From Roseomonas sp. (lineage in GTDB: Bacteria; Pseudomonadota; Alphaproteobacteria; Acetobacterales; Acetobacteraceae), in NCBI GenBank assembly GCA_035565935.1, contig DATMRU010000032.1, forward strand, positions 22,436 to 86,435: a stretch of 64,000 nucleotides of DNA, written 5' to 3'. Under the pieces are notes generated by a model, which was given only the letters and a program-made list of their open reading frames with translations, was not told the DNA's origin and searched no databases. Both the position numbers and the translations under genes were made by a program. Below, piece by piece: positions 1 through 64,000 of this stretch (within the stretch, counting starts at the first letter, position 1; every line of letters begins with the position of its first letter).

Positions 1-74
1 GCCGGGGAGGGCGCCTTGACGGCGTCCTCCTGCGCAGAGGCGCCCGCCTCGGCGGGCTTGCTGACTCCGGCCAT
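1..74 (-). CDS. N-terminus of phage gene downstream of major capsid, truncated by window edge
   Basis: ATG at 74 with purine-rich AAGAGA upstream; reads MAGVSKPAEAGASAQEDAVKAPSP off the edge; follows capsid gene on same strand. Confidence 0.5.
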   Translation of the reverse strand, partial: MAGVSKPAEAGASAQEDAVKAPSP

Positions 75-127
75 GGGCCGTCTCCTTGCTGATGAGCCGG
101 GCGGGGCGCGCCCGCGAGGCGCGCGGG

Positions 128-1720
128 TCAGGCGATGCCGGGCAGCGTGCCGCCAGGCACCGCCGCGCTGCTGTTGCCCGGGTTGTTGGAACCCGTCGGC
201 GCGTTGGTGCCCCAGGTGCTGGGGGCGGCCGACTTGTTGCCGTTGATGCCCTGCACGTAGTAGCTGGAGCCGCCCACCGGGGTGTAGCCGGCCGGCGCCC
301 AACCCGGCAGCACGGCGACCGCGACCGACGCCTGGTGCCGAAGGTTCATGTCGTGCTCGGTGATGACCCGGAACACCGTCTGGTCGCGCTGGAAGCCGCT
401 GACCACGTTGCCGCCGCCGTCCTTGTAGGAGGCCTCGGCCGAGGCATCGACCGTGATGTTGTAGGTCTCGCCGATCACCACATCTGCAAAGTCCACCAGC
501 ATCAGGTAGGACCCGTTGTTCACCGGGGCCTCGGTGGTGCCGGTGTTGATGTTGGTCGCCAGCTGCTGCGACTTCGACACCGGAACGCCCAGCAGAAGGC
601 CGCGATCCAGCTCATCCTTAAACACGAAGTTGCCGACGCCGTCGCGCAGCGTGCGGAGGAACGCCTCCGTCGCGAACGGCATGATCCAGCGCGGCCGGAT
701 CATGCGGCTCATGTTCTGCTGCAGCATCAAGAGCATCGCCTGCAGCAGGCCGGACACATAGGTCAGCCGCTCGGCGTTGTCATCCGGCAGGGCAGTGCCG
801 GTGATCTTCATGCCGGCCGCCGCCAGGTTCAGCAGGCCAATCGGCGAGTTGCCGCTGCCGTCGCCGATCATGAAGGCCAGGTCCTCGCGGCGGGCGATGA
901 CATTGATCATGTCATCCCGGACCAGTTCCTCGACGCCGATCGGCGAGCGGCGGATCAGATCATTGGAGACCGGCACCAGCGAGGTCAGCTTCTTGGCGTT
1001 CAGCTGCAGGTCATCGAAGGTCTGCTGCGACACCGCCATGTCATCCAGCTCACCCTGGTAGCCGGCCTGGGCGCCAGCCGCGAGCCGCGGGATGGTGAGG
1101 TTGCCCATCGGCATCGGCAGCACCAGCGGCCCATTCCCGCGGATCACCGTCTCGGCGCGCAGCAGCTCAATCACCTCGGTGCTGAAATCCTGCGGGATCA
1201 GCGCACCGCCCGTGGTCGTGCCGGCGCTATTCAGCGCCTTGGCCACTGCCGCATCGCCGAAGCGGCGCTGGACCATTTGGGCCGCACCGGCGATGCCGAG
1301 GCCACCCTTGGCATGCCACATGCCGATCAGGAATCGGGCGGCCTTCAGGCCCTTGCCTTGCTTGGCGGGCGGCTCGCCATAGCCGTGGGGGGTCGCCCGC
1401 GCGCCCTTCCCGGCCATGGCACGCACGCGCCGCTCCTCTTCGGTCTCGGGCTCGGCCTCGGCCGCGGCCGAATCGCCACCCTCCCCGCCCTCACCGCCGT
1501 TGAGCGGCTCGGCCGCATCGGCCATGGCCGCCAGTGCCTCCTCAAGACGGCTGATGCGCGCATCCTGGGCGGCAATGTCGACCTTGAGCTTCTCGATCTC
1601 GGTCAGCTCCTCGGAAGGAAGCTCCTCGCCCTCGGGCAGGTCCGCCTCCTTCAGGGCCAGCTCCTGCAGGCGCTTGGCCATGGTCGCGCGCGCGCGCTTC
1701 AGCTCGGCGAGCTTCTTCAT
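128..1720 (-). CDS. Phage major capsid protein, HK97 family
   Basis: N-terminal coiled-coil scaffold, GGALIPQDFSTEVIELLR, LNAKKLTSLVPVSNDLIR, FQRDQTVFRVITEHDMNLRH; start moved to ATG 1720 (GAGG RBS), ORF track start 1732. Confidence 0.93.
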   Translation of the reverse strand: MKKLAELKRARATMAKRLQELALKEADLPEGEELPSEELTEIEKLKVDIAAQDARISRLEEALAAMADAAEPLNGGEGGEGGDSAAAEAEPETEEERRVRAMAGKGARATPHGYGEPPAKQGKGLKAARFLIGMWHAKGGLGIAGAAQMVQRRFGDAAVAKALNSAGTTTGGALIPQDFSTEVIELLRAETVIRGNGPLVLPMPMGNLTIPRLAAGAQAGYQGELDDMAVSQQTFDDLQLNAKKLTSLVPVSNDLIRRSPIGVEELVRDDMINVIARREDLAFMIGDGSGNSPIGLLNLAAAGMKITGTALPDDNAERLTYVSGLLQAMLLMLQQNMSRMIRPRWIMPFATEAFLRTLRDGVGNFVFKDELDRGLLLGVPVSKSQQLATNINTGTTEAPVNNGSYLMLVDFADVVIGETYNITVDASAEASYKDGGGNVVSGFQRDQTVFRVITEHDMNLRHQASVAVAVLPGWAPAGYTPVGGSSYYVQGINGNKSAAPSTWGTNAPTGSNNPGNSSAAVPGGTLPGIA

Positions 1721-1798
1721 CGTCAACCTCATCCGTATGGTCTAGGTGCGCCAGGGGGCGCAGGTCGGCTTGCCCAAGGCCGGATGGGGCTATCGCTC

Positions 1799-2707
1799 TC
1801 AGCCGAGCGCGATCAGGCGTGCGTCAAGTTGACGCTGCTTGCGCGCGGCCGCGACCGCGGCGCGCTGCTGTTGCTGGGCCGCATCGGCCAGCATCTCGGC
1901 GACTTCCTCGGCCGACATCGCCACCAAGGCCTCGCCCAGGATCCGGAGCGCCTCGCCAAGCTGCGCCGGGAGCGTCGAGCCGTCGCCTTCGTGCTCGGCC
2001 TCCCAGGAGACCGAATCATGCAGCCACCCCAGCTCGCTCAGCAGGCTGGCGAGGCAGGACACGTCATACATGCCCTTCCGGCTCAGGCTGTTCCGCACGC
2101 CGTCCAGAATGGACTTCACGGCCTCCCCGCGGGCCGCCAGCCGGACGTCACTGGCACCCGGCTCCTCCATCAGGGCTTCCGGATTGGCCGGGATGCTGAC
2201 GATGCTGAACTCCATCAGCTCCTGCCGGAGGAAGTCGAAGCCCGGCATCCAGTCCTCGGCGCCGCGCTCCGGGTCCTCCGTGATCTTCCATTCCAGCGGC
2301 CGGAAGCCGACGCTGGTGGCCGAGAGGAAGCCGTCGCGGCACATGCGCAGCACCGCCTCGGCCCGGTCACCCACCACGGGCATGTCGGCCGGCACGAATT
2401 CCACCGCGGCCCGCAGCGCGCCATCGGAGACGCCGATCTCGGTGCACTTGCCGATCGGCAGCTCGTCCGCGTCATGCCCCCACAGCACCACCGGGTTCCG
2501 GCGATAGGCCGTGAGGTCCCAGCCCTCCAGCGCCACGGTATCGAGGTCACGATCCACGCCCGCCGTCGAGATGACGAAGCGGACCGTCCGGTCCTGCACG
2601 CCGCTCACCGTCGATACAGCCGCCTTGCTGAGCAGCGGCGTGGCAGCCTGCGCCTTCCCCTCCTTGGCTAGGCTCTTGAAGCGCTGGAGGTTTGTCTTCG
2701 CCTTCAT
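1799..2707 (-). CDS. Prohead protease, HK97 family, with C-terminal helical extension
   Basis: NPVVLWGHD, LSATSVGFRP, ELMEFSIVSIPANPEA motifs; position between portal and capsid. Confidence 0.92.
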   Translation of the reverse strand: MKAKTNLQRFKSLAKEGKAQAATPLLSKAAVSTVSGVQDRTVRFVISTAGVDRDLDTVALEGWDLTAYRRNPVVLWGHDADELPIGKCTEIGVSDGALRAAVEFVPADMPVVGDRAEAVLRMCRDGFLSATSVGFRPLEWKITEDPERGAEDWMPGFDFLRQELMEFSIVSIPANPEALMEEPGASDVRLAARGEAVKSILDGVRNSLSRKGMYDVSCLASLLSELGWLHDSVSWEAEHEGDGSTLPAQLGEALRILGEALVAMSAEEVAEMLADAAQQQQRAAVAAARKQRQLDARLIALG

Positions 2708-2952
2708 GCGGCAGTCCTCCGAGGCCTCGGCCAATGGACGTTCCAAGCTCGATTGCGCCGTGCTTCTTCCAGGTGGTGTTCCTGCTGCACCTGGTGCGTC
2801 AGGAATGGAGAGCCGGCCAGCTCCGCCGCCTTGCGGAGGTGGTAGGCTTCCGCCTCGGCCTTCGAGAGATCGCGGTTGATAAACCAGCCCTTGATCGCGA
2901 CCCTCATCGGGGGAGGGATGGGGCCAGAATAGGACGGCTCGCCCTCTGCCAT
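2704..2952 (-). CDS. Small hypothetical phage protein between portal and protease
   Basis: 82-aa ORF from ATG 2952 right after portal stop; stop overlaps protease start (ATGA). Confidence 0.6.
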   Translation of the reverse strand: MAEGEPSYSGPIPPPMRVAIKGWFINRDLSKAEAEAYHLRKAAELAGSPFLTHQVQQEHHLEEARRNRAWNVHWPRPRRTAA

Positions 2953-2953
2953 A

Positions 2954-4252
2954 TCAGGTCTCCCCGCTTGTTCCGTCGGCAGGCATCGGTTGTCCCGCAT
3001 CAGGCGCGGGCGCAGTCGCAGCAGGCTTGGCGCCGGCGTCCCCCGTGTTCAGCGGAACCCGGAAGGCCCAGCCGCCCTCGTAGGGCTCCTTGCCTTCCTC
3101 GATCCGCGCCTCGTTGGGATTGCCCAAGCCGTTGTTGACTTCCAGGACTTGCGCTTGCACGCGGGTCAGGCGGTCACCGCGGAGCAGCTCGTTGAAGTCG
3201 AAGCGGATGTCGATCTCGCCCTGCTCGTCGTCCCAGAGCAACGTCTGCTCCAGCACCTCTTCGACCTGGCGCGCGATCGGCACCAATGTGTCGTTGATGT
3301 ACTGCTGCTCCGAGTTCTCGATGTTCGAGAAATGGGCATTGCTCAGGTCGAAGACTTTATGCGGCGGCACCCCGAAGAGCCGGCAGATCTCCACCACGCT
3401 GAACTGACGCGACGCCAGGAACTGTGCGTCCTCATTGGTCATCGCGATCTTGGCGAACTTGGTGCCCTCCTCCAGGACCGCCACCTTGTTCGCGTTCTGC
3501 ACCCCGCCATAGGCCGCCGACCAGGAGGTCGCCATCCGTTGCGCCGCCTCGGTGCTCAGCTTGTTGGGCACCTCCAGCACCCCCGCGATCTGCGCGCCCT
3601 GCCGAAACAGCGTGGCCCCGTGCTGCTGGGTGGCCAGGGAGAGCCCGACCACGTCCTGCGCCAGCATGATCGGCGAAACGCCGGTGTAGCCGTCGAAGGT
3701 CATCCCCTTGGCATGCAGGACATTGCCCTGATCGAGGCGGAGTCCCTCGCCCAGGTAGGGATGGCTGACCTGGTACCAGAGGCGACCGTCCGGCGTGAGC
3801 AGCGGCGAAACCCGGTCCGGGCTGACCGGCACAATCGCCGTCGGCTCACCGGCGCGCCCACGGATCACTGGCGCATAGGCATTGCCGCGCAGGGCCAACG
3901 CCCAGACGTAGTAGCTCCAGCACTGCGAGGCAGTCTGCCACTCATTCGGACGGCGGAAGAGCCGGTTCAGCGGGTGGTCGTAGTCCTCCCGGAAGCCACC
4001 CTTGCGCAGCCGGCGACGGACCCGGAGCGGCAGCTTGCCGACATCCTCCGACAGCCGCTTCACGCAGGCATAGACAGCCGCAGCCTGCAGAGCACTGAAC
4101 GGATTCACCGGCACACCGGTGGAGCCCGGCATGACGCCGCCCCATCCGGCCAGCCAGGGACCCGCCGTTGAGGTCGACATGCTGCCGCTCTTCTGCGGCT
4201 TCCGATCGAACGTTGGCTCGCGAGCGAGCGTGCCGAGACGAGGAGGCGGCAT
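2954..4252 (-). CDS. Phage portal protein, HK97 family
   Basis: AVYACVKRLSEDVGKLPL, ALRGNAY, DGYTGVSPI, QFLASRQFSVVEICRLFGVPPHK; ATG 4252 lies 2 nt after terminase stop. Confidence 0.95.
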   Translation of the reverse strand: MPPPRLGTLAREPTFDRKPQKSGSMSTSTAGPWLAGWGGVMPGSTGVPVNPFSALQAAAVYACVKRLSEDVGKLPLRVRRRLRKGGFREDYDHPLNRLFRRPNEWQTASQCWSYYVWALALRGNAYAPVIRGRAGEPTAIVPVSPDRVSPLLTPDGRLWYQVSHPYLGEGLRLDQGNVLHAKGMTFDGYTGVSPIMLAQDVVGLSLATQQHGATLFRQGAQIAGVLEVPNKLSTEAAQRMATSWSAAYGGVQNANKVAVLEEGTKFAKIAMTNEDAQFLASRQFSVVEICRLFGVPPHKVFDLSNAHFSNIENSEQQYINDTLVPIARQVEEVLEQTLLWDDEQGEIDIRFDFNELLRGDRLTRVQAQVLEVNNGLGNPNEARIEEGKEPYEGGWAFRVPLNTGDAGAKPAATAPAPDAGQPMPADGTSGET

Positions 4253-4254
4253 CA

Positions 4255-6006
4255 CTATCCTCCCAGGACCAGAACGCCGCGCTCTTCGTAGACGGAACGC
4301 CGGCTCTCGGCGCCCAGCATGCAGCGAGCCAGAGCCATGATGAGCGCGACAACGCCGTCGATCTTGTTCTCTGGCCGCTCCTTGCGCGGGAAGATGTTGT
4401 CCTTCGCATCCGTATGGCACACGACGTTCGAGATCATCCAGGCAAGCACCGGACAGCCGTCGTGGTGCAGTCGCCCCTGGCGCACCAGAGCGTCCAGCTC
4501 CTTCATCGGCTCGGAGAAGTTCGCGACGGTGTTGCGAAACTCGACAACTTGCGCGCCCTCTTCCTGCAGTTCCTGTGCCATCTGCGCTGCCTGCCAGGGA
4601 TCGTAGGCGATCTCCCTCAGATCAAAGCGCATGCTATCGTCCAGGATATCGTCGCGGATGCGGCGGAAGTCATTGACTTCGCCTGGCGTGGTGATGATGC
4701 GCTGCTGCAGGGCCCAGCCCGCATATTGACTGTTGCCACTTTCCCGCACCGCCGCCTCCGGCAGGTAGTAGGTTCCGAAGGCGTAATAGTGTGGCAGGCC
4801 ATCCAGCTGCCGCTCGAAGATCTTTACCTTTGCGGCAATGTCCACCTTGCTCGCGAGATCCAGCGCTGCGACGCAGGATTCGCCCACGAAGTCGGCCTCG
4901 CGCAGGCTCGGATCGGCCATTCGGTCCCAGGCCCGCATATCCATCCAGGCCTGATCCGCATTCACCCAGACATTGAGGTGCTTGGTCTTGAAGTTGTTCT
5001 GCGCCGCGGCCAGCTGCATGGCCTTGGCCGCCAGGCCCGACACATAGTCGGGCATGACCGACACGCCCCAATTCGGATTGGCCTTCGGCCAAACCGCCGG
5101 ATCGGTCCAATCGTCCGACTCGTCCAGCGTATAGATAATGCCAAAGAGCTGGTCGTCCTCAGCCGTGTCACCGGTCAGCCGGTAGGGGTTCCCGTCCCAC
5201 TGGCGCAGCGCGGTGTTGAGCACCTGGGTCAGATAGCCCCGCAGCTCGTAGCAGATGCCGGCCCGGTTGGACCCGGCCGTGGTAATGACCCAGATCAGCG
5301 ACTGGTCACGCTTGCCGGCGCCGGTCTCGATGACGTCGTAGATCTCCCGCGTCTTATGAGCATGCAGCTCATCGATGACCGCGAAGTGGATGTTGAGGCC
5401 GTCCTGGTTCTCGCTATCCCGCGAGAGCGGAACGAACTTGGACGCGGTGCGTGGCACGACGATGCTGTGCGCGCCGGTCTCCACCCCCAGGCTGCGGCGC
5501 AGCCCGGCGGCGCGCTGCGCCATCGCATGGGCATCGCCCCAGACGATCTTGGCCTGGTCCCGGTGCGTCGCGGCCGAATAGACCTCGGCGCCGCTTTCGC
5601 CATCGGCCGCCAGCATAAAGAGCGCGACGCCGGAGCTGAGAGTGGACTTGGCGTTGCCGCGCGGCACCTCGATGTGCACGCGCTTGAACCGCCTCAGCCC
5701 GGTTTCGCGATGGACCCAGCCGAAAACCGTGGTCAAGATGAAGCACTGCCACGCCTCGAGCCGGATTAACTCACTGCGCCTGGCCTTCGGGCCCTTGATG
5801 TGGGGCAGCAGCTCGATGAAGCGGCAGATCCTCTCGGCCCGCTCCTTGTCGAAGACATAGGGCCAGCGCTTGTCCTTGCCGCGCTGGAGATCGGCGATCT
5901 GCCGCTGGCACGCCGCCACCACCCACCGGCAGGCTGGGGTCCGTCCGGACACGACGGAGCGCGCGTAGGCATTCGCCCGCGCCACGTAGCCCCCGGCCTT
6001 TGTCAC
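4255..6006 (-). CDS. terL: Terminase large subunit
   Basis: LEAWQCFI, Walker A VPRGNAKST, Walker B AVIDELHAH, C-terminal nuclease KIDGVVALIMA. Confidence 0.96.
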   Translation of the reverse strand: MTKAGGYVARANAYARSVVSGRTPACRWVVAACQRQIADLQRGKDKRWPYVFDKERAERICRFIELLPHIKGPKARRSELIRLEAWQCFILTTVFGWVHRETGLRRFKRVHIEVPRGNAKSTLSSGVALFMLAADGESGAEVYSAATHRDQAKIVWGDAHAMAQRAAGLRRSLGVETGAHSIVVPRTASKFVPLSRDSENQDGLNIHFAVIDELHAHKTREIYDVIETGAGKRDQSLIWVITTAGSNRAGICYELRGYLTQVLNTALRQWDGNPYRLTGDTAEDDQLFGIIYTLDESDDWTDPAVWPKANPNWGVSVMPDYVSGLAAKAMQLAAAQNNFKTKHLNVWVNADQAWMDMRAWDRMADPSLREADFVGESCVAALDLASKVDIAAKVKIFERQLDGLPHYYAFGTYYLPEAAVRESGNSQYAGWALQQRIITTPGEVNDFRRIRDDILDDSMRFDLREIAYDPWQAAQMAQELQEEGAQVVEFRNTVANFSEPMKELDALVRQGRLHHDGCPVLAWMISNVVCHTDAKDNIFPRKERPENKIDGVVALIMALARCMLGAESRRSVYEERGVLVLGG

Positions 6007-6009
6007 GAA

Positions 6010-6480
6010 TCAGGCCTTCGCAAACTCGGCGAAGGGGTCGAAGAGGTCGCCCTGCTCCACACCGCGCAGCCGGAGCCGCGCCGCCGGGCTGAATCCGAAA
6101 TTGCTGCCCACCGCGTTCATCACCCGGATCGCTTCATTGGCGATACCGACCTGCGGCCGGGCCCGGATCATCTTCCCCATGCGCCCTTCGGTCACGTAGG
6201 TGTCCTCGCCGGCCGCCTCCAGGGCTTCGAGGGCACGGCGCCACTGGCCGTAAGCCGCGCACCAGGTCGCAAGCGCGACGTGATCCAGCTGCGTGAACAG
6301 CTGCTTTTGGACCAGCGGAGGCACGACCTGGTTCCACGCTTCCCGGGCGTAGCTGTCGAGATAGCTGGGCGGCTCCGCCTCAACCGACTGCAGCCGCAGC
6401 GGGTCAAGCGGGATCTCGCGCTTGCCCGGGTTACCGTCCACCAGCTTCAGGTGCGACGGCTTCGGCTTGCGTCCCTTCAT
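6010..6480 (-). CDS. terS: Terminase small subunit, P27 family
   Basis: MKGRKPKPSHLKLVDGNPGKR start, FGFSPAARLRL near C-terminus, adjacent to terL. Confidence 0.93.
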   Translation of the reverse strand: MKGRKPKPSHLKLVDGNPGKREIPLDPLRLQSVEAEPPSYLDSYAREAWNQVVPPLVQKQLFTQLDHVALATWCAAYGQWRRALEALEAAGEDTYVTEGRMGKMIRARPQVGIANEAIRVMNAVGSNFGFSPAARLRLRGVEQGDLFDPFAEFAKA

Positions 6481-6529
6481 GGCTCCCTCTCACCACCATC
6501 AGCTAAGTGACTGAACTGGTAGCTTTCTT

Positions 6530-6615
6530 CCTCAATTTCGCGGTTGCGCGAAGTTGCCTGGGGGTACGGTCCACGCCGGCCATCCACCAGCTTTCGAGCC
6601 CCCTCCCCCCTGTCC
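6530..6615 (-). other. Probable cos/packaging initiation region
   Basis: Non-coding gap between HNH and terS with minus-strand GGGGGGAGGGGG...GGACCG...CGCGAAATT pattern resembling this interval in HK97-like phages. Confidence 0.5.
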
Positions 6616-6640
6616 TGCCGGTCCGGGAAGAGGCCGGGGA

Positions 6641-6979
6641 TCAGGCTCCTGGCCGCCCTCGGTCTCGCCCAGTCCGCCGGCTATGGCAGGGGGTGCAGAG
6701 CGGCCTGAGGTTCGTCCGCACCAGGCGCAGATCCGGACGGCGCGCGATCGGTTCGATGTGATCCACCTCGCGTGCCGGAGTCAGGCGTCCCAGCTCCAGG
6801 CAGAAGCGGCAGAGCGGTTCCTCAGCCAGCACTACATCGCGCAGGCGCCGCCACTGTCGATCGTAGCCGCGCGAGGATGCTGATCCTCGCTGCGCATCGA
6901 ACACCGCGCGGTGTTGCCGCTTTGCCTCTATCGGGCTGGCCTGATGGGCAGGGCGATGGATCGGAGGGCGCGAAGGCAT
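6641..6979 (-). CDS. HNH endonuclease, gp74-like terminase accessory
   Basis: RGYDRQWRRLR, CRFC...EVDHIEP...NLRPLCTPCHSRRT; directly upstream of terS. Confidence 0.93.
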   Translation of the reverse strand: MPSRPPIHRPAHQASPIEAKRQHRAVFDAQRGSASSRGYDRQWRRLRDVVLAEEPLCRFCLELGRLTPAREVDHIEPIARRPDLRLVRTNLRPLCTPCHSRRTGRDRGRPGA

Positions 6980-6993
6980 GCTCCCTCCAACGG

Positions 6994-7023
6994 AAAACGC
7001 CCGAGGCCTCTCGGCTCCGGGCG
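6994..7023 (-). terminator. Intrinsic terminator upstream of late genes (tR'-like)
   Basis: Minus strand CGCCCG-GAGCC-GAGA-GGCCT-CGGGCG followed by TTTT. Confidence 0.6.
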
Positions 7024-7042
7024 CAATTCAACCAATATCGAT

Positions 7043-7072
7043 TTGTTATCCTGAAACGTGTCGAAGCGTCAA
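7043..7072 (-). promoter_or_regulatory. Candidate late promoter (pR'-like)
   Basis: -35 TTGACG at 7072-7067 overlapping the upstream stop codon, with AT-rich ATAACA/TAACAA 17-18 nt downstream. Confidence 0.45.
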
Positions 7073-7695
7073 GCGGCTTCCGTCTCCCATCCCGCGATCA
7101 GACAGTATTGCCAGAGCGAACGCTGCAGGGCACCCAACACTGTGCGCTCGTCCATCCCGAGGGCATCCGCCGCCTGCCGGATGCCCAGGTTCTCCGCGCA
7201 TACTCTCAGTGTCACATCGAACAGCGTGGCTGAGCCTCGCCGGCTGGCCCTACGCGTCTCTGCCCAACTCCGCCAGGGTTGGAAGCGATTCGCGCAGGCT
7301 GGCAGCAAGGAGGCGGGAATGTCCTCCCCAGGCGCACCCCCATCTACCTCGCCGTAGCGGCTCTGTGCCAGCTTCGGTCCGCCGCCTACCGTGGCCGCAT
7401 GCACCCGGCTGATCTCGCGCCCGGCCTGTGCCTGTATGGGGCGGATGTGACCCTTCACCTCCAGCTGCTGGAGCGAATCACGGAAGATCAGTCGCCGACG
7501 CGGCTGCGCATCAGCAGGAGTGCCGGATGGGCGGGTGATGCCGCGCAGCACACACGCCGTTTCCATCAGGGCGTCCCGCAGCGCGTCGCCCATGTGGAAG
7601 CCCGGCTCGGCCCGCGCAGTGCCGGCGCGGCGGGTCAGGCAGGATGCGTCTGTGCGGGGCAGACGACGACCCTCGATCAGCAGCGTCAGAGCCAT
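7069..7695 (-). CDS. Probable late transcription regulator (Q-like, DUF6456-like)
   Basis: C-terminal HTH (LGIRQAADALGMDERTVLGALQRSL); last gene before the late promoter; ATG 7695 with GGAG RBS. Confidence 0.6.
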   Translation of the reverse strand: MALTLLIEGRRLPRTDASCLTRRAGTARAEPGFHMGDALRDALMETACVLRGITRPSGTPADAQPRRRLIFRDSLQQLEVKGHIRPIQAQAGREISRVHAATVGGGPKLAQSRYGEVDGGAPGEDIPASLLPACANRFQPWRSWAETRRASRRGSATLFDVTLRVCAENLGIRQAADALGMDERTVLGALQRSLWQYCLIAGWETEAA

Positions 7696-7711
7696 GACGG
7701 TCCTCCTTGGA

Positions 7712-8569
7712 TCAGGCGATTGCGCGCCCGTAAATGGCCTCGGCCCGGCGGCGGTCGGCCTCGAGTTCAGCCAGCTGGTCATTGCGCCCTTGCGCTGCCC
7801 GGTTGCGCTTCAGGGCAACGTCGCTGATGGCGCCGCTGAAGAAACCCAGCCAGCGCACGCGGCGGGCATCGAAGGTCGGGCGGCTCATGGCATCCCGCAC
7901 GCCCTGCAGGATTGTCTCCCGGCTGTGGCCTTCACTGAGCCACCCCTGCACTGGCCGGAAATCGAAGCCGCCATGCAGCGGATCCAATCCTGCCAGCTCG
8001 GCGATCTCTTCCCCGAGGGAAACCCAGGTGGGTTTCTCGCGCGCGGTACTACGACTCTCCTCTTTCAGAGGAGTAGTAGTACCTACCGCGCGCGAGCTTT
8101 CGCCGGATGGTTTCCGTGCGGTTTCCTGGGTTTCCGCGCGGCCGCCGGCGATCGGCAGCGCCAGGTTGCCCTGGCGGCGCGCAAGGGCCTGCTCCGGCGT
8201 TTCTCCCTTGAGCGGCCGCCCGCCCCGTTTCCCATTGATCCTCGCCGCTTCCGCCCGTGCGGTGTCGGCCGCCACGCCGGGCAGCAGGATGGCGTTGGCC
8301 GCGCGGTCGAGCTCGATCATCCCGATGGCGGCGAGGGTTTCGAGATGGGTCTCCGCTTCGGTTTCCGAGATGGGTTCCGAGACGGAGACCAGACGGGAAA
8401 CCGAAGCGGAAACCGAGCCCAGGAAGCTCCAGCGGCCAGGCGTCGGCGAGGCGAGCATCAGGCTGGCCAGACGCAGCCAGAAGCCCTGCACGGCCAGCGG
8501 CAGCAGCAGGAAGTTGGAATCGGTCGCGGCACGCTGGAGGAGGCGCTGTGCGGTGGAGGTGCGGGCCAT
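7712..8569 (-). CDS. Phage replication initiator (O-like)
   Basis: N-terminal wHTH-like region, ARINGKRGGRP motif typical of phage initiators, adjacent to DnaB. Confidence 0.7.
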   Translation of the reverse strand: MARTSTAQRLLQRAATDSNFLLLPLAVQGFWLRLASLMLASPTPGRWSFLGSVSASVSRLVSVSEPISETEAETHLETLAAIGMIELDRAANAILLPGVAADTARAEAARINGKRGGRPLKGETPEQALARRQGNLALPIAGGRAETQETARKPSGESSRAVGTTTPLKEESRSTAREKPTWVSLGEEIAELAGLDPLHGGFDFRPVQGWLSEGHSRETILQGVRDAMSRPTFDARRVRWLGFFSGAISDVALKRNRAAQGRNDQLAELEADRRRAEAIYGRAIA

Positions 8570-8577
8570 GGGATACC

Positions 8578-10032
8578 TCACTCAGCCGGGTGGGTGGCGT
8601 CGTCGTAGAACCAGGTCAGCTCCGCATCCCAGCGGAGCCGGATGATGCCGGTGGGGCCCTGGCGCTGCTTGGCTAAGATCAACTCGGCCTTGCCTTTGCA
8701 GGCCTCAACCAGGCTGAGCCAGGCCGCCTCGCGGTCCGCGAGGTCCTCGGCGGACTCGTTGTCTTTGCGGGTCGGAGGATTTTTCGCGAGGTAGTAGTGC
8801 TCGCGGTGCAGGAACATGACCACGTCGGCGTCCTGCTCGAGCGAGCCGGAATCGCGCAGATCGGACAGCTGCGGCCGCTTGCCCTCGCGCTTCTCATTCT
8901 CGCGGGAGAGCTGCGACAGCGCGACCACTGGCACCTTCAGCTCCTTGGCCATGGCCTTCAGGCCGCGGCTGATCTCGCTGACTGCTTCGTTGCGGCTTTG
9001 CCGCGCGGCGATGTCGCTGGCGCGTAGCAGGCCGAGATAATCCACTAGGATCAGATCCAGACCGCGTTGGCGCTTCATCCGCCGCGCGCGGCCGCGCAGA
9101 TGGGCGACACTGGGGCTGGACGCTTCTTCGAACTCGATCGGCAACGCGGCGACGGCCATCTGGGCGCCCACAATGCGGTCGATCTTGCCCTGCGGGATTG
9201 GCTCGAGGCCCTCCGGCCCTTCCTGATGGCCGCTGAGCACTTCGACCAGGGGAATGTCAGCCTCGGCGGCCACCATGCGGGCCGTCACATCGGCCGCTGA
9301 CATCTCGGCCGTGACGAACAGGACTCGCATGCCGGCGCGCGCCGCGTTGCGGGCGATGGTCGCACCCAGGGCCGTCTTGCCCATGCTGGGCCGTGCGCCG
9401 ATCAGGATCAGCTGCTGCTCGCGGAAGCCTTTGGTCATGCGGTTTACGCCCCGCAGACCGGTATCCACGCCCAGCAGGCCGCCACGCGAACTGCGCGCCC
9501 GCATCATGTGCTCAACCGCGGCTTGCGCCGCCGCGCTCGCCGGGATCAGCGGCGCCGCCTGCCCGCCGCCCTCAGCCAGGGCGCTCAGGGCGGCCTCGGC
9601 CTCTTCGATCTGGACCTCGGGCGCCAGATCGGGCTCATCCCCGTGCGCCCGGTTAACGATGACCTCGCCGAGATCGATCAGCTGGCGCCGCTGCCAGCAG
9701 TCCAGCACCACCCGCCCGTATTCGCCGGCATTGATGACGCCGACCGTGGCAGTCAGCAGCTGAGCGAGGTACCCGATGCCGCCCAGTTCCCCCAGCGCCC
9801 GGGAGCCTTCGAACTCGCCGCGCAGGGTGACCGCGTCGGCGACCTGGCCCGCCTCCACCCGGCGCTGGATGGCGGCAAAGATGGCGCCATGCGCCGGATG
9901 CGCGAAATGCTCGGGCCGGAGGAAGTCGGAGACGCGCTCATAGGCCCGGTTATTGGCCAGCAGCGCGCCCAGCAGGGACTGTTCGGCCAGGGTGTTGTGC
10001 GGCGGATGGCGCAACGTCGCAAGGTCGGTCAT
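8578..10032 (-). CDS. dnaB: Phage replicative DNA helicase
   Basis: PPHNTLAEQSLLGALL, Walker A GARPSMGKT, ILVDYLGLL, LSQLSRE, LRDSGSLEQDADVVMFLHR, KQRQGPTG. Confidence 0.96.
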   Translation of the reverse strand: MTDLATLRHPPHNTLAEQSLLGALLANNRAYERVSDFLRPEHFAHPAHGAIFAAIQRRVEAGQVADAVTLRGEFEGSRALGELGGIGYLAQLLTATVGVINAGEYGRVVLDCWQRRQLIDLGEVIVNRAHGDEPDLAPEVQIEEAEAALSALAEGGGQAAPLIPASAAAQAAVEHMMRARSSRGGLLGVDTGLRGVNRMTKGFREQQLILIGARPSMGKTALGATIARNAARAGMRVLFVTAEMSAADVTARMVAAEADIPLVEVLSGHQEGPEGLEPIPQGKIDRIVGAQMAVAALPIEFEEASSPSVAHLRGRARRMKRQRGLDLILVDYLGLLRASDIAARQSRNEAVSEISRGLKAMAKELKVPVVALSQLSRENEKREGKRPQLSDLRDSGSLEQDADVVMFLHREHYYLAKNPPTRKDNESAEDLADREAAWLSLVEACKGKAELILAKQRQGPTGIIRLRWDAELTWFYDDATHPAE

Positions 10033-10274
10033 CGGGGCAGTCCAGTGGGCACGGCGTCCGCCGCGCGGCATTGCTGATGGAGCCGCAGTTCAGCGGCGAT
10101 GCGGTCCTGCATGGCGGCGAGCGCGGCGGCGCGCTGTGCGGCGGGCAGTGCGTTGATGGCGAGGGCGGCATTGCAGGCCAGCGAGGCCAGCGCGCGGCCG
10201 ATGGCGCGGCCATCCAGGGCCTGGGTGATCGCGGTACAGGCGCGCATGTCCGGCGACGGCAGAGCGGCGCTCAT
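10029..10274 (-). CDS. Hypothetical phage protein
   Basis: 81-aa Ala-rich ORF with ATGA overlaps on both sides (10271-10274 and 10029-10032). Confidence 0.65.
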   Translation of the reverse strand: MSAALPSPDMRACTAITQALDGRAIGRALASLACNAALAINALPAAQRAAALAAMQDRIAAELRLHQQCRAADAVPTGLPR

Positions 10275-10963
10275 GAGGATCGCGGCGCCGCCCGGCACCG
10301 GATCGCCAGATACTCCATGTGTTCGCCCTGGCGGCGCGTGAAGAGCAGCACCTGGCCGCCCGCTGCAGCACCCGAGGCCTCCAGCGCATCCTGCAGGGCC
10401 AGGGCGACATCCGGCGCCCGTTCCTCGCGCGCCAGGCCGCGCGCCGCGGCGAGATGGCCCCGGAAATAGACGAAGCGCTCGCCCGGGGCGGCTGTCTGCA
10501 ACCACTCACCAAAGCCGCCGGGCGCCGCCTGCGGAGGGGGTCGGGAGCCGCCCTCGCCGGCTCCCGATGTGCCAGAGGGACCTGCCGCCCCCTCCGGCCG
10601 CGGCGTGGGACGGATGGGGGGCGCGACGCGTTTCGCCTCCCGCGCTCGAGGGACCGCATTTTTGCGCGGCGTCGGCGCCGCGATCTTTGTCGGCATGGGC
10701 GGCACCGGCTGGTCCCGCCAGCCCGGCAGCACCTGCACCATGTGCCGGTGTTCGACCTTGGCAATCCGGATGACGCCGGCCAGCTCGGCGCGTCGCAGTG
10801 CTTCCCGGGCTGTGGCCTTGCAGCGGATACCGAGAGCCTGCGCGACGGCCGCATGGGACGGGCACAGCGCTGGCATTAAGCCGAATTGCTGATGCAGCCA
10901 AGCCGCCAGCCGACTGGTCCGTTCGCGGCGGATCCGCTCGGCATTGCTGAGGGGCTCGTTCAT
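10271..10963 (-). CDS. Phage protein with LexA-like N-terminal winged HTH, Pro-rich linker and C-terminal globular domain
   Basis: CPSHAAVAQALGIRCKATAREALRRAELAGVIRI resembles LexA DNA-binding domain. Confidence 0.6.
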   Translation of the reverse strand: MNEPLSNAERIRRERTSRLAAWLHQQFGLMPALCPSHAAVAQALGIRCKATAREALRRAELAGVIRIAKVEHRHMVQVLPGWRDQPVPPMPTKIAAPTPRKNAVPRAREAKRVAPPIRPTPRPEGAAGPSGTSGAGEGGSRPPPQAAPGGFGEWLQTAAPGERFVYFRGHLAAARGLAREERAPDVALALQDALEASGAAAGGQVLLFTRRQGEHMEYLAIRCRAAPRSS

Positions 10964-10999
10964 TGCCCGCTCCACCACAGCGCCGCGCGTCGGGAAGCT

Positions 11000-11443
11000 T
11001 CAGCTCGCAGGGTCGCCAGATCCACGACGTCGGTCCACCGTCGCTCTCTCCACAGAGCGAAATGTGCCATGAACTTGTTCCAACGCTGCCTCATGCGTGC
11101 TCCTCAGGGCGTCGAGCCGCGCGGTGAGCAGAGCGCGCTGGGCATCGAGCCGGCGGGTTTCCTGGGCAATCCACGCCGCATATCCGGCGCTGATGCGCTG
11201 GCTCTCACTCACGCGGGGATCGGTGATTTCCTGGTGCCAGTAGCTGCGCACACGCCGCGGCGTGATGTCGCAAAGTCGGGCTACAGCTTCATAGGCGCGG
11301 TCCAGGCCAGTGTTCCTAAAGGCCAGAACCATCTCGCGGATCATGTCCGGAGCGGCGACTGACTCAGACACGGCTAAAACCTCCAGAGGTTTGGGCGAAA
11401 CGTCCAACATTGCGGGTGCCCTCCATGGCTTCATTTCGGCCAT
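11000..11443 (-). CDS. Hypothetical phage regulator at CII position
   Basis: HTH-like AYEAVARLCDITPRRVRSYW plus coiled coil; directly downstream of cro. Confidence 0.6.
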   Translation of the reverse strand: MAEMKPWRAPAMLDVSPKPLEVLAVSESVAAPDMIREMVLAFRNTGLDRAYEAVARLCDITPRRVRSYWHQEITDPRVSESQRISAGYAAWIAQETRRLDAQRALLTARLDALRSTHEAALEQVHGTFRSVERATVDRRRGSGDPAS

Positions 11444-11533
11444 GGAGGCTGCTCACTTGAGAACCGACTGCGCTAACGAGCTGGGGCTGGCACCCCAGCT
11501 CGGCCTGTCCCGCCTGGGTCATGAAGGCAGCCA

Positions 11534-11890
11534 TCAGACGGTCTCCGGGCAGCTGAAGCCCCGCGCGGGCTCCGCGCCGAAACCAGTGTCCGCCTCATGC
11601 TTCCAGTTTGGTCGCCTGCGTCTGGGGGTTGCCCTGTGGATATCTCCACAACTCACCCCGTTTTGTACGTTGGACGAACAAGTCGGAGGAGTACGAGGAG
11701 ACGTATGGAACCCTCCGCTTGCGGCGGTAACGGCCCCCTTCGTCACCTCCTCGATCTTTCGCAGGCGCGCGAAGGACGGGGCACCTTCGCCGCGCAGCCA
11801 ACGGCCGACCGTGACGTGCGACACCCCCACCATCGCGCCAAACGCCGTAAGCGTCAGATCGTTCTGGATGAGATAATGGCGAAGTTCCAT
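11534..11890 (-). CDS. cro: Cro-like XRE repressor
   Basis: MELRHYLIQNDLTLTAFGAMVGVSHVTVGRWLRGEGAPS; divergent from cI. Confidence 0.85.
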   Translation of the reverse strand: MELRHYLIQNDLTLTAFGAMVGVSHVTVGRWLRGEGAPSFARLRKIEEVTKGAVTAASGGFHTSPRTPPTCSSNVQNGVSCGDIHRATPRRRRPNWKHEADTGFGAEPARGFSCPETV

Positions 11891-11899
11891 GAGATGGAA

Positions 11900-11925
11900 T
11901 GTACGGAATGTGTACATGCCGTACA
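11900..11925. promoter_or_regulatory. OR-like operator(s) between cro and cI
   Basis: TGTAC-N7-GTACA at 11900-11916, overlapping TGTAC-N5-GTACA at 11911-11925. Confidence 0.7.
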
Positions 11926-11983
11926 AGTGGCGTGTGCGGAACTTACGCCTGCCGCATCCAAGCTGGGTCGGCGATCCTCGCGC

Positions 11984-12292
11984 ATGCACGACCATCTCAG
12001 AGCGTGGCGCGAAGCCTCCGGCTTGACACTCCAGCAAGTCGCGAACAAACTCGGAACAACGCACGCAACCGTAAGTCGCTGGGAGTCGGGGTTGCAGGCT
12101 ATACATCCTCAGAAATTCAAGGCGTTAGCTGAGGTGTATGGAGCCACGCCCGCCGAATTGCTGGTGGCACCCAACGACCGAGAGATGGCCAAACGGTTTC
12201 ACCGCGCGGCCGAGATCATCAGCAAGCTCAGCGACCAGGAGGTGGAGCAGTGGCTGGGAATCGGCCAGTCCCTCGCAGGGCGTGAAAAATAG
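11984..12292 (+). CDS. cI: CI-like XRE repressor lacking S24 peptidase domain
   Basis: HLRAWREASGLTLQQVANKLGTTHATVSRWESG; only 102 aa. Confidence 0.85.
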   Translation: MHDHLRAWREASGLTLQQVANKLGTTHATVSRWESGLQAIHPQKFKALAEVYGATPAELLVAPNDREMAKRFHRAAEIISKLSDQEVEQWLGIGQSLAGREK

Positions 12293-12294
12293 CC

Positions 12295-12348
12295 TGTACG
12301 CTTGCCGCACATTTATATTGTCGTGTATGTACATCTAGCGTACATACA
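12295..12348. promoter_or_regulatory. OL-like operators upstream of early genes
   Basis: TGTAC-N7-GCACA at 12295-12311 and perfect TGTATGTAC-N7-GTACATACA at 12324-12348. Confidence 0.75.
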
Positions 12349-12371
12349 GGGGCGTCCGAAGAGGATGCCCT

Positions 12372-12653
12372 ATGTCAGTTTCCCCGCAAGTTTCGAGCAG
12401 GCCGGGCGGACCTCAGCCCGCCAGCCGCCCGCACGAAGTCATCAGCTCGACCAGCCGCTGTGTCATCGTCAGCAGCGGCGGCGAGGTTCTCGCCACGATC
12501 CACGCCGGCGGCACGATCACCGGCGACAAGCCCGCCGCTCTGGCCGCCGTCCGCGCCAGCAACACGCCACACTGGCGGCTGCAGACCAGCACCATCGCGG
12601 CGCTGCACTACGCGATTGAGCTGGACCTGCTGCGCGCCGAGCTGGGGCGATGA
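12372..12653 (+). CDS. Hypothetical early phage protein
   Basis: GAGG RBS; ATGA overlap with next ORF. Confidence 0.6.
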   Translation: MSVSPQVSSRPGGPQPASRPHEVISSTSRCVIVSSGGEVLATIHAGGTITGDKPAALAAVRASNTPHWRLQTSTIAALHYAIELDLLRAELGR

Positions 12654-13120
12654 CGGCACTGCCTCTACCCTCGCCTGTCGCCCCCGTGGTCGGCACTCTA
12701 CTGGCGACGCCCGGCCTCACCGGCCGGGAGATCCACCATGCGGCGCAGATTATCCGCGCCGTCGCGGCTGGCTGGAGCGATGGCCGCTTGGCGCGATCCT
12801 GGATCGCCGCGGGTGACTTCCTCGAGCGGATCGCCCTCGCTTTCGAGCCACAGCCCCCCTCACCTCCCATTGCGGAGCAGCGGCGGCGCAAGGGCGCGAC
12901 GCTCATCCCGCAGCTGATCCGGCCCGCGGAGCCGGAGTTCGCCGTGCTGCGCAACATGCCCGCCCCCTATGCCCTAGCCCGCACGCTGGAGGGCGCCCGC
13001 GCGGCCGCGATCGTCGCGGGCGAGCGCGATCCCGATTCCTTCCTCACCGTGCTGCAGGTGCTGGAGACGCATCACCTCGGCACCTGGTGGCCCGATCCCG
13101 ACGTGGAGAATCTCGCATGA
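12650..13120 (+). CDS. Hypothetical early phage protein
   Basis: 156 aa, coupled by ATGA overlaps on both sides. Confidence 0.7.
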   Translation: MTALPLPSPVAPVVGTLLATPGLTGREIHHAAQIIRAVAAGWSDGRLARSWIAAGDFLERIALAFEPQPPSPPIAEQRRRKGATLIPQLIRPAEPEFAVLRNMPAPYALARTLEGARAAAIVAGERDPDSFLTVLQVLETHHLGTWWPDPDVENLA

Positions 13121-13497
13121 CCGGCCAAGATCTCACGCAGAGCCTGGAGCAGGCTCTTGCCTCTGTGCCGCTCGGTGCCGTCGCCGTGACGCGCGCCCTC
13201 GATCCCGCCAACGTTCTGGTGCGGCGGCTGCTGGCGCTTCCCGGCCCGCAGCACCATGAGCTGCGCCAGATTGGCGGGCGCATGGCGTCCTCTCTGCTCA
13301 GCCTGCAGGATGCCCTCCGCTGCGAGGCCTGGGAGCTGGTGACGCATCGGCTGCGCTACCTGCAGGCCCAGGCCCTGGTGGTGCAGAACGTCGAGAGCAG
13401 CCTGCGGGAGGACCCTGCCCCGGAGGCGCCGGAGCTCGGCGCGAACGTGCTGCGCTTCGGCCGCGCCCGTTCCTTCGCGCTGGCGACGCTGCACTGA
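13117..13497 (+). CDS. Hypothetical early phage protein
   Basis: ATGA overlap at 13117; TGATG overlap with next ORF. Confidence 0.65.
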   Translation: MTGQDLTQSLEQALASVPLGAVAVTRALDPANVLVRRLLALPGPQHHELRQIGGRMASSLLSLQDALRCEAWELVTHRLRYLQAQALVVQNVESSLREDPAPEAPELGANVLRFGRARSFALATLH

Positions 13498-13613
13498 TGC
13501 GCGACGCACCGGAGGACAGCCGCGGCCTGGAGACGGTCGCGCTTTGCGTGGCGGCGGCGTTCGGCCTGGTCCTGATCGGCCTGGGCGTCGCCCGCTTCTG
13601 GGCGCTGCCATGA
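13497..13613 (+). CDS. 38-aa single-pass membrane peptide, not in ORF track
   Basis: MRDAPEDSRGLETVALCVAAAFGLVLIGLGVARFWALP; fills the gap exactly with TGATG and ATGA overlaps. Confidence 0.65.
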   Translation: MRDAPEDSRGLETVALCVAAAFGLVLIGLGVARFWALP

Positions 13614-13885
13614 GCACCTGGTCGCCGGAGCGCCGCGAGGCGCAGGCCGCGCGCATGCGGGCACTCAATGCCGTGCGGCGCGGCCAGATGCCACCCCCGC
13701 CCCCGCCGCCCACCAATCACCGCGACATCCTGGACGAGGCCCGCGAGCTGCTGGCCTCCGGGCTGTCCGTGGTGGAGGTGGCGCAGGCGCTCGACCTCCC
13801 GCGCAACGAGGTCAGCGACCTGAAATTCCGCCTGCAGGAGAACCAGCAGGCGGCCCGCAACGCCAGCCGGAGCCGCAGTCCATGA
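13610..13885 (+). CDS. Small HTH protein
   Basis: ARELLASGLSVVEVAQALDLPRNEVSDLK; ATGA overlaps. Confidence 0.65.
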   Translation: MSTWSPERREAQAARMRALNAVRRGQMPPPPPPPTNHRDILDEARELLASGLSVVEVAQALDLPRNEVSDLKFRLQENQQAARNASRSRSP

Positions 13886-14166
13886 GCGAGGTCATCCACG
13901 ACATCCGACAGAACGACGTGGAGGATACAGAGCCCGGCGGCATCGCCGCCGATCGGCTGCGCTCGATCATCGAACGCGTCGAGCGCCTGGAGGAAGAGCG
14001 CAAAGATCTCGCCGAAGACATCAGGACGATCATGGCAGAGGCCAAGGGTGCCGGCTTCGACCCGAAGGTGGTCCGCCAGATCATCCGGATCCGCAGGCAG
14101 GAACCGGCCAAGGTGGAAGAGCAGGAAACGCTGCTGGACCTCTATCGCCACGCGCTGGGGATGTGA
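13882..14166 (+). CDS. gapR: Phage-encoded GapR (DUF2312) nucleoid-associated protein
   Basis: AADRLRSIIERVERLEEERKDLAEDIRTIMAEAKGAGFDPKVVRQIIRIR...LLDLYRHALGM. Confidence 0.92.
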   Translation: MSEVIHDIRQNDVEDTEPGGIAADRLRSIIERVERLEEERKDLAEDIRTIMAEAKGAGFDPKVVRQIIRIRRQEPAKVEEQETLLDLYRHALGM

Positions 14167-14378
14167 CCGTGGCCAACATCAATCGCCTGGAGCGCCTCGC
14201 CCGCGAGGCGAAGAGCGCCTCCGCCGCCCTGGAGAAGGCCACCCGTCGGCCCGACCAGGCCGCCATTGCGGCGGCCTACCGGGAGGCAGAGGCAGCTGCG
14301 ACGGTCTTCCTCGAGGAAGCTACGCCGGATGCATGGCTGGAGCTGATCGAAAAGCTGCGGGCGAAGAAGGGGATTTAG
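14163..14378 (+). CDS. Hypothetical phage protein
   Basis: 71 aa helical; GTGA overlap with gapR stop. Confidence 0.65.
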   Translation: MTVANINRLERLAREAKSASAALEKATRRPDQAAIAAAYREAEAAATVFLEEATPDAWLELIEKLRAKKGI

Positions 14379-14379
14379 G

Positions 14380-14724
14380 ATGAACCGCGCGAGTGAAGTT
14401 CCGCAGCGCATCCAGCGACGGCGAGCGAAGGGCTGGCGAATGCCGGAGGACGCCGTCTATGTCGGGCGCCCCAGCGCCTTCGGGAATCCCTTCCGAGCCT
14501 CCGATCCTGATCTGGCTGCGCGCATGTTCCGTTGCTGGCTGACCGGCAGCGTGCGAAGCGCGCCTCTCCTGGAGTGCCGCCAGGTGATGTCGGGCCGGTT
14601 GGAGCCGGTGCGGCAGGAGATGCTCCGCGCCCTCCCAATGCTGCGCGGCCGTGACCTGGCGTGCTGGTGCCGCACCAATCGTCCCTGCCACGCCGATGTT
14701 CTGCTGGAGCTGGCCAATGGCTGA
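14380..14724 (+). CDS. DUF4326-family phage protein
   Basis: AVYVGRPSAFGNPF and LRGRDLACWC...CHADVLLELAN. Confidence 0.88.
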   Translation: MNRASEVPQRIQRRRAKGWRMPEDAVYVGRPSAFGNPFRASDPDLAARMFRCWLTGSVRSAPLLECRQVMSGRLEPVRQEMLRALPMLRGRDLACWCRTNRPCHADVLLELANG

Positions 14725-14806
14725 CCGCTACCTCTCTGACGCCGTTCACGCCGCCGCCCTGATCGCGAGATTCGCGGAGATGGAGCTGGAGAGGCGCAAT
14801 GGGTGA
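14717..14806 (+). CDS. 29-aa ORF, not in ORF track
   Basis: MADRYLSDAVHAAALIARFAEMELERRNG; overlaps both neighbours by 8 nt. Confidence 0.45.
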   Translation: MADRYLSDAVHAAALIARFAEMELERRNG

Positions 14807-15143
14807 TCGCCTCCAGACCCGCGCAGAGGTCGCCGCCTACTTCCGCATCTCCTACCGTCACTTGCAGGAGATAGAGGTACTTCACGCCGTCCCGGTTCTG
14901 AGACTCGGCCGGGCCATTCGCTATGATCGAGCCGCCCTGGCCCACCTGGAGAACGCCCTTCGATGCCCCTCAAGCTTACCAAGCGCGCCGGCGCGGCCAC
15001 TTGGCAGATTGTCGGCACAGTCGCCGGGCAGCGCGTCCGCCAGTCTGCGGGTACTGCTGACCGACGCCTCGCGGAGGAAGCCAGGGCGGCGCTCGAAGCA
15101 CGCCTCTACCGTGGTGCCGTTTACGGCGAACGGACGGTCGTAA
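14799..15143 (+). CDS. xis: Excisionase (MerR/AlpA-like HTH) overlapping int
   Basis: LQTRAEVAAYFRISYRHL...VLRLGRAIRYDRAAL; directly upstream of integrase. Confidence 0.8.
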   Translation: MGDRLQTRAEVAAYFRISYRHLQEIEVLHAVPVLRLGRAIRYDRAALAHLENALRCPSSLPSAPARPLGRLSAQSPGSASASLRVLLTDASRRKPGRRSKHASTVVPFTANGRS

Positions 15144-16162
15144 CCTGGTCCCAGGCCGCGCTCTCCTACAGTCAGGTTGAGCAGCCGAGCCCGACGACAG
15201 CACGCTACCTGCTCAGGCTAAGCGACCACCTCGGTGACACGCTGTTGAAGGACATTGATCAGGCGGCCCTGGACCGCGCCTGCGCAGCACTGGTCAGACC
15301 GGATGCGGCGCCAGCGACGCGCCTCCGGGCTGTCATCACCCCCCTGCAGGCAGTCTTGAACCATGCAGCTCGGCGGGGCTGGTGCGATCGGCCCATGTTC
15401 GAAAAACCCAAAGGAGCCGGGGGAGTGAAGCGGACGCGATGGCTAACGCCTGAAGAGTACACCGCTCTCCGCGAGGCGGCAGCACCGCATCTCCGGCCTC
15501 TGGTCATCTTCCTGGCCGGCACGGGGGCCCGCCTGAGCGAGGCTCTCGGCCTGCAATGGGCCGACGTGAACCTCCGGCTGGGCACGGCCCTGCTGCGAGA
15601 CACAAAGAACGGTCGCGACCGCCAGGTTGAGCTCCTGCCCGCTGTCGTGGCCGCTATGGCGAGCATCACCTATCCCGTGCGCCAGGAGGATCGGACACTG
15701 GTGGAGGTCGCCGAGCGCACTGGCTCGGTATTCCGTACCAGCGCAGGGCGGCCCTACGCGGAGACAGGCGGCCTTTGGGGTGGACAGATCGCCACGGCCT
15801 GGGCAGGAGCCTGCCGGCGAGCCAGGCTGCCGGGGAGCTGGCGGGAGGGCAAGCCTCGCCGCATCCAGGAGCGCTTGGTAGTGAAGGGTAAGGTCGTGAC
15901 CCGCATCAAGGAGGTCCGGGATCGCTGGTGGCAGCCGGACGATGTGTCGCCGCACACCCTGCGGCACACCTGGGCGACTTGGCACTACGCTGTGCACCGC
16001 GACCTGCTACGCCTGAAGCATGAGGGTGATTGGTCCAGTGTTGGCTTGGTGGAGCGGTACGCGAAGCTTGCACCCTCCGCTGCCGTACCGGCCATTCTAG
16101 TGAGTTGGGGCGCTGCTAGCGCCGATGCTGCCAACCTTGGTCAGCTGCGTAGTGCAATCTGA
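14963..16162 (+). CDS. int: Prophage tyrosine integrase
   Basis: TGARLSEAL (R), TKNG (K), HTLRHTWATW (HxxR), GDWSS...VERYAKL (catalytic Y). Confidence 0.95.
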   Translation: MPLKLTKRAGAATWQIVGTVAGQRVRQSAGTADRRLAEEARAALEARLYRGAVYGERTVVTWSQAALSYSQVEQPSPTTARYLLRLSDHLGDTLLKDIDQAALDRACAALVRPDAAPATRLRAVITPLQAVLNHAARRGWCDRPMFEKPKGAGGVKRTRWLTPEEYTALREAAAPHLRPLVIFLAGTGARLSEALGLQWADVNLRLGTALLRDTKNGRDRQVELLPAVVAAMASITYPVRQEDRTLVEVAERTGSVFRTSAGRPYAETGGLWGGQIATAWAGACRRARLPGSWREGKPRRIQERLVVKGKVVTRIKEVRDRWWQPDDVSPHTLRHTWATWHYAVHRDLLRLKHEGDWSSVGLVERYAKLAPSAAVPAILVSWGAASADAANLGQLRSAI

Positions 16163-16405
16163 GACTGAACAGGGCGCAGATCAGTGAGGAACTGCCGCTT
16201 GCGAAGGTCAGTCACTCCGCTTGCGTGAGATTAAGGCCGCAGCGCAAAACGGACCGCTGCATGTCACTGCCCTGCTCGTCCCTGAACAGTTGCTTCACTG
16301 CAAAAGAACACAACCAACGGAACAACCAGGGGTTCTCTGCTCCTTGTCCCCGAACCAGCTCGGGAGCATCTTGGACGCCAAATCGACTCGTGGACACGGT
16401 CAGGA

Positions 16406-18025
16406 ATGAGGCTGCTGAACATGTTCCGCAAGGAACCCAAAAAGAGTGCCGTTGATCTTCTACAGCAGATCTCAAAACGAGCTGAGGATCTAACTCCTGA
16501 AGAACAAGCAAAAAGCTTTGTTGCCATTCGCCGAATCGATGGAGCTCTGAAGAGTCGAGATAGCCGAGTTATATTTGGCCGAAGAGGCACCGGAAAGACT
16601 CACATCCTCTCATATATGTCCGCTGCGGCAAATGGCCGAGGCGATTTTGCGTGCTCGATCGACCTTCGAACTCTTGGTTCCAACAATTCAATATATTCAG
16701 ATCTCTCTGTTCCGGCGAGCGTCCGCGCAACCACGCTCATTCGAGACCTCTTGTCTAATATACATTTTCGTGTTCTCGACTTCTACACGGATCCGAGGTC
16801 TCGCCTGAATGATAAGGCACTTTATACGGCGATCGAGGGGCTGCAGTCGTGCGTCAAAACTGTAGTTGTGACTGAACAGCAGCAATCCCGGGGCAAGGTC
16901 TCGCGCGCTGACGCCCTGAAGATGCAAGCAGGTGGAGAGGCGAAGCTTTCAGCAGTTACCCTTGAGGCGAGGACCTCGGGAAGCGCGGAGTTTACGTCCA
17001 GTGACGCAGGCGAATGGGAAACCACGATTTCAGGGAAGCCCCGCCTCTCCGTCAACATGGGAGATGCATACACTCAGCTCAATCGAGTGGCATCCTTGCT
17101 TCCTGGCAGGCTCTGGATTCTCCTTGATGAATGGAGTTCATTGCCGGAGACGCTCCAGCCGTACCTGGCGGACTTTATACGGCGCGCAATTTTGCCGGTT
17201 CAGAACGCCAGTGTGTGCATTGCAGCAATTGAGTATCGGTCAAAATTTCGTGCCGACGATGCGGATGATCGCCTTGGACTGGAATTAGGCTCTGACATTG
17301 CAGCCGACATCAACCTAGACGACTATTTTGTGTATGATGTTAGCCCAGATGCTGCCGTCCAGTTCTTTGGCGATTTACTTTATAAGCATCTTAGCGCTTT
17401 TGCTGACCCGGTTGGTTTATCCGAAGGGAGTGCAAAGGCAGTTATCGCCAATGTCTTCTCACAAGACCGGGTATTCGCAGAACTTGTGCGAGCTTCAGAA
17501 GGTGTCGCGCGAGACTTCATAAACATCCTACAGCTCGCGGCCATGCGGTCGGACGATAGCAAAATCACAATGAATGAGGTCCGCACTGCCGCGAAGGATT
17601 GGTTCGAGCGGGACAAGCAGCGCAATCTAGATTCGCGCAAAAATGCACAGGAACTTCTTCAGTGGATTCGGGATGAGGTGATAAGTGGAAAGAAGGCAAG
17701 AGCATTTCTGCTTAACGTATCTGTCTCACATCCTCTGATCGAATTCCTATTCGATGAGCGCATACTTCACATTGCCCGTCGCTCTTACTCTGCCAAAGAT
17801 GATCCGGGAGTCCGTTATCGTGTTTGGAAGGTCGACTACGGATGCTATGTCGACCTAATTAACACTCTCAACAATCCAACGTCCTTCCTCTCTGAGGGCG
17901 TTGTATTTAGCGAGCAAGGCGATCTCATTGTTCCGGACGATGATTATCGCGCTGTGCGCCGGGCTATACTCGACATTGCGGCCTTCGATACTCATACGTC
18001 TTCTGCCAGGGACCCAACATCGTAA
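16406..18025 (+). CDS. Standalone P-loop ATPase (ORC/Cdc6- or STAND-like) moron
   Basis: Walker A IFGRRGTGKT, Walker B WILLDEWS, C-terminal wHTH-like region; visibly more AT-rich than flanks. Confidence 0.8.
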   Translation: MRLLNMFRKEPKKSAVDLLQQISKRAEDLTPEEQAKSFVAIRRIDGALKSRDSRVIFGRRGTGKTHILSYMSAAANGRGDFACSIDLRTLGSNNSIYSDLSVPASVRATTLIRDLLSNIHFRVLDFYTDPRSRLNDKALYTAIEGLQSCVKTVVVTEQQQSRGKVSRADALKMQAGGEAKLSAVTLEARTSGSAEFTSSDAGEWETTISGKPRLSVNMGDAYTQLNRVASLLPGRLWILLDEWSSLPETLQPYLADFIRRAILPVQNASVCIAAIEYRSKFRADDADDRLGLELGSDIAADINLDDYFVYDVSPDAAVQFFGDLLYKHLSAFADPVGLSEGSAKAVIANVFSQDRVFAELVRASEGVARDFINILQLAAMRSDDSKITMNEVRTAAKDWFERDKQRNLDSRKNAQELLQWIRDEVISGKKARAFLLNVSVSHPLIEFLFDERILHIARRSYSAKDDPGVRYRVWKVDYGCYVDLINTLNNPTSFLSEGVVFSEQGDLIVPDDDYRAVRRAILDIAAFDTHTSSARDPTS

Positions 18026-18159
18026 GCGGGGGAGCACCGCGCTTCCAATTTAGGTGTGGCCGCACATCCATCCTTTTCGCGAGGCACATCACTGACACAC
18101 AGTATGCTTAGCCCCACAATAGACTAATGATTCTACGAAAGAATTTCGACAGATGCATG

Positions 18160-18207
18160 CCCTTGCCAAGGTTGGGGTCGAGGGTTCGAATCCCTTCGCC
18201 CGCTCCA
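18160..18207 (+). repeat. att site 1: 3' part of tRNA-Gly(GCC), 48-bp direct repeat copy
   Basis: CCCTTGCCAAGGTTGGGGTCGAGGGTTCGAATCCCTTCGCCCGCTCCA: anticodon loop, T-arm and CCA present, 5' tRNA half absent; identical to 25546-25593. Confidence 0.95.
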
Positions 18208-18280
18208 TCCGATTCCTTAGAAAAATCAGCAAGTTCTGACTTATCCTTGACGGCCCTGCCGGTCAGATCGATTCTGGCCC

Positions 18281-18299
18281 GTCGGGAATTTCGTCGGGA
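18281..18299 (+). repeat. Candidate integrase arm-type sites, left
   Basis: GTCGGGA-N5-GTCGGGA; same arrangement at 25445-25463. Confidence 0.7.
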
Positions 18300-18308
18300 G
18301 TTGCCTCT

Positions 18309-19505
18309 GTGACCGTCTATCGTCGGGAGACGAAGCAGGGCGTCCGCTTCGTTGTGGACTTCTTGGTTGGCGGGCATCGCGTGAACCACACCCTCCGGGG
18401 AGTGGCCAGTATGCGCGAGGCAAAGGCGGCGGAAGCGCGCCTCAAGGAGGAGTACCGGGCACGCCTCAACTCCTCGGGGAGCATCGTCAAGATGACCCTG
18501 GAAACCGCCCTTCAACGGTATGTGGCCGAGCGCCTTAAGCCCAAGGTCCGCAATCCCTCCTCGCTGGCGACCTACCTCACATACCTTTGGATGATCCGTG
18601 ACTTCTTCGGTCCAGGCCGAGACGTGCAGACCATCAACAACGCCGCCGTGGTGGATTGGTGGTCTGCACTGGTTGGAGGAAGCGGGAACAGCAGCCGCAA
18701 GCCAGTCAAGCCCAACACCGCAAAGCGGTATCTCGGGCAACTGAAGGCAGTCCTGGCGTTCGCCCAGGAGGCCGGGGCAGGCAACACCGTCCCCAGTTTC
18801 TCCCCGCAGGTGGCTGATGACAGCCGTGTGCGCTGGCTGACCGACAAGGAGGAAGATGACCTCCTGGGCGCCTCCCCTGGTTGGCTTCGCGACTTCATCG
18901 TCTTCAGTGTCGAGACGGGGGCACGCAAGCAGGAGGCCCTTGGCGTCCGCTGGCGCGACGTTGATCTTGAGATGCAGCCCCGCCCGGTGGTCCGCCTCTA
19001 CCAGACCAAGGGCGGCAAACCCCGTGGCGTCCCCCTGTCGCTGCGTGCGCAGAAGCTCCTTCAGCGCCTCCGACGCTCCCGCCCCGACGCCAGTCCCGAC
19101 GACAAGGTATTGCTGTGGCAGGAGCGATTAGGGCGCGCCCTGGTGCCCCTGGGAGACTTCAAAAAGACCTGGGCTGTGGTGGCGAAGAACGCCAAGGTCG
19201 AGGATGTGCGCCCCCACGACCTTCGCCACACCTTCGCCTCCCGGTTGGTGCTGCGCCGGGTGCCGCTCTATGACGTGAGCAAGTTACTCGGGCATTCCTC
19301 CCTCAAGATGACGATGCGGTATGCCCACCTCGCTCCCGAAAGCCTGAACAACGCGATTGCCGCGCTGGACGAAGGCCACAAGCCTCGCTCATCGCGCGCA
19401 CCCACTCGTTCCGGTTCGGCGCTGTTACGGCGCTCCCCACGGGGCGCGAAAGGAGACGCCGAGGAGGAGGTGGCACTTGAAGGGGCCGAAGGTCCGAGGG
19501 GGTGA
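18309..19505 (+). CDS. int: Tyrosine integrase of element 2
   Basis: ETGARKQEAL, TKGGK, HDLRHTFASRL, LLGHSSLKMTMRYAHL. Confidence 0.95.
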   Translation: MTVYRRETKQGVRFVVDFLVGGHRVNHTLRGVASMREAKAAEARLKEEYRARLNSSGSIVKMTLETALQRYVAERLKPKVRNPSSLATYLTYLWMIRDFFGPGRDVQTINNAAVVDWWSALVGGSGNSSRKPVKPNTAKRYLGQLKAVLAFAQEAGAGNTVPSFSPQVADDSRVRWLTDKEEDDLLGASPGWLRDFIVFSVETGARKQEALGVRWRDVDLEMQPRPVVRLYQTKGGKPRGVPLSLRAQKLLQRLRRSRPDASPDDKVLLWQERLGRALVPLGDFKKTWAVVAKNAKVEDVRPHDLRHTFASRLVLRRVPLYDVSKLLGHSSLKMTMRYAHLAPESLNNAIAALDEGHKPRSSRAPTRSGSALLRRSPRGAKGDAEEEVALEGAEGPRG

Positions 19506-19686
19506 CGATGGCTGTGGCAAGCCTCGCATCCACGTCCTCCGCCCGAAAGCGTGGGCTGCGCGTCCCTGCGGCATAGCTGCGCGGCAACTCAAGACGGTCG
19601 AGTTGCCGTGTGGAGATTCGGAGACGTGCCGCCGCCTCGGCTCGGGTGAGCCAAGGCGATTGCGCCGCTCCGCTAGGCTGAGACAT
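19303..19686 (-). CDS. xis: Excisionase-like HTH protein antisense to int 3' end
   Basis: WLTRAEAAARLRISTRQLDRL...PRFRAEDVDA. Confidence 0.75.
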   Translation of the reverse strand: MSQPSGAAQSPWLTRAEAAARLRISTRQLDRLELPRSYAAGTRSPRFRAEDVDARLATAIVTPSDLRPLQVPPPPRRLLSRPVGSAVTAPNRNEWVRAMSEACGLRPARQSRCSGFRERGGHTASSS

Positions 19687-19706
19687 GCGTCAGCCGGGCG
19701 AACAGT

Positions 19707-20297
19707 TCAGCCGCGCTCGCTCATTTCTCTCTCAGCCCGACGCCGCTGCAAGACGGATAGTTCACGACTGCCTGCTCTAGGATGCTCCACGAGATAGAGG
19801 TTGCTGCGGCGCAGATTCTTCGTGTCGCCGTCGCGGTGGCGCACCGCATAGCCTGGGGGCGCTTCATAAACGAGGCGCCCAATAGACAGCAGACTACCCG
19901 TCGCTTCACTCTTAGGATGGCTACAGCGCACAATCGCCGCTGTCTTCTGGCCGTTGAAGTTCAACATCCACTTGTCAGAAAAGCCTAAGCGCACGACTAA
20001 CTCGTCGTGGGTCTCTACATCGACGCAGGCATATCCGCCGCGTGACAGAGGCACCAGAACGACGAGGCTGCCGTCTGGATCGGTGGTGCGGATCGGCTTG
20101 CGGGAAGAATTGCGTTTCAAAGGTTGGGTTCCGTAAGGACACGCAAAGGCAGCCCGCACGGTGTTCGTGCAGGAGGCCTGATGCGCTGATGTTGGGTTGT
20201 CGGTGTGATTGCGCCGAAACGGGCGCGCCCTCGCCAAGGTGAAAAAAGGCGAGGTAAACTGCGGCGTTGGGGGCGGTTCTGTGCCCCTGAAGGTCAC
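19707..20297 (-). CDS. Degenerate HNH endonuclease-like protein; true start probably downstream
   Basis: VVLVPLSRGGYACVD and VRHRDGDTKNLRRSNL resemble phage HNH_3 proteins. Confidence 0.6.
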   Translation of the reverse strand: MTFRGTEPPPTPQFTSPFFTLARARPFRRNHTDNPTSAHQASCTNTVRAAFACPYGTQPLKRNSSRKPIRTTDPDGSLVVLVPLSRGGYACVDVETHDELVVRLGFSDKWMLNFNGQKTAAIVRCSHPKSEATGSLLSIGRLVYEAPPGYAVRHRDGDTKNLRRSNLYLVEHPRAGSRELSVLQRRRAEREMSERG

Positions 20298-20358
20298 ATT
20301 GTGACGCTACCTCGGGGAACCCCCAGGTTTTCTGCGGCTTTCCCGCTGCGTCTTGCGC

Positions 20359-21114
20359 TCAGAATGCGGGGGTTGGTTCTGCTTCTGGTTCGTCCTCCAT
20401 CGCAGGAATCTCCCAGGGGCCGCCCTCACGAAGCACCTTCAGCGCCTCCTCTGCGAGCGCCACGAGAGCGCCCCGCCAGTGCGGGCAGGTGACCCCTCGG
20501 GATGCCGCAATGGCTCCCCTCAGGGCCGCCTCCGTGTCTTCCGCGAAGGTAGCCGAGGGATCACGCGGGCGAGGATCGGCGCGCTTGTCGCCACCACCTT
20601 GAGAGTACCGTGCTGCCACGTTCGGGAAGTCCTCCCGCATCCACCGCCGGATGCTCTCGTGGCTGATGCCCCCGAGATGGCGGGCAATGTCACGGAGCGG
20701 CATGAGCCGAGTTCTGCCAAGCCGGTATTTCCTGGCACGCACGAAAGCTTGGAAGGCTCGCCGCACCTCCTTGGGCTTCAGCGGGAGGCCATGCGTCAGG
20801 TTTGCCTGGGCAGCGGCCCATACGGCTTCCTCCTCGGTGGCGATGAAGACTTCCGCCTCTATGCGGTCCCTGCCGAGCCGCCGATGGGCCGCCACACGGT
20901 GCCAGCCATCGACCAGCACCAATGCGCCATTCACCATGGCGACCTTCACAGGCGGCAACACGGCATCGTTGCGGAGGGCCAAGCGGTACTTCTCGACAGT
21001 GCCCGCGTCCACGTTCTCGCGGACTTGGAAACGGGAATCCTCCACAAGGTTGTTGAGCGCGACCGTGCGGAGTTCCCCGGCAGGTATTGAGCCTGCGGTG
21101 GGATTGCTTCTCAT
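20359..21114 (-). CDS. ParB/Srx-fold protein with central HTH; no ParA partner
   Basis: FQVRE, LPPVKV, LVDGWHRVAA (GxxRxxA), QANLTHGLPL, HTH PLRDIARHLGGISHESIRRW. Confidence 0.8.
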   Translation of the reverse strand: MRSNPTAGSIPAGELRTVALNNLVEDSRFQVRENVDAGTVEKYRLALRNDAVLPPVKVAMVNGALVLVDGWHRVAAHRRLGRDRIEAEVFIATEEEAVWAAAQANLTHGLPLKPKEVRRAFQAFVRARKYRLGRTRLMPLRDIARHLGGISHESIRRWMREDFPNVAARYSQGGGDKRADPRPRDPSATFAEDTEAALRGAIAASRGVTCPHWRGALVALAEEALKVLREGGPWEIPAMEDEPEAEPTPAF

Positions 21115-21468
21115 GGTGTGGGGTTCTCGTGGAAGGTGGAGGAGCGGGAGGGCGCGTGGAATGCCTCCGCTGCGCAACTACGAAAAACAATGCCACCTCG
21201 CCGGAGGGGACATACGGAGGGCTTCCCCAGGAGCGCCCGCGCAAACACCCCCAGGTGACTCCTCAGGCCGTCCCTGACGGGCTTCCGCAGGCGTTCTGGT
21301 GGGACGGTAGCAGGCGGCCCCTGAGCGGCTCTGGTGAATCCCCTGGGCGTTCCATGGCTGGCCTCGGAAGTCACAGATGCGCTGGCGTGCGTGCCCCTGC
21401 ACATTGGCGCCCCGCTGATGTGGAGCGGAAGGGTAGCCTCAGGAGCGGCCTGCGGAGATCGTGGAGCG

Positions 21469-21930
21469 TTAGACTTGCGGCCCTGCTTTGGCGAATCGGA
21501 TGACTTCCGCATTGTCGCGCAGTTCGCCCCACAGGCTCCGCACCGCATCCTCCACGGTGAGGAACCGCCGCAGCGGATTATGCACGGGACTGCGGATGCC
21601 GACTGTGCCGTCCTCCGCACGGAAGAAGCTGAACCATGGATCAACCCCACTGTCGAACTCCTCATCGTCGCTGGCCACGCGCCGCCGAATCGTCAGCCTC
21701 TCGCTGTGGATGATCTCGGGCCGTTCCCCGTCCGGTCGTGGGCCTTCAACGATGGCTTCCCACGGGCCTAGCGGTAGAAAGCCCGTGGCTGTGTCTGCGG
21801 CTCTCTCGTCGTCTCGGGTGAACGCCGTCTTCGTCAGCCATCTCCCCAATTCCGGGATGGCGGTCCAGCCTCCATACGGGATGCGCGGTGAGTCTGAGGA
21901 CGGCGGCAGGCGGGCGACTTTGGTGGGCAT
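21469..21930 (-). CDS. Hypothetical protein
   Basis: 153 aa, GGAGAAC RBS upstream, same strand as neighbours, globular composition. Confidence 0.6.
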   Translation of the reverse strand: MPTKVARLPPSSDSPRIPYGGWTAIPELGRWLTKTAFTRDDERAADTATGFLPLGPWEAIVEGPRPDGERPEIIHSERLTIRRRVASDDEEFDSGVDPWFSFFRAEDGTVGIRSPVHNPLRRFLTVEDAVRSLWGELRDNAEVIRFAKAGPQV

Positions 21931-22254
21931 GAGTTCTCCTTCGGCCCCGCAGGGGCGCGTTCGTGCAGGGAGACTGGGGGAAAATCCCCATCACTCGCCG
22001 GGGCGTCTTCTGTATGGGTGGGGGATATGGGCAATTCCAGCGGCTTAGCTGTGCGCTATTCCACTGGGGCGTCGGGGGCGTTCACGTTGGCACGCCGCCT
22101 TTCGTGGGAGAGTGAGGGAAAACCCCTGGATCGCCCGGAGATCGGCCTTGAAGCTGGCCTTTCCGACAATCCCTACCGCCTCCGCAGCGGCCCTGCCGCC
22201 GGTGCCCCGGTGGAGCGCCACAGATGATCCCCTGGGCGCCCCCGGTGACGGTCC

Positions 22255-22536
22255 TCAGGCGCGGTGCAGATCGGGCAAGGGCGCCTTGGTGTCGAGGTAG
22301 AAGACCGCGTGACCCATCCGCACGACGAAGCCTTGTCCGCCATACGGATTGCCCGACCGCTCCACCTCTAGCCAGGGATAGCTGGGCATCCGCCGCAGGC
22401 TCCCAGGTTCAATGGCCATGTCGAGGCCGGCAAGGCGGCCCTGGTAACGGGCGAAGCGGAAGGCCGCCCAGGCCGCACGAGCCAGGGTGCCGGTGAGGCG
22501 GGAGAACGTGGTAGGGGTGGTGACAGCCTGAGGCAT
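22255..22536 (-). CDS. Hypothetical protein
   Basis: 93 aa, same strand, plausible composition. Confidence 0.55.
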   Translation of the reverse strand: MPQAVTTPTTFSRLTGTLARAAWAAFRFARYQGRLAGLDMAIEPGSLRRMPSYPWLEVERSGNPYGGQGFVVRMGHAVFYLDTKAPLPDLHRA

Positions 22537-22840
22537 GGGTGCATTCCGTGCTGAAGGTCAGGCCGGGGTTGCGGTCGCACCCGCTTCCCTGGCCGCTATG
22601 CCCTCACCCAGGACCATCCCAGGGCGGGCACGGAGGGAGTCTGACGCCCTCGCGAGTCCGTGAGAAGCGCCATCGTGGGGCCTGGGGGGCATCAACTCCC
22701 GATTGATTGCGCCCGTGACCAGAGAAGCACGCACATCCTCATCATCCCCTTGAGGGAGCATTCCCCGGCTACCCCTCAGGCTGGCCCAGGGAGGCCCCGG
22801 AGGAGCGCCCCAGGGAAGGGCGGGAGGGCGGCACTAGGTT

Positions 22841-22936
22841 TTACGACAGGAGGCCGCCCAGGACAGCAGCCAGGGCCGCCAGCAGCCACGCCACGGAGGC
22901 CAGCATTAGGGCGGCCCATAGGGTGCGGAGGAGCAT
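22841..22936 (-). CDS. 31-aa hydrophobic membrane peptide, not in ORF track
   Basis: MLLRTLWAALMLASVAWLLAALAAVLGGLLS; ATG 3 nt after recombinase stop. Confidence 0.55.
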   Translation of the reverse strand: MLLRTLWAALMLASVAWLLAALAAVLGGLLS

Positions 22937-22939
22937 GGG

Positions 22940-23665
22940 TCAGGCCTCCACCTTGGCCAGCACCCGGCGCACAGCGGTGGCGGTCCACGCGCTGCCCCTG
23001 GGAGTGGTGATCCCCCGCGCCGTCAGGCCTTCCGCCAGTTGCTGAAGGCTAGTCAGGCCCTGTGCTCGCAACTCCTCCACCACCGGGAGGACGCCATGGG
23101 CATGCTGGGAGGAGGCCAGAGAGCGGGCCTGGGCTGACCGCTTGGCCCCAAGGGCGCTCCCCTCAGGCGTGGCAGGGCGGTAGCCCCGATCCCCACCCAG
23201 CTTCACGCCCCGCGCCTTGGCCGCTGCCAGGGCCGCCTTGGTCCGCAGGGAGATACGCCGCGCCTCATCCTCAGCCACGGAGGCGCGGATGTGGAGCATG
23301 AAGGGGTCAGTGTCGGGGAAGTCCGCCGCGATGAAGGGCACGCCCTCCTTCATCAGCCCCGAGATGAAATGAACATCACGGGCCAGGCGGTCCAGCTTGG
23401 CGATCAGCAGCGTGGCCCCGGTGGTGCGGCAAAGAGCCAGCGCCTCGGCCAGCTTGGGGCGGTCACTCCGCTTGCCGCTCTCCACCTCCACGAAGACGGG
23501 CGATAGCAGCCGGTCCCCCGGCAGGAGGAACCCCCGAATGGCCGCCTCCTGGGCCTCCAGGCCAAGGCCAGAGCGCCCCTGCCGCTGCGTGCTGACGCGG
23601 GCATAGGCCACGAAGGTGCGGCCCTTGGCCTGACCCTGCGGGGGCTTCTGGAGGGAGGCGGACAT
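22940..23665 (-). CDS. Serine recombinase (resolvase domain plus short recombinase domain)
   Basis: VAYARVSTQRQG, VEVESGK, IAKLDRLARD, ISLRTKAALAAAKARGVKLG. Confidence 0.93.
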   Translation of the reverse strand: MSASLQKPPQGQAKGRTFVAYARVSTQRQGRSGLGLEAQEAAIRGFLLPGDRLLSPVFVEVESGKRSDRPKLAEALALCRTTGATLLIAKLDRLARDVHFISGLMKEGVPFIAADFPDTDPFMLHIRASVAEDEARRISLRTKAALAAAKARGVKLGGDRGYRPATPEGSALGAKRSAQARSLASSQHAHGVLPVVEELRAQGLTSLQQLAEGLTARGITTPRGSAWTATAVRRVLAKVEA

Positions 23666-24131
23666 GGGCGGCAGCTCCTGAGCGCTCTCGGCGCCTGCGG
23701 TGGTCTTCCTCCACCGTGAGTCCGCAACTTGAGCTTGTCAATTACCTTCAACGTTCGATGCAGCCAAACGACATGGAGCGGTGGCGGGGATGGCGGGGCA
23801 GCATGGGTGCCCAGCCCTACCCCAGGGCCACCCTCAGGAAGCCGCCTGGAGAGTCCGCCAGCACCTCCCACGAAACCAGCCGCTACCGTCCTCCGGCAGC
23901 CGCTCCAGGCCCACACCAGGGCGGCCTGTGGGGGTCTTCAAAGAGGGGGGGCCGGGGGTGGCGGCAAGGGGGGAAGCTGCGCGAAGTGCCCCTAACGCAC
24001 CCCCTCTCGGACATGCGCAATGAAAATTCCGGTTCGTTTTCTGGCATTCACTTCGCAAGCCTGCGAAAACGGCTCCCAGTTTCTGCGGCTCCTCGCTGAC
24101 AAACCAAGGCTCGCCACTTCCCTCGCACGCT

Positions 24132-24620
24132 ATGGCATATGAACCACGCGCCCTCGCGAACCTGCTGCTGGACTTGGCAGACGAGATGCGCCTGCCGCTC
24201 ACCCATATGGCGCTTCATAAGGTCGCCTATTATGCCCATGGCTGGCGGCTGGCCGAGACTGGCTGCCCGCTCCTGACCGAAGAGTTCGAAGCCTGGGAGC
24301 ATGGTCCCGTGCTGCCCACGGTGTATGGCGCGTTCAAGGCAGCGGGCAGGACGCCCATCTCTTTCCGCGCCGAACGGTTCAACCCTGCCACCCAGCAGCG
24401 CAGCGTCGCGAGGGGCAATTTTTCTCCAGCCGACCGTGCATTCTTGCGGAACATCCTGCGTGCCTATGGGCGACTGGATGCCCTCACACTTTCGGACATG
24501 ACGCACCGGAAGGGCGGCCCCTGGGACCGAGTGTGGAACGCGGCAGACGGCAAAATCACCCTGGGCATGAAGATCAAGAACCAGGCGATCAGGGCGGCCT
24601 TCTTGGCTGGGGGTCAGTAG
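24132..24620 (+). CDS. socA: Panacea/DUF4065 antitoxin, SocA-like
   Basis: LTHMALHKVAYYAHGW, FEAWEHGPVLPTVY, LSDMTHRKGGPW. Confidence 0.9.
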   Translation: MAYEPRALANLLLDLADEMRLPLTHMALHKVAYYAHGWRLAETGCPLLTEEFEAWEHGPVLPTVYGAFKAAGRTPISFRAERFNPATQQRSVARGNFSPADRAFLRNILRAYGRLDALTLSDMTHRKGGPWDRVWNAADGKITLGMKIKNQAIRAAFLAGGQ

Positions 24621-24700
24621 CTCGCAAACCCCACAAATCGTTGGCCGTTCTCCTCGCGAATCGGTGCCCTTTCGTCCGAAAAACGGCTAAGATTGTGTTC

Positions 24701-25411
24701 ATGCAGATTCCGGCCCTCCCCCCGTGCCACGATCTTGTTCGTCTGGTTCGCGCGACACAGGACGAGACAACCCACGCGGTCTTGGAACATCTCAAGCGAA
24801 GGCCCACTCCCTGGGGCTACCGTACCGCAAGAGAGCTGGCGCCCCACGCTTTCTCCCCCGAACTCCCCCTTTCTGCTCTCCATCAAGCATGCCTTACGGC
24901 ACGCATGGTACCAGCGGGGAGAGCGGCAAATTGGGAGGTGGTGCAGATGATACGCGCCGCTGGGAAAGGCCGGACGCCCCGGTGTTATGGGATGAACCAT
25001 GGATACCTGCCGATCAGGAAGGACTTGTCCATTCGAGTTGCGGCAGATTTTTACTTCGTCGAAAAGGGGGAGGTTTCCATCTTCTGGCTTCAACCCCGAC
25101 GAGCTTTCGCTCTGGACAACAAACAGCTTGGCATGTTCGGGGCGTTACTTCGGCGGACTCTCCTGACAGGCGACTTCGAAGCGGCCTCGCTTGAGATTCT
25201 TGACCTGAGTGCCCCTGACAGGAAGCAGCGTGTGCCGCGCACGCTTGGATTGTGCGACCTCCCCGAAGTTACCGAGGAGGAGGCTGCGGAGGCAGTCCAG
25301 AGGGTAGTGCAGGCCTATGAGGCTATCCAGAAGATGGACATCAACTGGGATGAGCGGCGCGCGCCGAGGAAAGAGCGTCCTTCTCCTCAGGCCGACATTC
25401 CCGGCCTCTGA
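24701..25411 (+). CDS. socB: SocB-like toxin (putative sliding-clamp/replication inhibitor)
   Basis: LPPCHDLVRL...PWGYRTAR and FWLQPRR pattern resembles SocB as recalled; directly downstream of Panacea antitoxin; start uncertain. Confidence 0.65.
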   Translation: MQIPALPPCHDLVRLVRATQDETTHAVLEHLKRRPTPWGYRTARELAPHAFSPELPLSALHQACLTARMVPAGRAANWEVVQMIRAAGKGRTPRCYGMNHGYLPIRKDLSIRVAADFYFVEKGEVSIFWLQPRRAFALDNKQLGMFGALLRRTLLTGDFEAASLEILDLSAPDRKQRVPRTLGLCDLPEVTEEEAAEAVQRVVQAYEAIQKMDINWDERRAPRKERPSPQADIPGL

Positions 25412-25444
25412 CTGCACGGCTCCCGGCGCTGGCCTGAACGCTGC

Positions 25445-25463
25445 GTCGGGACTTTTGTCGGGA
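25445..25463 (+). repeat. Candidate integrase arm-type sites, right
   Basis: GTCGGGA-N5-GTCGGGA matching 18281-18299. Confidence 0.7.
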
Positions 25464-25508
25464 AATGCTGTCCCAGGGTGACGCTCGGCGTCCATTCGGA
25501 CATCAAGA

Positions 25509-25521
25509 AATCAAAAGCTTA
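25509..25521 (+). promoter_or_regulatory. IHF binding site near right att
   Basis: AATCAA-AAGC-TTA matches WATCAANNNNTTR; near-match AATCAG-CAAG-TTC at 18224-18236 by left att. Confidence 0.65.
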
Positions 25522-25545
25522 GGACGCAGAAGCAAGGGCCACTCT

Positions 25546-25593
25546 CCCTTGCCAAGGTTGGGGTCGAGGGTTCGAATCCCTTCGCCCGCTCCA
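25546..25593 (+). repeat. att site 2: 3' part of tRNA-Gly(GCC)
   Basis: Identical to 18160-18207; no 5' tRNA half. Confidence 0.95.
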
Positions 25594-25625
25594 GTTTTTC
25601 CAAAATTTTCCTGGCGCTATGGTAT

Positions 25626-25654
25626 GGGTCGCGGAAGCGGCCCTTTCTGTTTTT
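25626..25654 (+). terminator. Intrinsic terminator, probably the native tRNA-Gly terminator
   Basis: GGGTCGC-GGAA-GCGGCCC followed by TTTCTGTTTTT. Confidence 0.7.
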
Positions 25655-25803
25655 GGCCTAGTCAGCAGCGCGCAGATTGCGGTGACCAGGGCAGAACGAG
25701 CCCCCGAAGGAACACATCTGGAGGGGCTCTCCGCGTTACTGGGCCACCGGTGCTTTGGCTGGGTACCCAGCAGCACCAGTGAATCGGGTACTCAGGTCAA
25801 TCG

Positions 25804-26439
25804 GTGGAGCATGGCCTCGCCCATCTCAGGATCGTACCAGCTGATATGAATGAGGCCCAGCTGCATGCGGCGGCAGCCAATGGCGACACCGCAACCATCA
25901 AGCATCTCCTTGCCCAGGGCGTGCAGATTGATGCGCGCGATGGCAACGGGCGCACGGCATTGCTCGTCGCCACCCGGGGAAACAGGATCGCCGCCGCCAA
26001 GGCGCTGATCGAGGCGGGCGCCGACGTCAATGCCCAGGACAACATCCAGGATAGCCCCTACCTCTACGCCGGGGCGCGCGGCCACCTTGAAATTCTCAAG
26101 ATGACACTCGCGCACGGTGCCGATCTGAAGAGCACGAACCGCTATGGCGGCACCGCGCTCATTCCCGCCTCCGAGCGCGGCCATGTCGAGGCTGTTCGCA
26201 CGCTGATCGAGGCCGGCGTCGAGGTCGATCACGTCAACAATCTCGGCTGGACCGCTCTTCTGGAGGCGATCATCCTGAGCGATGGTGGGGAGCGGCACCA
26301 GCAGATCGTCCAGGCGCTGGTCGAGGCCAAGGCCAATGTGAACCTCGCCGATGGCAAGGGCATCACACCGCTCCAGCATGCCCGCAGCCGCGGATATATC
26401 AGGATCGAGCAGATCCTGGTGGCGGCCGGTGCGCATTGA
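25804..26439 (+). CDS. Ankyrin repeat protein
   Basis: Repeated GRTALL/GGTALI/GWTALL/GITPL ankyrin starts; alternative start 25846. Confidence 0.93.
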   Translation: MEHGLAHLRIVPADMNEAQLHAAAANGDTATIKHLLAQGVQIDARDGNGRTALLVATRGNRIAAAKALIEAGADVNAQDNIQDSPYLYAGARGHLEILKMTLAHGADLKSTNRYGGTALIPASERGHVEAVRTLIEAGVEVDHVNNLGWTALLEAIILSDGGERHQQIVQALVEAKANVNLADGKGITPLQHARSRGYIRIEQILVAAGAH

Positions 26440-26450
26440 AGAAGACGATC

Positions 26451-26924
26451 ATGAGCGACACTCAACGCTTTCTGTGCCAGGCCATCGAACTCGCGCACGC
26501 CAATCTGAAAGGCGGCGGCCGTCCCTTCGGGGCAGTCGTGGTCAGAAATGGCGAGGTGGTCGCGACCGGCGTGAACGAGATCGTCAGCACCAACGACCCC
26601 ACCGCACATGCAGAGCTGACGGCCATCCGCGCGGCCAGTCGCAGGCTCGGCTCGCCCAGCCTCGAGGGATGCGCCGTCTATGCAAGCGGCCATCCCTGCC
26701 CCATGTGTATGGCCGCGATGCGGTTGGCGGGCGTGAGCGAAGTCTATTACGCTTATTCCAACGACGATGGCGCACCCTACGGCCTCTCCACAGCCGCGAT
26801 CTATGCCGAATTGGCAAAGCCCCTTTCCGAACAGTCGATGAAGATTAGCCATGTGCCGGTCCGCCCGCAGTCCGGCCCCGATCTTTACGCCGAGTGGAAG
26901 AGGAGGCAGGCCGGCCAGGCCTAA
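26451..26924 (+). CDS. Zn-dependent nucleoside/guanine deaminase (CDA family)
   Basis: PFGAVVV, HAE, PCPMC motifs. Confidence 0.9.
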   Translation: MSDTQRFLCQAIELAHANLKGGGRPFGAVVVRNGEVVATGVNEIVSTNDPTAHAELTAIRAASRRLGSPSLEGCAVYASGHPCPMCMAAMRLAGVSEVYYAYSNDDGAPYGLSTAAIYAELAKPLSEQSMKISHVPVRPQSGPDLYAEWKRRQAGQA

Positions 26925-26929
26925 GCGGA

Positions 26930-28141
26930 ATGCCGGCGCAAGATCATCCTCCTTCCCGGCTGCTGCTGCTCGCCGTCGTTGCCTTGGTGGGCCTCAATCT
27001 GAGGCCGTTTCTCACCGGCGTAGGTCCGCTCGCATCGAGCATCAGCGAGGCGACCGGCCTGGATTACCGGGGCCTCTCGTTCCTCACCCTGGTGCCGATG
27101 GTGCTGATGGGTGTGTGCGCCTTCGCGAGCCCCTGGATGCAGCGCGTGATGGGAGCGCGCCGGGCCGTGATCGGAGCACTCCTCGTACTGATGCTGGGAT
27201 GCGCCCTCCGGTTGTTCGCATCGGACGATGGCGCCCTGATCGGAACGGCTGCCCTTTGCGGGCTTGGTGTGGCCGTCGTGCAGGCCGTCTTCCCCGGCGT
27301 CATCAAGGCGCAGTTCCCCCAGCGTGTTGCGCCCGTCATGGGTCTCTATTCGGCCATGCTCATGGGCGGCGGGGCGCTGGGCGCGCAGCTTTCTCCCATC
27401 ATCGCGAACGCGATGGGGAACTGGCACTTCGGCCTCGGCTGGCTGGCGGTGCCGGCGGCGCTCGCCGTCGCGATGTCGGCGTTTCTTCTGCCTCGGTCAG
27501 GGTCGCAGGCCACCGCGTCCCTCAGCACGGCCATGCTGCTCACCCGGCCGCGGACATGGCTGCTGATGACGTATTTCGGCCTGATGAACGGCGGCTATTC
27601 CTCCGTCATCGCCTGGCTGGCGCCCCATTATCAGGCGCTCGGCTGGGCGACGGCTGCGAGCGGGGCCCTCCTGGCCATCATGGCCGCCAGCCAGGCCGTC
27701 TCCGCGCTGTTGATCCCCTTCCTGGCAGCGCGAGGGCAGGACCGGCGTCCCTGGATCTGGCTTACGCTCGCCATGCAGATGGCCGGTTTTGCAGGGCTCG
27801 CATTTTGGCCGCAGACCTCACCCACCGGCTGGGCCGCTCTCGTGGGTGCGGGCCTTGGCGGCTGCTTTGCCTTGTCCATGGTGGTGGCGCTCGATCATCT
27901 CGAGGATCCGGCCAATGCCGGCGCATTATCCGCCCTGATGCAAGGTGGCGGCTTCCTCATTGCCGCGGCTCCGCCCTGGATCGTGGCGATCCTCCATGAG
28001 CGCACCGGCAGCTTTGCCTCAGGCTGGCTCCTGCATCTGGCCTGCGCCGCGCTGGCCGCGGCCCTGGCGCTGCGTTTCGCGCCCCACGGCTATGCGCGAT
28101 CCATGAACATCCTGATTCCCGAAACCCGGCCTGCTGTGTGA
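26930..28141 (+). CDS. CynX/NimT-family MFS transporter
   Basis: LVGLNLRPFLTGVGP N-terminal signature; about 12 TM helices. Confidence 0.88.
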   Translation: MPAQDHPPSRLLLLAVVALVGLNLRPFLTGVGPLASSISEATGLDYRGLSFLTLVPMVLMGVCAFASPWMQRVMGARRAVIGALLVLMLGCALRLFASDDGALIGTAALCGLGVAVVQAVFPGVIKAQFPQRVAPVMGLYSAMLMGGGALGAQLSPIIANAMGNWHFGLGWLAVPAALAVAMSAFLLPRSGSQATASLSTAMLLTRPRTWLLMTYFGLMNGGYSSVIAWLAPHYQALGWATAASGALLAIMAASQAVSALLIPFLAARGQDRRPWIWLTLAMQMAGFAGLAFWPQTSPTGWAALVGAGLGGCFALSMVVALDHLEDPANAGALSALMQGGGFLIAAAPPWIVAILHERTGSFASGWLLHLACAALAAALALRFAPHGYARSMNILIPETRPAV

Positions 28142-28293
28142 GACGCGCCTAACGCAGTCTCCTTCGCGCCGAACGAACCCTTGAGAGAGCGACCGGTGGC
28201 GTGCCCCAGCGCGTGCAGGGCTGCGCGGTGCCCGTTGATCGGCTCGAAGCAAGCCTCGCGCGGCGGGACCCGCACAGGGAGAGACGGGCTGCG

Positions 28294-30483
28294 TCAGGTC
28301 GCTGTCGCGCCCGGGCGGTGCAGCGCGCCTTCCAGCAGTTCGATCTGCCGGGCGATCCGCGCCAGCGGGTCCAGCGACGCCTCCTCCAGGGGTATGGCCG
28401 GCCGGGGCGGGAGAGGGCCATCGCCCTTGGCCAGTCCACCCAGGGAGGCCGCGATCCAGCCGCGCCAGGCAGCGCCTTCTACCGCCGTCAGCGCCGTCCG
28501 AGCGGCGGGATCGTGCCGCAGCGCGGAGAGGCGGCCGGCGATGCGGCGCAGGATGCTGTCCACCAGGATCGCGGTACCGACCTCCGGGCGCCGGCTTCCG
28601 CGCGGCTCCTGCAGCGCGCGGGTGATGGAGGTCTCCAGATTGTTGGTCGCCATGCCGGCAGCGCGACGGGCGGCCTCGGCGCTGCCGAAGGGCGCCTCTC
28701 CCGTGACCTCGGAGAGCACGGCCGCGGCATAGGCCGCGTGGGCGGCAAGCGCGGCGCGCTGTTCCCGGCCCAGCCGCCCGGGCTCCCAGCTCGGCCAGAG
28801 CAGCAGACAGCCGATGACCGCCAGGAGACCCCCCGCCAGGGTGAACAGCGCGCGCAACCCCGCGATCTCCCAGGAGCTGTGGCCGGGATGGATCAACTCC
28901 ATCAGGACCACCACGACCGGGGTGATGCCCGCGATCCAGGCGGTGAAGCTGACCTGCCTTGCCCCGAAAGCCAGGGTGCAGAGCGGGAAGAGCACGATCG
29001 CCAGATCCAGCGGCGCGCGGATGAAATAGGCGATCACCGCGCCCGCCAGCCCGCCCAGGACAGTGCCGCCGATCCGCTCCAGCGCCCGCTGCCAGGTGGT
29101 GGCGAAGAAGGGCTGCAGCGTGACGACGGCGGTGATCGGCAGCCAATGCGCGAATTGCGCACCGTAGTTCAGCGTCGCCGCCAGGGATGGTGCGCCGATG
29201 ACGGCGATGCGCAGCGCGTGCCGCAGCGTGGCCGACTGCCAGTTCAGGTTGGCCCGCAGCGGGCCGAGGACGCGCTCGCGCCAGGGCTGCGCCTGCGCCG
29301 CGCCGACCGGCCCGCCAGGCAGGTAGCCGCTTGGCGTGCTGAGCCGTGCCGCGATGCGCAGGCGCTCGATGATGGCCTCCGCCAGCGGGCGCAGGAGCGG
29401 ATCGCCCTCCGTGGCGGCCAGGGCGCGCTCGGCCGCGCGGTCCAGCACCACGGCGCGCACGGGGGCATCCACTTCGATGGCATGGGCCAGCACCACCAGC
29501 ATGGGGCGCAGAATGCGCAGCAGCGTTTCGGCCGCGCGCAGGCGGTACGGGTCCCGCATGCCTTCCAGCAGATCCGACAACGCAATCAGCGAGCCGAAGA
29601 TCTGATCGCAGGCTTCCAGCCGCAGCCACGCCTGGGACCCCCGCAGCGAGAGCCGCCCCCGCATGCTGACCAGGTCGAGCACAATGATGCGGGCGTGCTC
29701 GATCTCCTCCCGCACGGCGCGGCGGTGGGCACGGCTATGGGCATCCCAGGCCTCGGTGCTCGCCTCACCCCTCTGCAGCAGGTAACGCTGGTCGGCGGCG
29801 AGTGCCGCCAGCCGGCGCCAGCAGTCGGCCACCGCGGCGCGGGCGGGGCGGTAAGGATGCAGCCGCCAGACCACCATGGTCAGCAGCGTCGCCCAGAGGC
29901 CGCCAGCCACGAACAGGCCGCCGATCTCCAGCGCCTGCGGCAGGGTCAAAGGCCGATAGACCGCCAGGATCAGCACGATCGAGAGGATATTGCCGAGGCC
30001 GGCGGCGCCAGTGCCCCAGACGCGCGAGAAGCCCAGGCAGAAGAGGCCCAGGAAAGCCAGCGGCAGGACCACCACGAGCCCGGCATCCCGCAGCAGGCCG
30101 AAGCTGGCCCAGGTGACGGCGCCGAGGACAGTGAAGGCCAGCAGCGCCGGAACGCGGAAGCGGATGGGGCCACCGGCATCGCAGAGGCAGGTGAGAAAGC
30201 TTGCCAGCGCCATGTAGACCAGCGGCGGCCAGCCCAGCCATTCATTGGCCAGGATGATCAGCGCGCAGGCCGCCGCCGCACGGATGCCCTCGACGGCGCG
30301 CAGGGCGCGCAGGTTCCATCCCCAGGGCACGCGGGACAGATCCGCCCCCGGGTCGCGGGGCGTGCCGGGACGGCGGAACGGAGAGCGAAAGGAAGTTGGT
30401 CCGGAAGCCATGGCTTTCATCAAGGCGCTGAAACGCCGCCCAGGCACCCAGGTTATCGCCGGGCGATGGGTCACATGGTTCAT
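28294..30483 (-). CDS. FUSC/YccS-family inner membrane exporter
   Basis: LRHALRIA, WLPITAVVTLQP, RALERIGGTVLGG; start uncertain (30411-30603). Confidence 0.88.
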   Translation of the reverse strand: MNHVTHRPAITWVPGRRFSALMKAMASGPTSFRSPFRRPGTPRDPGADLSRVPWGWNLRALRAVEGIRAAAACALIILANEWLGWPPLVYMALASFLTCLCDAGGPIRFRVPALLAFTVLGAVTWASFGLLRDAGLVVVLPLAFLGLFCLGFSRVWGTGAAGLGNILSIVLILAVYRPLTLPQALEIGGLFVAGGLWATLLTMVVWRLHPYRPARAAVADCWRRLAALAADQRYLLQRGEASTEAWDAHSRAHRRAVREEIEHARIIVLDLVSMRGRLSLRGSQAWLRLEACDQIFGSLIALSDLLEGMRDPYRLRAAETLLRILRPMLVVLAHAIEVDAPVRAVVLDRAAERALAATEGDPLLRPLAEAIIERLRIAARLSTPSGYLPGGPVGAAQAQPWRERVLGPLRANLNWQSATLRHALRIAVIGAPSLAATLNYGAQFAHWLPITAVVTLQPFFATTWQRALERIGGTVLGGLAGAVIAYFIRAPLDLAIVLFPLCTLAFGARQVSFTAWIAGITPVVVVLMELIHPGHSSWEIAGLRALFTLAGGLLAVIGCLLLWPSWEPGRLGREQRAALAAHAAYAAAVLSEVTGEAPFGSAEAARRAAGMATNNLETSITRALQEPRGSRRPEVGTAILVDSILRRIAGRLSALRHDPAARTALTAVEGAAWRGWIAASLGGLAKGDGPLPPRPAIPLEEASLDPLARIARQIELLEGALHRPGATAT

Positions 30484-30715
30484 CGCGCTGCTGGGCGGGA
30501 CTCGGAGGGGCGGATCCGGCAGGAGGCACGCTGTTAGCAGCCCTGACACAAGCTCGCCAGCAGCGGCGGCTCGGGCAGGCCCGCATCTTCGGCGGCCATC
30601 CATGGCCTCCTCCGCTCGCGCTGACCGGGCCGCCTCCCCTGCGCCCCGCTTCCGCAGCCTGGGATGCAGGAGGCTTCAGCCGGGGCGGCGGCCCCGGCCT
30701 TCCGCCAGGCCGCGT

Positions 30716-33562
30716 TCAGTCACCTGCCCCGGGGGCCGAACGCGCGATGCTGCCGACCGGCTGGCGCCCCGGAGCGGCGGTGCCCCGCCGGCCCCGGGCG
30801 GTTCCGGTGAAGAGGAGCATCAGCAACCAGTGGCGCGCCACGATCTGGTGGAAGCCCAGCGAAAGGGCGGCCGCCAGTAGGGTGACCATCAGGAATTCGA
30901 GCAGCGAGGGCAGCCGCACATAGGCGAAGGCATCCGCGAGGAAGACGATGAAGAGGATATGGACCAGGTAGACGGTCATGGATGCGTTGACCAGCAGGCG
31001 GGTCCAGCGGTTCGGCGCATCGAACCAGCGCAGGGCCACGAAGCACAACAGCTTGGACCAGTAGATGCCGGTGATGGGGATGAGGAAGAAGGTCACCACC
31101 CGGTAGATCGCTTCCTCGCGCAGCTGAATGATCGTCAGGATGACCGCTCCGGCGAGCGCCAGCACCACGGCCGACCCATCGATCGAGGCGAAGCGCCCCA
31201 TGAAGTCCCTCCGCGAGGCGATGAGGCAGCCCATCACGAAGACGGGCAGCAGCGAGGCCAGTTCGCTCAGGTAAAGCATGCCATGGAAGACGAAGGTGAT
31301 GCCGAGGACCTTCAGGACGCCGACGCTCACGGTGCTGACGAGGCCGGCGGCGACGGCCGCCAGGGCCAGACTCGCTCTGCTGGCCAGGACACGCTCCGAC
31401 AGGGCGGCGGCAACCTGCCGGATCGGCCTTCCCCGCCAGAGGCCACACAGCAGGGCGAGCAGGAGCGTATAGACCAGCAGGAAGACCAGGAACCACGCAT
31501 GCTCGATCCAGTAGGGCCCCGGCGTGGTGAGCAAGCTGGCCCAGTCCGCGATGGCCTCCCCCTCCGGCGCGGAGTTCAGCGTGCGCGCCAGCATCAGCAA
31601 GGGATTGATGAGAAGGACCGTGGTGAGCAGCGGAACGCCCAGCTGGATCACGCGGCTCTTCCACCACTTCACCGGGTTCTGCTCGTCAACGAACATCATG
31701 GCGAAGAAGCCGGCCAGCAGAAAGAAGGCGGGCATGCGGAAGGTGCTGAGGAACTCGGAGAAGTTCGTCAGCAGCGACGACGGCTCCCCCCCCTTGGCGA
31801 TCCAGGGATAGATCGTATAGGCCAGCGCCGAGTGGAAGGGGATGCCCAGCAGCATCAGGCTGGCGCGAACCTGGTCCAGGAAGAACAGCTTGGTCGGGTT
31901 CGCGACGGCCCCCGCCGCACCTGGCTTACGGCCCTCGGTCGCCTCCAGTTCGCGGATGGTCATCCGCTCCCAGCCCTCGGGCACGAAGCCCAGGTGCTCC
32001 TCGACCAGCAGTGAGGCGTTGATGAAGTTGAGCGAATCGCCCCCTGCGGAGGCGAAGGACTCATCCCGCCCGAGTTCGGGCTGGCCCAGGAGGTCGGCAA
32101 AGGCCGCCTGCAACGAGAGGTTCCGGCCGGAGGGGCCGGAAGGCGCGGCATCGGCGGCGGACATCCGACGGATGCCGGCATAGTCGACCTTGCCGGAAGG
32201 CAGGCGCGGAATCTCGGCGAGGTGGACGACCTGAATGCTGGCGGCAGAGAGGGCATGGTGGCGCAGCACCAGATCCACCACCGCCTCGGTCGAGGCGGGG
32301 GCCACCACCGCGATCTGCAGGCCGTCGTCACTCCCCGTCGCCGCAGCCTCGAAGCCGGCCTTGCGCAGCCGTGCCTCGACGTCGTCCAGTCCGATGCGCA
32401 GTCCGAAAGGCTTGATGAAGCGGCTCTTCCGGCCGGTGATGGTGAAGAGCCCCTCCGCGCTGCGCACGGCGAGGTCGCCTGTCCGCAACTCGGCCAGCTC
32501 CGCGGCCCCGGCGAGATCCTCGCGCTTCAGCGCGTAGCCCATCATCACGTTCGGGCCGGAATAGACGAGTTCTCCCTCGACGTCCTCGGCCTCGATGGGA
32601 GTCCCGCGCTCATCCAGCAGCGCGATCCTGCCGCCCGGAACCGGCACGCCGATGGCGGCCGGGTGCCGCTTCAACAGCGCGGGGGGCACATAGGCGATGC
32701 GCGGTGCCGCCTCGGTCTGCCCATACATCACATAGAAGCGGCGGCCATGCGTCTCGGCGAAGTCGGCGAACTGCAGGACCTTGTCTTCCGGCAGCTTGCC
32801 TCCGGCCTGCGTGAAGTACCGCAAAGAGGTCGGCAAGGGCCTGGACAGGAAGCCGCTCCGTTCCAGCAGGGCGAAGCTGTGCGGCACGCCGGCGAAGCTC
32901 GTTGCCTCGAAGGCCTCGAAGCGACTCCAGAAACCCGGTTCGGCGACCGAGTCCTGATTCAGGATGATGGCGCCACCCGTCGCCAGATGCGAGTTGATGA
33001 CGGACATGCCGTAGGAATAGTGGAACGGCAGCGTAGTGATCGCGCGCTCACCGGGCGCGAAGCCGAGATACTCGGCGATGGCCAGCGCGTTCGAGAGAAG
33101 GTTGGTGTTCGAGAGCCGCACCAGCTTCGGCTCCCCCGTCGAGCCGGAGGTGGCCAGCAGGACCGCAAGGTCCGGATGAAGCTCCACCTCCGCGACCCCT
33201 GCCGTTCCCGCCTGCCACTCACGCCTGGCGGCGCGGTAGACGAAATCGGGCCGGAACCGCTCCAGCAGCGGGGCCTCCCCGCCCTCCTTGAGGAGCAGCA
33301 CCGCATGGCCCGCCCGCAAAGCGCCGACATAGGCGGCCAGAGCATGCAGCTCGTTCACCGCCTCGACAGCAAGGAGGCACCGCCGCGGTGGCAAGGAGGC
33401 GCAGGCGGCATCCGCATGCGCGGCAAACTCCCCATAGGACCAGGAGCGGTCACTTTCATCGACGACGGCCAACGCGGCGCCGAAGGTCTCAATCCGGCTG
33501 AAGAGATCACAGCGCTCATTCCTGCTGCTGTCACCGCTTCGGTCTGCCGGTAAGCGCACCAT
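30716..33562 (-). CDS. Three-domain fusion: adenylation (AMP-binding) + carrier protein + MdoC/OpgC-like acyltransferase
   Basis: TSGSTGEPK and YGQTEA (A domain); FASAGGDSL (phosphopantetheine site); FLDQVRASLMLLGIPFHS, FRMPAFF, HAWFL, NASMTVYLVH (MdoC-like); ATG 33562 with GGAGG RBS. Confidence 0.88.
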   Translation of the reverse strand: MVRLPADRSGDSSRNERCDLFSRIETFGAALAVVDESDRSWSYGEFAAHADAACASLPPRRCLLAVEAVNELHALAAYVGALRAGHAVLLLKEGGEAPLLERFRPDFVYRAARREWQAGTAGVAEVELHPDLAVLLATSGSTGEPKLVRLSNTNLLSNALAIAEYLGFAPGERAITTLPFHYSYGMSVINSHLATGGAIILNQDSVAEPGFWSRFEAFEATSFAGVPHSFALLERSGFLSRPLPTSLRYFTQAGGKLPEDKVLQFADFAETHGRRFYVMYGQTEAAPRIAYVPPALLKRHPAAIGVPVPGGRIALLDERGTPIEAEDVEGELVYSGPNVMMGYALKREDLAGAAELAELRTGDLAVRSAEGLFTITGRKSRFIKPFGLRIGLDDVEARLRKAGFEAAATGSDDGLQIAVVAPASTEAVVDLVLRHHALSAASIQVVHLAEIPRLPSGKVDYAGIRRMSAADAAPSGPSGRNLSLQAAFADLLGQPELGRDESFASAGGDSLNFINASLLVEEHLGFVPEGWERMTIRELEATEGRKPGAAGAVANPTKLFFLDQVRASLMLLGIPFHSALAYTIYPWIAKGGEPSSLLTNFSEFLSTFRMPAFFLLAGFFAMMFVDEQNPVKWWKSRVIQLGVPLLTTVLLINPLLMLARTLNSAPEGEAIADWASLLTTPGPYWIEHAWFLVFLLVYTLLLALLCGLWRGRPIRQVAAALSERVLASRASLALAAVAAGLVSTVSVGVLKVLGITFVFHGMLYLSELASLLPVFVMGCLIASRRDFMGRFASIDGSAVVLALAGAVILTIIQLREEAIYRVVTFFLIPITGIYWSKLLCFVALRWFDAPNRWTRLLVNASMTVYLVHILFIVFLADAFAYVRLPSLLEFLMVTLLAAALSLGFHQIVARHWLLMLLFTGTARGRRGTAAPGRQPVGSIARSAPGAGD

Positions 33563-34174
33563 CCATGATCCTCCAGAATGGAGCCTCGCCGCCCTCATGG
33601 CAGCTGGCCCCGCAGATGGAAACCGGCAGGCACAGGGCAGGCTGGCTGCTCAGGGCAGAAGCCTCAACTCCCTCTCGGAGGCGTCGAAAAAAGATGCTCC
33701 GCTCCAAATGGATAGTCTTTTCGGGAGAAAATGGCGGGTAAAAAGATCAGGAGATAGAGATCAGGTCGCCCTCGCCCTCGGCAAGAATTCGGTGGGATTT
33801 CTGCATCTCAATGCGCAGGAGGAAGTCGTTCTCTGTTTTTGCACACTTTCGGGAAAAGCCTAGGCTGGAGCTTGCGGGGCTCGCTCTCCGAGAGGGGAGG
33901 CTATTCCTCCCTGGCTGGGGGATCACCCGGTTCCCGGTCGTGCACCGCTCACGGGCGGCATCGCCAAACGACGTCCGCCTGCGAAGGGCCGGGCCGCAGA
34001 GGATAACCGGCCGGGCGTGGACGCCGGGCAGCACTACTCAGGCCCTGGGGAAACAGCCGCTCGCCTCCGGCCAGAGGCAGCAGAGGGTGCGCGGCCCGGA
34101 CCCCTGCTCCAGGAACTTTGCAGCGGAAGCGCGGAACCCCCGGTCAATCTCCCGGTTCTAGCGGTTTCGCTGCT

Positions 34175-35014
34175 ATGGTGCTTCGAATGCGCGCGGATCT
34201 GGATTCCTTGGCAAGCGTGGTCCGCGACCGGCGCGCCATCCTCTTCGTCGGCGCCGGGCTTTCCATGTCCGTCGGCCTGCCCTCCTGGCGGCATTTGATC
34301 GAGCATATGGGCGAGGAGCTGGGGCTCGACCCGGCCTGGTTCCTGAGCGCCGACAGCAGCTACCAGACGCTGGCCGAATACTACCGGCTCCGGAAGGGCA
34401 GCATCGGGCCGCTGCGGAGCTGGATGGACCGGAACTGGAGCGTCTCGGAAGAAAGGGTCCGCACCTCACGTGTGCATGAGATCGTCGTCCAGCTCGATTT
34501 TCCCATTATCTACACGACCAACTACGACGCCAATCTCGAGACCGCCTTCCGCATACACGGCCGCGACTATGTGAAGATTGCCAATACGCGGGACATCGCC
34601 AAGGCGAACCACCAGGTCGCGCAGATCATCAAGTATCACGGGGATTTCGAGGACGACCAGTCGCTCGTCATCGCCGAGACCGATTACCTCAACAGGCTGA
34701 GCTTCTCCTCGCCGCTGGACATCAAGCTCTGGGCGGATGCGCTGGGGCGGACGCTGCTGTTCATCGGCTACAGCATGTCGGACCTGAACATCCGGCTGCT
34801 GCTGCACAAGCTCGCCCAGATCTGGCGGGCCTCCGGCTATGAGAAGGACCGGCCCTCGCCCTTCGTCTTCATGCCGCGCCACAATGAGGTGCAGGAGGCC
34901 GTGCTGGGCCAGTGGGGCATCAACGTCATCGCCGGCGACAGCGATGATCCGGAAACCTCGCTGGCCGCCTTCCTGGAGGAGTTGCTGCGACGCGTGCGCG
35001 AGGTGGAGAGCTGA
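34175..35014 (+). CDS. Standalone SIR2-like (SIR2_2) protein
   Basis: LFVGAGLS...LPSW, YTTNYD, IKYHG, LFIGYSMSD. Confidence 0.88.
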   Translation: MVLRMRADLDSLASVVRDRRAILFVGAGLSMSVGLPSWRHLIEHMGEELGLDPAWFLSADSSYQTLAEYYRLRKGSIGPLRSWMDRNWSVSEERVRTSRVHEIVVQLDFPIIYTTNYDANLETAFRIHGRDYVKIANTRDIAKANHQVAQIIKYHGDFEDDQSLVIAETDYLNRLSFSSPLDIKLWADALGRTLLFIGYSMSDLNIRLLLHKLAQIWRASGYEKDRPSPFVFMPRHNEVQEAVLGQWGINVIAGDSDDPETSLAAFLEELLRRVREVES

Positions 35015-35137
35015 AGGGCCCGCTGCCTGTTCGGCCACAAGGCGCATGGATCATGACGGCGCCGGACAGGCAGGGGCAGAGACCGCTGCCCGGTCGCGCC
35101 AAACCGCCTCCCCCGCAACCGTACCGCGCCCCCGGCC

Positions 35138-35833
35138 TCAGCGGTGCGAGCTCACGCCGACCTGGCGGCACATGCTCAGCAGCGGGCAGCGGGAGCAATG
35201 CGGCCGCTCCCCCGTGCAGACGTGCTTGCCGAAGGGAACCAGCCGCTCGTTGATCTCCACCCGGTAGCGCTCCGGCAGCACCACCTCCAAGGCGGCCTGC
35301 GTGCGTTCGGGCGTGGAGGCGGCCACAATCCCCCAGCGGTTGGTGACCCGGTGAACATGGATGTCCACGGCGATATAGGACCGCCCGAGTGCAACACCGA
35401 GGGTGAGCGCCGCAATCTTCGGATCGACGCCGCGGAAGGCCATCAGGCCCTCGAGCGTGTCCGGGACCACCCCACCGCGTTCATTCGCGATGCGCCGGGA
35501 CAGGGCGAGGATGTCGCGCGCCTTGGGTTCGGGGAAAGTGGCGCCGTGCAGAAGGTGCACCAACCTCGACTCGTCCAGGGACGCCATCGCCTCGGGCGTC
35601 CGCGCCACGGCGAAGAGGCGCAGGCAGACGGGAATCGTCGTCTCGTCGCGGGTGCGCGCCGAGATGAGGCTGGCGACAAGCTGTTCAAAAAGGCTGCCGT
35701 AGCCGCGATCCCGCAGTTCGAACATGGCGGCCTTGGGCAGGCCGGCAACGGCGGCGCGCAGACGGCAAAACGCCTCGTCGAAGTCGAAGGGTTCCTTCTG
35801 CGGGGGCGACCCGGCTCGTGCTGTGATCGGCAT
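35138..35833 (-). CDS. nth: Endonuclease III-like HhH-GPD glycosylase with 4Fe-4S motif
   Basis: LISARTRDE, VDIHVHRV, C-terminal CTGERPHCSRCPLLSMC. Confidence 0.88.
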   Translation of the reverse strand: MPITARAGSPPQKEPFDFDEAFCRLRAAVAGLPKAAMFELRDRGYGSLFEQLVASLISARTRDETTIPVCLRLFAVARTPEAMASLDESRLVHLLHGATFPEPKARDILALSRRIANERGGVVPDTLEGLMAFRGVDPKIAALTLGVALGRSYIAVDIHVHRVTNRWGIVAASTPERTQAALEVVLPERYRVEINERLVPFGKHVCTGERPHCSRCPLLSMCRQVGVSSHR

Positions 35834-36037
35834 GGAGGGTAAACGCCGGTCGGGTCCAACGGATCGCAGGGGAGGACGGAAAAGCTTCCCCCGCCCCGGC
35901 AGACCGCTTGAGGACATTCCAAAGCGCCGCCGGGCCAGGCCCCACACGCCATACCCACCTCTCAGGAAGCCCGCCGCCCGTTGCGGTTCCCTCTGGCCCT
36001 GGACCATGGGTCGAGCATCGCCTCCCCCGGCCCCTCG

Positions 36038-37342
36038 TCAGGAAACCTGCCGGCCAGCCCGTCTTTCTGCCGGAGCGGCCACCGCTGCGGCGGGCGCGGC
36101 GTGGAGCACGGGCGTGCGCCGCACCTCGGTGATGTAGAGCAGAATCAGCGATACCCAGGTGATCCCGTAGAGCAGCATGAAGCAGCTGGAATTCACCCCC
36201 ACCCAGTCCAGGGCGATGCCGAACAGGACCGGCAGCAGAAAGCCGCCCAGCCCGCCGGCCAGCCCTACGATGCCCGAGACGATTCCCATATTCGCGGGAA
36301 AATCGTCACCAATGTACTTGAAGGTGGAGGCCATGCCGCAGGCGAAGGCGATCCCCAGCACGAAGAGCAGCCCCGTGGCCAGCCAGGCCGGCAGCCCCAG
36401 GTGGAAGGTCGCCGGCCCACGCACGGTCTGGACCGTGAAATCCGTCTGCGGATAGGAGAGCAGGAACAGGCTGATCCAGGCTGCCCACAGCACCCACCAC
36501 GTGACACTATGGGCGCCGAAACGGTCCGACAGCCAGCCGCCGAGGGCCCGCAATCCACCACCGGGGAGGGAGAAACAGGCGGCCAGCAGCGCGGCCTGCG
36601 CGATGGAGAGCCCGTACTCGTTGACGTAGTACTGCGGCATCCAGACCGACAGCGCCGTGAAGCCTCCGAACACGATCGAATAGTACTGGCAATATTTCCA
36701 CACGCGCCGGTCCCGCAGCACGGCGAGTTGCTGGCGCAGGGGAACGGACCGGCCGGGGGCCGCCGTATCAGGGGCGGAGAGGATCCAGAACAGCACCGCC
36801 GTCGCCAGCAGCGCCACGGCATAGACCTTCGGCACGCTCTGCCAGCCGTATTGTGCGACGAGCACGGGGGCGACGAACATGTTGATGGCCGCGCCCGCCG
36901 TGCCGGCGCCGAACACGCCCATGGCGAAGCCCCGCCGCTCCTGCGGGAAGAAGCGCGCCACATAGGGCGTGCCGACCGAGAAGGAAGCGCCCACCAGGCC
37001 CAGCGCCAGGCCCAGCAGCAAGAGTTGCCAGAGCTGGGTGGCATAGGAGACGAGCCAGACCGGCACCGTGCAGATCAGCAGCAGCAGGGTCATGACGGGG
37101 CGGCCGCCGAACCGGTCCGTCCAGATGCCGAGGGGCAGGCGGAAGATCGCCCCGGTCAGGACGGGCGTCGCCGTCAGCAGCCCGAACTCGGAGGCGCTCA
37201 GCCCCAACTCCTGCCGGATCGGGATGCCCGTCACCCCGAACATCATCCAGATCGCGAAGCAGATCAGGAAGGCGAAGGTGCTGACCAGCAGCACCCGCAG
37301 GGCCCGCGCGTCACCCTGCGCGACCGGGGCCGAGGCGCTCAA
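36038..37342 (-). CDS. narK: Nitrate/nitrite MFS transporter
   Basis: GAIFRLPLGIWTDRFGGR, SFSVGTPYVARFF, GLAGGLGGF; TTG start 37342 with GGAGG RBS, overlapping PPIase stop. Confidence 0.9.
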   Translation of the reverse strand: MSASAPVAQGDARALRVLLVSTFAFLICFAIWMMFGVTGIPIRQELGLSASEFGLLTATPVLTGAIFRLPLGIWTDRFGGRPVMTLLLLICTVPVWLVSYATQLWQLLLLGLALGLVGASFSVGTPYVARFFPQERRGFAMGVFGAGTAGAAINMFVAPVLVAQYGWQSVPKVYAVALLATAVLFWILSAPDTAAPGRSVPLRQQLAVLRDRRVWKYCQYYSIVFGGFTALSVWMPQYYVNEYGLSIAQAALLAACFSLPGGGLRALGGWLSDRFGAHSVTWWVLWAAWISLFLLSYPQTDFTVQTVRGPATFHLGLPAWLATGLLFVLGIAFACGMASTFKYIGDDFPANMGIVSGIVGLAGGLGGFLLPVLFGIALDWVGVNSSCFMLLYGITWVSLILLYITEVRRTPVLHAAPAAAVAAPAERRAGRQVS

Positions 37343-38217
37343 CCGCAGCCTCCCGCACCCGCCACGTTGGGCCTGCGCCCGGGCCGCGGGCCGGCCGGAA
37401 GGTCGGCGGAGGTGCAGGAGGAGCCGGCTGGCCAGGCCGAGGGGCGGGGAGGCGCGTTCTCGCCCTCGAACAGGTCGAAGCCCTGGATGCGGGCGCGGGC
37501 GGCCAGTGCCGCGATATAGCCCTGCACGGCCTGGCGCCAGCTGGCTTCCTGGAAGAACTCGGCGATCCGCCCGCGGACAGCGGCGAAGGGCGGCACACGC
37601 CCAGTCTCGCGGGCCAGTACGCGGATGACATGCATGCCGTAGCGGCTCCTGACCACCGTCGGGCAGACCTGGCCGGCTTCCAGCGCGGCGAGATGTCCTT
37701 CGAATTCCGGCACCGTGCTGCCGCGCTCGATGAGGCCGAGATCGCCGCCCTGCGACTTCGAGGGGCAATCCGAGAAGCGGCTGGCGAGCACCGGCAGCCG
37801 GTCCGGGTCCTCCAGCACCTCGGCGAGCAGCGCCTCGGCCCGGGCCCGCGCCGCCTCGGTGGCCCGCTCGTCCTTCGGGTTCGCGGCGACCAGCAGGTGC
37901 TGCACATGCCAGACATCGGGCAGGCGCAACCGCTCCTGGTTCCGCTCATACCAGCGCCGCAGTTCCGGCTCGGTCGGCTCCGGGAGGTTCAGCTCGGTTT
38001 CCAGCAGCCGCCGGATCGCCGCCTCATCCGGCTCCTCCCCCGGCTCCGGATCGCGGTCGCTAATGCCACGCGCGGCGGCCTCGGCCAGCAGGATCTGACG
38101 GACGATCAGAGCGCGCGCCGCGTTCTCCCACGCGGTGGCCGGATCGGCCGCGTCCTGCAGCTGGACTTCAAGAGCGATCCGGTCCTCCGGGATCTCCACC
38201 CCATCCACCTTGATCAT
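37339..38217 (-). CDS. Parvulin-type peptidyl-prolyl isomerase (NifM-like) of nar operon
   Basis: HVQHLL, FSDCPSKSQGGDLG, TVPEFE, SRYGMHVI. Confidence 0.88.
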   Translation of the reverse strand: MIKVDGVEIPEDRIALEVQLQDAADPATAWENAARALIVRQILLAEAAARGISDRDPEPGEEPDEAAIRRLLETELNLPEPTEPELRRWYERNQERLRLPDVWHVQHLLVAANPKDERATEAARARAEALLAEVLEDPDRLPVLASRFSDCPSKSQGGDLGLIERGSTVPEFEGHLAALEAGQVCPTVVRSRYGMHVIRVLARETGRVPPFAAVRGRIAEFFQEASWRQAVQGYIAALAARARIQGFDLFEGENAPPRPSAWPAGSSCTSADLPAGPRPGRRPNVAGAGGCG

Positions 38218-38777
38218 TAGCGGGCTCCCTGCTGCTCACGCCCCATCTCCTCCAGCCTGGCCTGTACGGCCGGACCGGTGGCCTGCAGCCCCGCCGTCAC
38301 GCCGTCCTCGAAGGCGATCGCGGATGGCACGCCGAGGGAGGCGCGGTACAGCGCCCACATTGCCCCGGCCTGATCGATATCCTTGCCGTGCAGCAACAGG
38401 GGCAGGTTGCTGCGGTCGGCAACGACATCTGCGAACTGCTTCACCTGCGCCGCCGTGGGAACGCCCTGGACGGGGATGTTGACGTAGCGGATCCGGGAAT
38501 ACTCGGCCCGCTGCCGCTCCTGGGCCGTGGCGTCGCCGGACTGCCGCAGATCGACAATGGTCCCGAAGCCGACACGCTTGGCCTCGATCACGCCTTTGTC
38601 GCCGATCGGGCCGGAGGTCGCGATCAGCGGCGACGCGCGATGGTAGAGCGGCAGCCGCTGCTCGCTGATCTGGTCGCCGAACGGGGCGACGCCGGGCCTG
38701 GGCGCGACATCGGTCGCCGAGCCGGCTCCCATGACGAGCAGGCCCAACACCGGCAGCCCCGCGAGGCGGGCGCGCAT
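38217..38777 (-). CDS. Exported DUF442/phosphatase-fold protein lacking catalytic Cys
   Basis: Signal-like N-terminus; TSG, GFGTIVDLR, YVNIPV, PLLLHGKDIDQAGAMWAL; coupled to narI and PPIase. Confidence 0.75.
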   Translation of the reverse strand: MRARLAGLPVLGLLVMGAGSATDVAPRPGVAPFGDQISEQRLPLYHRASPLIATSGPIGDKGVIEAKRVGFGTIVDLRQSGDATAQERQRAEYSRIRYVNIPVQGVPTAAQVKQFADVVADRSNLPLLLHGKDIDQAGAMWALYRASLGVPSAIAFEDGVTAGLQATGPAVQARLEEMGREQQGAR

Positions 38778-39481
38778 CACACGCCTTCCTTGGCGATGTT
38801 CGCGTTCTTGCGGACGATCTGCCAGCCCGGCCGGCCGAGGAACCAGATCGGCGCCGACCAGACATGCACGAGGCGCGTGAACGGCACCAGCAGGAACAGG
38901 GTCATCCCGCAGACCAGGTGGACCTTGTAGATCCAGGGAACCGCGCTCACGAGCTGGGCGGAGCCTGGCTGGAACAGCAGGATGCTGCGGCACCACTCGG
39001 CCAGCACCAGCATGTAGGTGCCGTCCAGGTTCTGCGCGGAATCCGGCAGCGTGCTGATCCCCAGGCAGAGCTGGAAGAAGATGAACAGCAGGATGAAGAT
39101 GTCGGTCGGCTTGCTGGTCTGCCGGATGCGGTGATCGGTCAGCCGTCGATGGATCAACATCGAACCGCCGATCAGGCCGAGGATGGCCAGCACGCCGCCG
39201 GTGACGATCGCCATCATCTGCTTCGCCTTCACCGTCAGCCCCAGCGCGTGATAGACCTCGGGCGGCGTGAGCAGCCCGGCAGTGTGGCCGACGAAAAGGC
39301 CGAGAATGCTGATGTGAAACAGGTTGCTGCCCCAGACCAACTCCCGCCGGCGCAGGAACTGGCTGGACTGGCTGCGCCAGGAGAACTGGCTGCGGTCGAA
39401 GCGCGCCCAGCTGCCCAGGAAGAAGCAGATCATGCAGAGGTAAGGATAGAACCCGAACAGGAATTGATTCAGCCAGTCCAT
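38777..39481 (-). CDS. narI: Respiratory nitrate reductase gamma subunit (cytochrome b)
   Basis: FGFYPYL, WRSQSSQFL, SNLFHISIL...GHTAGLLTP, HLVCG, PFTRLVHVWS. Confidence 0.96.
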   Translation of the reverse strand: MDWLNQFLFGFYPYLCMICFFLGSWARFDRSQFSWRSQSSQFLRRRELVWGSNLFHISILGLFVGHTAGLLTPPEVYHALGLTVKAKQMMAIVTGGVLAILGLIGGSMLIHRRLTDHRIRQTSKPTDIFILLFIFFQLCLGISTLPDSAQNLDGTYMLVLAEWCRSILLFQPGSAQLVSAVPWIYKVHLVCGMTLFLLVPFTRLVHVWSAPIWFLGRPGWQIVRKNANIAKEGV

Positions 39482-40188
39482 GGTGCATCCCCCTTGGTTC
39501 GCGGCTGCTGCGGCGGCGGCAGATCGCGGCTGAATTGCGCGACCAGGGCCGCCGCCTTGGAGCAGGCGCTCTCCGCGCCCGCCGGCTCCATGAAGTTCAC
39601 GGGCGCTTCCTCATAGCGGGCGTCCAGCGCCTCGGGCGTGTCCGCCGGCTCCTCGGCGAGCCGGGCCTCCACGGCCTCCCGGTCCGCGCGCCGCGCGCCC
39701 AGCGCCTCGATCGCCCGCAGGACGGCGGCATAGGGCGTTCCGCGCCGTTCCAGCCGGCCGGCGAGCAGGGCGACCACATCCACGATCTCGCCCACTAGCG
39801 CGCTGGCCTGCGCCGGCGCGTGCAGCGACGCGAATTCGAGGAACACCGGCAGGAAGTCGGGCAGTTCGTCCGCCGTCAGGTCGAGCCCCATGCCGCGGTA
39901 GTCCTCCACAAGGTCCACCATGGCCTGCCCGCGCTCGCGGGAATCGCCGTAGACATGGCCGAAGAGATAGAGGGAGAGCGAGGGCGCGCCATCGAACAGC
40001 GCCACGTACTCGCCTTGCGCCTGCATCAGTTCGGTGGCGCCGAGCCGGTCGCAGAAGGCCAGCACCGCGTCCCGCTCGGCCGGTGGGAGACCGGATTCGC
40101 GCAGGATGGCGGCGATCTCCGGCAGGGCGTCGAGCAGTTCCCGCTCCGGGTACAGCAGCAAACCGGCGAGGGCCTTGCATACGAGCAC
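39469..40188 (-). CDS. narJ: Nitrate reductase molybdenum cofactor assembly chaperone
   Basis: YVALFD, SLYLFGHVYGDSRERGQAMVDL, ELPDFLPVFLEF. Confidence 0.95.
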   Translation of the reverse strand: MLVCKALAGLLLYPERELLDALPEIAAILRESGLPPAERDAVLAFCDRLGATELMQAQGEYVALFDGAPSLSLYLFGHVYGDSRERGQAMVDLVEDYRGMGLDLTADELPDFLPVFLEFASLHAPAQASALVGEIVDVVALLAGRLERRGTPYAAVLRAIEALGARRADREAVEARLAEEPADTPEALDARYEEAPVNFMEPAGAESACSKAAALVAQFSRDLPPPQQPRTKGDAPWTG

Positions 40189-40192
40189 GGCG

Positions 40193-41725
40193 CTACTTCC
40201 TGTCCAGCGGGAAGCGCTCGCCGCGGGTCTTGCGGGTATCCTGGCCCCACAACATGAAGCGGCTGTTTCCTTCGGAGGTCATTTGGCCGAAATGGAAGCC
40301 GGCGATGCCACGCTGGTCATAGGCGTTCGCCGCCACCTCCTTGTGCGCGGTCGGGATCACGAAGCGGTCCTCGTAATTCGCGATCGCCATGATCCGGTAC
40401 ATTTCCTCGGCCTGACGCGGGGTGAGGCCCACGGCGTCGAGCGCGGTGGTGTCCTGCACGCCCTCCACGCTCCGGCGACGCATATGGGCCCGCAGCGCCA
40501 GCAGCTTGCGCAAGGTCAGACGGATGGGTTCCTCCTTCCCGGCGGTCAGCAGATTGGCGAGGTACCGGACCGGGATGCGCAGGCTGTCCACATCGGGAAT
40601 ACCCTCCAGCGTGGCCAGGGCGCCCGCATCCGCCGCTTCCTGGATCGGGGAAAGCGGCGGGATGTACCAGACCATGGGAACTGTCCGGTATTCCGGGTGC
40701 AGCGGGAAGGCGACCTTCCACTCGCAGGCCATCTTGTAGACGGGCGAGCGCTGCGCCGCCTCGATCCAGCTATCCGGCACGCCATCCTTCCGCGCCTGGG
40801 CGATCACGGCCGGGTCGTGCGGGTCCAGGAAGATGCCGAGCTGTGCCTGATAGCAGTCCTGGACGTCAGGCTGCGCGGCGACCTCGGCGATGCGATCCGC
40901 GTCATACAGCATGACGCCGAGATAGCGGATGCGGCCCACGCAGGTCTCGGAGCACACCGTCGGCTGCCCGCTCTCGATGCGCGGATAGCAGAAGATGCAC
41001 TTCTCCGACTTGCCGGTATGCCAGTTGTAATAGACCTTCTTGTAGGGGCAGCCGGTGACGCACATGCGCCAGCCTCGGCACTTCTCCTGGTCGATCAGGA
41101 CGATCCCGTCCTCCTCCCGCTTGTAGATCGCGCCGGAGGGGCAGGCCGCGAGGCAGCTTGGGTTCAGGCAGTGTTCGCAAAGGCGCGGCAGGAACATCAG
41201 GAAGGAGTTCTCGAACTCTCCGTAGATCGCCTTCTCCACGTCCCGGAAATTGTAATCCTGCGCCCGCTTGTGGAACTCAGTGCCGAGGGATTCCTCCCAG
41301 TTCGGCCCCCAGCGCACCTTGTCCATGCGCTCGCCCGTGACGATGGAGACAGGCTGCGCCGTGGGCGCCGCCTCGCTCTCTGGGACGCCATGGATGTAGG
41401 AGTACTCGTAGTCGAAGGGCTCGTAGTAATCGTCGATTTCCGGCAGTTCCGGATTGGCGAAGATCTTCGACAGGATGCGCCACTTGCCGCCTGTCTTGGG
41501 CCGCAGCGCGCCGCCCTTGCCCAGCACCCAGCCGCCGCGCCAGCGCTCCTGGTTTTCCCAGTCCTTGGGGTAGCCGATGCCCGGCTTGCTCTCGACGTTG
41601 TTCCACCAGGCGTATTCGATGCCCTGGCGCGTGGTCCAGACCTGCTTGCAGGTGACGCTGCAAGTATGGCAGCCGATGCACTTGTCGAGGTTCAGGACCT
41701 TGCCGATCTGCGCGCGGATCTTCAT
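40193..41725 (-). CDS. narH: Respiratory nitrate reductase beta subunit
   Basis: MKIRAQIGKVLNLDKCIGCHTCSVTCK, CEHCLNPSC, CRGWRMCVTGCP, CIFCYPR. Confidence 0.98.
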   Translation of the reverse strand: MKIRAQIGKVLNLDKCIGCHTCSVTCKQVWTTRQGIEYAWWNNVESKPGIGYPKDWENQERWRGGWVLGKGGALRPKTGGKWRILSKIFANPELPEIDDYYEPFDYEYSYIHGVPESEAAPTAQPVSIVTGERMDKVRWGPNWEESLGTEFHKRAQDYNFRDVEKAIYGEFENSFLMFLPRLCEHCLNPSCLAACPSGAIYKREEDGIVLIDQEKCRGWRMCVTGCPYKKVYYNWHTGKSEKCIFCYPRIESGQPTVCSETCVGRIRYLGVMLYDADRIAEVAAQPDVQDCYQAQLGIFLDPHDPAVIAQARKDGVPDSWIEAAQRSPVYKMACEWKVAFPLHPEYRTVPMVWYIPPLSPIQEAADAGALATLEGIPDVDSLRIPVRYLANLLTAGKEEPIRLTLRKLLALRAHMRRRSVEGVQDTTALDAVGLTPRQAEEMYRIMAIANYEDRFVIPTAHKEVAANAYDQRGIAGFHFGQMTSEGNSRFMLWGQDTRKTRGERFPLDRK

Positions 41726-44700
41726 GCCCGGTTTCCTTCGAGGCGGGTGGCTTCCTCGGCCTTCATGATGGGCCGCTTCTCGGAGAGGGGGCGATCCCGC
41801 CAGTCCACCTTCACCATCTTGCGCAGGATGATGAACTCGTCGCGGTTGGAGCCGACCGTGCCGTAATAGTTGAAACCCCAGGAGAGCTGCGCATAGCCGC
41901 CGATCATGTGGGTGGGCTTCAGCACCACGCGCGTGACTGAGTTGTGGATGCCGCCGCGGTTCTGCGTGACTTCGCTCCCCGGCACGTTCGCGGTGCGCTC
42001 AGCCGCGTGATACATGAAGGCGGCGCCGCGCGGGATGCGCTGGCTGACCACCGCGCGCGCCACCAGGGCGCCGTTGCGGTTGAAGGCCTCGATCCAGTCA
42101 TTGTCCTCGATGCTAGCCTCCGCGGCGTCACGCTCGTTGATCCAGACGATCGGCCCGCCGCGGGCCAGCGTCAGCATGATGAGGTTTTCGGTATAGGTAC
42201 TGTGGATGCCCCATTTCTGGTGCGGCGTGAGGAAGTTCAGCACCAGCGGTGGATTGCCGTTGTCGTGCAGCCGCGTCAGGTCGTCGCTCACCGAGCGCGT
42301 GTCGATCGGCGGGCGATAGGTCGCGAAGCCTTCGCCGAAGTCACGCATCCACGGATGATCCTGATAGATTTCCTGCCGCCCCGTCAGGGTGCGCCAGGGG
42401 ATCAGCTCGTGCACATTGGTCCAGCCGGCATTGTAGCAGATTTCGTGACTCTCGATGCCCGACCACACGGGCGAGGTGAGGATCGGCCGCGGCTGGGCAG
42501 CGATGTCGCGGAACTCGATCTTCTCGTCCACGCGGCGGGCGATCAGGTGGGTGTGGTCACGCCCCGTCACCTTGGACAGCGCCTGCCAGGCCTTCAGCGC
42601 GACATGGCCATTGGTCTCGGGTGCCAGCGTCAGCACCGTCTCGATCGCATCCAGGTCGTCCCGCATGCGCGGCCGGTCGGCACGCTCGGGCATGTTGACG
42701 TGGCGGAGGCGCTTCACCTCCTCCTTCGTGTCCCAGACCATGCCCTTCGTGCCGTTCCCGCGCTCCTCCAGCAGCGGTCCCACACTGGTGAAGCGGTCAT
42801 AGGTGGCGGCATAGTCGCGCTGCACGAGGGTGATCGCCGGCATGGTGCGGCCCGGGACACCCGCCGGACCGCCACGCCGCCAGTCCTGGCCGCCATAGGG
42901 CTGGGAGAGTTCGGAGGGCGTGTCCTTCAGCGTGGGTGTCAGCACCACGTCCTCCTCCACCCCCAGTTCCCCGGGCGCGAGGCGCTGGAAGGCCTTTGCG
43001 ATCTCGCGGAAGATCGCCCAGTCCGTGCGCGCGCCCCAGACCGGATCCACCGCCGCCTGCAGCGGATGGATGAAGGGGTGCATGTCGGAGGTGTTGAGAT
43101 CGGCCTTCTCGTACCAGGTCGCGGTCGGCAGCACGATGTCGGAGAAGAGCGTCGTCGTGTTCATGCGGAAATCGATGGTGACCAGCAGGTCCAGCTTGCC
43201 CTCCGGCGCCCTCTCCCGGCGCACCACCTCTTCCGGTCGCTGATCGCTCTCCTCGTTCAGCACGTTGTTACGCGCACCCAGCAGGTGCTTGAGGAAATAC
43301 TCGTGCCCCTTCCCGCTGGCGCCGAGCAGGTTGGAGCGCCAGACGAACAGGTTGCGCGGCCAGTTCTCCGGCGCATCCGGGTCCTCGCAGGCCATGCGCA
43401 GTGCGCCGCTGTTCAGCCCTTCCGCGATATGAGCGACCGGGTCCTTGCCCGCCGCGCGCGCCTCCCGCGCGACCTGCAGCGGATTCCGCGCCAATTGCGG
43501 CGAACTCGGCAACCAGCCCATCCGCTCCGCCCGCACGTTGCAGTCGATCAGCGTACCGGACCAGCGGGACGGGTCGGCCAATGGCGAGATCTGCTCGTGC
43601 AGTTCCATCCGCTCGTAGCGCCACTGGTCGGTATGGGCGTAGAAATAGCTGGTGCCGTTCATCTGCCGCGGCGGCCGCACCCAGTCGGAGGCGAAGGCGA
43701 CCGGCAGCCAGCCCGCCTGCGGGCGCAGCTTCTCCTGCCCCACATAATGCGCCCATCCGCCACCGGACTGGCCGATGCAGCCGCACAGCACCAGCATCGC
43801 CATGATGGCGCGGTACGACATGTCCATGTTGTACCAGTGGTTCAGCCCCGCTCCGAGGATCACCATGGAGCGGCCCTTCGTCGCCTCGGCATTCGCCGCG
43901 AAGCCGCGCGCCACAGCAATGCAGCGTTCGCGCGGCACGCCGGTGATCCGCTCCTGCCAGGCTGGCGTCCCCGGCGTATCATCATCGAAGCTGGCCGCGC
44001 CGTCATCGCCCAGGCCGCGGCTGACGCCATAGCTGCCGAGCATCAGGTCGAAGACGGTCGCGACCTGGACCTGGCTGCCGTCCTTCAGCGTCAGGCGGCG
44101 CACCGGCACGCGGCGCCGCTGGACCGGTGCGTGATCCGTGCGGCCGAAGCGGCCGCCATTGCCGAAATAGGGGAAGGAAATGGTCGCCACCTCTCCGCCC
44201 TCCTCCCGCAGGGAGAGTCGGGGCGAGATCGCATGTCCGTCGCCGCCGTCCTTCGGTTCGAGGTTCCACTTGCCCTGCTCGCCCCAGCGGAAGCCCGCCG
44301 TGCCCTGGGGGGCCACCACATCGCCCGTGGCCTCCTCGATGACGACCGGCTTCCAGTCGGGGTTGTTCGCCTGGCCCAGCCCATCCGCGAAATCGGCCGC
44401 GCGCAGCATCCGGCCGGCGACCAGCTCCTCGCCACGCTCCTCCAGCATCACCAGGAAAGGCAGGTCCGAGTACTTGCGGACGTAATCCTGGAAGTACGGG
44501 ACCTGCCGGTCCACGAAGAACTCCTTCAGGATCACGTGGCCCATGGCGAGCGCCAGCGCCGCATCCGTGCCCTGCTTCGGGTGCAGCCACAGGTCGGCGA
44601 AGCGCGCCACCTCGATGAAATCAGGGGCGATCACCACGCTCTTGGCGCCACGATAGCGGGCCTCGGTGTAGAAATGCGCGTCCGGCGTCCGCGTCATCGA

Positions 44701-45468
44701 GACGTTGGAGCCCCATAGCAGCAGATAGCCGGAATTGTACCAGTCAGCACTTTCCGGCACATCCGTCTGCTCGCCGAAGGTCTGCGGCGAGGAGGGCGGC
44801 AGGTCGCAGTACCAGTCGTAAAAGGAGAGGCAGGTGCCACCGATCAGGCTGAGATACCGCGTACCCGCGGCATAGCTGATCATCGACATGGCGGGAATCG
44901 GCGAGAAGCCGACCACGCGGTCCGGCCCCCACTGCTTGATGGTGTGGATATTGGCGGCCGCGATCAGCTCATTGATCTCGTCCCAATCCACACGAACGAA
45001 TCCGCCGAGGCCGCGCACCTGCTGATAGGAGCGCCGCTTCGCCTCATCGTCCTGAATGGATTTCCAGGCCGCGACCGGAGAAAGTGTTTTTCTCGCCTCT
45101 CGCCACATTGCCAGAAGGCGCCCGCGCACCAGCGGGTACTTGATCCGGTTGCTGCTGTAGAGGTACCAGGAATAGCTCGCGCCGCGCGGACAGCCACGCG
45201 GCTCGTGATTCGGCAGATCGGGCCGCGTGCGTGGGTAATCGGTCTGCTGCGTCTCCCAGGTCACCAACCCGTTCTTGACATAAATCTTCCAACTGCAGCT
45301 GCCTGTGCAGTTCACACCATGGGTGGAGCGGACGATCTTCTCGCTCTGCCAGCGGGAGCGATAATTGTCCTCCCAGGCCCGGTTCTCGTCGGTGATCACA
45401 CCGTGACCACCGGCGAAGGTGCCTTTATATTTCCGGAAGAACAGAAGCCGATCAACGAACTGACTCAC
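41722..45468 (-). CDS. narG: Respiratory nitrate reductase alpha subunit
   Basis: STHGVNCTGSCSW, PRGCPRGASYSWY, FYDWYCDLPP, HYVGQEK, TPHQKWGIHS. Confidence 0.98.
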   Translation of the reverse strand: MSQFVDRLLFFRKYKGTFAGGHGVITDENRAWEDNYRSRWQSEKIVRSTHGVNCTGSCSWKIYVKNGLVTWETQQTDYPRTRPDLPNHEPRGCPRGASYSWYLYSSNRIKYPLVRGRLLAMWREARKTLSPVAAWKSIQDDEAKRRSYQQVRGLGGFVRVDWDEINELIAAANIHTIKQWGPDRVVGFSPIPAMSMISYAAGTRYLSLIGGTCLSFYDWYCDLPPSSPQTFGEQTDVPESADWYNSGYLLLWGSNVSMTRTPDAHFYTEARYRGAKSVVIAPDFIEVARFADLWLHPKQGTDAALALAMGHVILKEFFVDRQVPYFQDYVRKYSDLPFLVMLEERGEELVAGRMLRAADFADGLGQANNPDWKPVVIEEATGDVVAPQGTAGFRWGEQGKWNLEPKDGGDGHAISPRLSLREEGGEVATISFPYFGNGGRFGRTDHAPVQRRRVPVRRLTLKDGSQVQVATVFDLMLGSYGVSRGLGDDGAASFDDDTPGTPAWQERITGVPRERCIAVARGFAANAEATKGRSMVILGAGLNHWYNMDMSYRAIMAMLVLCGCIGQSGGGWAHYVGQEKLRPQAGWLPVAFASDWVRPPRQMNGTSYFYAHTDQWRYERMELHEQISPLADPSRWSGTLIDCNVRAERMGWLPSSPQLARNPLQVAREARAAGKDPVAHIAEGLNSGALRMACEDPDAPENWPRNLFVWRSNLLGASGKGHEYFLKHLLGARNNVLNEESDQRPEEVVRRERAPEGKLDLLVTIDFRMNTTTLFSDIVLPTATWYEKADLNTSDMHPFIHPLQAAVDPVWGARTDWAIFREIAKAFQRLAPGELGVEEDVVLTPTLKDTPSELSQPYGGQDWRRGGPAGVPGRTMPAITLVQRDYAATYDRFTSVGPLLEERGNGTKGMVWDTKEEVKRLRHVNMPERADRPRMRDDLDAIETVLTLAPETNGHVALKAWQALSKVTGRDHTHLIARRVDEKIEFRDIAAQPRPILTSPVWSGIESHEICYNAGWTNVHELIPWRTLTGRQEIYQDHPWMRDFGEGFATYRPPIDTRSVSDDLTRLHDNGNPPLVLNFLTPHQKWGIHSTYTENLIMLTLARGGPIVWINERDAAEASIEDNDWIEAFNRNGALVARAVVSQRIPRGAAFMYHAAERTANVPGSEVTQNRGGIHNSVTRVVLKPTHMIGGYAQLSWGFNYYGTVGSNRDEFIILRKMVKVDWRDRPLSEKRPIMKAEEATRLEGNRA

Positions 45469-45542
45469 TGGCCTGAGCCTCCCAGGGTTTGTCTGGCGGC
45501 AAGCGGATCGTGAGAAGCTAGCTTCAGCGGGCGCGGACGCTC

Positions 45543-45558
45543 CTTGCGTTAGCGCAAG
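45543..45558. promoter_or_regulatory. Crp/Fnr-family (NnrR-type) box upstream of narG
   Basis: Perfect palindrome CTTGCG-TTAG-CGCAAG, about 75 bp upstream of narG start. Confidence 0.7.
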
Positions 45559-45603
45559 TACCTCAAAAACTGGCCATCAAAAAACAGTGCGGAGGAGGAT
45601 CGG

Positions 45604-46302
45604 TCAGCCACCCCTATTTGCAATCTGCTCCAGACGCTGCCGATTGCGCAGCACCACGCGGAGTCGCCCCGTCTCCACAAGGCCCTGTTTCGCCCAGTTC
45701 CGCAGAACGCGGCTGACGCCATAGAGATCGGTCCCGACGATCTCGGCGATGTCCTGACGGGAAAGCGGATAGCCGATTTCGATTCCTTCAGATGCCGCGA
45801 CGCCCGTCTGCCCGGCAAGGCGCAGGAGAGTTCGGGCGATTCGCTGCTCCACGCGTTCCGTGGCCATTTCCCCGAGGCGGTGTGCCAGTTCCTCCGCGCG
45901 TCGGCCGACATAGTCGAGAGCATTGGTTCTGATCGCGGGGTACTGCTCCATCAGCTCATTGGCCCGCGCGGCCGTCCAGGACAGCAGAATGCACTCGGTG
46001 AATGCGGTGGCGCTGGCCGGGAAGGGAATCCGCCGGAACACCGCGACAGCCCCGACGAGATCGCCCGGCCCGAGCATGTGAAGGGTGGCGGGGGTGCCGC
46101 CGGCCCGCATCTGCCACACCTTCACGATCCCCTTCCCGAGAACAATGAGTTCCGTCGGCAGATCTCCCTGGTGGAAGAGCATCGTCTTCGCGGCGACCAT
46201 TCGCACACTGAGGGCTTGCAACACATCGTCGAGCGCTGGCGGAGACAGATCTGCCACAAGCGGGCTCTGCACCAGCAGCTCGCGGACAGCCGGGACGCTC
46301 AT
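45604..46302 (-). CDS. Crp/Fnr-family transcriptional regulator (NnrR/NarR-like)
   Basis: LFHQGD, GDLVG, VEQRIARTLL, HTH LSRQDIAEIVGTDLYGVSRVL; no FNR Cys cluster. Confidence 0.9.
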   Translation of the reverse strand: MSVPAVRELLVQSPLVADLSPPALDDVLQALSVRMVAAKTMLFHQGDLPTELIVLGKGIVKVWQMRAGGTPATLHMLGPGDLVGAVAVFRRIPFPASATAFTECILLSWTAARANELMEQYPAIRTNALDYVGRRAEELAHRLGEMATERVEQRIARTLLRLAGQTGVAASEGIEIGYPLSRQDIAEIVGTDLYGVSRVLRNWAKQGLVETGRLRVVLRNRQRLEQIANRGG

Positions 46303-46457
46303 GATGCTGCAATTTCTCCCTACGAATGCTGCGAGAATCGTACCCTGACAGACCGCACCGCACATCCCCCGGGAGCCGCCGTGCGTTTCGGTCCTGCCCG
46401 CCTTCCGCCAGATCCGTCAGCAGTTCGGCTTCACCTCCCCGCTGATGACCGGCATCG

Positions 46458-47252
46458 CTAGGCGGAGCTCCCCAGCTGCGCCTCCATGCTGTCAACGCAC
46501 TCTTGCATCGCCGCCAACACTTCCTGCTCTGGAAGCTCCTGGAAGCGATAGCGGGGCAGGCTGACGCTGATGCAGCCCAGCACCTTTCCCTCCGGGCCCT
46601 TGCAGGCCTTCCCGTAGCAGCAGATGTCCAGCTCGTTCTCCTGCAGGTCTAGGGAGTAGCCGCGCTCCCGCGTCTTCGCGATCTCGGCGCGCAGACTCTC
46701 CAGATCCTTGATGCTGTGCGGCGTGCGCGGCGTCAGGTCGATGCCCGCCAGCACCTGCTGCAATTCGGGCTCGGTCAGGCTGGCCAGCCAGGCCTTGCCC
46801 ACGGATGTGGAATGCAGCGGGACCCGCGTACCGATGCGGGATGCCATCCGAACGTTGCGGCGGCTCTCGAGCTTGTCGATGTAGACCATCCCCTCCCCTT
46901 CATGCACGGCAAGATGGACAGTCTCATCCAACCTGTCGCGCAGACGGGAGAGGCTTTCCTGCGCCACCTGTCGCAGCGCCGAGCCATCCCAAGCGCGGAA
47001 TGCCAGGCTGACGAGCCTCGGGCCAAGCCCGATCCGCCCGGAGAACTCCTCCGCCAGCATGCCTTCGGCCAGGAGGGCCGCGACGATCCGATGGATCGTG
47101 GGACGAGGCATGCCGAGGTCGCGGCTGAGCTGGCCGATCGTCACCTTCCCCGGGGCATCCGCCACGGCCTGCAGCACATTCATGAACTTGCCGAAGGCGG
47201 CCGTCCCGGGAACCTCCGGACGGCTCCTTCCCTCCGGATGCCGGATCGGCAT
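46458..47252 (-). CDS. IclR-family regulator
   Basis: LSRDLGMPRPTIHRIV, LHSTSVGKAWLA, RERGYSLDLQENE. Confidence 0.93.
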   Translation of the reverse strand: MPIRHPEGRSRPEVPGTAAFGKFMNVLQAVADAPGKVTIGQLSRDLGMPRPTIHRIVAALLAEGMLAEEFSGRIGLGPRLVSLAFRAWDGSALRQVAQESLSRLRDRLDETVHLAVHEGEGMVYIDKLESRRNVRMASRIGTRVPLHSTSVGKAWLASLTEPELQQVLAGIDLTPRTPHSIKDLESLRAEIAKTRERGYSLDLQENELDICCYGKACKGPEGKVLGCISVSLPRYRFQELPEQEVLAAMQECVDSMEAQLGSSA

Positions 47253-47261
47253 TCAAGGCTC

Positions 47262-47987
47262 CTATGCGACGAGATAGCCCCCATCCACTGGCAGGATGAC
47301 GCCTGTCAAGAAGCCTGCCGCCGGGCTGACCAGGAAGGCGACGGCCTGCGCCACGTCCTCCGGCTGCCCCCATCGGCCGAGTGGCGTGCGGGACAGGATG
47401 GGTTGTGACCGCGCAGGGTCATCCTGCAGGGCCTGAGTCAGCGGCGTGGCGATCCAGCCCGGCGCCACGGCATTCACCCGGATGCCATCCGGCGCATAGG
47501 CCACCGCCAGGGACTTCGTCAGCTGGGCCACGCCTCCCTTGCTGGCAGTATAGGCCGGCACCAGGCCGCCGCCGAAGAAGGACAGCATCGAGGCGGTGTT
47601 GACGATGCAGCCGCCGCTCGCCGCCAGCTTGGGGCGGGCCGCGGTGCAGAAGCGCATCGTGCCGGTCAGGTTCACCGCCAGCACCTTCTCGAAGACCTCG
47701 AGTTGGTGCTCCTCAACGCGCCGGATCATCCCGGCGCAATTGACGAGGATATCGAGGCGCTCAAGGGAAGCGACGAAGTCCTGGACACCGGCGGCATCCG
47801 TGACGTCAAGCTCCCGCGCCACGACATCCGCATCCGGCGGAGCGCGATAGGCTTCGGCCCCGAGGCCGACGGCGGCGACCTTGCAGCCCAGCTGGCCGAG
47901 CGCCCGGGCGATGGCGGCGCCGATACCTGTCGTGCCCCCCGTGACGATCGCCGTCTTGCCGGCGAGCAGATCCTGTCTGAACGTCAT
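47262..47987 (-). CDS. SDR oxidoreductase
   Basis: TGGTTGIG, YTASKGG, VNAVAPGWI. Confidence 0.93.
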   Translation of the reverse strand: MTFRQDLLAGKTAIVTGGTTGIGAAIARALGQLGCKVAAVGLGAEAYRAPPDADVVARELDVTDAAGVQDFVASLERLDILVNCAGMIRRVEEHQLEVFEKVLAVNLTGTMRFCTAARPKLAASGGCIVNTASMLSFFGGGLVPAYTASKGGVAQLTKSLAVAYAPDGIRVNAVAPGWIATPLTQALQDDPARSQPILSRTPLGRWGQPEDVAQAVAFLVSPAAGFLTGVILPVDGGYLVA

Positions 47988-49288
47988 GCGAGATGCTCCT
48001 GCAGGGCCAGCCGCTCCGCGCCTTCCAAGGGCTTGCGCACCAGGACAAGGTAGGCGACCGCCGCCAGCGCCGCCACGACGGCGGCGGCGAGAAGGGCGTT
48101 CACATAGGAGCCCGTGCTCTCGACGATGTAGCCCGTGATGACCGGCGCGAAGGAACCAGCGAAGTAACCACCGAAATTCTGAATGCTGCCCAGCGAGGCG
48201 ACTTGGCGCTGCGGAACCGCCACGCTGACCATCGTCCAGGCTGCGGCGCTCGCCATGTTGATGAAGAACATCGCCAGCGAGATGTAGACGACGGCCATCG
48301 TCACGCTGCCGGTATAGGCTGCGGGGACGGTGAAGACCGCGCCGCCCAGCAGGCCGACACAGACCGGCCACTTGCGGCTGGCCACGATGCTCATGCCTCG
48401 CCCCAGCAGCCGGTCCGCGACACGGCCGGCGCAGAGCATCCCGAGGGTGCCGAAGACATAGGGGATGGCGACGACCCAGCCGGTCCGGGCCACGCTCAGG
48501 CCGCGCTCATGCTCCAGATAGGCGGGCAGCCAGGTCAGGTACAGCCAGACCATGTAGATGACACCCATGAAGCCCAGGATCATGCCCCAGGTGGTGACAT
48601 GCCCGAAGAGGCCGCGCCATTCCGCGAAGCTCAGGCTGCGGCTGCTGGCCGTGGTGTCCGTTCCCTCGTCCAGATGCGCGACCTCGTCGGGCTCCAGCAT
48701 GACCTCGGCGCGATTCCGGTGCATCAGATACCAGCCGATGGCGACGATGATGCCGGCAAGCCCAGTGATGATGAACATCCCCCGCCAGCCGAAACCCAGC
48801 AGCATGGCCGTCAGCAGTGGCGGAGCGATGCAGGGGCCGATGCAGGAGGAGGCCACGAAGATGCCGGTGGGCGTGCCACGCTCCCGGACATTGAACCACT
48901 CGCTGATCGTTTTCGCGCCAGCGGGAAACTGCGGTGCCTCGCCGAGCCCGAGCACGACGCGCGCCAGGATGAACTGCTGGAAGTTGGCGACGAACCCGCT
49001 GACGAGCTGCGCAAGAGACCAGAAGAACATCCCGGCGCCCAGCATGATGCGCGACCCGAGGCGGTCCAGCAGCGCGCCGATCGGCAGCTGCGAGAAGGAA
49101 TAGGCCAGCGAGAAGGCGGAGAGCAGCCAGCCCATCTCCGCCGGCGAGAGCGCCATCTCGTCACGGATCGCCACATTGGCGATGGAGAGGGCACTGCGGT
49201 CGAGGTAATTGATGATTCCCGCCGCGGTCAGAAAGGCGACCGCGATCCATTGGATGCGGCGAAGCCGCGGAGTCTTGCCGGCCATCAT
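47984..49288 (-). CDS. MFS transporter, ACS (sugar-acid) family
   Basis: INYLDRSALSIA, GLGEAPQFP, ERGTPTGIF. Confidence 0.92.
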   Translation of the reverse strand: MMAGKTPRLRRIQWIAVAFLTAAGIINYLDRSALSIANVAIRDEMALSPAEMGWLLSAFSLAYSFSQLPIGALLDRLGSRIMLGAGMFFWSLAQLVSGFVANFQQFILARVVLGLGEAPQFPAGAKTISEWFNVRERGTPTGIFVASSCIGPCIAPPLLTAMLLGFGWRGMFIITGLAGIIVAIGWYLMHRNRAEVMLEPDEVAHLDEGTDTTASSRSLSFAEWRGLFGHVTTWGMILGFMGVIYMVWLYLTWLPAYLEHERGLSVARTGWVVAIPYVFGTLGMLCAGRVADRLLGRGMSIVASRKWPVCVGLLGGAVFTVPAAYTGSVTMAVVYISLAMFFINMASAAAWTMVSVAVPQRQVASLGSIQNFGGYFAGSFAPVITGYIVESTGSYVNALLAAAVVAALAAVAYLVLVRKPLEGAERLALQEHLA

Positions 49289-49329
49289 GCCGTATTTCCT
49301 TAATGAGATCCTGGACGGTGACGGGGCGC

Positions 49330-50055
49330 TCAGTAGGTTGCGCGGCCTCCCGACAGATCAAAGACAGCACCGGTGCTGAAGGAGCAGCTATCGGAGCAGA
49401 GAAACAGCACGAGTTCGGCCACTTCCTCCGGCTCGCCGAGCCGGCCCATCGGGCTTTTGCTGATCATGGTCTCGACATGCGCGGGGCTCATCTGCTCCAG
49501 CAACGACGTGCGCACCGCCGCCGGCGCCACGGCGTTCACGCGCACCGCGGTCTGCGCCAGCTCCTTGCCGAGCGACTTGGTGAGAGCCAGCACGCCGGCC
49601 TTGGCGGCGCTGTAGGCAGAGGCGTTCGACGTCCCCTCCTTCCCCGCGAGCGAGGCGACATTGACGACCCGCCCCCACCCATTCCGGACCAGCGCCGGAA
49701 CCACCGCCTGGCAGACCAGGAAGGTTCCGGTCAGGTTGACATCCAGGATGCGGCGCCACTCCGCGGCGGGGTATTCGATGAGCGGCGCGGTCAGGCCGGC
49801 ATAGCCGGCGTTGTTGACGAGAATATCGACATGCCCGTGCCGCCGCTGCGTTTCCTCCAGGGCCTGGGCGATGGAGCCGCCGTCCGTGACATCCACCGCC
49901 AGCCCGTCGCTGTCCGGGCTGGGATCGCGATCCCACACCACGACGGTCGCGCCGCAACGGGCCAGGGCGGCGGAGATCGCCGCACCGATGCCCCGGGCAC
50001 CGCCTGTCACGATGGCGACACGGTCCGCCAGGTCGAAATGCGCCAGCGCCGGCAT
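49330..50055 (-). CDS. SDR oxidoreductase
   Basis: TGGARGIG, LVNNAG, YSAAKAG. Confidence 0.92.
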   Translation of the reverse strand: MPALAHFDLADRVAIVTGGARGIGAAISAALARCGATVVVWDRDPSPDSDGLAVDVTDGGSIAQALEETQRRHGHVDILVNNAGYAGLTAPLIEYPAAEWRRILDVNLTGTFLVCQAVVPALVRNGWGRVVNVASLAGKEGTSNASAYSAAKAGVLALTKSLGKELAQTAVRVNAVAPAAVRTSLLEQMSPAHVETMISKSPMGRLGEPEEVAELVLFLCSDSCSFSTGAVFDLSGGRATY

Positions 50056-50612
50056 CAGCGCAGGAACTGGTCCGCGTAGTCCGCCCCGAGGCCGACCTTC
50101 GCATAGTGCTCGCGGCACATCTCCAGCTTGGTGAAGACGTCCTCGTAGCCGACGTTCTTTCCCCAGGGATCCACGTAGTACATGCAGCCGTTCACCTGGA
50201 AGTAGGTGATCATCTCCTCGACACCCTCATCGACCACCAGGGTGTGGGTTTCGCCGGGCGGCTCGAAGGCATAGGAGCCTTCCGTCGCGATCCAGTCATG
50301 CTCGAGGTAGCGCCAGCTTCCCTTCAGCACGAAGGCATGGACCGGGCCGGGGTGCCGGTGGCGGCTCAGCACGCCGGATTTGCGCACCTTCAGCAGGTTC
50401 ATCCAGTAGCCGCCCGAGCGGCTCAGGCAGAGCGGCCGGAACCAGACATTCTCGGCCTGCGGCACCCAGATCCGCTCGTCCTGCGGAATGGCCGGCGCAA
50501 CCACCAGGTCCGGCAGGCATTCCTTCGGCTGCGCGAACTGATAGGGCATGCGCCGCAGCGTTTCGGGATCGTGGCCCGCAGCCGGATCGGCAGCAGGGGA
50601 GGCTGCGTTCAT
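50055..50612 (-). CDS. Cupin, 2,4'-dihydroxyacetophenone dioxygenase-like family
   Basis: RHRHPGPV, GSWRYLEHDW, FEPPGETHTL. Confidence 0.85.
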   Translation of the reverse strand: MNAASPAADPAAGHDPETLRRMPYQFAQPKECLPDLVVAPAIPQDERIWVPQAENVWFRPLCLSRSGGYWMNLLKVRKSGVLSRHRHPGPVHAFVLKGSWRYLEHDWIATEGSYAFEPPGETHTLVVDEGVEEMITYFQVNGCMYYVDPWGKNVGYEDVFTKLEMCREHYAKVGLGADYADQFLR

Positions 50613-50625
50613 GGGCGTCTCTTCC

Positions 50626-50660
50626 GTCCATATTGTGGACATATCGTCCGATATGTGGAT
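50626..50660. promoter_or_regulatory. Tandem palindromic operators, probably IclR sites
   Basis: GTCCA-TATTG-TGGAC (50626-50640) and GTCCG-ATATG-TGGAT (50646-50660), 14 bp upstream of cupin start. Confidence 0.65.
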
Positions 50661-50992
50661 AGTCCGGTAAGCCCCTGGCTCTGTCAATTGCGGCCGCTGC
50701 AGGCTTGCAGGCTGCGTGGAACACCAGATCCGGAGCCCGGGCGGGGCGAGGGGACCCAGCCTGGGCAGGCACCGGCGGCCTGCCCTTCCCAGCCAGCGGC
50801 ACATCAGCCCGCCGATAAAGCGCCCGATCGCTGCTGCCCCCCGCCTCCCGGCAGACATACGCGGGCCAAGCCCTCCCTTCCTCGCCGACACATCGCGGCC
50901 GGCGCCCTCAACTTGCCGCTGGACGAGGCGCTGGCGCCGGAACATACGAGAGGAAGGCGCAGAGATGCCGCGGGAGAGAAAGAAAGAGCAAC

Positions 50993-51433
50993 ATGCCGGA
51001 GAAGCATCTGCGGCCGAGGGGACAGCAATTTGCCGCGCTCCCGCTGTCCGAGATCGAGGGAGAGCTGCGGGTCCTGCTGGTCACCAGCCGGGAAACCCGG
51101 CGCTGGGTGCTGCCGAAGGGCTGGGCGGAGGAAGGTCTCTCCCCCGCCGAGCTGGCCGCCAAGGAAGCCTTCGAGGAGGCCGGCGCCCTGGGGCGGATCA
51201 CGCCGCGGGCGATCGGCGCCTATCACTATCGCAAGCGCCTGAAGACGGGGCAGGAGCTTTATTGCGAGGTCGGCGTCTTCCCGCTGCGTGTCGAGCGCCT
51301 GCTGGATGACTGGCCCGAGGCGCACCAGCGGGAGCGGCGCTGGTTCGCTCTGCCCCAGGCGGCCGAGCAGGTGCAGGAGAAGGAGCTGGCGGCGCTGCTG
51401 GTCGACCTGCCGGACCTGCCGCAGGAGGGTTGA
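50993..51433 (+). CDS. NUDIX hydrolase, DIPP-like
   Basis: VLLVTSRETRRWVLPKGW and Nudix box AAKEAFEEAG. Confidence 0.92.
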   Translation: MPEKHLRPRGQQFAALPLSEIEGELRVLLVTSRETRRWVLPKGWAEEGLSPAELAAKEAFEEAGALGRITPRAIGAYHYRKRLKTGQELYCEVGVFPLRVERLLDDWPEAHQRERRWFALPQAAEQVQEKELAALLVDLPDLPQEG

Positions 51434-51585
51434 CCGGCCCTCCCGGGCGCCCCTCGCACCGCATGGGGCGGGACAAGGGGGGATTACCCTGCCCCGCCGC
51501 CTGGATTATGACAGCCCGATGACGGCGCCGGGCGGTGCGAGGAGTACCCGGGCGGCCGCCGCTCTGCCGAGGAGGACTGTTCCGG

Positions 51586-52230
51586 ATGCTGCATTTGTTC
51601 CGCCGGCTGCTGCCGCGCGAGGAGCGGTTCTTCGATATGTACACCCGCCACGCCGACGCCGTGCTCCGCGGCGCGGTCGAGCTGCGCGGCATGCTGGATG
51701 GCGGCGCCGCGGTGCAGCGCCATTTCCCCGGCGTGCTGGCGGCGGAGGATGATGCCGACGCGATCACCCGCGAGGTGGTGCAGGCCGTCCGCCGCACCTT
51801 CGTCACTCCCTTTGACCGTGGCGATATCCAGGCGCTGATCGGCCGGATGGACGACACGGTGGACCAGATGAAGAAAACCGCGAAGGCCATCGCCCTGTTC
51901 GAGATGACGGAGTTCGACGCCGACTTCCGGCGAATGGGCGATGCCATCGTGCGCTCCGCGAACCTGCTGCGGGAGGTGGTGCCGCTGCTGGCGCGGATCA
52001 GCACCAATGCGCCGCAGATCAACACCCTCTGCGAGCAGATCCGCCAGGTCGAGGGCGAGGCGGACGATGTCCACGATGCCGGGGTGACGGAACTGTTCCG
52101 CCGCACCCGGCCGGAGGACGCGCTGCGCTTCATCGCGGCGCGGGAGGTGCTCGACCTGCTGGAGAAGGTGGTCGACCGCTTCGACGACGCAGCGGACGAG
52201 ATCGAAACCATCGTGGTCGAGCACGTCTGA
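51586..52230 (+). CDS. DUF47 Pit accessory phosphate transport regulator
   Basis: FVTPFDRGDI, IRQVEGEADD, DRFDDAAD; upstream of pit. Confidence 0.9.
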   Translation: MLHLFRRLLPREERFFDMYTRHADAVLRGAVELRGMLDGGAAVQRHFPGVLAAEDDADAITREVVQAVRRTFVTPFDRGDIQALIGRMDDTVDQMKKTAKAIALFEMTEFDADFRRMGDAIVRSANLLREVVPLLARISTNAPQINTLCEQIRQVEGEADDVHDAGVTELFRRTRPEDALRFIAAREVLDLLEKVVDRFDDAADEIETIVVEHV

Positions 52231-52245
52231 CCCGGGCCGCGAGAG

Positions 52246-53250
52246 ATGGACGCCACGCTGGCCCTGCCGCTGCTCTACGGCCTGATCGCCGTCGCGCTGC
52301 TTTTCGACTTCCTTAACGGCCTGCACGATGCGGCCAATTCCATCGCCACCATCGTTTCCACCCGCGTGCTGCGGCCGCAATACGCCGTCCTCTGGGCGGC
52401 CTTCTTCAACTTCATCGCCTTCCTGTTCTTCGGGCTGCACGTCGCGCACACCATCGGCACCGGCATCGTGGATGCGGAGCTGATCGGCCCGCGGGTGATC
52501 TTCGGCGCGCTGACCGGGGCGATCGCCTGGAATCTCATAACCTGGCGCTTCGGCATTCCCTCCTCCAGCTCGCACGCGCTGGTCGGCGGCATCGTCGGCG
52601 CCGGCACCGCGAAGGCCGGCTTTGGCGCCATCGTCTGGTCCGGCCTGGGCAAGACGCTGGCGGCGATCGTCCTCTCCCCGCTGCTCGGGCTGGTGCTGGC
52701 GCTGCTGCTGGTGCTGATCGTCTCCTGGGTCTTCGCCCGCAAGACACCCTTCGTGGTGGACAACACCTTCCGCCTGCTGCAGTTCGTCTCCGCCTCCTTC
52801 TACTCGCTCGGGCACGGCGGCAATGACGCGCAGAAGACCATGGGCATCATCGCCGTGCTGCTCTATTCGCAGGGGATGATGCAGGGCGGCTTCCATGTGC
52901 CGCTCTGGGTGGTGCTGAGCTGCCAGCTCGCGATGGGCCTCGGCACGCTGTTCGGCGGCTGGCGCATCGTCCACACCATGGGCTCGAAGATCACCCGGCT
53001 GACGCCCATGCAGGGCTTCTGCGCCGAAACCGGCGGTGCGATAACCCTCTTCATGGCCACCGAACTCGGCGTGCCGGTCTCCACCACGCACACCATCACC
53101 GGCGCCATCGTCGGCGTCGGCGCGGCGCGTCGCGTCTCGGCGGTGCGCTGGGGCATTGCCGGCAACATCGTCATCGCCTGGGTGATCACCCTGCCGGCGG
53201 CCGCGCTGATCGCCGCCCTGGCCTATGCCGCCGTGGGGCTGTTCGGCTAG
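52246..53250 (+). CDS. pit: Inorganic phosphate transporter, PiT family
   Basis: NGLHDAANSIAT, PSSSSHAL, GHGGNDAQK, PVSTTH. Confidence 0.95.
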   Translation: MDATLALPLLYGLIAVALLFDFLNGLHDAANSIATIVSTRVLRPQYAVLWAAFFNFIAFLFFGLHVAHTIGTGIVDAELIGPRVIFGALTGAIAWNLITWRFGIPSSSSHALVGGIVGAGTAKAGFGAIVWSGLGKTLAAIVLSPLLGLVLALLLVLIVSWVFARKTPFVVDNTFRLLQFVSASFYSLGHGGNDAQKTMGIIAVLLYSQGMMQGGFHVPLWVVLSCQLAMGLGTLFGGWRIVHTMGSKITRLTPMQGFCAETGGAITLFMATELGVPVSTTHTITGAIVGVGAARRVSAVRWGIAGNIVIAWVITLPAAALIAALAYAAVGLFG

Positions 53251-53415
53251 GCGCCGAAGGCCTCTGCGAAAGGGGGGCGGCCGGCGCCTTACTCCGCGCC
53301 GCCCACCGCCCCCGGCGTGCACTATCCTGACCGCCCTCCCGGGGCGATGGCACAGGCGGCAACTTCCTGCCTAGGCTCCTGGTCCGGATCGACATTCGCC
53401 ACGGAGCCCCGCCCG

Positions 53416-55005
53416 ATGACCCTCCGACGCCGCGACCTCCTGAAGCTCCTGCCAGCCGCAACGCTGCCGATGCCCGCCCTCGGCCAGGACACACGCAGCC
53501 GGACGCTCCGCTTCGTGCCCTCCACCAGCCTGGTCTCGCTGGACCCGGTGATGTCCACCGCGCTGGTGGCCGTCCAGCACGGCTACTACGTCTTCGACAC
53601 GCTCTATGGCGTGGATGCCCGGATGCAGCCGCGGCCGCAGATGGCCGAGGGGCACCAGGTGAGCGACGATGGCCGCAGCTGGACCATCCGGCTGCGCGAG
53701 GGCCTGCGCTTTCACGACGGCGAGCCGGTCCGCTCCCGCGACTGCGCCGCCAGCCTGGAGCGCTGGAGCCGGCGGGACGTCTATGGCCGCGTCTATGGCG
53801 CCGCCGTGGACCGCTACGAGACGCCGGATGACCGCACGCTGCGCATCCACCTCAAGCACCCTTTCCCGCGCCTGACGGATGCCATCGGCAAGCCGCATTC
53901 CTCGCCCGCCTTCATCATGCCCGAGCGGATCGTGAGGGCGGCACCGGACACCCCGATCAAGGAGATCATCGGCTCCGGCCCCTACCGTTTCCTCGCCAAC
54001 GAGTTCGATTCCGGCAGTCTCGTCGCCTATGCCCGCTTCGATGGCTACAAGCCGCGCGAGGAGGCGCCGGAGTGGACCTCCGGCGGCAAGGTGGCGCATT
54101 TCGAGCGCATCGAGTGGCGGGTGATCACCGACAATTCCACCGCCGTCGCCGCCCTGCAGCAGGGCGAGGTGGACTGGATCGAGAACCTCCCCGCCGATCT
54201 GGAGCCGCTGGTGGCACGCAGCCGGGAGGTGCGCATCGAGAACGCCGATCCGCTCGGCACCGAGCTGGTGATGCGCTTCAACCACACCACGGCGCCCTTC
54301 AACAACCCGGCGCTGCGGCGCTTCGTGATGCAGATCGCGAAACAGGTGGACTATCTGGCGACCGTCACCGGCGGCAACCCGAAGGCTTGGCAGGAGTGTC
54401 GCGCCATGTTCCCCTGCCCCATCCCCGGCGTGCAGGAGCTTGGCCGCGACCAGTTCGGGCGGCTCGCAGACGACCCGAAGGCGATCGAGGCGGCGCTGAA
54501 GGCCACCGGCTACAAGGGCGAGAAGGTGGTCATCCTCAACCCCGCCGACAGCACCGCTCTGGCGCCGCTCGGCCCGGTGACGGCCAACCTGCTCCGGCAG
54601 GCGGGGCTGAACGTCGATCTGGTGGACATGGACTGGGGCACGCTGCTGCAACGACGGCTTTCCAAGGCACCCTCCGACCAGGGCGGCTGGAGCATCTTTC
54701 ACAGCACCTGGCCCAGCATCGCCATTGCCGACCCCGTGCAGAACACCACCATTCGTGGCGAGGGCGCGAAAGGCTGGCCGGGCTGGTATGAGAGCGCGGA
54801 GATGGAGCGCCTCGTCACCGCCTGGCTGGGGGCGAACGACGCGGCGGAGCAGAACCGGCTGCAGGGCGAGATCCATCACCTCGCGCTGCAGGACGTGCCG
54901 ACCCTGCCGCTCGGCATCTACTTCCCGCATACCGCCTATCGCACCAGCCTGACCGGCGTGCTCGGCGGATCGGTCCGCTATCCCTGGAATGTGAGGCGCG
55001 CATGA
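53416..55005 (+). CDS. ABC substrate-binding protein family 5 with Tat-like signal
   Basis: MTLRRRDLLKLL, SLDPV, WTIRLREGLRFHDG, IGSGPYRF. Confidence 0.92.
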   Translation: MTLRRRDLLKLLPAATLPMPALGQDTRSRTLRFVPSTSLVSLDPVMSTALVAVQHGYYVFDTLYGVDARMQPRPQMAEGHQVSDDGRSWTIRLREGLRFHDGEPVRSRDCAASLERWSRRDVYGRVYGAAVDRYETPDDRTLRIHLKHPFPRLTDAIGKPHSSPAFIMPERIVRAAPDTPIKEIIGSGPYRFLANEFDSGSLVAYARFDGYKPREEAPEWTSGGKVAHFERIEWRVITDNSTAVAALQQGEVDWIENLPADLEPLVARSREVRIENADPLGTELVMRFNHTTAPFNNPALRRFVMQIAKQVDYLATVTGGNPKAWQECRAMFPCPIPGVQELGRDQFGRLADDPKAIEAALKATGYKGEKVVILNPADSTALAPLGPVTANLLRQAGLNVDLVDMDWGTLLQRRLSKAPSDQGGWSIFHSTWPSIAIADPVQNTTIRGEGAKGWPGWYESAEMERLVTAWLGANDAAEQNRLQGEIHHLALQDVPTLPLGIYFPHTAYRTSLTGVLGGSVRYPWNVRRA

Positions 55006-56273
55006 GCGGGGCACATCTGGTCGGCGGGGTTTCGAGCGCCGCGCGCGCCCTGCCCCTGCTGGATGGCAGCGCGCTCTCCGTGGCGCGCTCTCAGGGACCC
55101 TATCTCTGGGACCGTGAAGGGCGTCGCTACGTGGACACCGCCCTCGGCTTCGGCGGCACCATCCTCGGCCATGCGCCGCCGGAGGTCATGGAGGCCGCGG
55201 CGGCGGCCTTGCGCAATGGGCCGCTGCCCGCCTTCGCCCATCCCGGCGAGGAGGAGGCGGCGGCGGCCATCGCGGCGCATACCGGCCCGCTGGACCGGGT
55301 GCTCTTCGTCAGCACCGGCAGCGAGGCGGTGCACCTGGCCTGCCGCGCCGCGCGCGTCGCCACGGGCCGCCCGCGCATCGCCAAGATGGCGGGCGGCTTC
55401 GATGGCTGGCTGGACGACGTGGCCTTCGGCGGCGCCGGGGCACCCGAGGCAGCCTTCCCCGGCAATGCCCGGCCCGGCACCGACCGCCTCTCCCTGCTGC
55501 GCTTCAACGATGCCGAGGATGCCGAGCGGCTCTTCGCCGAGCATGACGACATCGCCGCCGTGCTGGTGGAGCCGATGCTGGCCAATGCCGGCTGCATCAT
55601 GCCCGCGCCCGGCTATCTGGTGCGGCTGCAGGAGATCGCCCGCCGGCATGGCGCCCTGCTGATCATGGACGAGGTGCTGATGGGCTTCCGGCTGCATGCC
55701 GGACCAACCGCGCACCATCTCGGGCTGGACCCCGACCTCATCACCCTCGGCAAGGCGATCGGCAGCGGCGTGCCGGTGGCGGCGGTGGCCGGACGCGCCG
55801 AAATCATGCGCGCCTTCGCCGAGGGCCGCGCCGTGCGCGCCGGCACCTACAGCGGCAATCCCGTCTCCTGCGCCGCCGTGGTGGCGACGATGCAGTTGCT
55901 CGACGCAGCGGACTATCCCGCCCTTCTCGCGCGGGGCGATGCCTTGCGCGGCCGGATCGAGTCCTGCTTCGCGCAGGCAGGCCTGCCGGTCACCACCAGC
56001 GGCTATGGCGACGTCTTCGCCCTCTGGCCCGGTGACGAGGCGCCGCAGGACTACGACGCGGCGCGGCGCGCCCTGCACCCCACATGGTCCGAGGCGCTGC
56101 ACCTGGAACTGCGGCGGCGGGGCGTGCTGGTCATGCCCTCGGGCTATGGACGGCTCTATCTCTCCTTCGCGCATGACGGCGAGGCGCTGGCGCTGATGGA
56201 GGAAGCCTTCGCCGCGGCGGCGCCCGTGCTGACCAGAGCCAGGGGCTCTGCCCCTGGAACCCCGCCGGGGTGA
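55002..56273 (+). CDS. Class III PLP aminotransferase, GSA-aminomutase-like
   Basis: STGSEAV, LIMDEVLMGFR, TLGKAIGSG, AGTYSGNP. Confidence 0.9.
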   Translation: MSGAHLVGGVSSAARALPLLDGSALSVARSQGPYLWDREGRRYVDTALGFGGTILGHAPPEVMEAAAAALRNGPLPAFAHPGEEEAAAAIAAHTGPLDRVLFVSTGSEAVHLACRAARVATGRPRIAKMAGGFDGWLDDVAFGGAGAPEAAFPGNARPGTDRLSLLRFNDAEDAERLFAEHDDIAAVLVEPMLANAGCIMPAPGYLVRLQEIARRHGALLIMDEVLMGFRLHAGPTAHHLGLDPDLITLGKAIGSGVPVAAVAGRAEIMRAFAEGRAVRAGTYSGNPVSCAAVVATMQLLDAADYPALLARGDALRGRIESCFAQAGLPVTTSGYGDVFALWPGDEAPQDYDAARRALHPTWSEALHLELRRRGVLVMPSGYGRLYLSFAHDGEALALMEEAFAAAAPVLTRARGSAPGTPPG

Positions 56274-56375
56274 CAGTGTCACCCCGGACCCCGCCATCGG
56301 TTTTTACGAATGTGGGGGTCTGGGGGAACTCAGTTCCCCCAGCGGGGAGGCCGGGAGGGGCAGCGCCCCTCCCGG
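56239..56375. repeat. Composite REP-like element with four GC-rich hairpins
   Basis: Inverted repeats with 3-nt loops at 56239-56257, 56265-56287, 56320-56342 and 56351-56375, between convergent genes. Confidence 0.75.
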
Positions 56376-56382
56376 CGGCGGG

Positions 56383-57876
56383 TCAGCCTGCGCGACGGCG
56401 CAGTTGCACCTGCGGCGTGATGTCCAGATCATCGAGCGGATAGAAGGGCCGCGCCACGGTGAAGGGCAGTTCGGCGACGCGGTAGGAGGACATGCCCGGC
56501 GTGTCCACCGTGATGCACTCGCCGATTGCGGCATAGTTGAGGGTGAAGTGGTAGCCGGACCGGGTGACGACGACGCGCTGCTCAGCCGGCTCCACCCCCA
56601 TGGCGCGGTAGTATTCTGGGTCGATGTAGGAATAGGGGAAGGCGGTCAGAACCACTTTCAGCTCCCCCACGCGCAGCACGGCATAGGGCCCGACGGTGGA
56701 GCGCTGGCCCTTCTCGGCCGGGCCGGCATAGACCAGCGAGGCCCCCTCACCGGCGGCGACCACCTCGCCCGTCAGCGTCACCGGCGGTGCCACGGTCGAG
56801 TGGCGGCCACCCAGCGTCACGGTCACGGTGGCGCCAGTTCCGGCCTCCCGGCAGCGCGCCACCGCCGCGGCATCGGTGATCGGCACGGCGGCGGGAATGT
56901 CGGCACCGAGACCGAGCAGCGCATGCAGGATCACCGTGCTGTCGCCCGGCGCGCCGGCGGCCACCCGGTCCCCCTGGTCGCCCAGGATCAGCGGGCGCGG
57001 CGTGCCGGCGACGGCCCGGGCCAGGCAGTCCTCCAGGCGCGGATAGCGGCCGATCAGCGCGGCCCGCGCGGCCCAGAGATCGGCGGCCAGGGCGGCGACG
57101 AGCGCCTCCGCCTCCTCGGAGCGCCCGTTGCCATAGGCCATCACCACCTGGCCCAGCCCCGGCACGTCGAGGAATTGCTGCGCGTTGAAGATCGAGGCGT
57201 CGTAGACGCGGCCCGCCTCCACGGCGGCCCGCGCCCGGGCATGCAGGCCGCGCAGCGGCTCCTCGTCGGTGCGGTCATTGCCGAGGGTCAGCATCGGCAG
57301 ATGCGCCCAGGCCAGCACCGGGTCGAGCCGGCCGTCGAGCATGGCGAAGGCGGCATCCCCGGCGCGCCGGCCCGTCGCGCCCTGGTCGGCATGCGGGTTG
57401 GTGAGATAGGCGGCGAGGACATCGCAGGCGCCAAGCGTCTCGGGCGTGACATGCGCGTGCAGGTCGAAGGCGGCGGTGATCGGCACCCCCGGCCCGACGA
57501 TGGCCCGCAGCTCCTGGATCAGCACGCCCTCCGGGTCGGCCAGGGCCGGCGTCAGCATGCCGCCGTGCAGCGGCAGGGCGATGGCGTCGAAGTCGCCGCG
57601 GCGCGCCGCCTCCAGCATCCTGGCCCGCACTTCGGCGAAGACCGCCTCCTCCACCGGCCCGCCGGACTGGGCCCGGAACAGCGTCGGCACCATCACCTCG
57701 GCGCCCACCGCATCCGCGGCGGCGATGATGCCCCCGAGCGTCGAGTTGGTCCCGCGCGCGCGGCGGACCGCCTCCGCGCCCTCGGTGATGGTGAAGCTCG
57801 CCCGTCCTGTCAGGACCGGGTTGAAACTGTGGGATTCCTGGGCGATGCCGCCCGCCAGGATGCGCCGTGCCGCCAT
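56383..57876 (-). CDS. M81/MlrC-family metallopeptidase
   Basis: GGIAQESHSF, LPLHGGM, DPEG, FDLHAH, YLTNPHAD, DQGDRVAAGAPGD. Confidence 0.9.
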   Translation of the reverse strand: MAARRILAGGIAQESHSFNPVLTGRASFTITEGAEAVRRARGTNSTLGGIIAAADAVGAEVMVPTLFRAQSGGPVEEAVFAEVRARMLEAARRGDFDAIALPLHGGMLTPALADPEGVLIQELRAIVGPGVPITAAFDLHAHVTPETLGACDVLAAYLTNPHADQGATGRRAGDAAFAMLDGRLDPVLAWAHLPMLTLGNDRTDEEPLRGLHARARAAVEAGRVYDASIFNAQQFLDVPGLGQVVMAYGNGRSEEAEALVAALAADLWAARAALIGRYPRLEDCLARAVAGTPRPLILGDQGDRVAAGAPGDSTVILHALLGLGADIPAAVPITDAAAVARCREAGTGATVTVTLGGRHSTVAPPVTLTGEVVAAGEGASLVYAGPAEKGQRSTVGPYAVLRVGELKVVLTAFPYSYIDPEYYRAMGVEPAEQRVVVTRSGYHFTLNYAAIGECITVDTPGMSSYRVAELPFTVARPFYPLDDLDITPQVQLRRRAG

Positions 57877-57977
57877 TCGACCCTCGCCATCTCAAATGTG
57901 CCGGGGCAGCAGCAGAGAATGCCGGCGAAGGCCGTGCAACGCCCCCGCGCGCCCGCGGGCAGGATACTCGCCGGTGC

Positions 57978-58526
57978 CTAGTAGGTCGGCGGGGTGATGG
58001 CGCTGACGATGGTGCTGACCCCCTCGGCCACGTTGCGGAAGCGGTGCGGCTGCCGGCTGTCGAAGTAGTAGCCGTCTCCCTCGCGCAGGATGCGGCTCTC
58101 GGTGCCGACGGTGACCTCGACGGCGCCCCGCGTGACGATTCCGGCCTCCTCGGCATTATGGGCGACGGTGCCATCGGTCGCGGCGCCGGGGGCGTAGCGC
58201 TCGGAGAGCAGCAGCATGTGCCGGTTCGGGTAGTCCATCCCCACCAGGCGATAGGAGACCCTGTCGGCGCGGCCGATTTCGGTCAGCTCACCAGCCGGAT
58301 AGAAGATGCGCGTCGGCACGACGCTTTCGAGATCAGCGAAGAAGCCCGAGATGGTCAGGCCGAGCGCCCCGAGGATGGCCCCCAGCGTGTCCACCGAGGG
58401 GCTCATCCTGTCCCGCTCGATCAGCGAGATGGCCGAGTGCGAAACGCCCGAGCGCGCCGCCAGCTCGCGCATGCCCAGGCCCCGCCGCAGGCGCAGGCTT
58501 CGCAGCTTCGCTCCGACCATCGGCAT
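57978..58526 (-). CDS. XRE-cupin regulator, PuuR-like
   Basis: LRLRRGLGMRELAARSGVSHSAISLIER plus C-terminal cupin GDGYYFDS. Confidence 0.92.
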   Translation of the reverse strand: MPMVGAKLRSLRLRRGLGMRELAARSGVSHSAISLIERDRMSPSVDTLGAILGALGLTISGFFADLESVVPTRIFYPAGELTEIGRADRVSYRLVGMDYPNRHMLLLSERYAPGAATDGTVAHNAEEAGIVTRGAVEVTVGTESRILREGDGYYFDSRQPHRFRNVAEGVSTIVSAITPPTY

Positions 58527-58612
58527 CCGTCTTGCTCTCCAGGCGCTGCCCTCGACGGGTCGAGTCTAGCCTCGCCGCGCCGGCCGTGGTGAGAAAACTG
58601 GACGCGCCGCCT

Positions 58613-59368
58613 TCAGAGCGGATAAGCCAAGCCGAGCTTGCGGCGGATCAGCTCGTGCCGGCCGGGCTGCGCCGCCGCACCGCGCAGCCGTGTCTGCAGC
58701 GCCTCGATGTAGTTCTGGCGGGTGCGCAGGATATGGCTGTCGAGCAGCGCCGGCAGCGCCGCCGCCTCTCCCCCCGCGAAGATCTCCACCATCCGCTCGT
58801 GGTCGGCGAAGGAGCGCGCCGGCTCGCCCTCGGTGGCGAAGGCCAAGTGCGTGCGCAGCGCGGAAATCCGGCCGAGGCCCATCTCATAGGCCTCGGTCAG
58901 GAAGCGGTTGCCGCAATGGGTGAAGAAGGCCAGGTGGAAGGCAAGGTCCGCCTCGCCATAGAGCCGCATGTCGTCGGTGGCCTGGGCCTCGCGCATCCGC
59001 TCCACCGCCGCAGCCAGCGCGCGATGCGTCGCCGCGCGGTCGCGCCGCAGCGCCAGCATCGCCGCCTTCACCTCCAGCACCGAGCGGAACTCGCAAAGCT
59101 CGGCGATCTCCTCCTCGGTCGGGTTGAAGACAAAGGTTCCGGATTTCGGCACCACCGTCACCAGCCCCTGCATCTGCAAGAGCCGCAGGGCTTCCCGCAC
59201 CGGCGTGCGGCTGACGCCGAGCGCGGCGGCGAGGCCGTCTTCCGACAGCGCCTCGCCGAGGTCGAAATCGGCCAGGATGATGGCTCGGCGGATGCGCTCG
59301 GCCACCTGCGCCCCCAGCGAGGGGTTCCGCTGTGCCTTCTGCGCCATCGCCACCATCCTGCCTGCCAT
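58613..59368 (-). CDS. GntR-family (FCD) regulator
   Basis: LSEDGLAAALGVSRTPVREAL, DLAFH, DHERMV. Confidence 0.93.
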   Translation of the reverse strand: MAGRMVAMAQKAQRNPSLGAQVAERIRRAIILADFDLGEALSEDGLAAALGVSRTPVREALRLLQMQGLVTVVPKSGTFVFNPTEEEIAELCEFRSVLEVKAAMLALRRDRAATHRALAAAVERMREAQATDDMRLYGEADLAFHLAFFTHCGNRFLTEAYEMGLGRISALRTHLAFATEGEPARSFADHERMVEIFAGGEAAALPALLDSHILRTRQNYIEALQTRLRGAAAQPGRHELIRRKLGLAYPL

Positions 59369-59379
59369 GGGTTCCTCCT

Positions 59380-59421
59380 TAGAGCGTTTTCCGTTCGCAT
59401 TGGCTCACGGAGAACGCTCTA
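59380..59421. repeat. Miniature palindromic repeat TAGAGCGTT...AACGCTCTA
   Basis: 15-bp inverted repeat with one mismatch; resembles small alphaproteobacterial intergenic repeats. Confidence 0.6.
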
Positions 59422-59447
59422 GGATGTTGTCTCTGCGAGCACCTTCA

Positions 59448-59475
59448 CCCGATCAGGCAATTCCGCCTGATCGGG
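59448..59475. terminator. Perfect 11-bp hairpin downstream of MFS gene
   Basis: CCCGATCAGGC-AATTCC-GCCTGATCGGG; no clear U tract, so may be a REP. Confidence 0.45.
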
Positions 59476-59482
59476 ATCTGCT

Positions 59483-60793
59483 CTAGCCGTCGCGGCGGAC
59501 CTTCAGCGAGAGGCAAAGGGCGCAGCCGATCACCGGGAAGATGGCCAGCGCCAGCAAGGCGAGGGTGAAGCTGCCGCTGCTCTCGCGCACCCAGCCCACG
59601 AGCGAGGGGCCGAAGAAGCCGCCGAGCTGCGCGAAGCCGTTGATGGCGGCCAGCCCGCCCGCCGCCGCCGCGCCGGTGAGGAACTGGGTCGGCAGCGTCC
59701 AGAACACGCCGAGCGTCGCCCACAGCACGAAGGCCGAGCAGCAGAGCAGGATCATGCTGATCATCGGCGAGGGGGCCAGCGCGCTCGCCGCCAGGAACAG
59801 CCCGCCGAACAGGCCGCTCAGCGCCGTATGCCACTTCCGCTCGCCGCTGCGGTCGGAGGAGCGCGCGATGACCATCAGGCCGATGGCGGCGAAGACGAAG
59901 GGAATGGCGGAGACCAGGCCGGTCTGCATGTTGCTGAGCCCGCCGATGCTCTTCACGATCTGCGGCAGCCAGAGCACCACGCCGTAGATGGCGATGCCGT
60001 TGCACATGTAGATCGCCGTCAGCAGCCAGACGCGCGGCTCGCGGATGATGGCGCGGAACTCGCCATGGCCGCCATGGCCGGCGACGGCCTTCTCCTCCCG
60101 CTGCATCTCGGCGATCAGCCAGGCGCGCTCCTCCGTGTCCAGCCAGCGGCGGTCGCCTTCCGGCCGGTCCACCAGATAGAAGAAGGTGACGATGCCGAGG
60201 ATGATGGCCGGGAGCCCTTCCAGCAGGAACATCCACTGCCAGCCGGAGAAGCCGAGCCATTCATGCGTGCCGCTGATCAGCCAGCCGGAGAGCGGCGCGC
60301 CGATCACGGAGGACAGCACGGTGGCCGTCATGAAGCCCGCCACGGCGCGGCCGCGCTCGCGCGCCGGGAACCAGTAGGTCAGGTAGAGCAGGATGCCGGG
60401 CGCAAAGCCGGCCTCGGCGAGGCCGAGCAGGAAGCGCAGGATGTAGAAGCTCCAGGGCCCGGCGGTGAAGGCCATGGCGCAGGAGACGATGCCCCAGGTC
60501 ACCATGATCCGCGCGATCCAGACGCGCGGCCCCACCTTGTGCAGGATCAGGTTGCTCGGCACCTCGAAGGCCATGTAGCCGAGGAAGAAGATGCCCGCGC
60601 CGAAGCCGAAGACCGCCGGCGTCAGTCCCAGCTCCTGGTTCATCTGCAGGGCGGCGAAGCCGACATTCACGCGGTCGAGGTAATTGATGATGAACAGGAC
60701 GAAGCAATACAGCACGATGCGCGTGTAGAGCTTCTTCATCACCCGTTCGCGGATGCCGGGCGCGGCCTCCGCGAAGGTGGCGGCATGGGACAC
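59483..60793 (-). CDS. MFS transporter, ACS family (TtuB/tartrate-like)
   Basis: INYLDRVNVGFA, FEVPSN, GPRVWIARIM, GLAEAGFAPG; GTG start 60793. Confidence 0.92.
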   Translation of the reverse strand: MSHAATFAEAAPGIRERVMKKLYTRIVLYCFVLFIINYLDRVNVGFAALQMNQELGLTPAVFGFGAGIFFLGYMAFEVPSNLILHKVGPRVWIARIMVTWGIVSCAMAFTAGPWSFYILRFLLGLAEAGFAPGILLYLTYWFPARERGRAVAGFMTATVLSSVIGAPLSGWLISGTHEWLGFSGWQWMFLLEGLPAIILGIVTFFYLVDRPEGDRRWLDTEERAWLIAEMQREEKAVAGHGGHGEFRAIIREPRVWLLTAIYMCNGIAIYGVVLWLPQIVKSIGGLSNMQTGLVSAIPFVFAAIGLMVIARSSDRSGERKWHTALSGLFGGLFLAASALAPSPMISMILLCCSAFVLWATLGVFWTLPTQFLTGAAAAGGLAAINGFAQLGGFFGPSLVGWVRESSGSFTLALLALAIFPVIGCALCLSLKVRRDG

Positions 60794-61042
60794 GATAGCT
60801 TCTCCTCCCTCGATGCCCGCGCACCCTGCGCCGGGGAGGAAGCCAGGAGAGGCGTGCATGCCGGGCGCGGAGCCACGGCCTTTCCTTGGTTCATCCCTGG
60901 TGCCGCGGTTCGCGAGGCGGCTTGCGGCGGAGCCTATCGGGCTTGTTTCTGGAACACAAGAACATGTATCCTAGTTTCCGGAGCAGGAATCGCAGGAGGA
61001 CGCCATGACCCCAGCCTATCGTCGACCCACGGGCCGCGCCGG

Positions 61043-61798
61043 GTGACGGGTCCGCTTCCCCCGGGTGCCATGGAAGGCGCCTGCGTCATCATCACCGGCG
61101 GCGCCTCCGGCATCGGGCGCGCCATAGTGGATGCGGTGGTCGCGCATGGCGGCAAGGCCATCGTGTGGGACATCAACGCGGCGCAGCTCGCCGAATGCGC
61201 GGCGCGGCATGGCGCCGCGGTGCACACCGCCCAGGTGAATGTCGCCGACCACCGCGCCGTCACCGCCGCCGCCGCGCGCCTCGGCACGGATTACGCCCGG
61301 CCGACGCATCTGGTGAACAATGCCGGCATCATCGGCAAGGTGATGCCGCTGGCGGAGATGGACCCGGAGGAGGTCGATCGCGTCCTCTCCGTCAACCTCA
61401 AGAGCGCGCTCTACTGCATGCGCGCCTTCCTGACGCATCGCGCGCCGCATCCGCACGCGGCGATCGTCAATCTCTCCTCCATCGCCGCGCGCACTGGCGG
61501 CATGCCGGGCAATGCGCTCTATGCCACCACCAAGGGCGCGATTGCCTCACTGACCCGCGCGGCGGCGAAGGAGCTGGCACCGGAGGTGCGCGTCAACGCG
61601 CTGGCACCTGGCATCATCGACACGCCGATCCAGGCGGATTCGCTGGGCGACACGAGCAAGCTCCAGGAGATCGCCAAAGCGATCCCGCTGCGGCGCGTCG
61701 GCCTCGCGGCGGAGGTGGCGGAGGCGGCGCTGTGGCTGCTCTCCGGCGCATCGGCCTATGTCACCGCCTCGATGATCGACGTCGCCGGCGGGCGCTGA
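61043..61798 (+). CDS. SDR oxidoreductase
   Basis: TGGASGIG, LVNNAG, YATTKGA, VNALAPG; start GTG 61043 or ATG 61070. Confidence 0.9.
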   Translation: MTGPLPPGAMEGACVIITGGASGIGRAIVDAVVAHGGKAIVWDINAAQLAECAARHGAAVHTAQVNVADHRAVTAAAARLGTDYARPTHLVNNAGIIGKVMPLAEMDPEEVDRVLSVNLKSALYCMRAFLTHRAPHPHAAIVNLSSIAARTGGMPGNALYATTKGAIASLTRAAAKELAPEVRVNALAPGIIDTPIQADSLGDTSKLQEIAKAIPLRRVGLAAEVAEAALWLLSGASAYVTASMIDVAGGR

Positions 61799-61821
61799 GA
61801 AAGGAAGGGGAGGGAAAAAGC

Positions 61822-62694
61822 ATGGGGCATGAAGGGCATCCGGCCGCGGCGCTGCGCGCGGCGATGGCACGCAGCATCGTCATGGCACCGGGCGCGCCCG
61901 ATGCGCTGACGGCGCGGATGATCGAGCGCGCGGGCTTCCCGGCGGTCTACATGACTGGGCTCGGCGCCACTGCGGTGCGGCTCGGCATGCCGGATCTCGG
62001 GCTGCTGACGCAGACCGAGATGGCGGAGCATGCGCGCAGCATGACCCGCGCGGTGTCGATCCCGGTGATCGCCGATGCCGATACCGGCTATGGTGGTGTG
62101 CTGAACATCGAGCGCACGGTGCGCGAATACGTCCAGGCCGGCGTCGCTGCCTTCCATCTGGAGGACCAGGTGGCGCCGAAGCGCTGCGGCCAGCTCGCCG
62201 GCATCCGCCTGATGGAGGCGGAGGAGAGCGCGCAACGGCTGAAGGCCGCCGTCGCCGCGCGCGGGAAGGACGCGCTGCTGGTGATCGGCCGCACCGATGC
62301 ATTGGCTGCCACCGGCATGGCGGAGGCGCTGGAACGCGCGAAGCGCTACCAGGACACCGGCATCGACCTCGTCTTTGTCGATGGCATCAGGAAGATCGCC
62401 GAGGCGGAGGCGGTGGCGCGGGCGATCTCCGGCCCCAAGGTGATGACGGTGGTGGACGGCAATGAGACGGTGGGGCTGACCGCCGAGGTGCTGCAGCAGA
62501 TGGGCTTCAGCGTCGTGTTCTATGCCGTCAGCACGCTGTTCACCGCGATCCGCGCGATCGGCGACACGCTGGCGGAGCTGAAGCGGGCCGGCACGCCGAA
62601 GGGCCGGGCCGACAGCATGGCCAGCTATGCCGAGTTCGCCGAGGTGGTCGGGCTGCACGAGCGGCAGGCCTGGGCCGACCGCTTCGGCGGTTGA
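61822..62694 (+). CDS. Isocitrate lyase/PEP mutase superfamily enzyme (PrpB-like)
   Basis: VIADADTGYG, HLEDQVAPKRCG, IGRTDA. Confidence 0.9.
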   Translation: MGHEGHPAAALRAAMARSIVMAPGAPDALTARMIERAGFPAVYMTGLGATAVRLGMPDLGLLTQTEMAEHARSMTRAVSIPVIADADTGYGGVLNIERTVREYVQAGVAAFHLEDQVAPKRCGQLAGIRLMEAEESAQRLKAAVAARGKDALLVIGRTDALAATGMAEALERAKRYQDTGIDLVFVDGIRKIAEAEAVARAISGPKVMTVVDGNETVGLTAEVLQQMGFSVVFYAVSTLFTAIRAIGDTLAELKRAGTPKGRADSMASYAEFAEVVGLHERQAWADRFGG

Positions 62695-62776
62695 GCCGGA
62701 CCCGCTGCGGACCTACCACCCGCGCCGGCACGGGGCCTCACCTGCCCAGGGAGTTTTTTCCCTGGGCGGGATCTTC

Positions 62777-64000
62777 CTAGCGGCCCGGCGCCCGGCCCTG
62801 CAGCGTCTGCTCCGGCAGGCCCAGCACCAGCAGGAAGGCAGCGCTCATCACCACCCCGCTCAGCGTGAAACAGCCTGTCAGCGCCTGCCGATAGACGCTG
62901 CTGACCAGGGCCTGCTGCTCGGCGCTCAGGGCGGCCAGGGCCTGGATGCCCTCCCGCGTGATCGCCCCGACATCGAGCCCCGCCCCGATCGAGGCCGAGG
63001 CGGTGGCCAGGCGCGACGACATGATGGCGCCCGAGGCCGCGACGCCGACAGCGGCGCCGAGCGAGCGGAGAAAGGTCATCGCCCCCGTGGCGGCACCGAG
63101 TTCCTGGTGCGCCACCGCATTCTGCACCGCGGTGGTCAGGTTCGGCATGCCCATGCCCATCCCAAGGCCGAGCAGCCCCATGGAGACCAGGAAGGCGGCG
63201 GGCGGCGCGGCGAAATAGGCGAGCACGGCCAGGCTGGCCAGCGCCACCGCCTCCAGCCCCAGCCCGGCGAGGAGGAAGGCCTTGTTCCGGCCGAGCCGCG
63301 ACACCATCCGCCCGCCGATCACCGAGGTCAGCACCATGCCGACCACCTGCGGCAGCAGCATGGCCCCGGCCCGGGCCGGGCTCATGCCGTGCACGAGCTG
63401 GAAGTAGAGCGGCAGGAAGACGGTCGATCCCAGCATGGCGAAGGTCATCATTCCGCCCACCACCACGCCCCGGGTGAAGACCGGGTTGCGGAACAGCCGC
63501 AGCCGGATCAGCGGCTCCCCGGCCACGGCCTCGCGCCACAGGAAGAGCAGCAGCAGGACCAGCACCGTCAGCCCGAGCCCCGCGCTCTCCGCCGAGGCCC
63601 AGGGGAACTCGTTGCCGCCCCAGGTCAGCAGCAGCAGCAGCGCCGTCGTGCAGCCAGCGAGCAGCAGTGCCCCGCCATAGTCGATCTGGCGCGGCCGGGC
63701 ATTGGTCGGGCTGCGCAGCCCGATGCCGATCAGCACCAGGGCGAGAATGCCGATCGGCAGGTTCACATAGAAGACCCAGCGCCAGGACAGCGCCGAGGTG
63801 ATGATGCCCCCGAGCAGCGGCCCGGCCACGCTGGCCAGGGCGAAGGTCCCCGTGAAGAGGCCCTGGTAGCGCGGCCGCTCCCGCGGCGAGACGACGTCGC
63901 CGATCGAGGCCTGGGCCAGCACCAGGAGGCCGCCCGCCCCCAGCCCCTGCAGCGCCCGGAACCCGATCAGCTGCCCCATCGACTGCGCCAGCCCCGAAAG
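62777..64000 (-). CDS. DHA2/MDR-family MFS exporter, 5' end outside window
   Basis: FRALQGLGAGG, WRWVFYVNLPIG, IDYGG. Confidence 0.9.
   Translation of the reverse strand, partial: LSGLAQSMGQLIGFRALQGLGAGGLLVLAQASIGDVVSPRERPRYQGLFTGTFALASVAGPLLGGIITSALSWRWVFYVNLPIGILALVLIGIGLRSPTNARPRQIDYGGALLLAGCTTALLLLLTWGGNEFPWASAESAGLGLTVLVLLLLFLWREAVAGEPLIRLRLFRNPVFTRGVVVGGMMTFAMLGSTVFLPLYFQLVHGMSPARAGAMLLPQVVGMVLTSVIGGRMVSRLGRNKAFLLAGLGLEAVALASLAVLAYFAAPPAAFLVSMGLLGLGMGMGMPNLTTAVQNAVAHQELGAATGAMTFLRSLGAAVGVAASGAIMSSRLATASASIGAGLDVGAITREGIQALAALSAEQQALVSSVYRQALTGCFTLSGVVMSAAFLLVLGLPEQTLQGRAPGR

Follow-up and report, generated by a model that had tools for sequence, protein, structure and literature searches.

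The pSAM2/SLP1-type AICEs and the tycheposons alternate between integration at the 3' end of a tRNA gene and a circular form, and they have modular integrases and cargo; AICEs encode a Rep and an FtsK-like Tra protein, while tycheposons carry primase or helicase modules. Relaxase-less integrative mobilisable elements (IMEs) of the MGI and SGI1 types generally consist of an excision/integration module plus cargo, without transfer genes. The virion-encapsidated integrative mobile elements (VEIMEs) are small, and Alphaproteobacteria are the source of many; an integrase is present in more than 80%, a tyrosine integrase occurs together with a serine recombinase in some subgroups, module 2 contains HNH endonucleases, and plasmid-like partition or replication genes occur in some while many lack any known gene for replication (Eppley et al. 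2022, PMC9618062). PICMIs (the phage-inducible chromosomal minimalist islands of Vibrionaceae) lie beside fis and contain int, AlpA and a primase of the DUF3987/DUF5906 type (PMC10803314).

We analysed a window of 64,000 nucleotides of Roseomonas sp. DNA (the whole stretch under study), in which a small element lies next to a prophage; a 48-bp core stands at each end of its 7,338 bp of unique DNA:

18160..18207, + strand: left att core, exact 48-nt repeat with no 5' half of the tRNA present
25546..25593, + strand: right att core (attR), exact repeat, the 3' end of the original tRNA-Gly gene followed by chromosomal flank

The two copies are identical, lie 7,386 bp apart and form the longest direct repeat within the window, and a 25-nt sub-pattern of the core, with up to 3 mismatches allowed, was found at two window sites only, both of them the cores (chance expectation 0). 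Nucleotides 18161-18207 correspond to the 3'-terminal 47 nt of tRNA-Gly(GCC), which run from the anticodon stem through CCA. The empty site was provided by a related metagenome contig, L131, where an intact tRNA-Gly(GCC) is followed by the right flank of the window: the last 47 nt of this tRNA are identical to 18161-18207 and 25547-25593, and the right flank is 99.65% identical over 1,426 nt, with the match running from 25547 onward. Since the L131 tRNA end equals these 47 nt, the tRNA supplies 47 of the 48 repeat nucleotides, all except the first C. The left flank of L131 had no counterpart in 88 kb of the source contig, and in L130 and L132 the site holds another occupant, which makes a third state. 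The initial annotation had described two identical tRNA-Gly 3' fragments lacking a 5' half; the exact repeat, the failure of ARAGORN to find a whole tRNA in the window, and the tRNA of L131 bear this out. Its proposal that the full tRNA lies to the left of the window was not confirmed: the source contig stops 24,053 bp to the left of the window, and up to that point we found neither a tRNA-Gly nor a third att copy; the full tRNA would lie beyond it. The left core is the attL of the element and, by inference, also the attR of the prophage to its left.

Immediately inside the cores lies the integration and excision module:

18280..18299, + strand: arm-type motif CGTCGGGAATTTCGTCGGGA, 72 nt inside the left core
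18309..19505, + strand: tyrosine integrase, 398 aa (Pfam Phage_integrase E 9.5e-29; phrog_1 E 4e-60)
19303..19686, - strand: candidate excisionase (RDF), whose N-terminal ~60 aa form a predicted winged helix
25444..25463, + strand: arm-type motif CGTCGGGACTTTTGTCGGGA, 82 nt inside the right core, the second and last copy in the window

The pattern CGTCGGGAnTTTnGTCGGGA occurred twice in the 64 kb, both times inside the element ends and with 0 expected by chance, and we infer that the left motif is a binding site for integrase or Xis (P' arm) and the right one the P arm. The integrase has the TGARxxE, HDLRHT and RYAH motifs readable in its sequence. The candidate excisionase, the tail of whose ORF overlaps the int 3' end in antisense, had no match in Pfam, NCBIfam or PDB sequences. 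Its single-sequence AF2 model, with a pLDDT of 85-91 over residues 11-60 and the order b-a-a-b-b-a, gave BldC, RacA, the RdfS excisionase, Pukovnik Xis and Tn916 Xis as best folds (E 0.01-0.5), which suggests, at the level of fold only, that the product is an Xis-like winged helix.

The remaining genes of the element are as follows:

19707..20297, - strand: HNH_3-like protein, 196 aa, cluster c5 (Pfam HNH_3 E 2.6e-5, below cut-off)
20359..21114, - strand: ParB/Srx-HTH protein, 251 aa (phrog_1033 E 2.9e-15; alignment A1)
21469..21930, - strand: orphan ORF, 153 aa
22255..22536, - strand: ORF of 93 aa
22841..22936, - strand: hydrophobic 31-aa ORF MLLRTLWAALMLASVAWLLAALAAVLGGLLS, directly downstream of the recombinase gene
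22940..23665, - strand: short serine recombinase, 241 aa, cluster c1 (Pfam Resolvase E 4.4e-24, HTH_62, Recombinase)
24132..24620, + strand: SocA-type (Panacea domain) antitoxin, 162 aa (Pfam SocA_Panacea E 3.6e-20)
24947..25411, + strand: candidate toxin, 154 aa (NCBIfam SocB_toxin E 0.0019, far below cut-off)

The integrase gene, the 153-, 93- and 31-aa ORFs and the candidate toxin gene were called in both L001 and L002. The ParB-like protein combines a ParB/Srx N-domain with an HTH and a C-terminal helical hairpin; a profile built from 25 homologues matched Noc, ParB and Srx in the PDB, and Foldseek with its AF2 model (pLDDT 86) matched Noc, ParB, KorB and PadC, so that the hairpin appears dimerisation-like and the predicted overall plan resembles that of Noc, ParB and KorB. 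Its clamp activity is doubtful because DGWHR replaces the CTP-binding GERRxR box of ParB, and no ParA partner is present in the element. In the HNH_3-like homologues, which adjoin the ParB-like gene in L014, L015, L017 and L021, DGDxxNLRRxNL is the sole conserved motif and the first His is not kept, suggesting that this protein is degenerate and probably without nuclease activity. The short serine recombinase contains a catalytic domain with the YARVSTxxQ motif, HTH_62 and the start of a 'Recombinase' domain, lacks the zinc ribbon, and is 46-73% identical to those adjoining ParB-like genes in L012, L014-L017 and L026. The SocA/Panacea half of the putative toxin-antitoxin pair is clear (NCBIfam SocA_antitoxin E 1.3e-46, 158 bits against a cut-off of 190), and the SocB-like half, encoded downstream of the antitoxin gene, is weak. 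Neither the 153-aa nor the 93-aa ORF matched a family in Pfam, PHROGs, NCBIfam or PADLOC; the former found only itself among 1.84 billion representative proteins and is possibly not a gene. The gene content given by the initial annotation therefore stood for the integrase, serine recombinase, ParB-like protein and SocA, whereas its HNH gene is weak or degenerate, the toxin only weakly SocB-like, and Xis recognisable by fold only. It was right that no primase, Rep, capsid, terminase or relaxase is recognisable, as none was found in 20 ORFs (Pfam) or in the called genes (PHROGs, NCBIfam, PADLOC).

It was also right that the layout matches neither PICI nor P4, and for IMEs this holds for those that carry a relaxase; we can add PLE and PICMI to this list. 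The element resembles PICIs, P4-like satellites and PLE in its site-specific integration, small size and presumed helper-dependent transfer, but neither their replication genes (pri-rep, alpha primase-helicase, RepA) nor their packaging and capsid genes (terS/ppi/cpm, sid/psu/delta) were found in it. With PICMIs it shares a minimal size (~6 kb in PICMIs), int plus a small regulator, defence cargo and the lack of capsid-remodelling or terS genes; in contrast to them, it has no primase, targets tRNA-Gly and is marked by the ParB-like protein and the serine recombinase. The likeness to AICEs and tycheposons is one of description; Rep, FtsK-like Tra and primase/helicase modules are absent from the element. 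VEIMEs, likewise similar by description, are marine and defined by recovery from virus particles, whereas the family described here comes from soil, rhizosphere and isolate genomes.

The neighbouring prophage is an apparently complete myovirus with an HK97 head and a Mu tail, and has a cos-type packaging module (HNH at 6641-6979, TerS, TerL, portal, protease, capsid). The initial annotation had raised the possibility that the element depends on this phage, in which case induction would lead to its excision and to packaging into phage capsids by the HNH-TerS-TerL machinery. In favour are its place beside this prophage, the lack of transfer genes of its own, and a size that falls within the range of minimal satellites (PICMI, 6.1 kb; PMC10803314). 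However, beyond att no DNA is common to the element and 28 kb of the prophage (best match 37 nt, 84%, E 0.03), and no cos mimic was detected because nothing is shared near the HNH/TerS region; the two integrases are only 27% identical, and the element has no TerS, capsid-size or interference gene. Its depth, ~11x against ~10x for the chromosome, is flat and corresponds to roughly a single copy per chromosome. In L034 and L032, too, a family element stands in tandem with a further integrase or prophage, but IMG/VR cases were chosen for viral neighbours, and the fetched flanks of eight genome relatives, each delimited by a direct repeat and a tRNA, contained no phage structural genes; a prophage is absent beside most family members. 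Dependence on the neighbouring phage is thus not supported and we consider it quite improbable; the tandem position reflects a tRNA-Gly core used by both elements, and not a functional tie.

A search of other genomes for the gene set, which the initial annotation had called for, found ParB-like homologues in 21 GTDB genomes and 51 metagenome contigs, the genome hosts being Roseomonas, Neoroseomonas, Magnetospirillum, Microvirga, Xanthobacter, Rhodopseudomonas, Rhizobium and Sphingomonas. Among loci of at least 6 kb, the short serine recombinase was present in 15 of 18 from genomes and 15 of 18 from metagenomes, and an integrase in 16 of 18 of either kind. The ParB-like protein and the short serine recombinase are the two marker genes of a recurrent alphaproteobacterial element family. 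Its members are mostly 5-8 kb and reach 13 kb with restriction-modification cargo (Type I in L012, L019, L024 and L027); direct repeats of 17-27 bp bound elements of 5.9-13.3 kb. Integrases and targets are interchangeable across the family: DUF6538-type tyrosine integrases use tRNA-Thr, Glu, Leu, Phe, Ser and Arg, and large serine recombinases split comM. Restriction-modification and toxin-antitoxin genes are cargo typical of such islets, and no recognisable Rep was present in any member examined.

These relatives also bear on whether the element is an immobile remnant, a decaying piece of a larger island bounded by the repeats. Several ORFs without relatives, such as the 153-aa orphan, the absence of an iteron-like array of the kind found in L062 and L016, and the single-copy depth would agree with lost movement, but the conserved genes are all full length with their catalytic motifs, size and gene set are as in intact relatives bounded by their own repeats, and the right flank agrees exactly with the empty site starting at the core. 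With exact 48-bp repeats, paired arm motifs, integrase and recombinase motifs and an Xis-like fold, the element is intact, and decay is highly improbable; in this respect the initial view, which placed a discrete and intact element within a tandem array at tRNA-Gly, is upheld.

At least two relatives exist as free circular DNA. One, L062, has a 133-bp terminal overlap and ~18 iteron-like 40-nt repeats, and in two runs Logan contigs independently closed it into an 8,511-bp circle (135-170x and 12-15x) and showed no junction to the chromosome at that depth; the 135-170x circle comes from a rhizosphere metagenome. The other, the 3,454-bp Roseomonas marmotae plasmid p1318-9 (NZ_CP061100.1), flagged as 'linear' in PLSDB and without terminal overlap, has no genes other than those for a resolvase, a DnaD-like HTH protein and a ParB-like protein. 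The latter is 35% identical to that of the window over the N-domain and HTH, and here too, in the same genus, a ParB-like gene of this family lies beside a serine recombinase. Unlike the element, p1318-9 lacks both integrase and att, the resolvase it encodes is of the classic HTH_7 type (only 32% identical over the catalytic domain), and its DnaD-like candidate initiator is absent from the window element. For the window element itself, no 25545->18208 joint was present in contigs of runs X1 and X2, which is weak evidence because contigs drop rare variants.

The element could also be a satellite of another, possibly virulent phage, like PICMIs and marine VEIMEs, that is packaged as a concatemer; the ParB-HTH protein and its HNH-like partner would then serve in recognition of DNA for packaging or as a helper-sensing switch. 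The very high coverage of the L062 circle would agree with induced replication. A T7 gp18-type TerS (Pfam E 1.9e-13, phrog_891 E 2e-8) lies directly upstream of the ParB-like gene in the L005/L013 member, and a T7_gp14-family protein occurs in four members (Pfam E 1.9e-10), but the former is confined to one lineage and the latter match is without PHROGs support. Moreover, the PICMI primase/AlpA core was in no family member (PMC10803314), the ParB-like protein had three weak partial matches only among 50,697 phage records, full-length IMG/VR family matches lie inside contigs of 16-47 kb and not on small contigs of their own, and the samples come from bulk soil and rhizosphere and are not viromes. 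We therefore regard this origin as unlikely, though worth keeping in view. Transfer could instead be conjugative, with a host plasmid or ICE nicking the excised form at an oriT mimic and transferring it as an IME. Conjugative replicons are abundant in Alphaproteobacteria, and the element consists of an excision/integration module and cargo without transfer genes; a relaxase, coupling protein and MobI-like gene were, however, absent from all members scanned, no oriT was recognisable by the tools used, and PLSDB types p1318-9 as non-mobilisable, making this an improbable route.

We favour, with a probability of about 55%, the reading that the element is a small integrating episome in its integrated state, intact and at present quiescent. 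Integrase and the Xis-like winged helix would excise it as a 7,386-bp circle whose attP has the core in the middle and an arm motif on either side. Once the element is circular, its DNA may be bound by the ParB-like protein, acting as a partition/centromere protein or a KorB-like silencer, and the serine recombinase may resolve multimers as on small plasmids, both plasmid-type roles being drawn by analogy. Replication would rely on host functions or an unrecognised initiator, the SocA/SocB-like pair could stabilise the element or act against phage, and cell-to-cell transfer would need a helper, be it a phage, a conjugative element or another. The new satellite type proposed initially is possible but unproven; better supported is membership in a recurrent family of small integrating episomes that apparently has no name and includes members existing as free circles.

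The only long exact direct repeat of the window measures 48 nt, at positions 18160-18207 and 25546-25593 with a spacing of 7,386 bp, and a 25-nt part of it, searched across the window with up to 3 mismatches, matched only at these two att positions, with 0 matches expected. No whole tRNA was found in the 64-kb window by ARAGORN. The source of the repeat was revealed by L131, a JGI metagenome contig reached through a search with the exact ankyrin protein, which it encodes exactly as does window 25846-26439. L131 carries an intact tRNA-Gly(GCC) whose last 47 nt are identical to window 18161-18207 and 25547-25593, and the flank behind this tRNA is the right flank of the window (99.65% over 1,426 nt). 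L131 thereby demonstrates directly that the repeat core originates from a tRNA, bearing out the initial annotation, which had read the repeats as two identical 48-bp tRNA-Gly 3' fragments, and the element is bounded by direct repeats duplicating the 3' part of tRNA-Gly, showing that it is integrated. Since it has an intact tRNA-Gly and the same right flank, L131 is the empty site, free of both prophage and element; its left flank had no match within the 88 kb known from the source contig. The latter, 527 kb long, was assembled from a soil metagenome and belongs to a Roseomonas sp. MAG. An exact search of JGI metagenomes for the right junction gave no match. In two further contigs, L130 and L132, the window's right flank stands behind a different, degenerate tRNA end, and thus, taken together with L131 and the window, the tRNA-Gly site occurs in at least three states. 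The stretches L130:1-588 and L132:1-1078 represent another occupant of the site in other strains, whose end is a degenerate tRNA 3' fragment (GGGTTCCCATCGCTGCTCCA) abutting the common right flank. The earlier expectation that the full tRNA-Gly lies left of the window agrees with the empty site, but the search for it did not succeed: a leftward walk to the end of the source contig, 24,053 bp beyond the window and inside an ORF, met neither a tRNA-Gly nor a third att copy. An alternative att for the prophage did not turn up either.

To the right of 25593 lie ordinary chromosomal genes (ankyrin, deaminase, MFS transporter). Further on, 30716-33598 (minus strand), adjoining a FUSC-family protein gene, encodes a 960-aa protein in which an AMP-binding enzyme, a carrier-protein domain and a membrane acyltransferase_3 domain are fused. 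A SIR2_2-domain gene (E 2.8e-25) stands isolated at 34118-35014 (plus strand), next to a stretch of lower GC at about 33.6-34.1 kb; this gene may be a stand-alone defence gene.

Gene calls of the element, which agree between two independent assemblies, comprise the following.
18309-19505, plus strand, tyrosine integrase (Pfam E 9.5e-29)
start at 19686, strand opposite to the integrase, Xis-like ORF (single-sequence AlphaFold model, confident over residues 11-60)
HNH_3-like protein, whose first histidine is not kept among homologues
ParB/Srx-HTH protein, 251 aa
short serine recombinase, 241 aa
two small ORFs without relatives
SocA/Panacea antitoxin and a weakly SocB-like neighbour gene
The integrase starts 102 nt from the left core, so that the element's own integrase adjoins att. 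The 64 kb contain just two copies of a 20-nt motif (CGTCGGGAnTTTnGTCGGGA), which lie inward of the cores by 72 nt on the left and 82 nt on the right, and this pairing is the arrangement expected for attP arm-type sites. The Xis-like ORF was unrecognised by every profile library searched, and the best fold matches of its model, with weak E-values, were BldC, RacA, the RdfS excisionase, and phage and transposon Xis proteins. Compared with type VI SocAB toxin-antitoxins, in which a SocA adaptor/antitoxin adjoins a SocB toxin, the NCBIfam matches were E 1.3e-46 for SocA (158 bits, below the cut-off of 190) and E 0.0019 for SocB (17 bits; cut-off 210). One of the small ORFs, p153, had no relatives among 1.84 billion representative proteins. 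No element protein matched a PADLOC defence-system model, Rfam found nothing within 16000-27000, and the element contained no iterons, tandem repeats, promoters or terminators above chance. A 7,397-bp Logan contig, L002, was rejected as a free circle; it is only the element, cut at the 48-bp repeat as a result of assembly with k=31. In the soil metatranscriptome run X4, short low-depth contigs were identical to 17650-17808 (ATPase gene), 18378-18528 (element integrase) and 25721-25948 (right flank), giving a weak hint of transcription, or else reflecting DNA carry-over.

Left of 18160 lies a large prophage with capsid, protease, portal, TerL and TerS genes on the minus strand, which also encodes DnaB and a repressor-like HTH protein. 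Three features of this side are relevant here.
6641-6979, minus strand, HNH endonuclease, directly upstream of TerS, TerL, portal, protease and capsid
14963-16162, prophage integrase, 43.5% identical to the Acetobacter phage phiAX1 integrase
16406-18025, plus strand, ORC/CDC6-like P-loop ATPase gene of low GC (51-55%), between the prophage integrase and the att core
The segment 6010-6979 (minus strand) belongs to an HK97-type cos packaging module, accompanied further left by a contractile tail and baseplate of Mu type (L003, L046 and L048). The prophage also has a GapR-type DNA-binding protein gene (13882-14166 and 14799-15143, plus strand, are a GapR-type gene and a small-ORF entry), and a small ORF just upstream of its integrase bears a 'TRAEvAAyxRIS' HTH signature as in the element's Xis-like ORF. 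The ATPase, which gave weak matches to a Sll1717-family ATPase, an 'anti-phage protein' model and PADLOC mad8, could be defence cargo or replication-related. For annotation, this sets the boundary of the prophage at 18160, the 7.4 kb that follow being a distinct element.

The initial annotation had suggested that this element may depend on the neighbouring phage, and our results speak against it. The element and 28 kb of the prophage share no cos/operator or other sequence beyond the att core, and the two integrases are only 27% identical. Read depth is level, at ~11x over the element and ~8-13x over the prophage end and the chromosome, and the contigs of X1 and X2, the bulk metagenome runs holding the window, contained neither excision joints nor excess depth. 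Moreover, eight relatives in genomes have a tRNA on one side and a direct repeat on the other, with no phage structural genes in their fetched flanks. Tandem cases with another integrase or a prophage do exist (L032 and L034), and since these loci come from a virus-enriched collection, they were selected for viral neighbours. In the isolate genome of L034, positions 5616-15196 repeat the window layout at tRNA-Thr, with a prophage integrase, a tRNA 3' fragment, a family element and a second tRNA fragment 9.55 kb on; that element has a DUF6538 integrase, a recombinase and a ParB-like gene matching in three separate pieces and thus possibly disrupted. Given the lack of shared sequence, the dissimilar integrases, the flat depth and the phage-free relatives, the tandem array is best explained by two elements using one 47-nt tRNA core, and we consider it quite unlikely that the element is a satellite of this prophage.

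Comparison with known element classes upheld the view that the layout matches neither PICIs nor P4. No primase, Rep, capsid, terminase or relaxase was recognisable in the 20 ORFs scanned with Pfam or in the called genes scanned with PHROGs, NCBIfam and PADLOC, as had been noted before. Whereas PICIs carry a primase-replicase (pri-rep) with an origin, and packaging or capsid-redirection genes (terS, ppi, cpm) or a helper cos site, the element showed no such domain (20 ORFs by Pfam; called genes by PHROGs and NCBIfam), none of these genes and no sequence common with the prophage; nor were the alpha primase-helicase, sid/psu/delta or helper cos site of P4-like satellites detected in it. PICMIs consist of int, AlpA and a primase (DUF3987/DUF5906) integrated next to fis (PMC10803314), whereas the element has an integrase, a Xis-like protein by fold only, no primase, and tRNA-Gly as its target. 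VEIMEs, and phage satellites in general, are marked by element DNA inside helper-phage particles and by induction that depends on the helper; the data on this element are bulk-metagenome contigs, which showed neither a joint nor excess depth. IMEs have an oriT, with or without a relaxase or mobilisation protein. No relaxase or Mob domain was found in the element by Pfam, PHROGs or NCBIfam. Its spread by conjugative mobilisation appears rather improbable.

The search of other genomes for the same gene set, proposed in the initial annotation, uncovered a family. The ParB-like protein belongs to a small group (42 proteins in a word-indexed search) that is present in 21 alphaproteobacterial genomes, scanned at one genome per species, and has 51 clear members in a metagenome scan. 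Taking loci of at least 6 kb only, and as family recombinase a serine recombinase of 200-283 aa within one small element, a short serine recombinase accompanied the ParB-like gene in 15 of 18 genome loci and again in 15 of 18 metagenome loci, and an integrase was present in 16/18 of each. The window element belongs to this family, having a ParB N-domain and HTH with the family motifs, and the short recombinase: its ParB-like protein is 37-69% identical to 24 homologues, with the motifs DGWHR and ANLTHGLPLK invariant, and its recombinase is 46-73% identical to those of six related loci (L012, L014-L017, L026). The integrase varies among members, from a DUF6538-type tyrosine integrase beside tRNA-Thr, Glu, Leu, Phe, Ser or Arg to a large serine recombinase in members that split comM. 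The elements are delimited by direct repeats of 17-27 bp and range from 5.9 to 13.3 kb, the larger ones carrying type I restriction-modification genes. No recognisable Rep, relaxase or capsid gene was found in any member scanned. A fixed gene order was rejected, since the window has the recombinase...ParB-HNH block opposite to the int strand, whereas most relatives run int-(HNH)-ParB-recombinase on one strand. Also variable is the gene immediately upstream of the ParB-like one, which encodes an RNase H-domain, unknown, T7_gp14-family or HNH-like protein; the T7_gp14 Pfam match counts as no more than weak phage evidence, since PHROGs gave nothing. A tRNA-targeting small integrase-bearing islet is a known kind of element. 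A full-text literature search found no paper on this gene combination; within the literature searched, neither the core gene pair, nor the absence of any known gene for replication or transfer, nor the breadth of the family appears to have been described.

Some relatives exist as free DNA. Contigs of two rhizosphere runs independently close one circle of 8,511 bp, covered 135-170x in one run and 12-15x in the other, with no chromosomal junction at comparable depth; its contig L062 is 8,644 bp with a terminal overlap of 133 bp. The circle encodes a tyrosine integrase, the ParB-like gene, the short recombinase and an ORC/CDC6-like ATPase, which is full-length and 47% identical to the ATPase that borders the window element on its left. 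In Roseomonas marmotae, a plasmid of 3,454 bp has no genes other than those for a resolvase, a DnaD-like HTH protein and a ParB-like protein of the family. Together, circle and plasmid show that the ParB-like/recombinase pair occurs on extrachromosomal DNA too. Upstream of the ParB operon, L062 (4184-4913; ~18 copies of ~40 nt) and another relative, L016 (884-1516; at least 5 copies of 38-43 nt), have iteron-like arrays, which are candidate origins or ParB-binding centromeres; such an array is present in these two, the relatives examined for it, whereas it is absent from the window element, and so it may not define the family.

We consider the element to be an integrating episome, with a probability of about 55%. 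The integrase and the Xis-like protein would insert it into tRNA-Gly and excise it again, the ParB-like protein and the recombinase may serve maintenance in the circular state, by analogy with the plasmid and the circle, the toxin-antitoxin pair may stabilise the element or defend against phage, and transfer would need a helper. That it has instead decayed into an immobile remnant is very improbable. A satellite of some phage other than the adjoining one is doubtful but stays a live rival, because one family member has a TerS homologue and because of the likeness to VEIMEs (PMC9618062) and PICMIs (PMC10803314). The TerS gene, at L005:9745-9990 and at the same place in L013, encodes an 81-aa small terminase subunit of the T7 gp18 type and immediately precedes the ParB-like gene; its 7.6-kb element splits comM in an uncultured Rhodospirillales MAG, and the gene occurs in this lineage alone.

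For the family as a whole we tentatively raise a bolder idea, itself on the unlikely side, of a new class of minimal hitcher that alternates between a tRNA- or comM-integrated form and a high-copy circle, replicates without a known Rep and is phage-packaged. Replication might then proceed via the ParB-like protein on iterons, or by transcription/RNase H priming, and the ParB-HTH protein, with the HNH-like partner, or TerS in some members, might redirect a helper terminase. If true, the family would be an equivalent, among soil Alphaproteobacteria, of PICMIs and VEIMEs, built on a different core. For many genomic islands the means of transfer is not known, and a compact family spread across many soil Alphaproteobacteria, with interchangeable integrases, detectable free circles of relatives and no recognisable replication or transfer gene, offers a tractable model in which the minimal requirements of a hitcher become testable. 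Since its cargo is of defence type (type I restriction-modification, SocAB-like toxin-antitoxin), the family also bears on the movement of defence genes.
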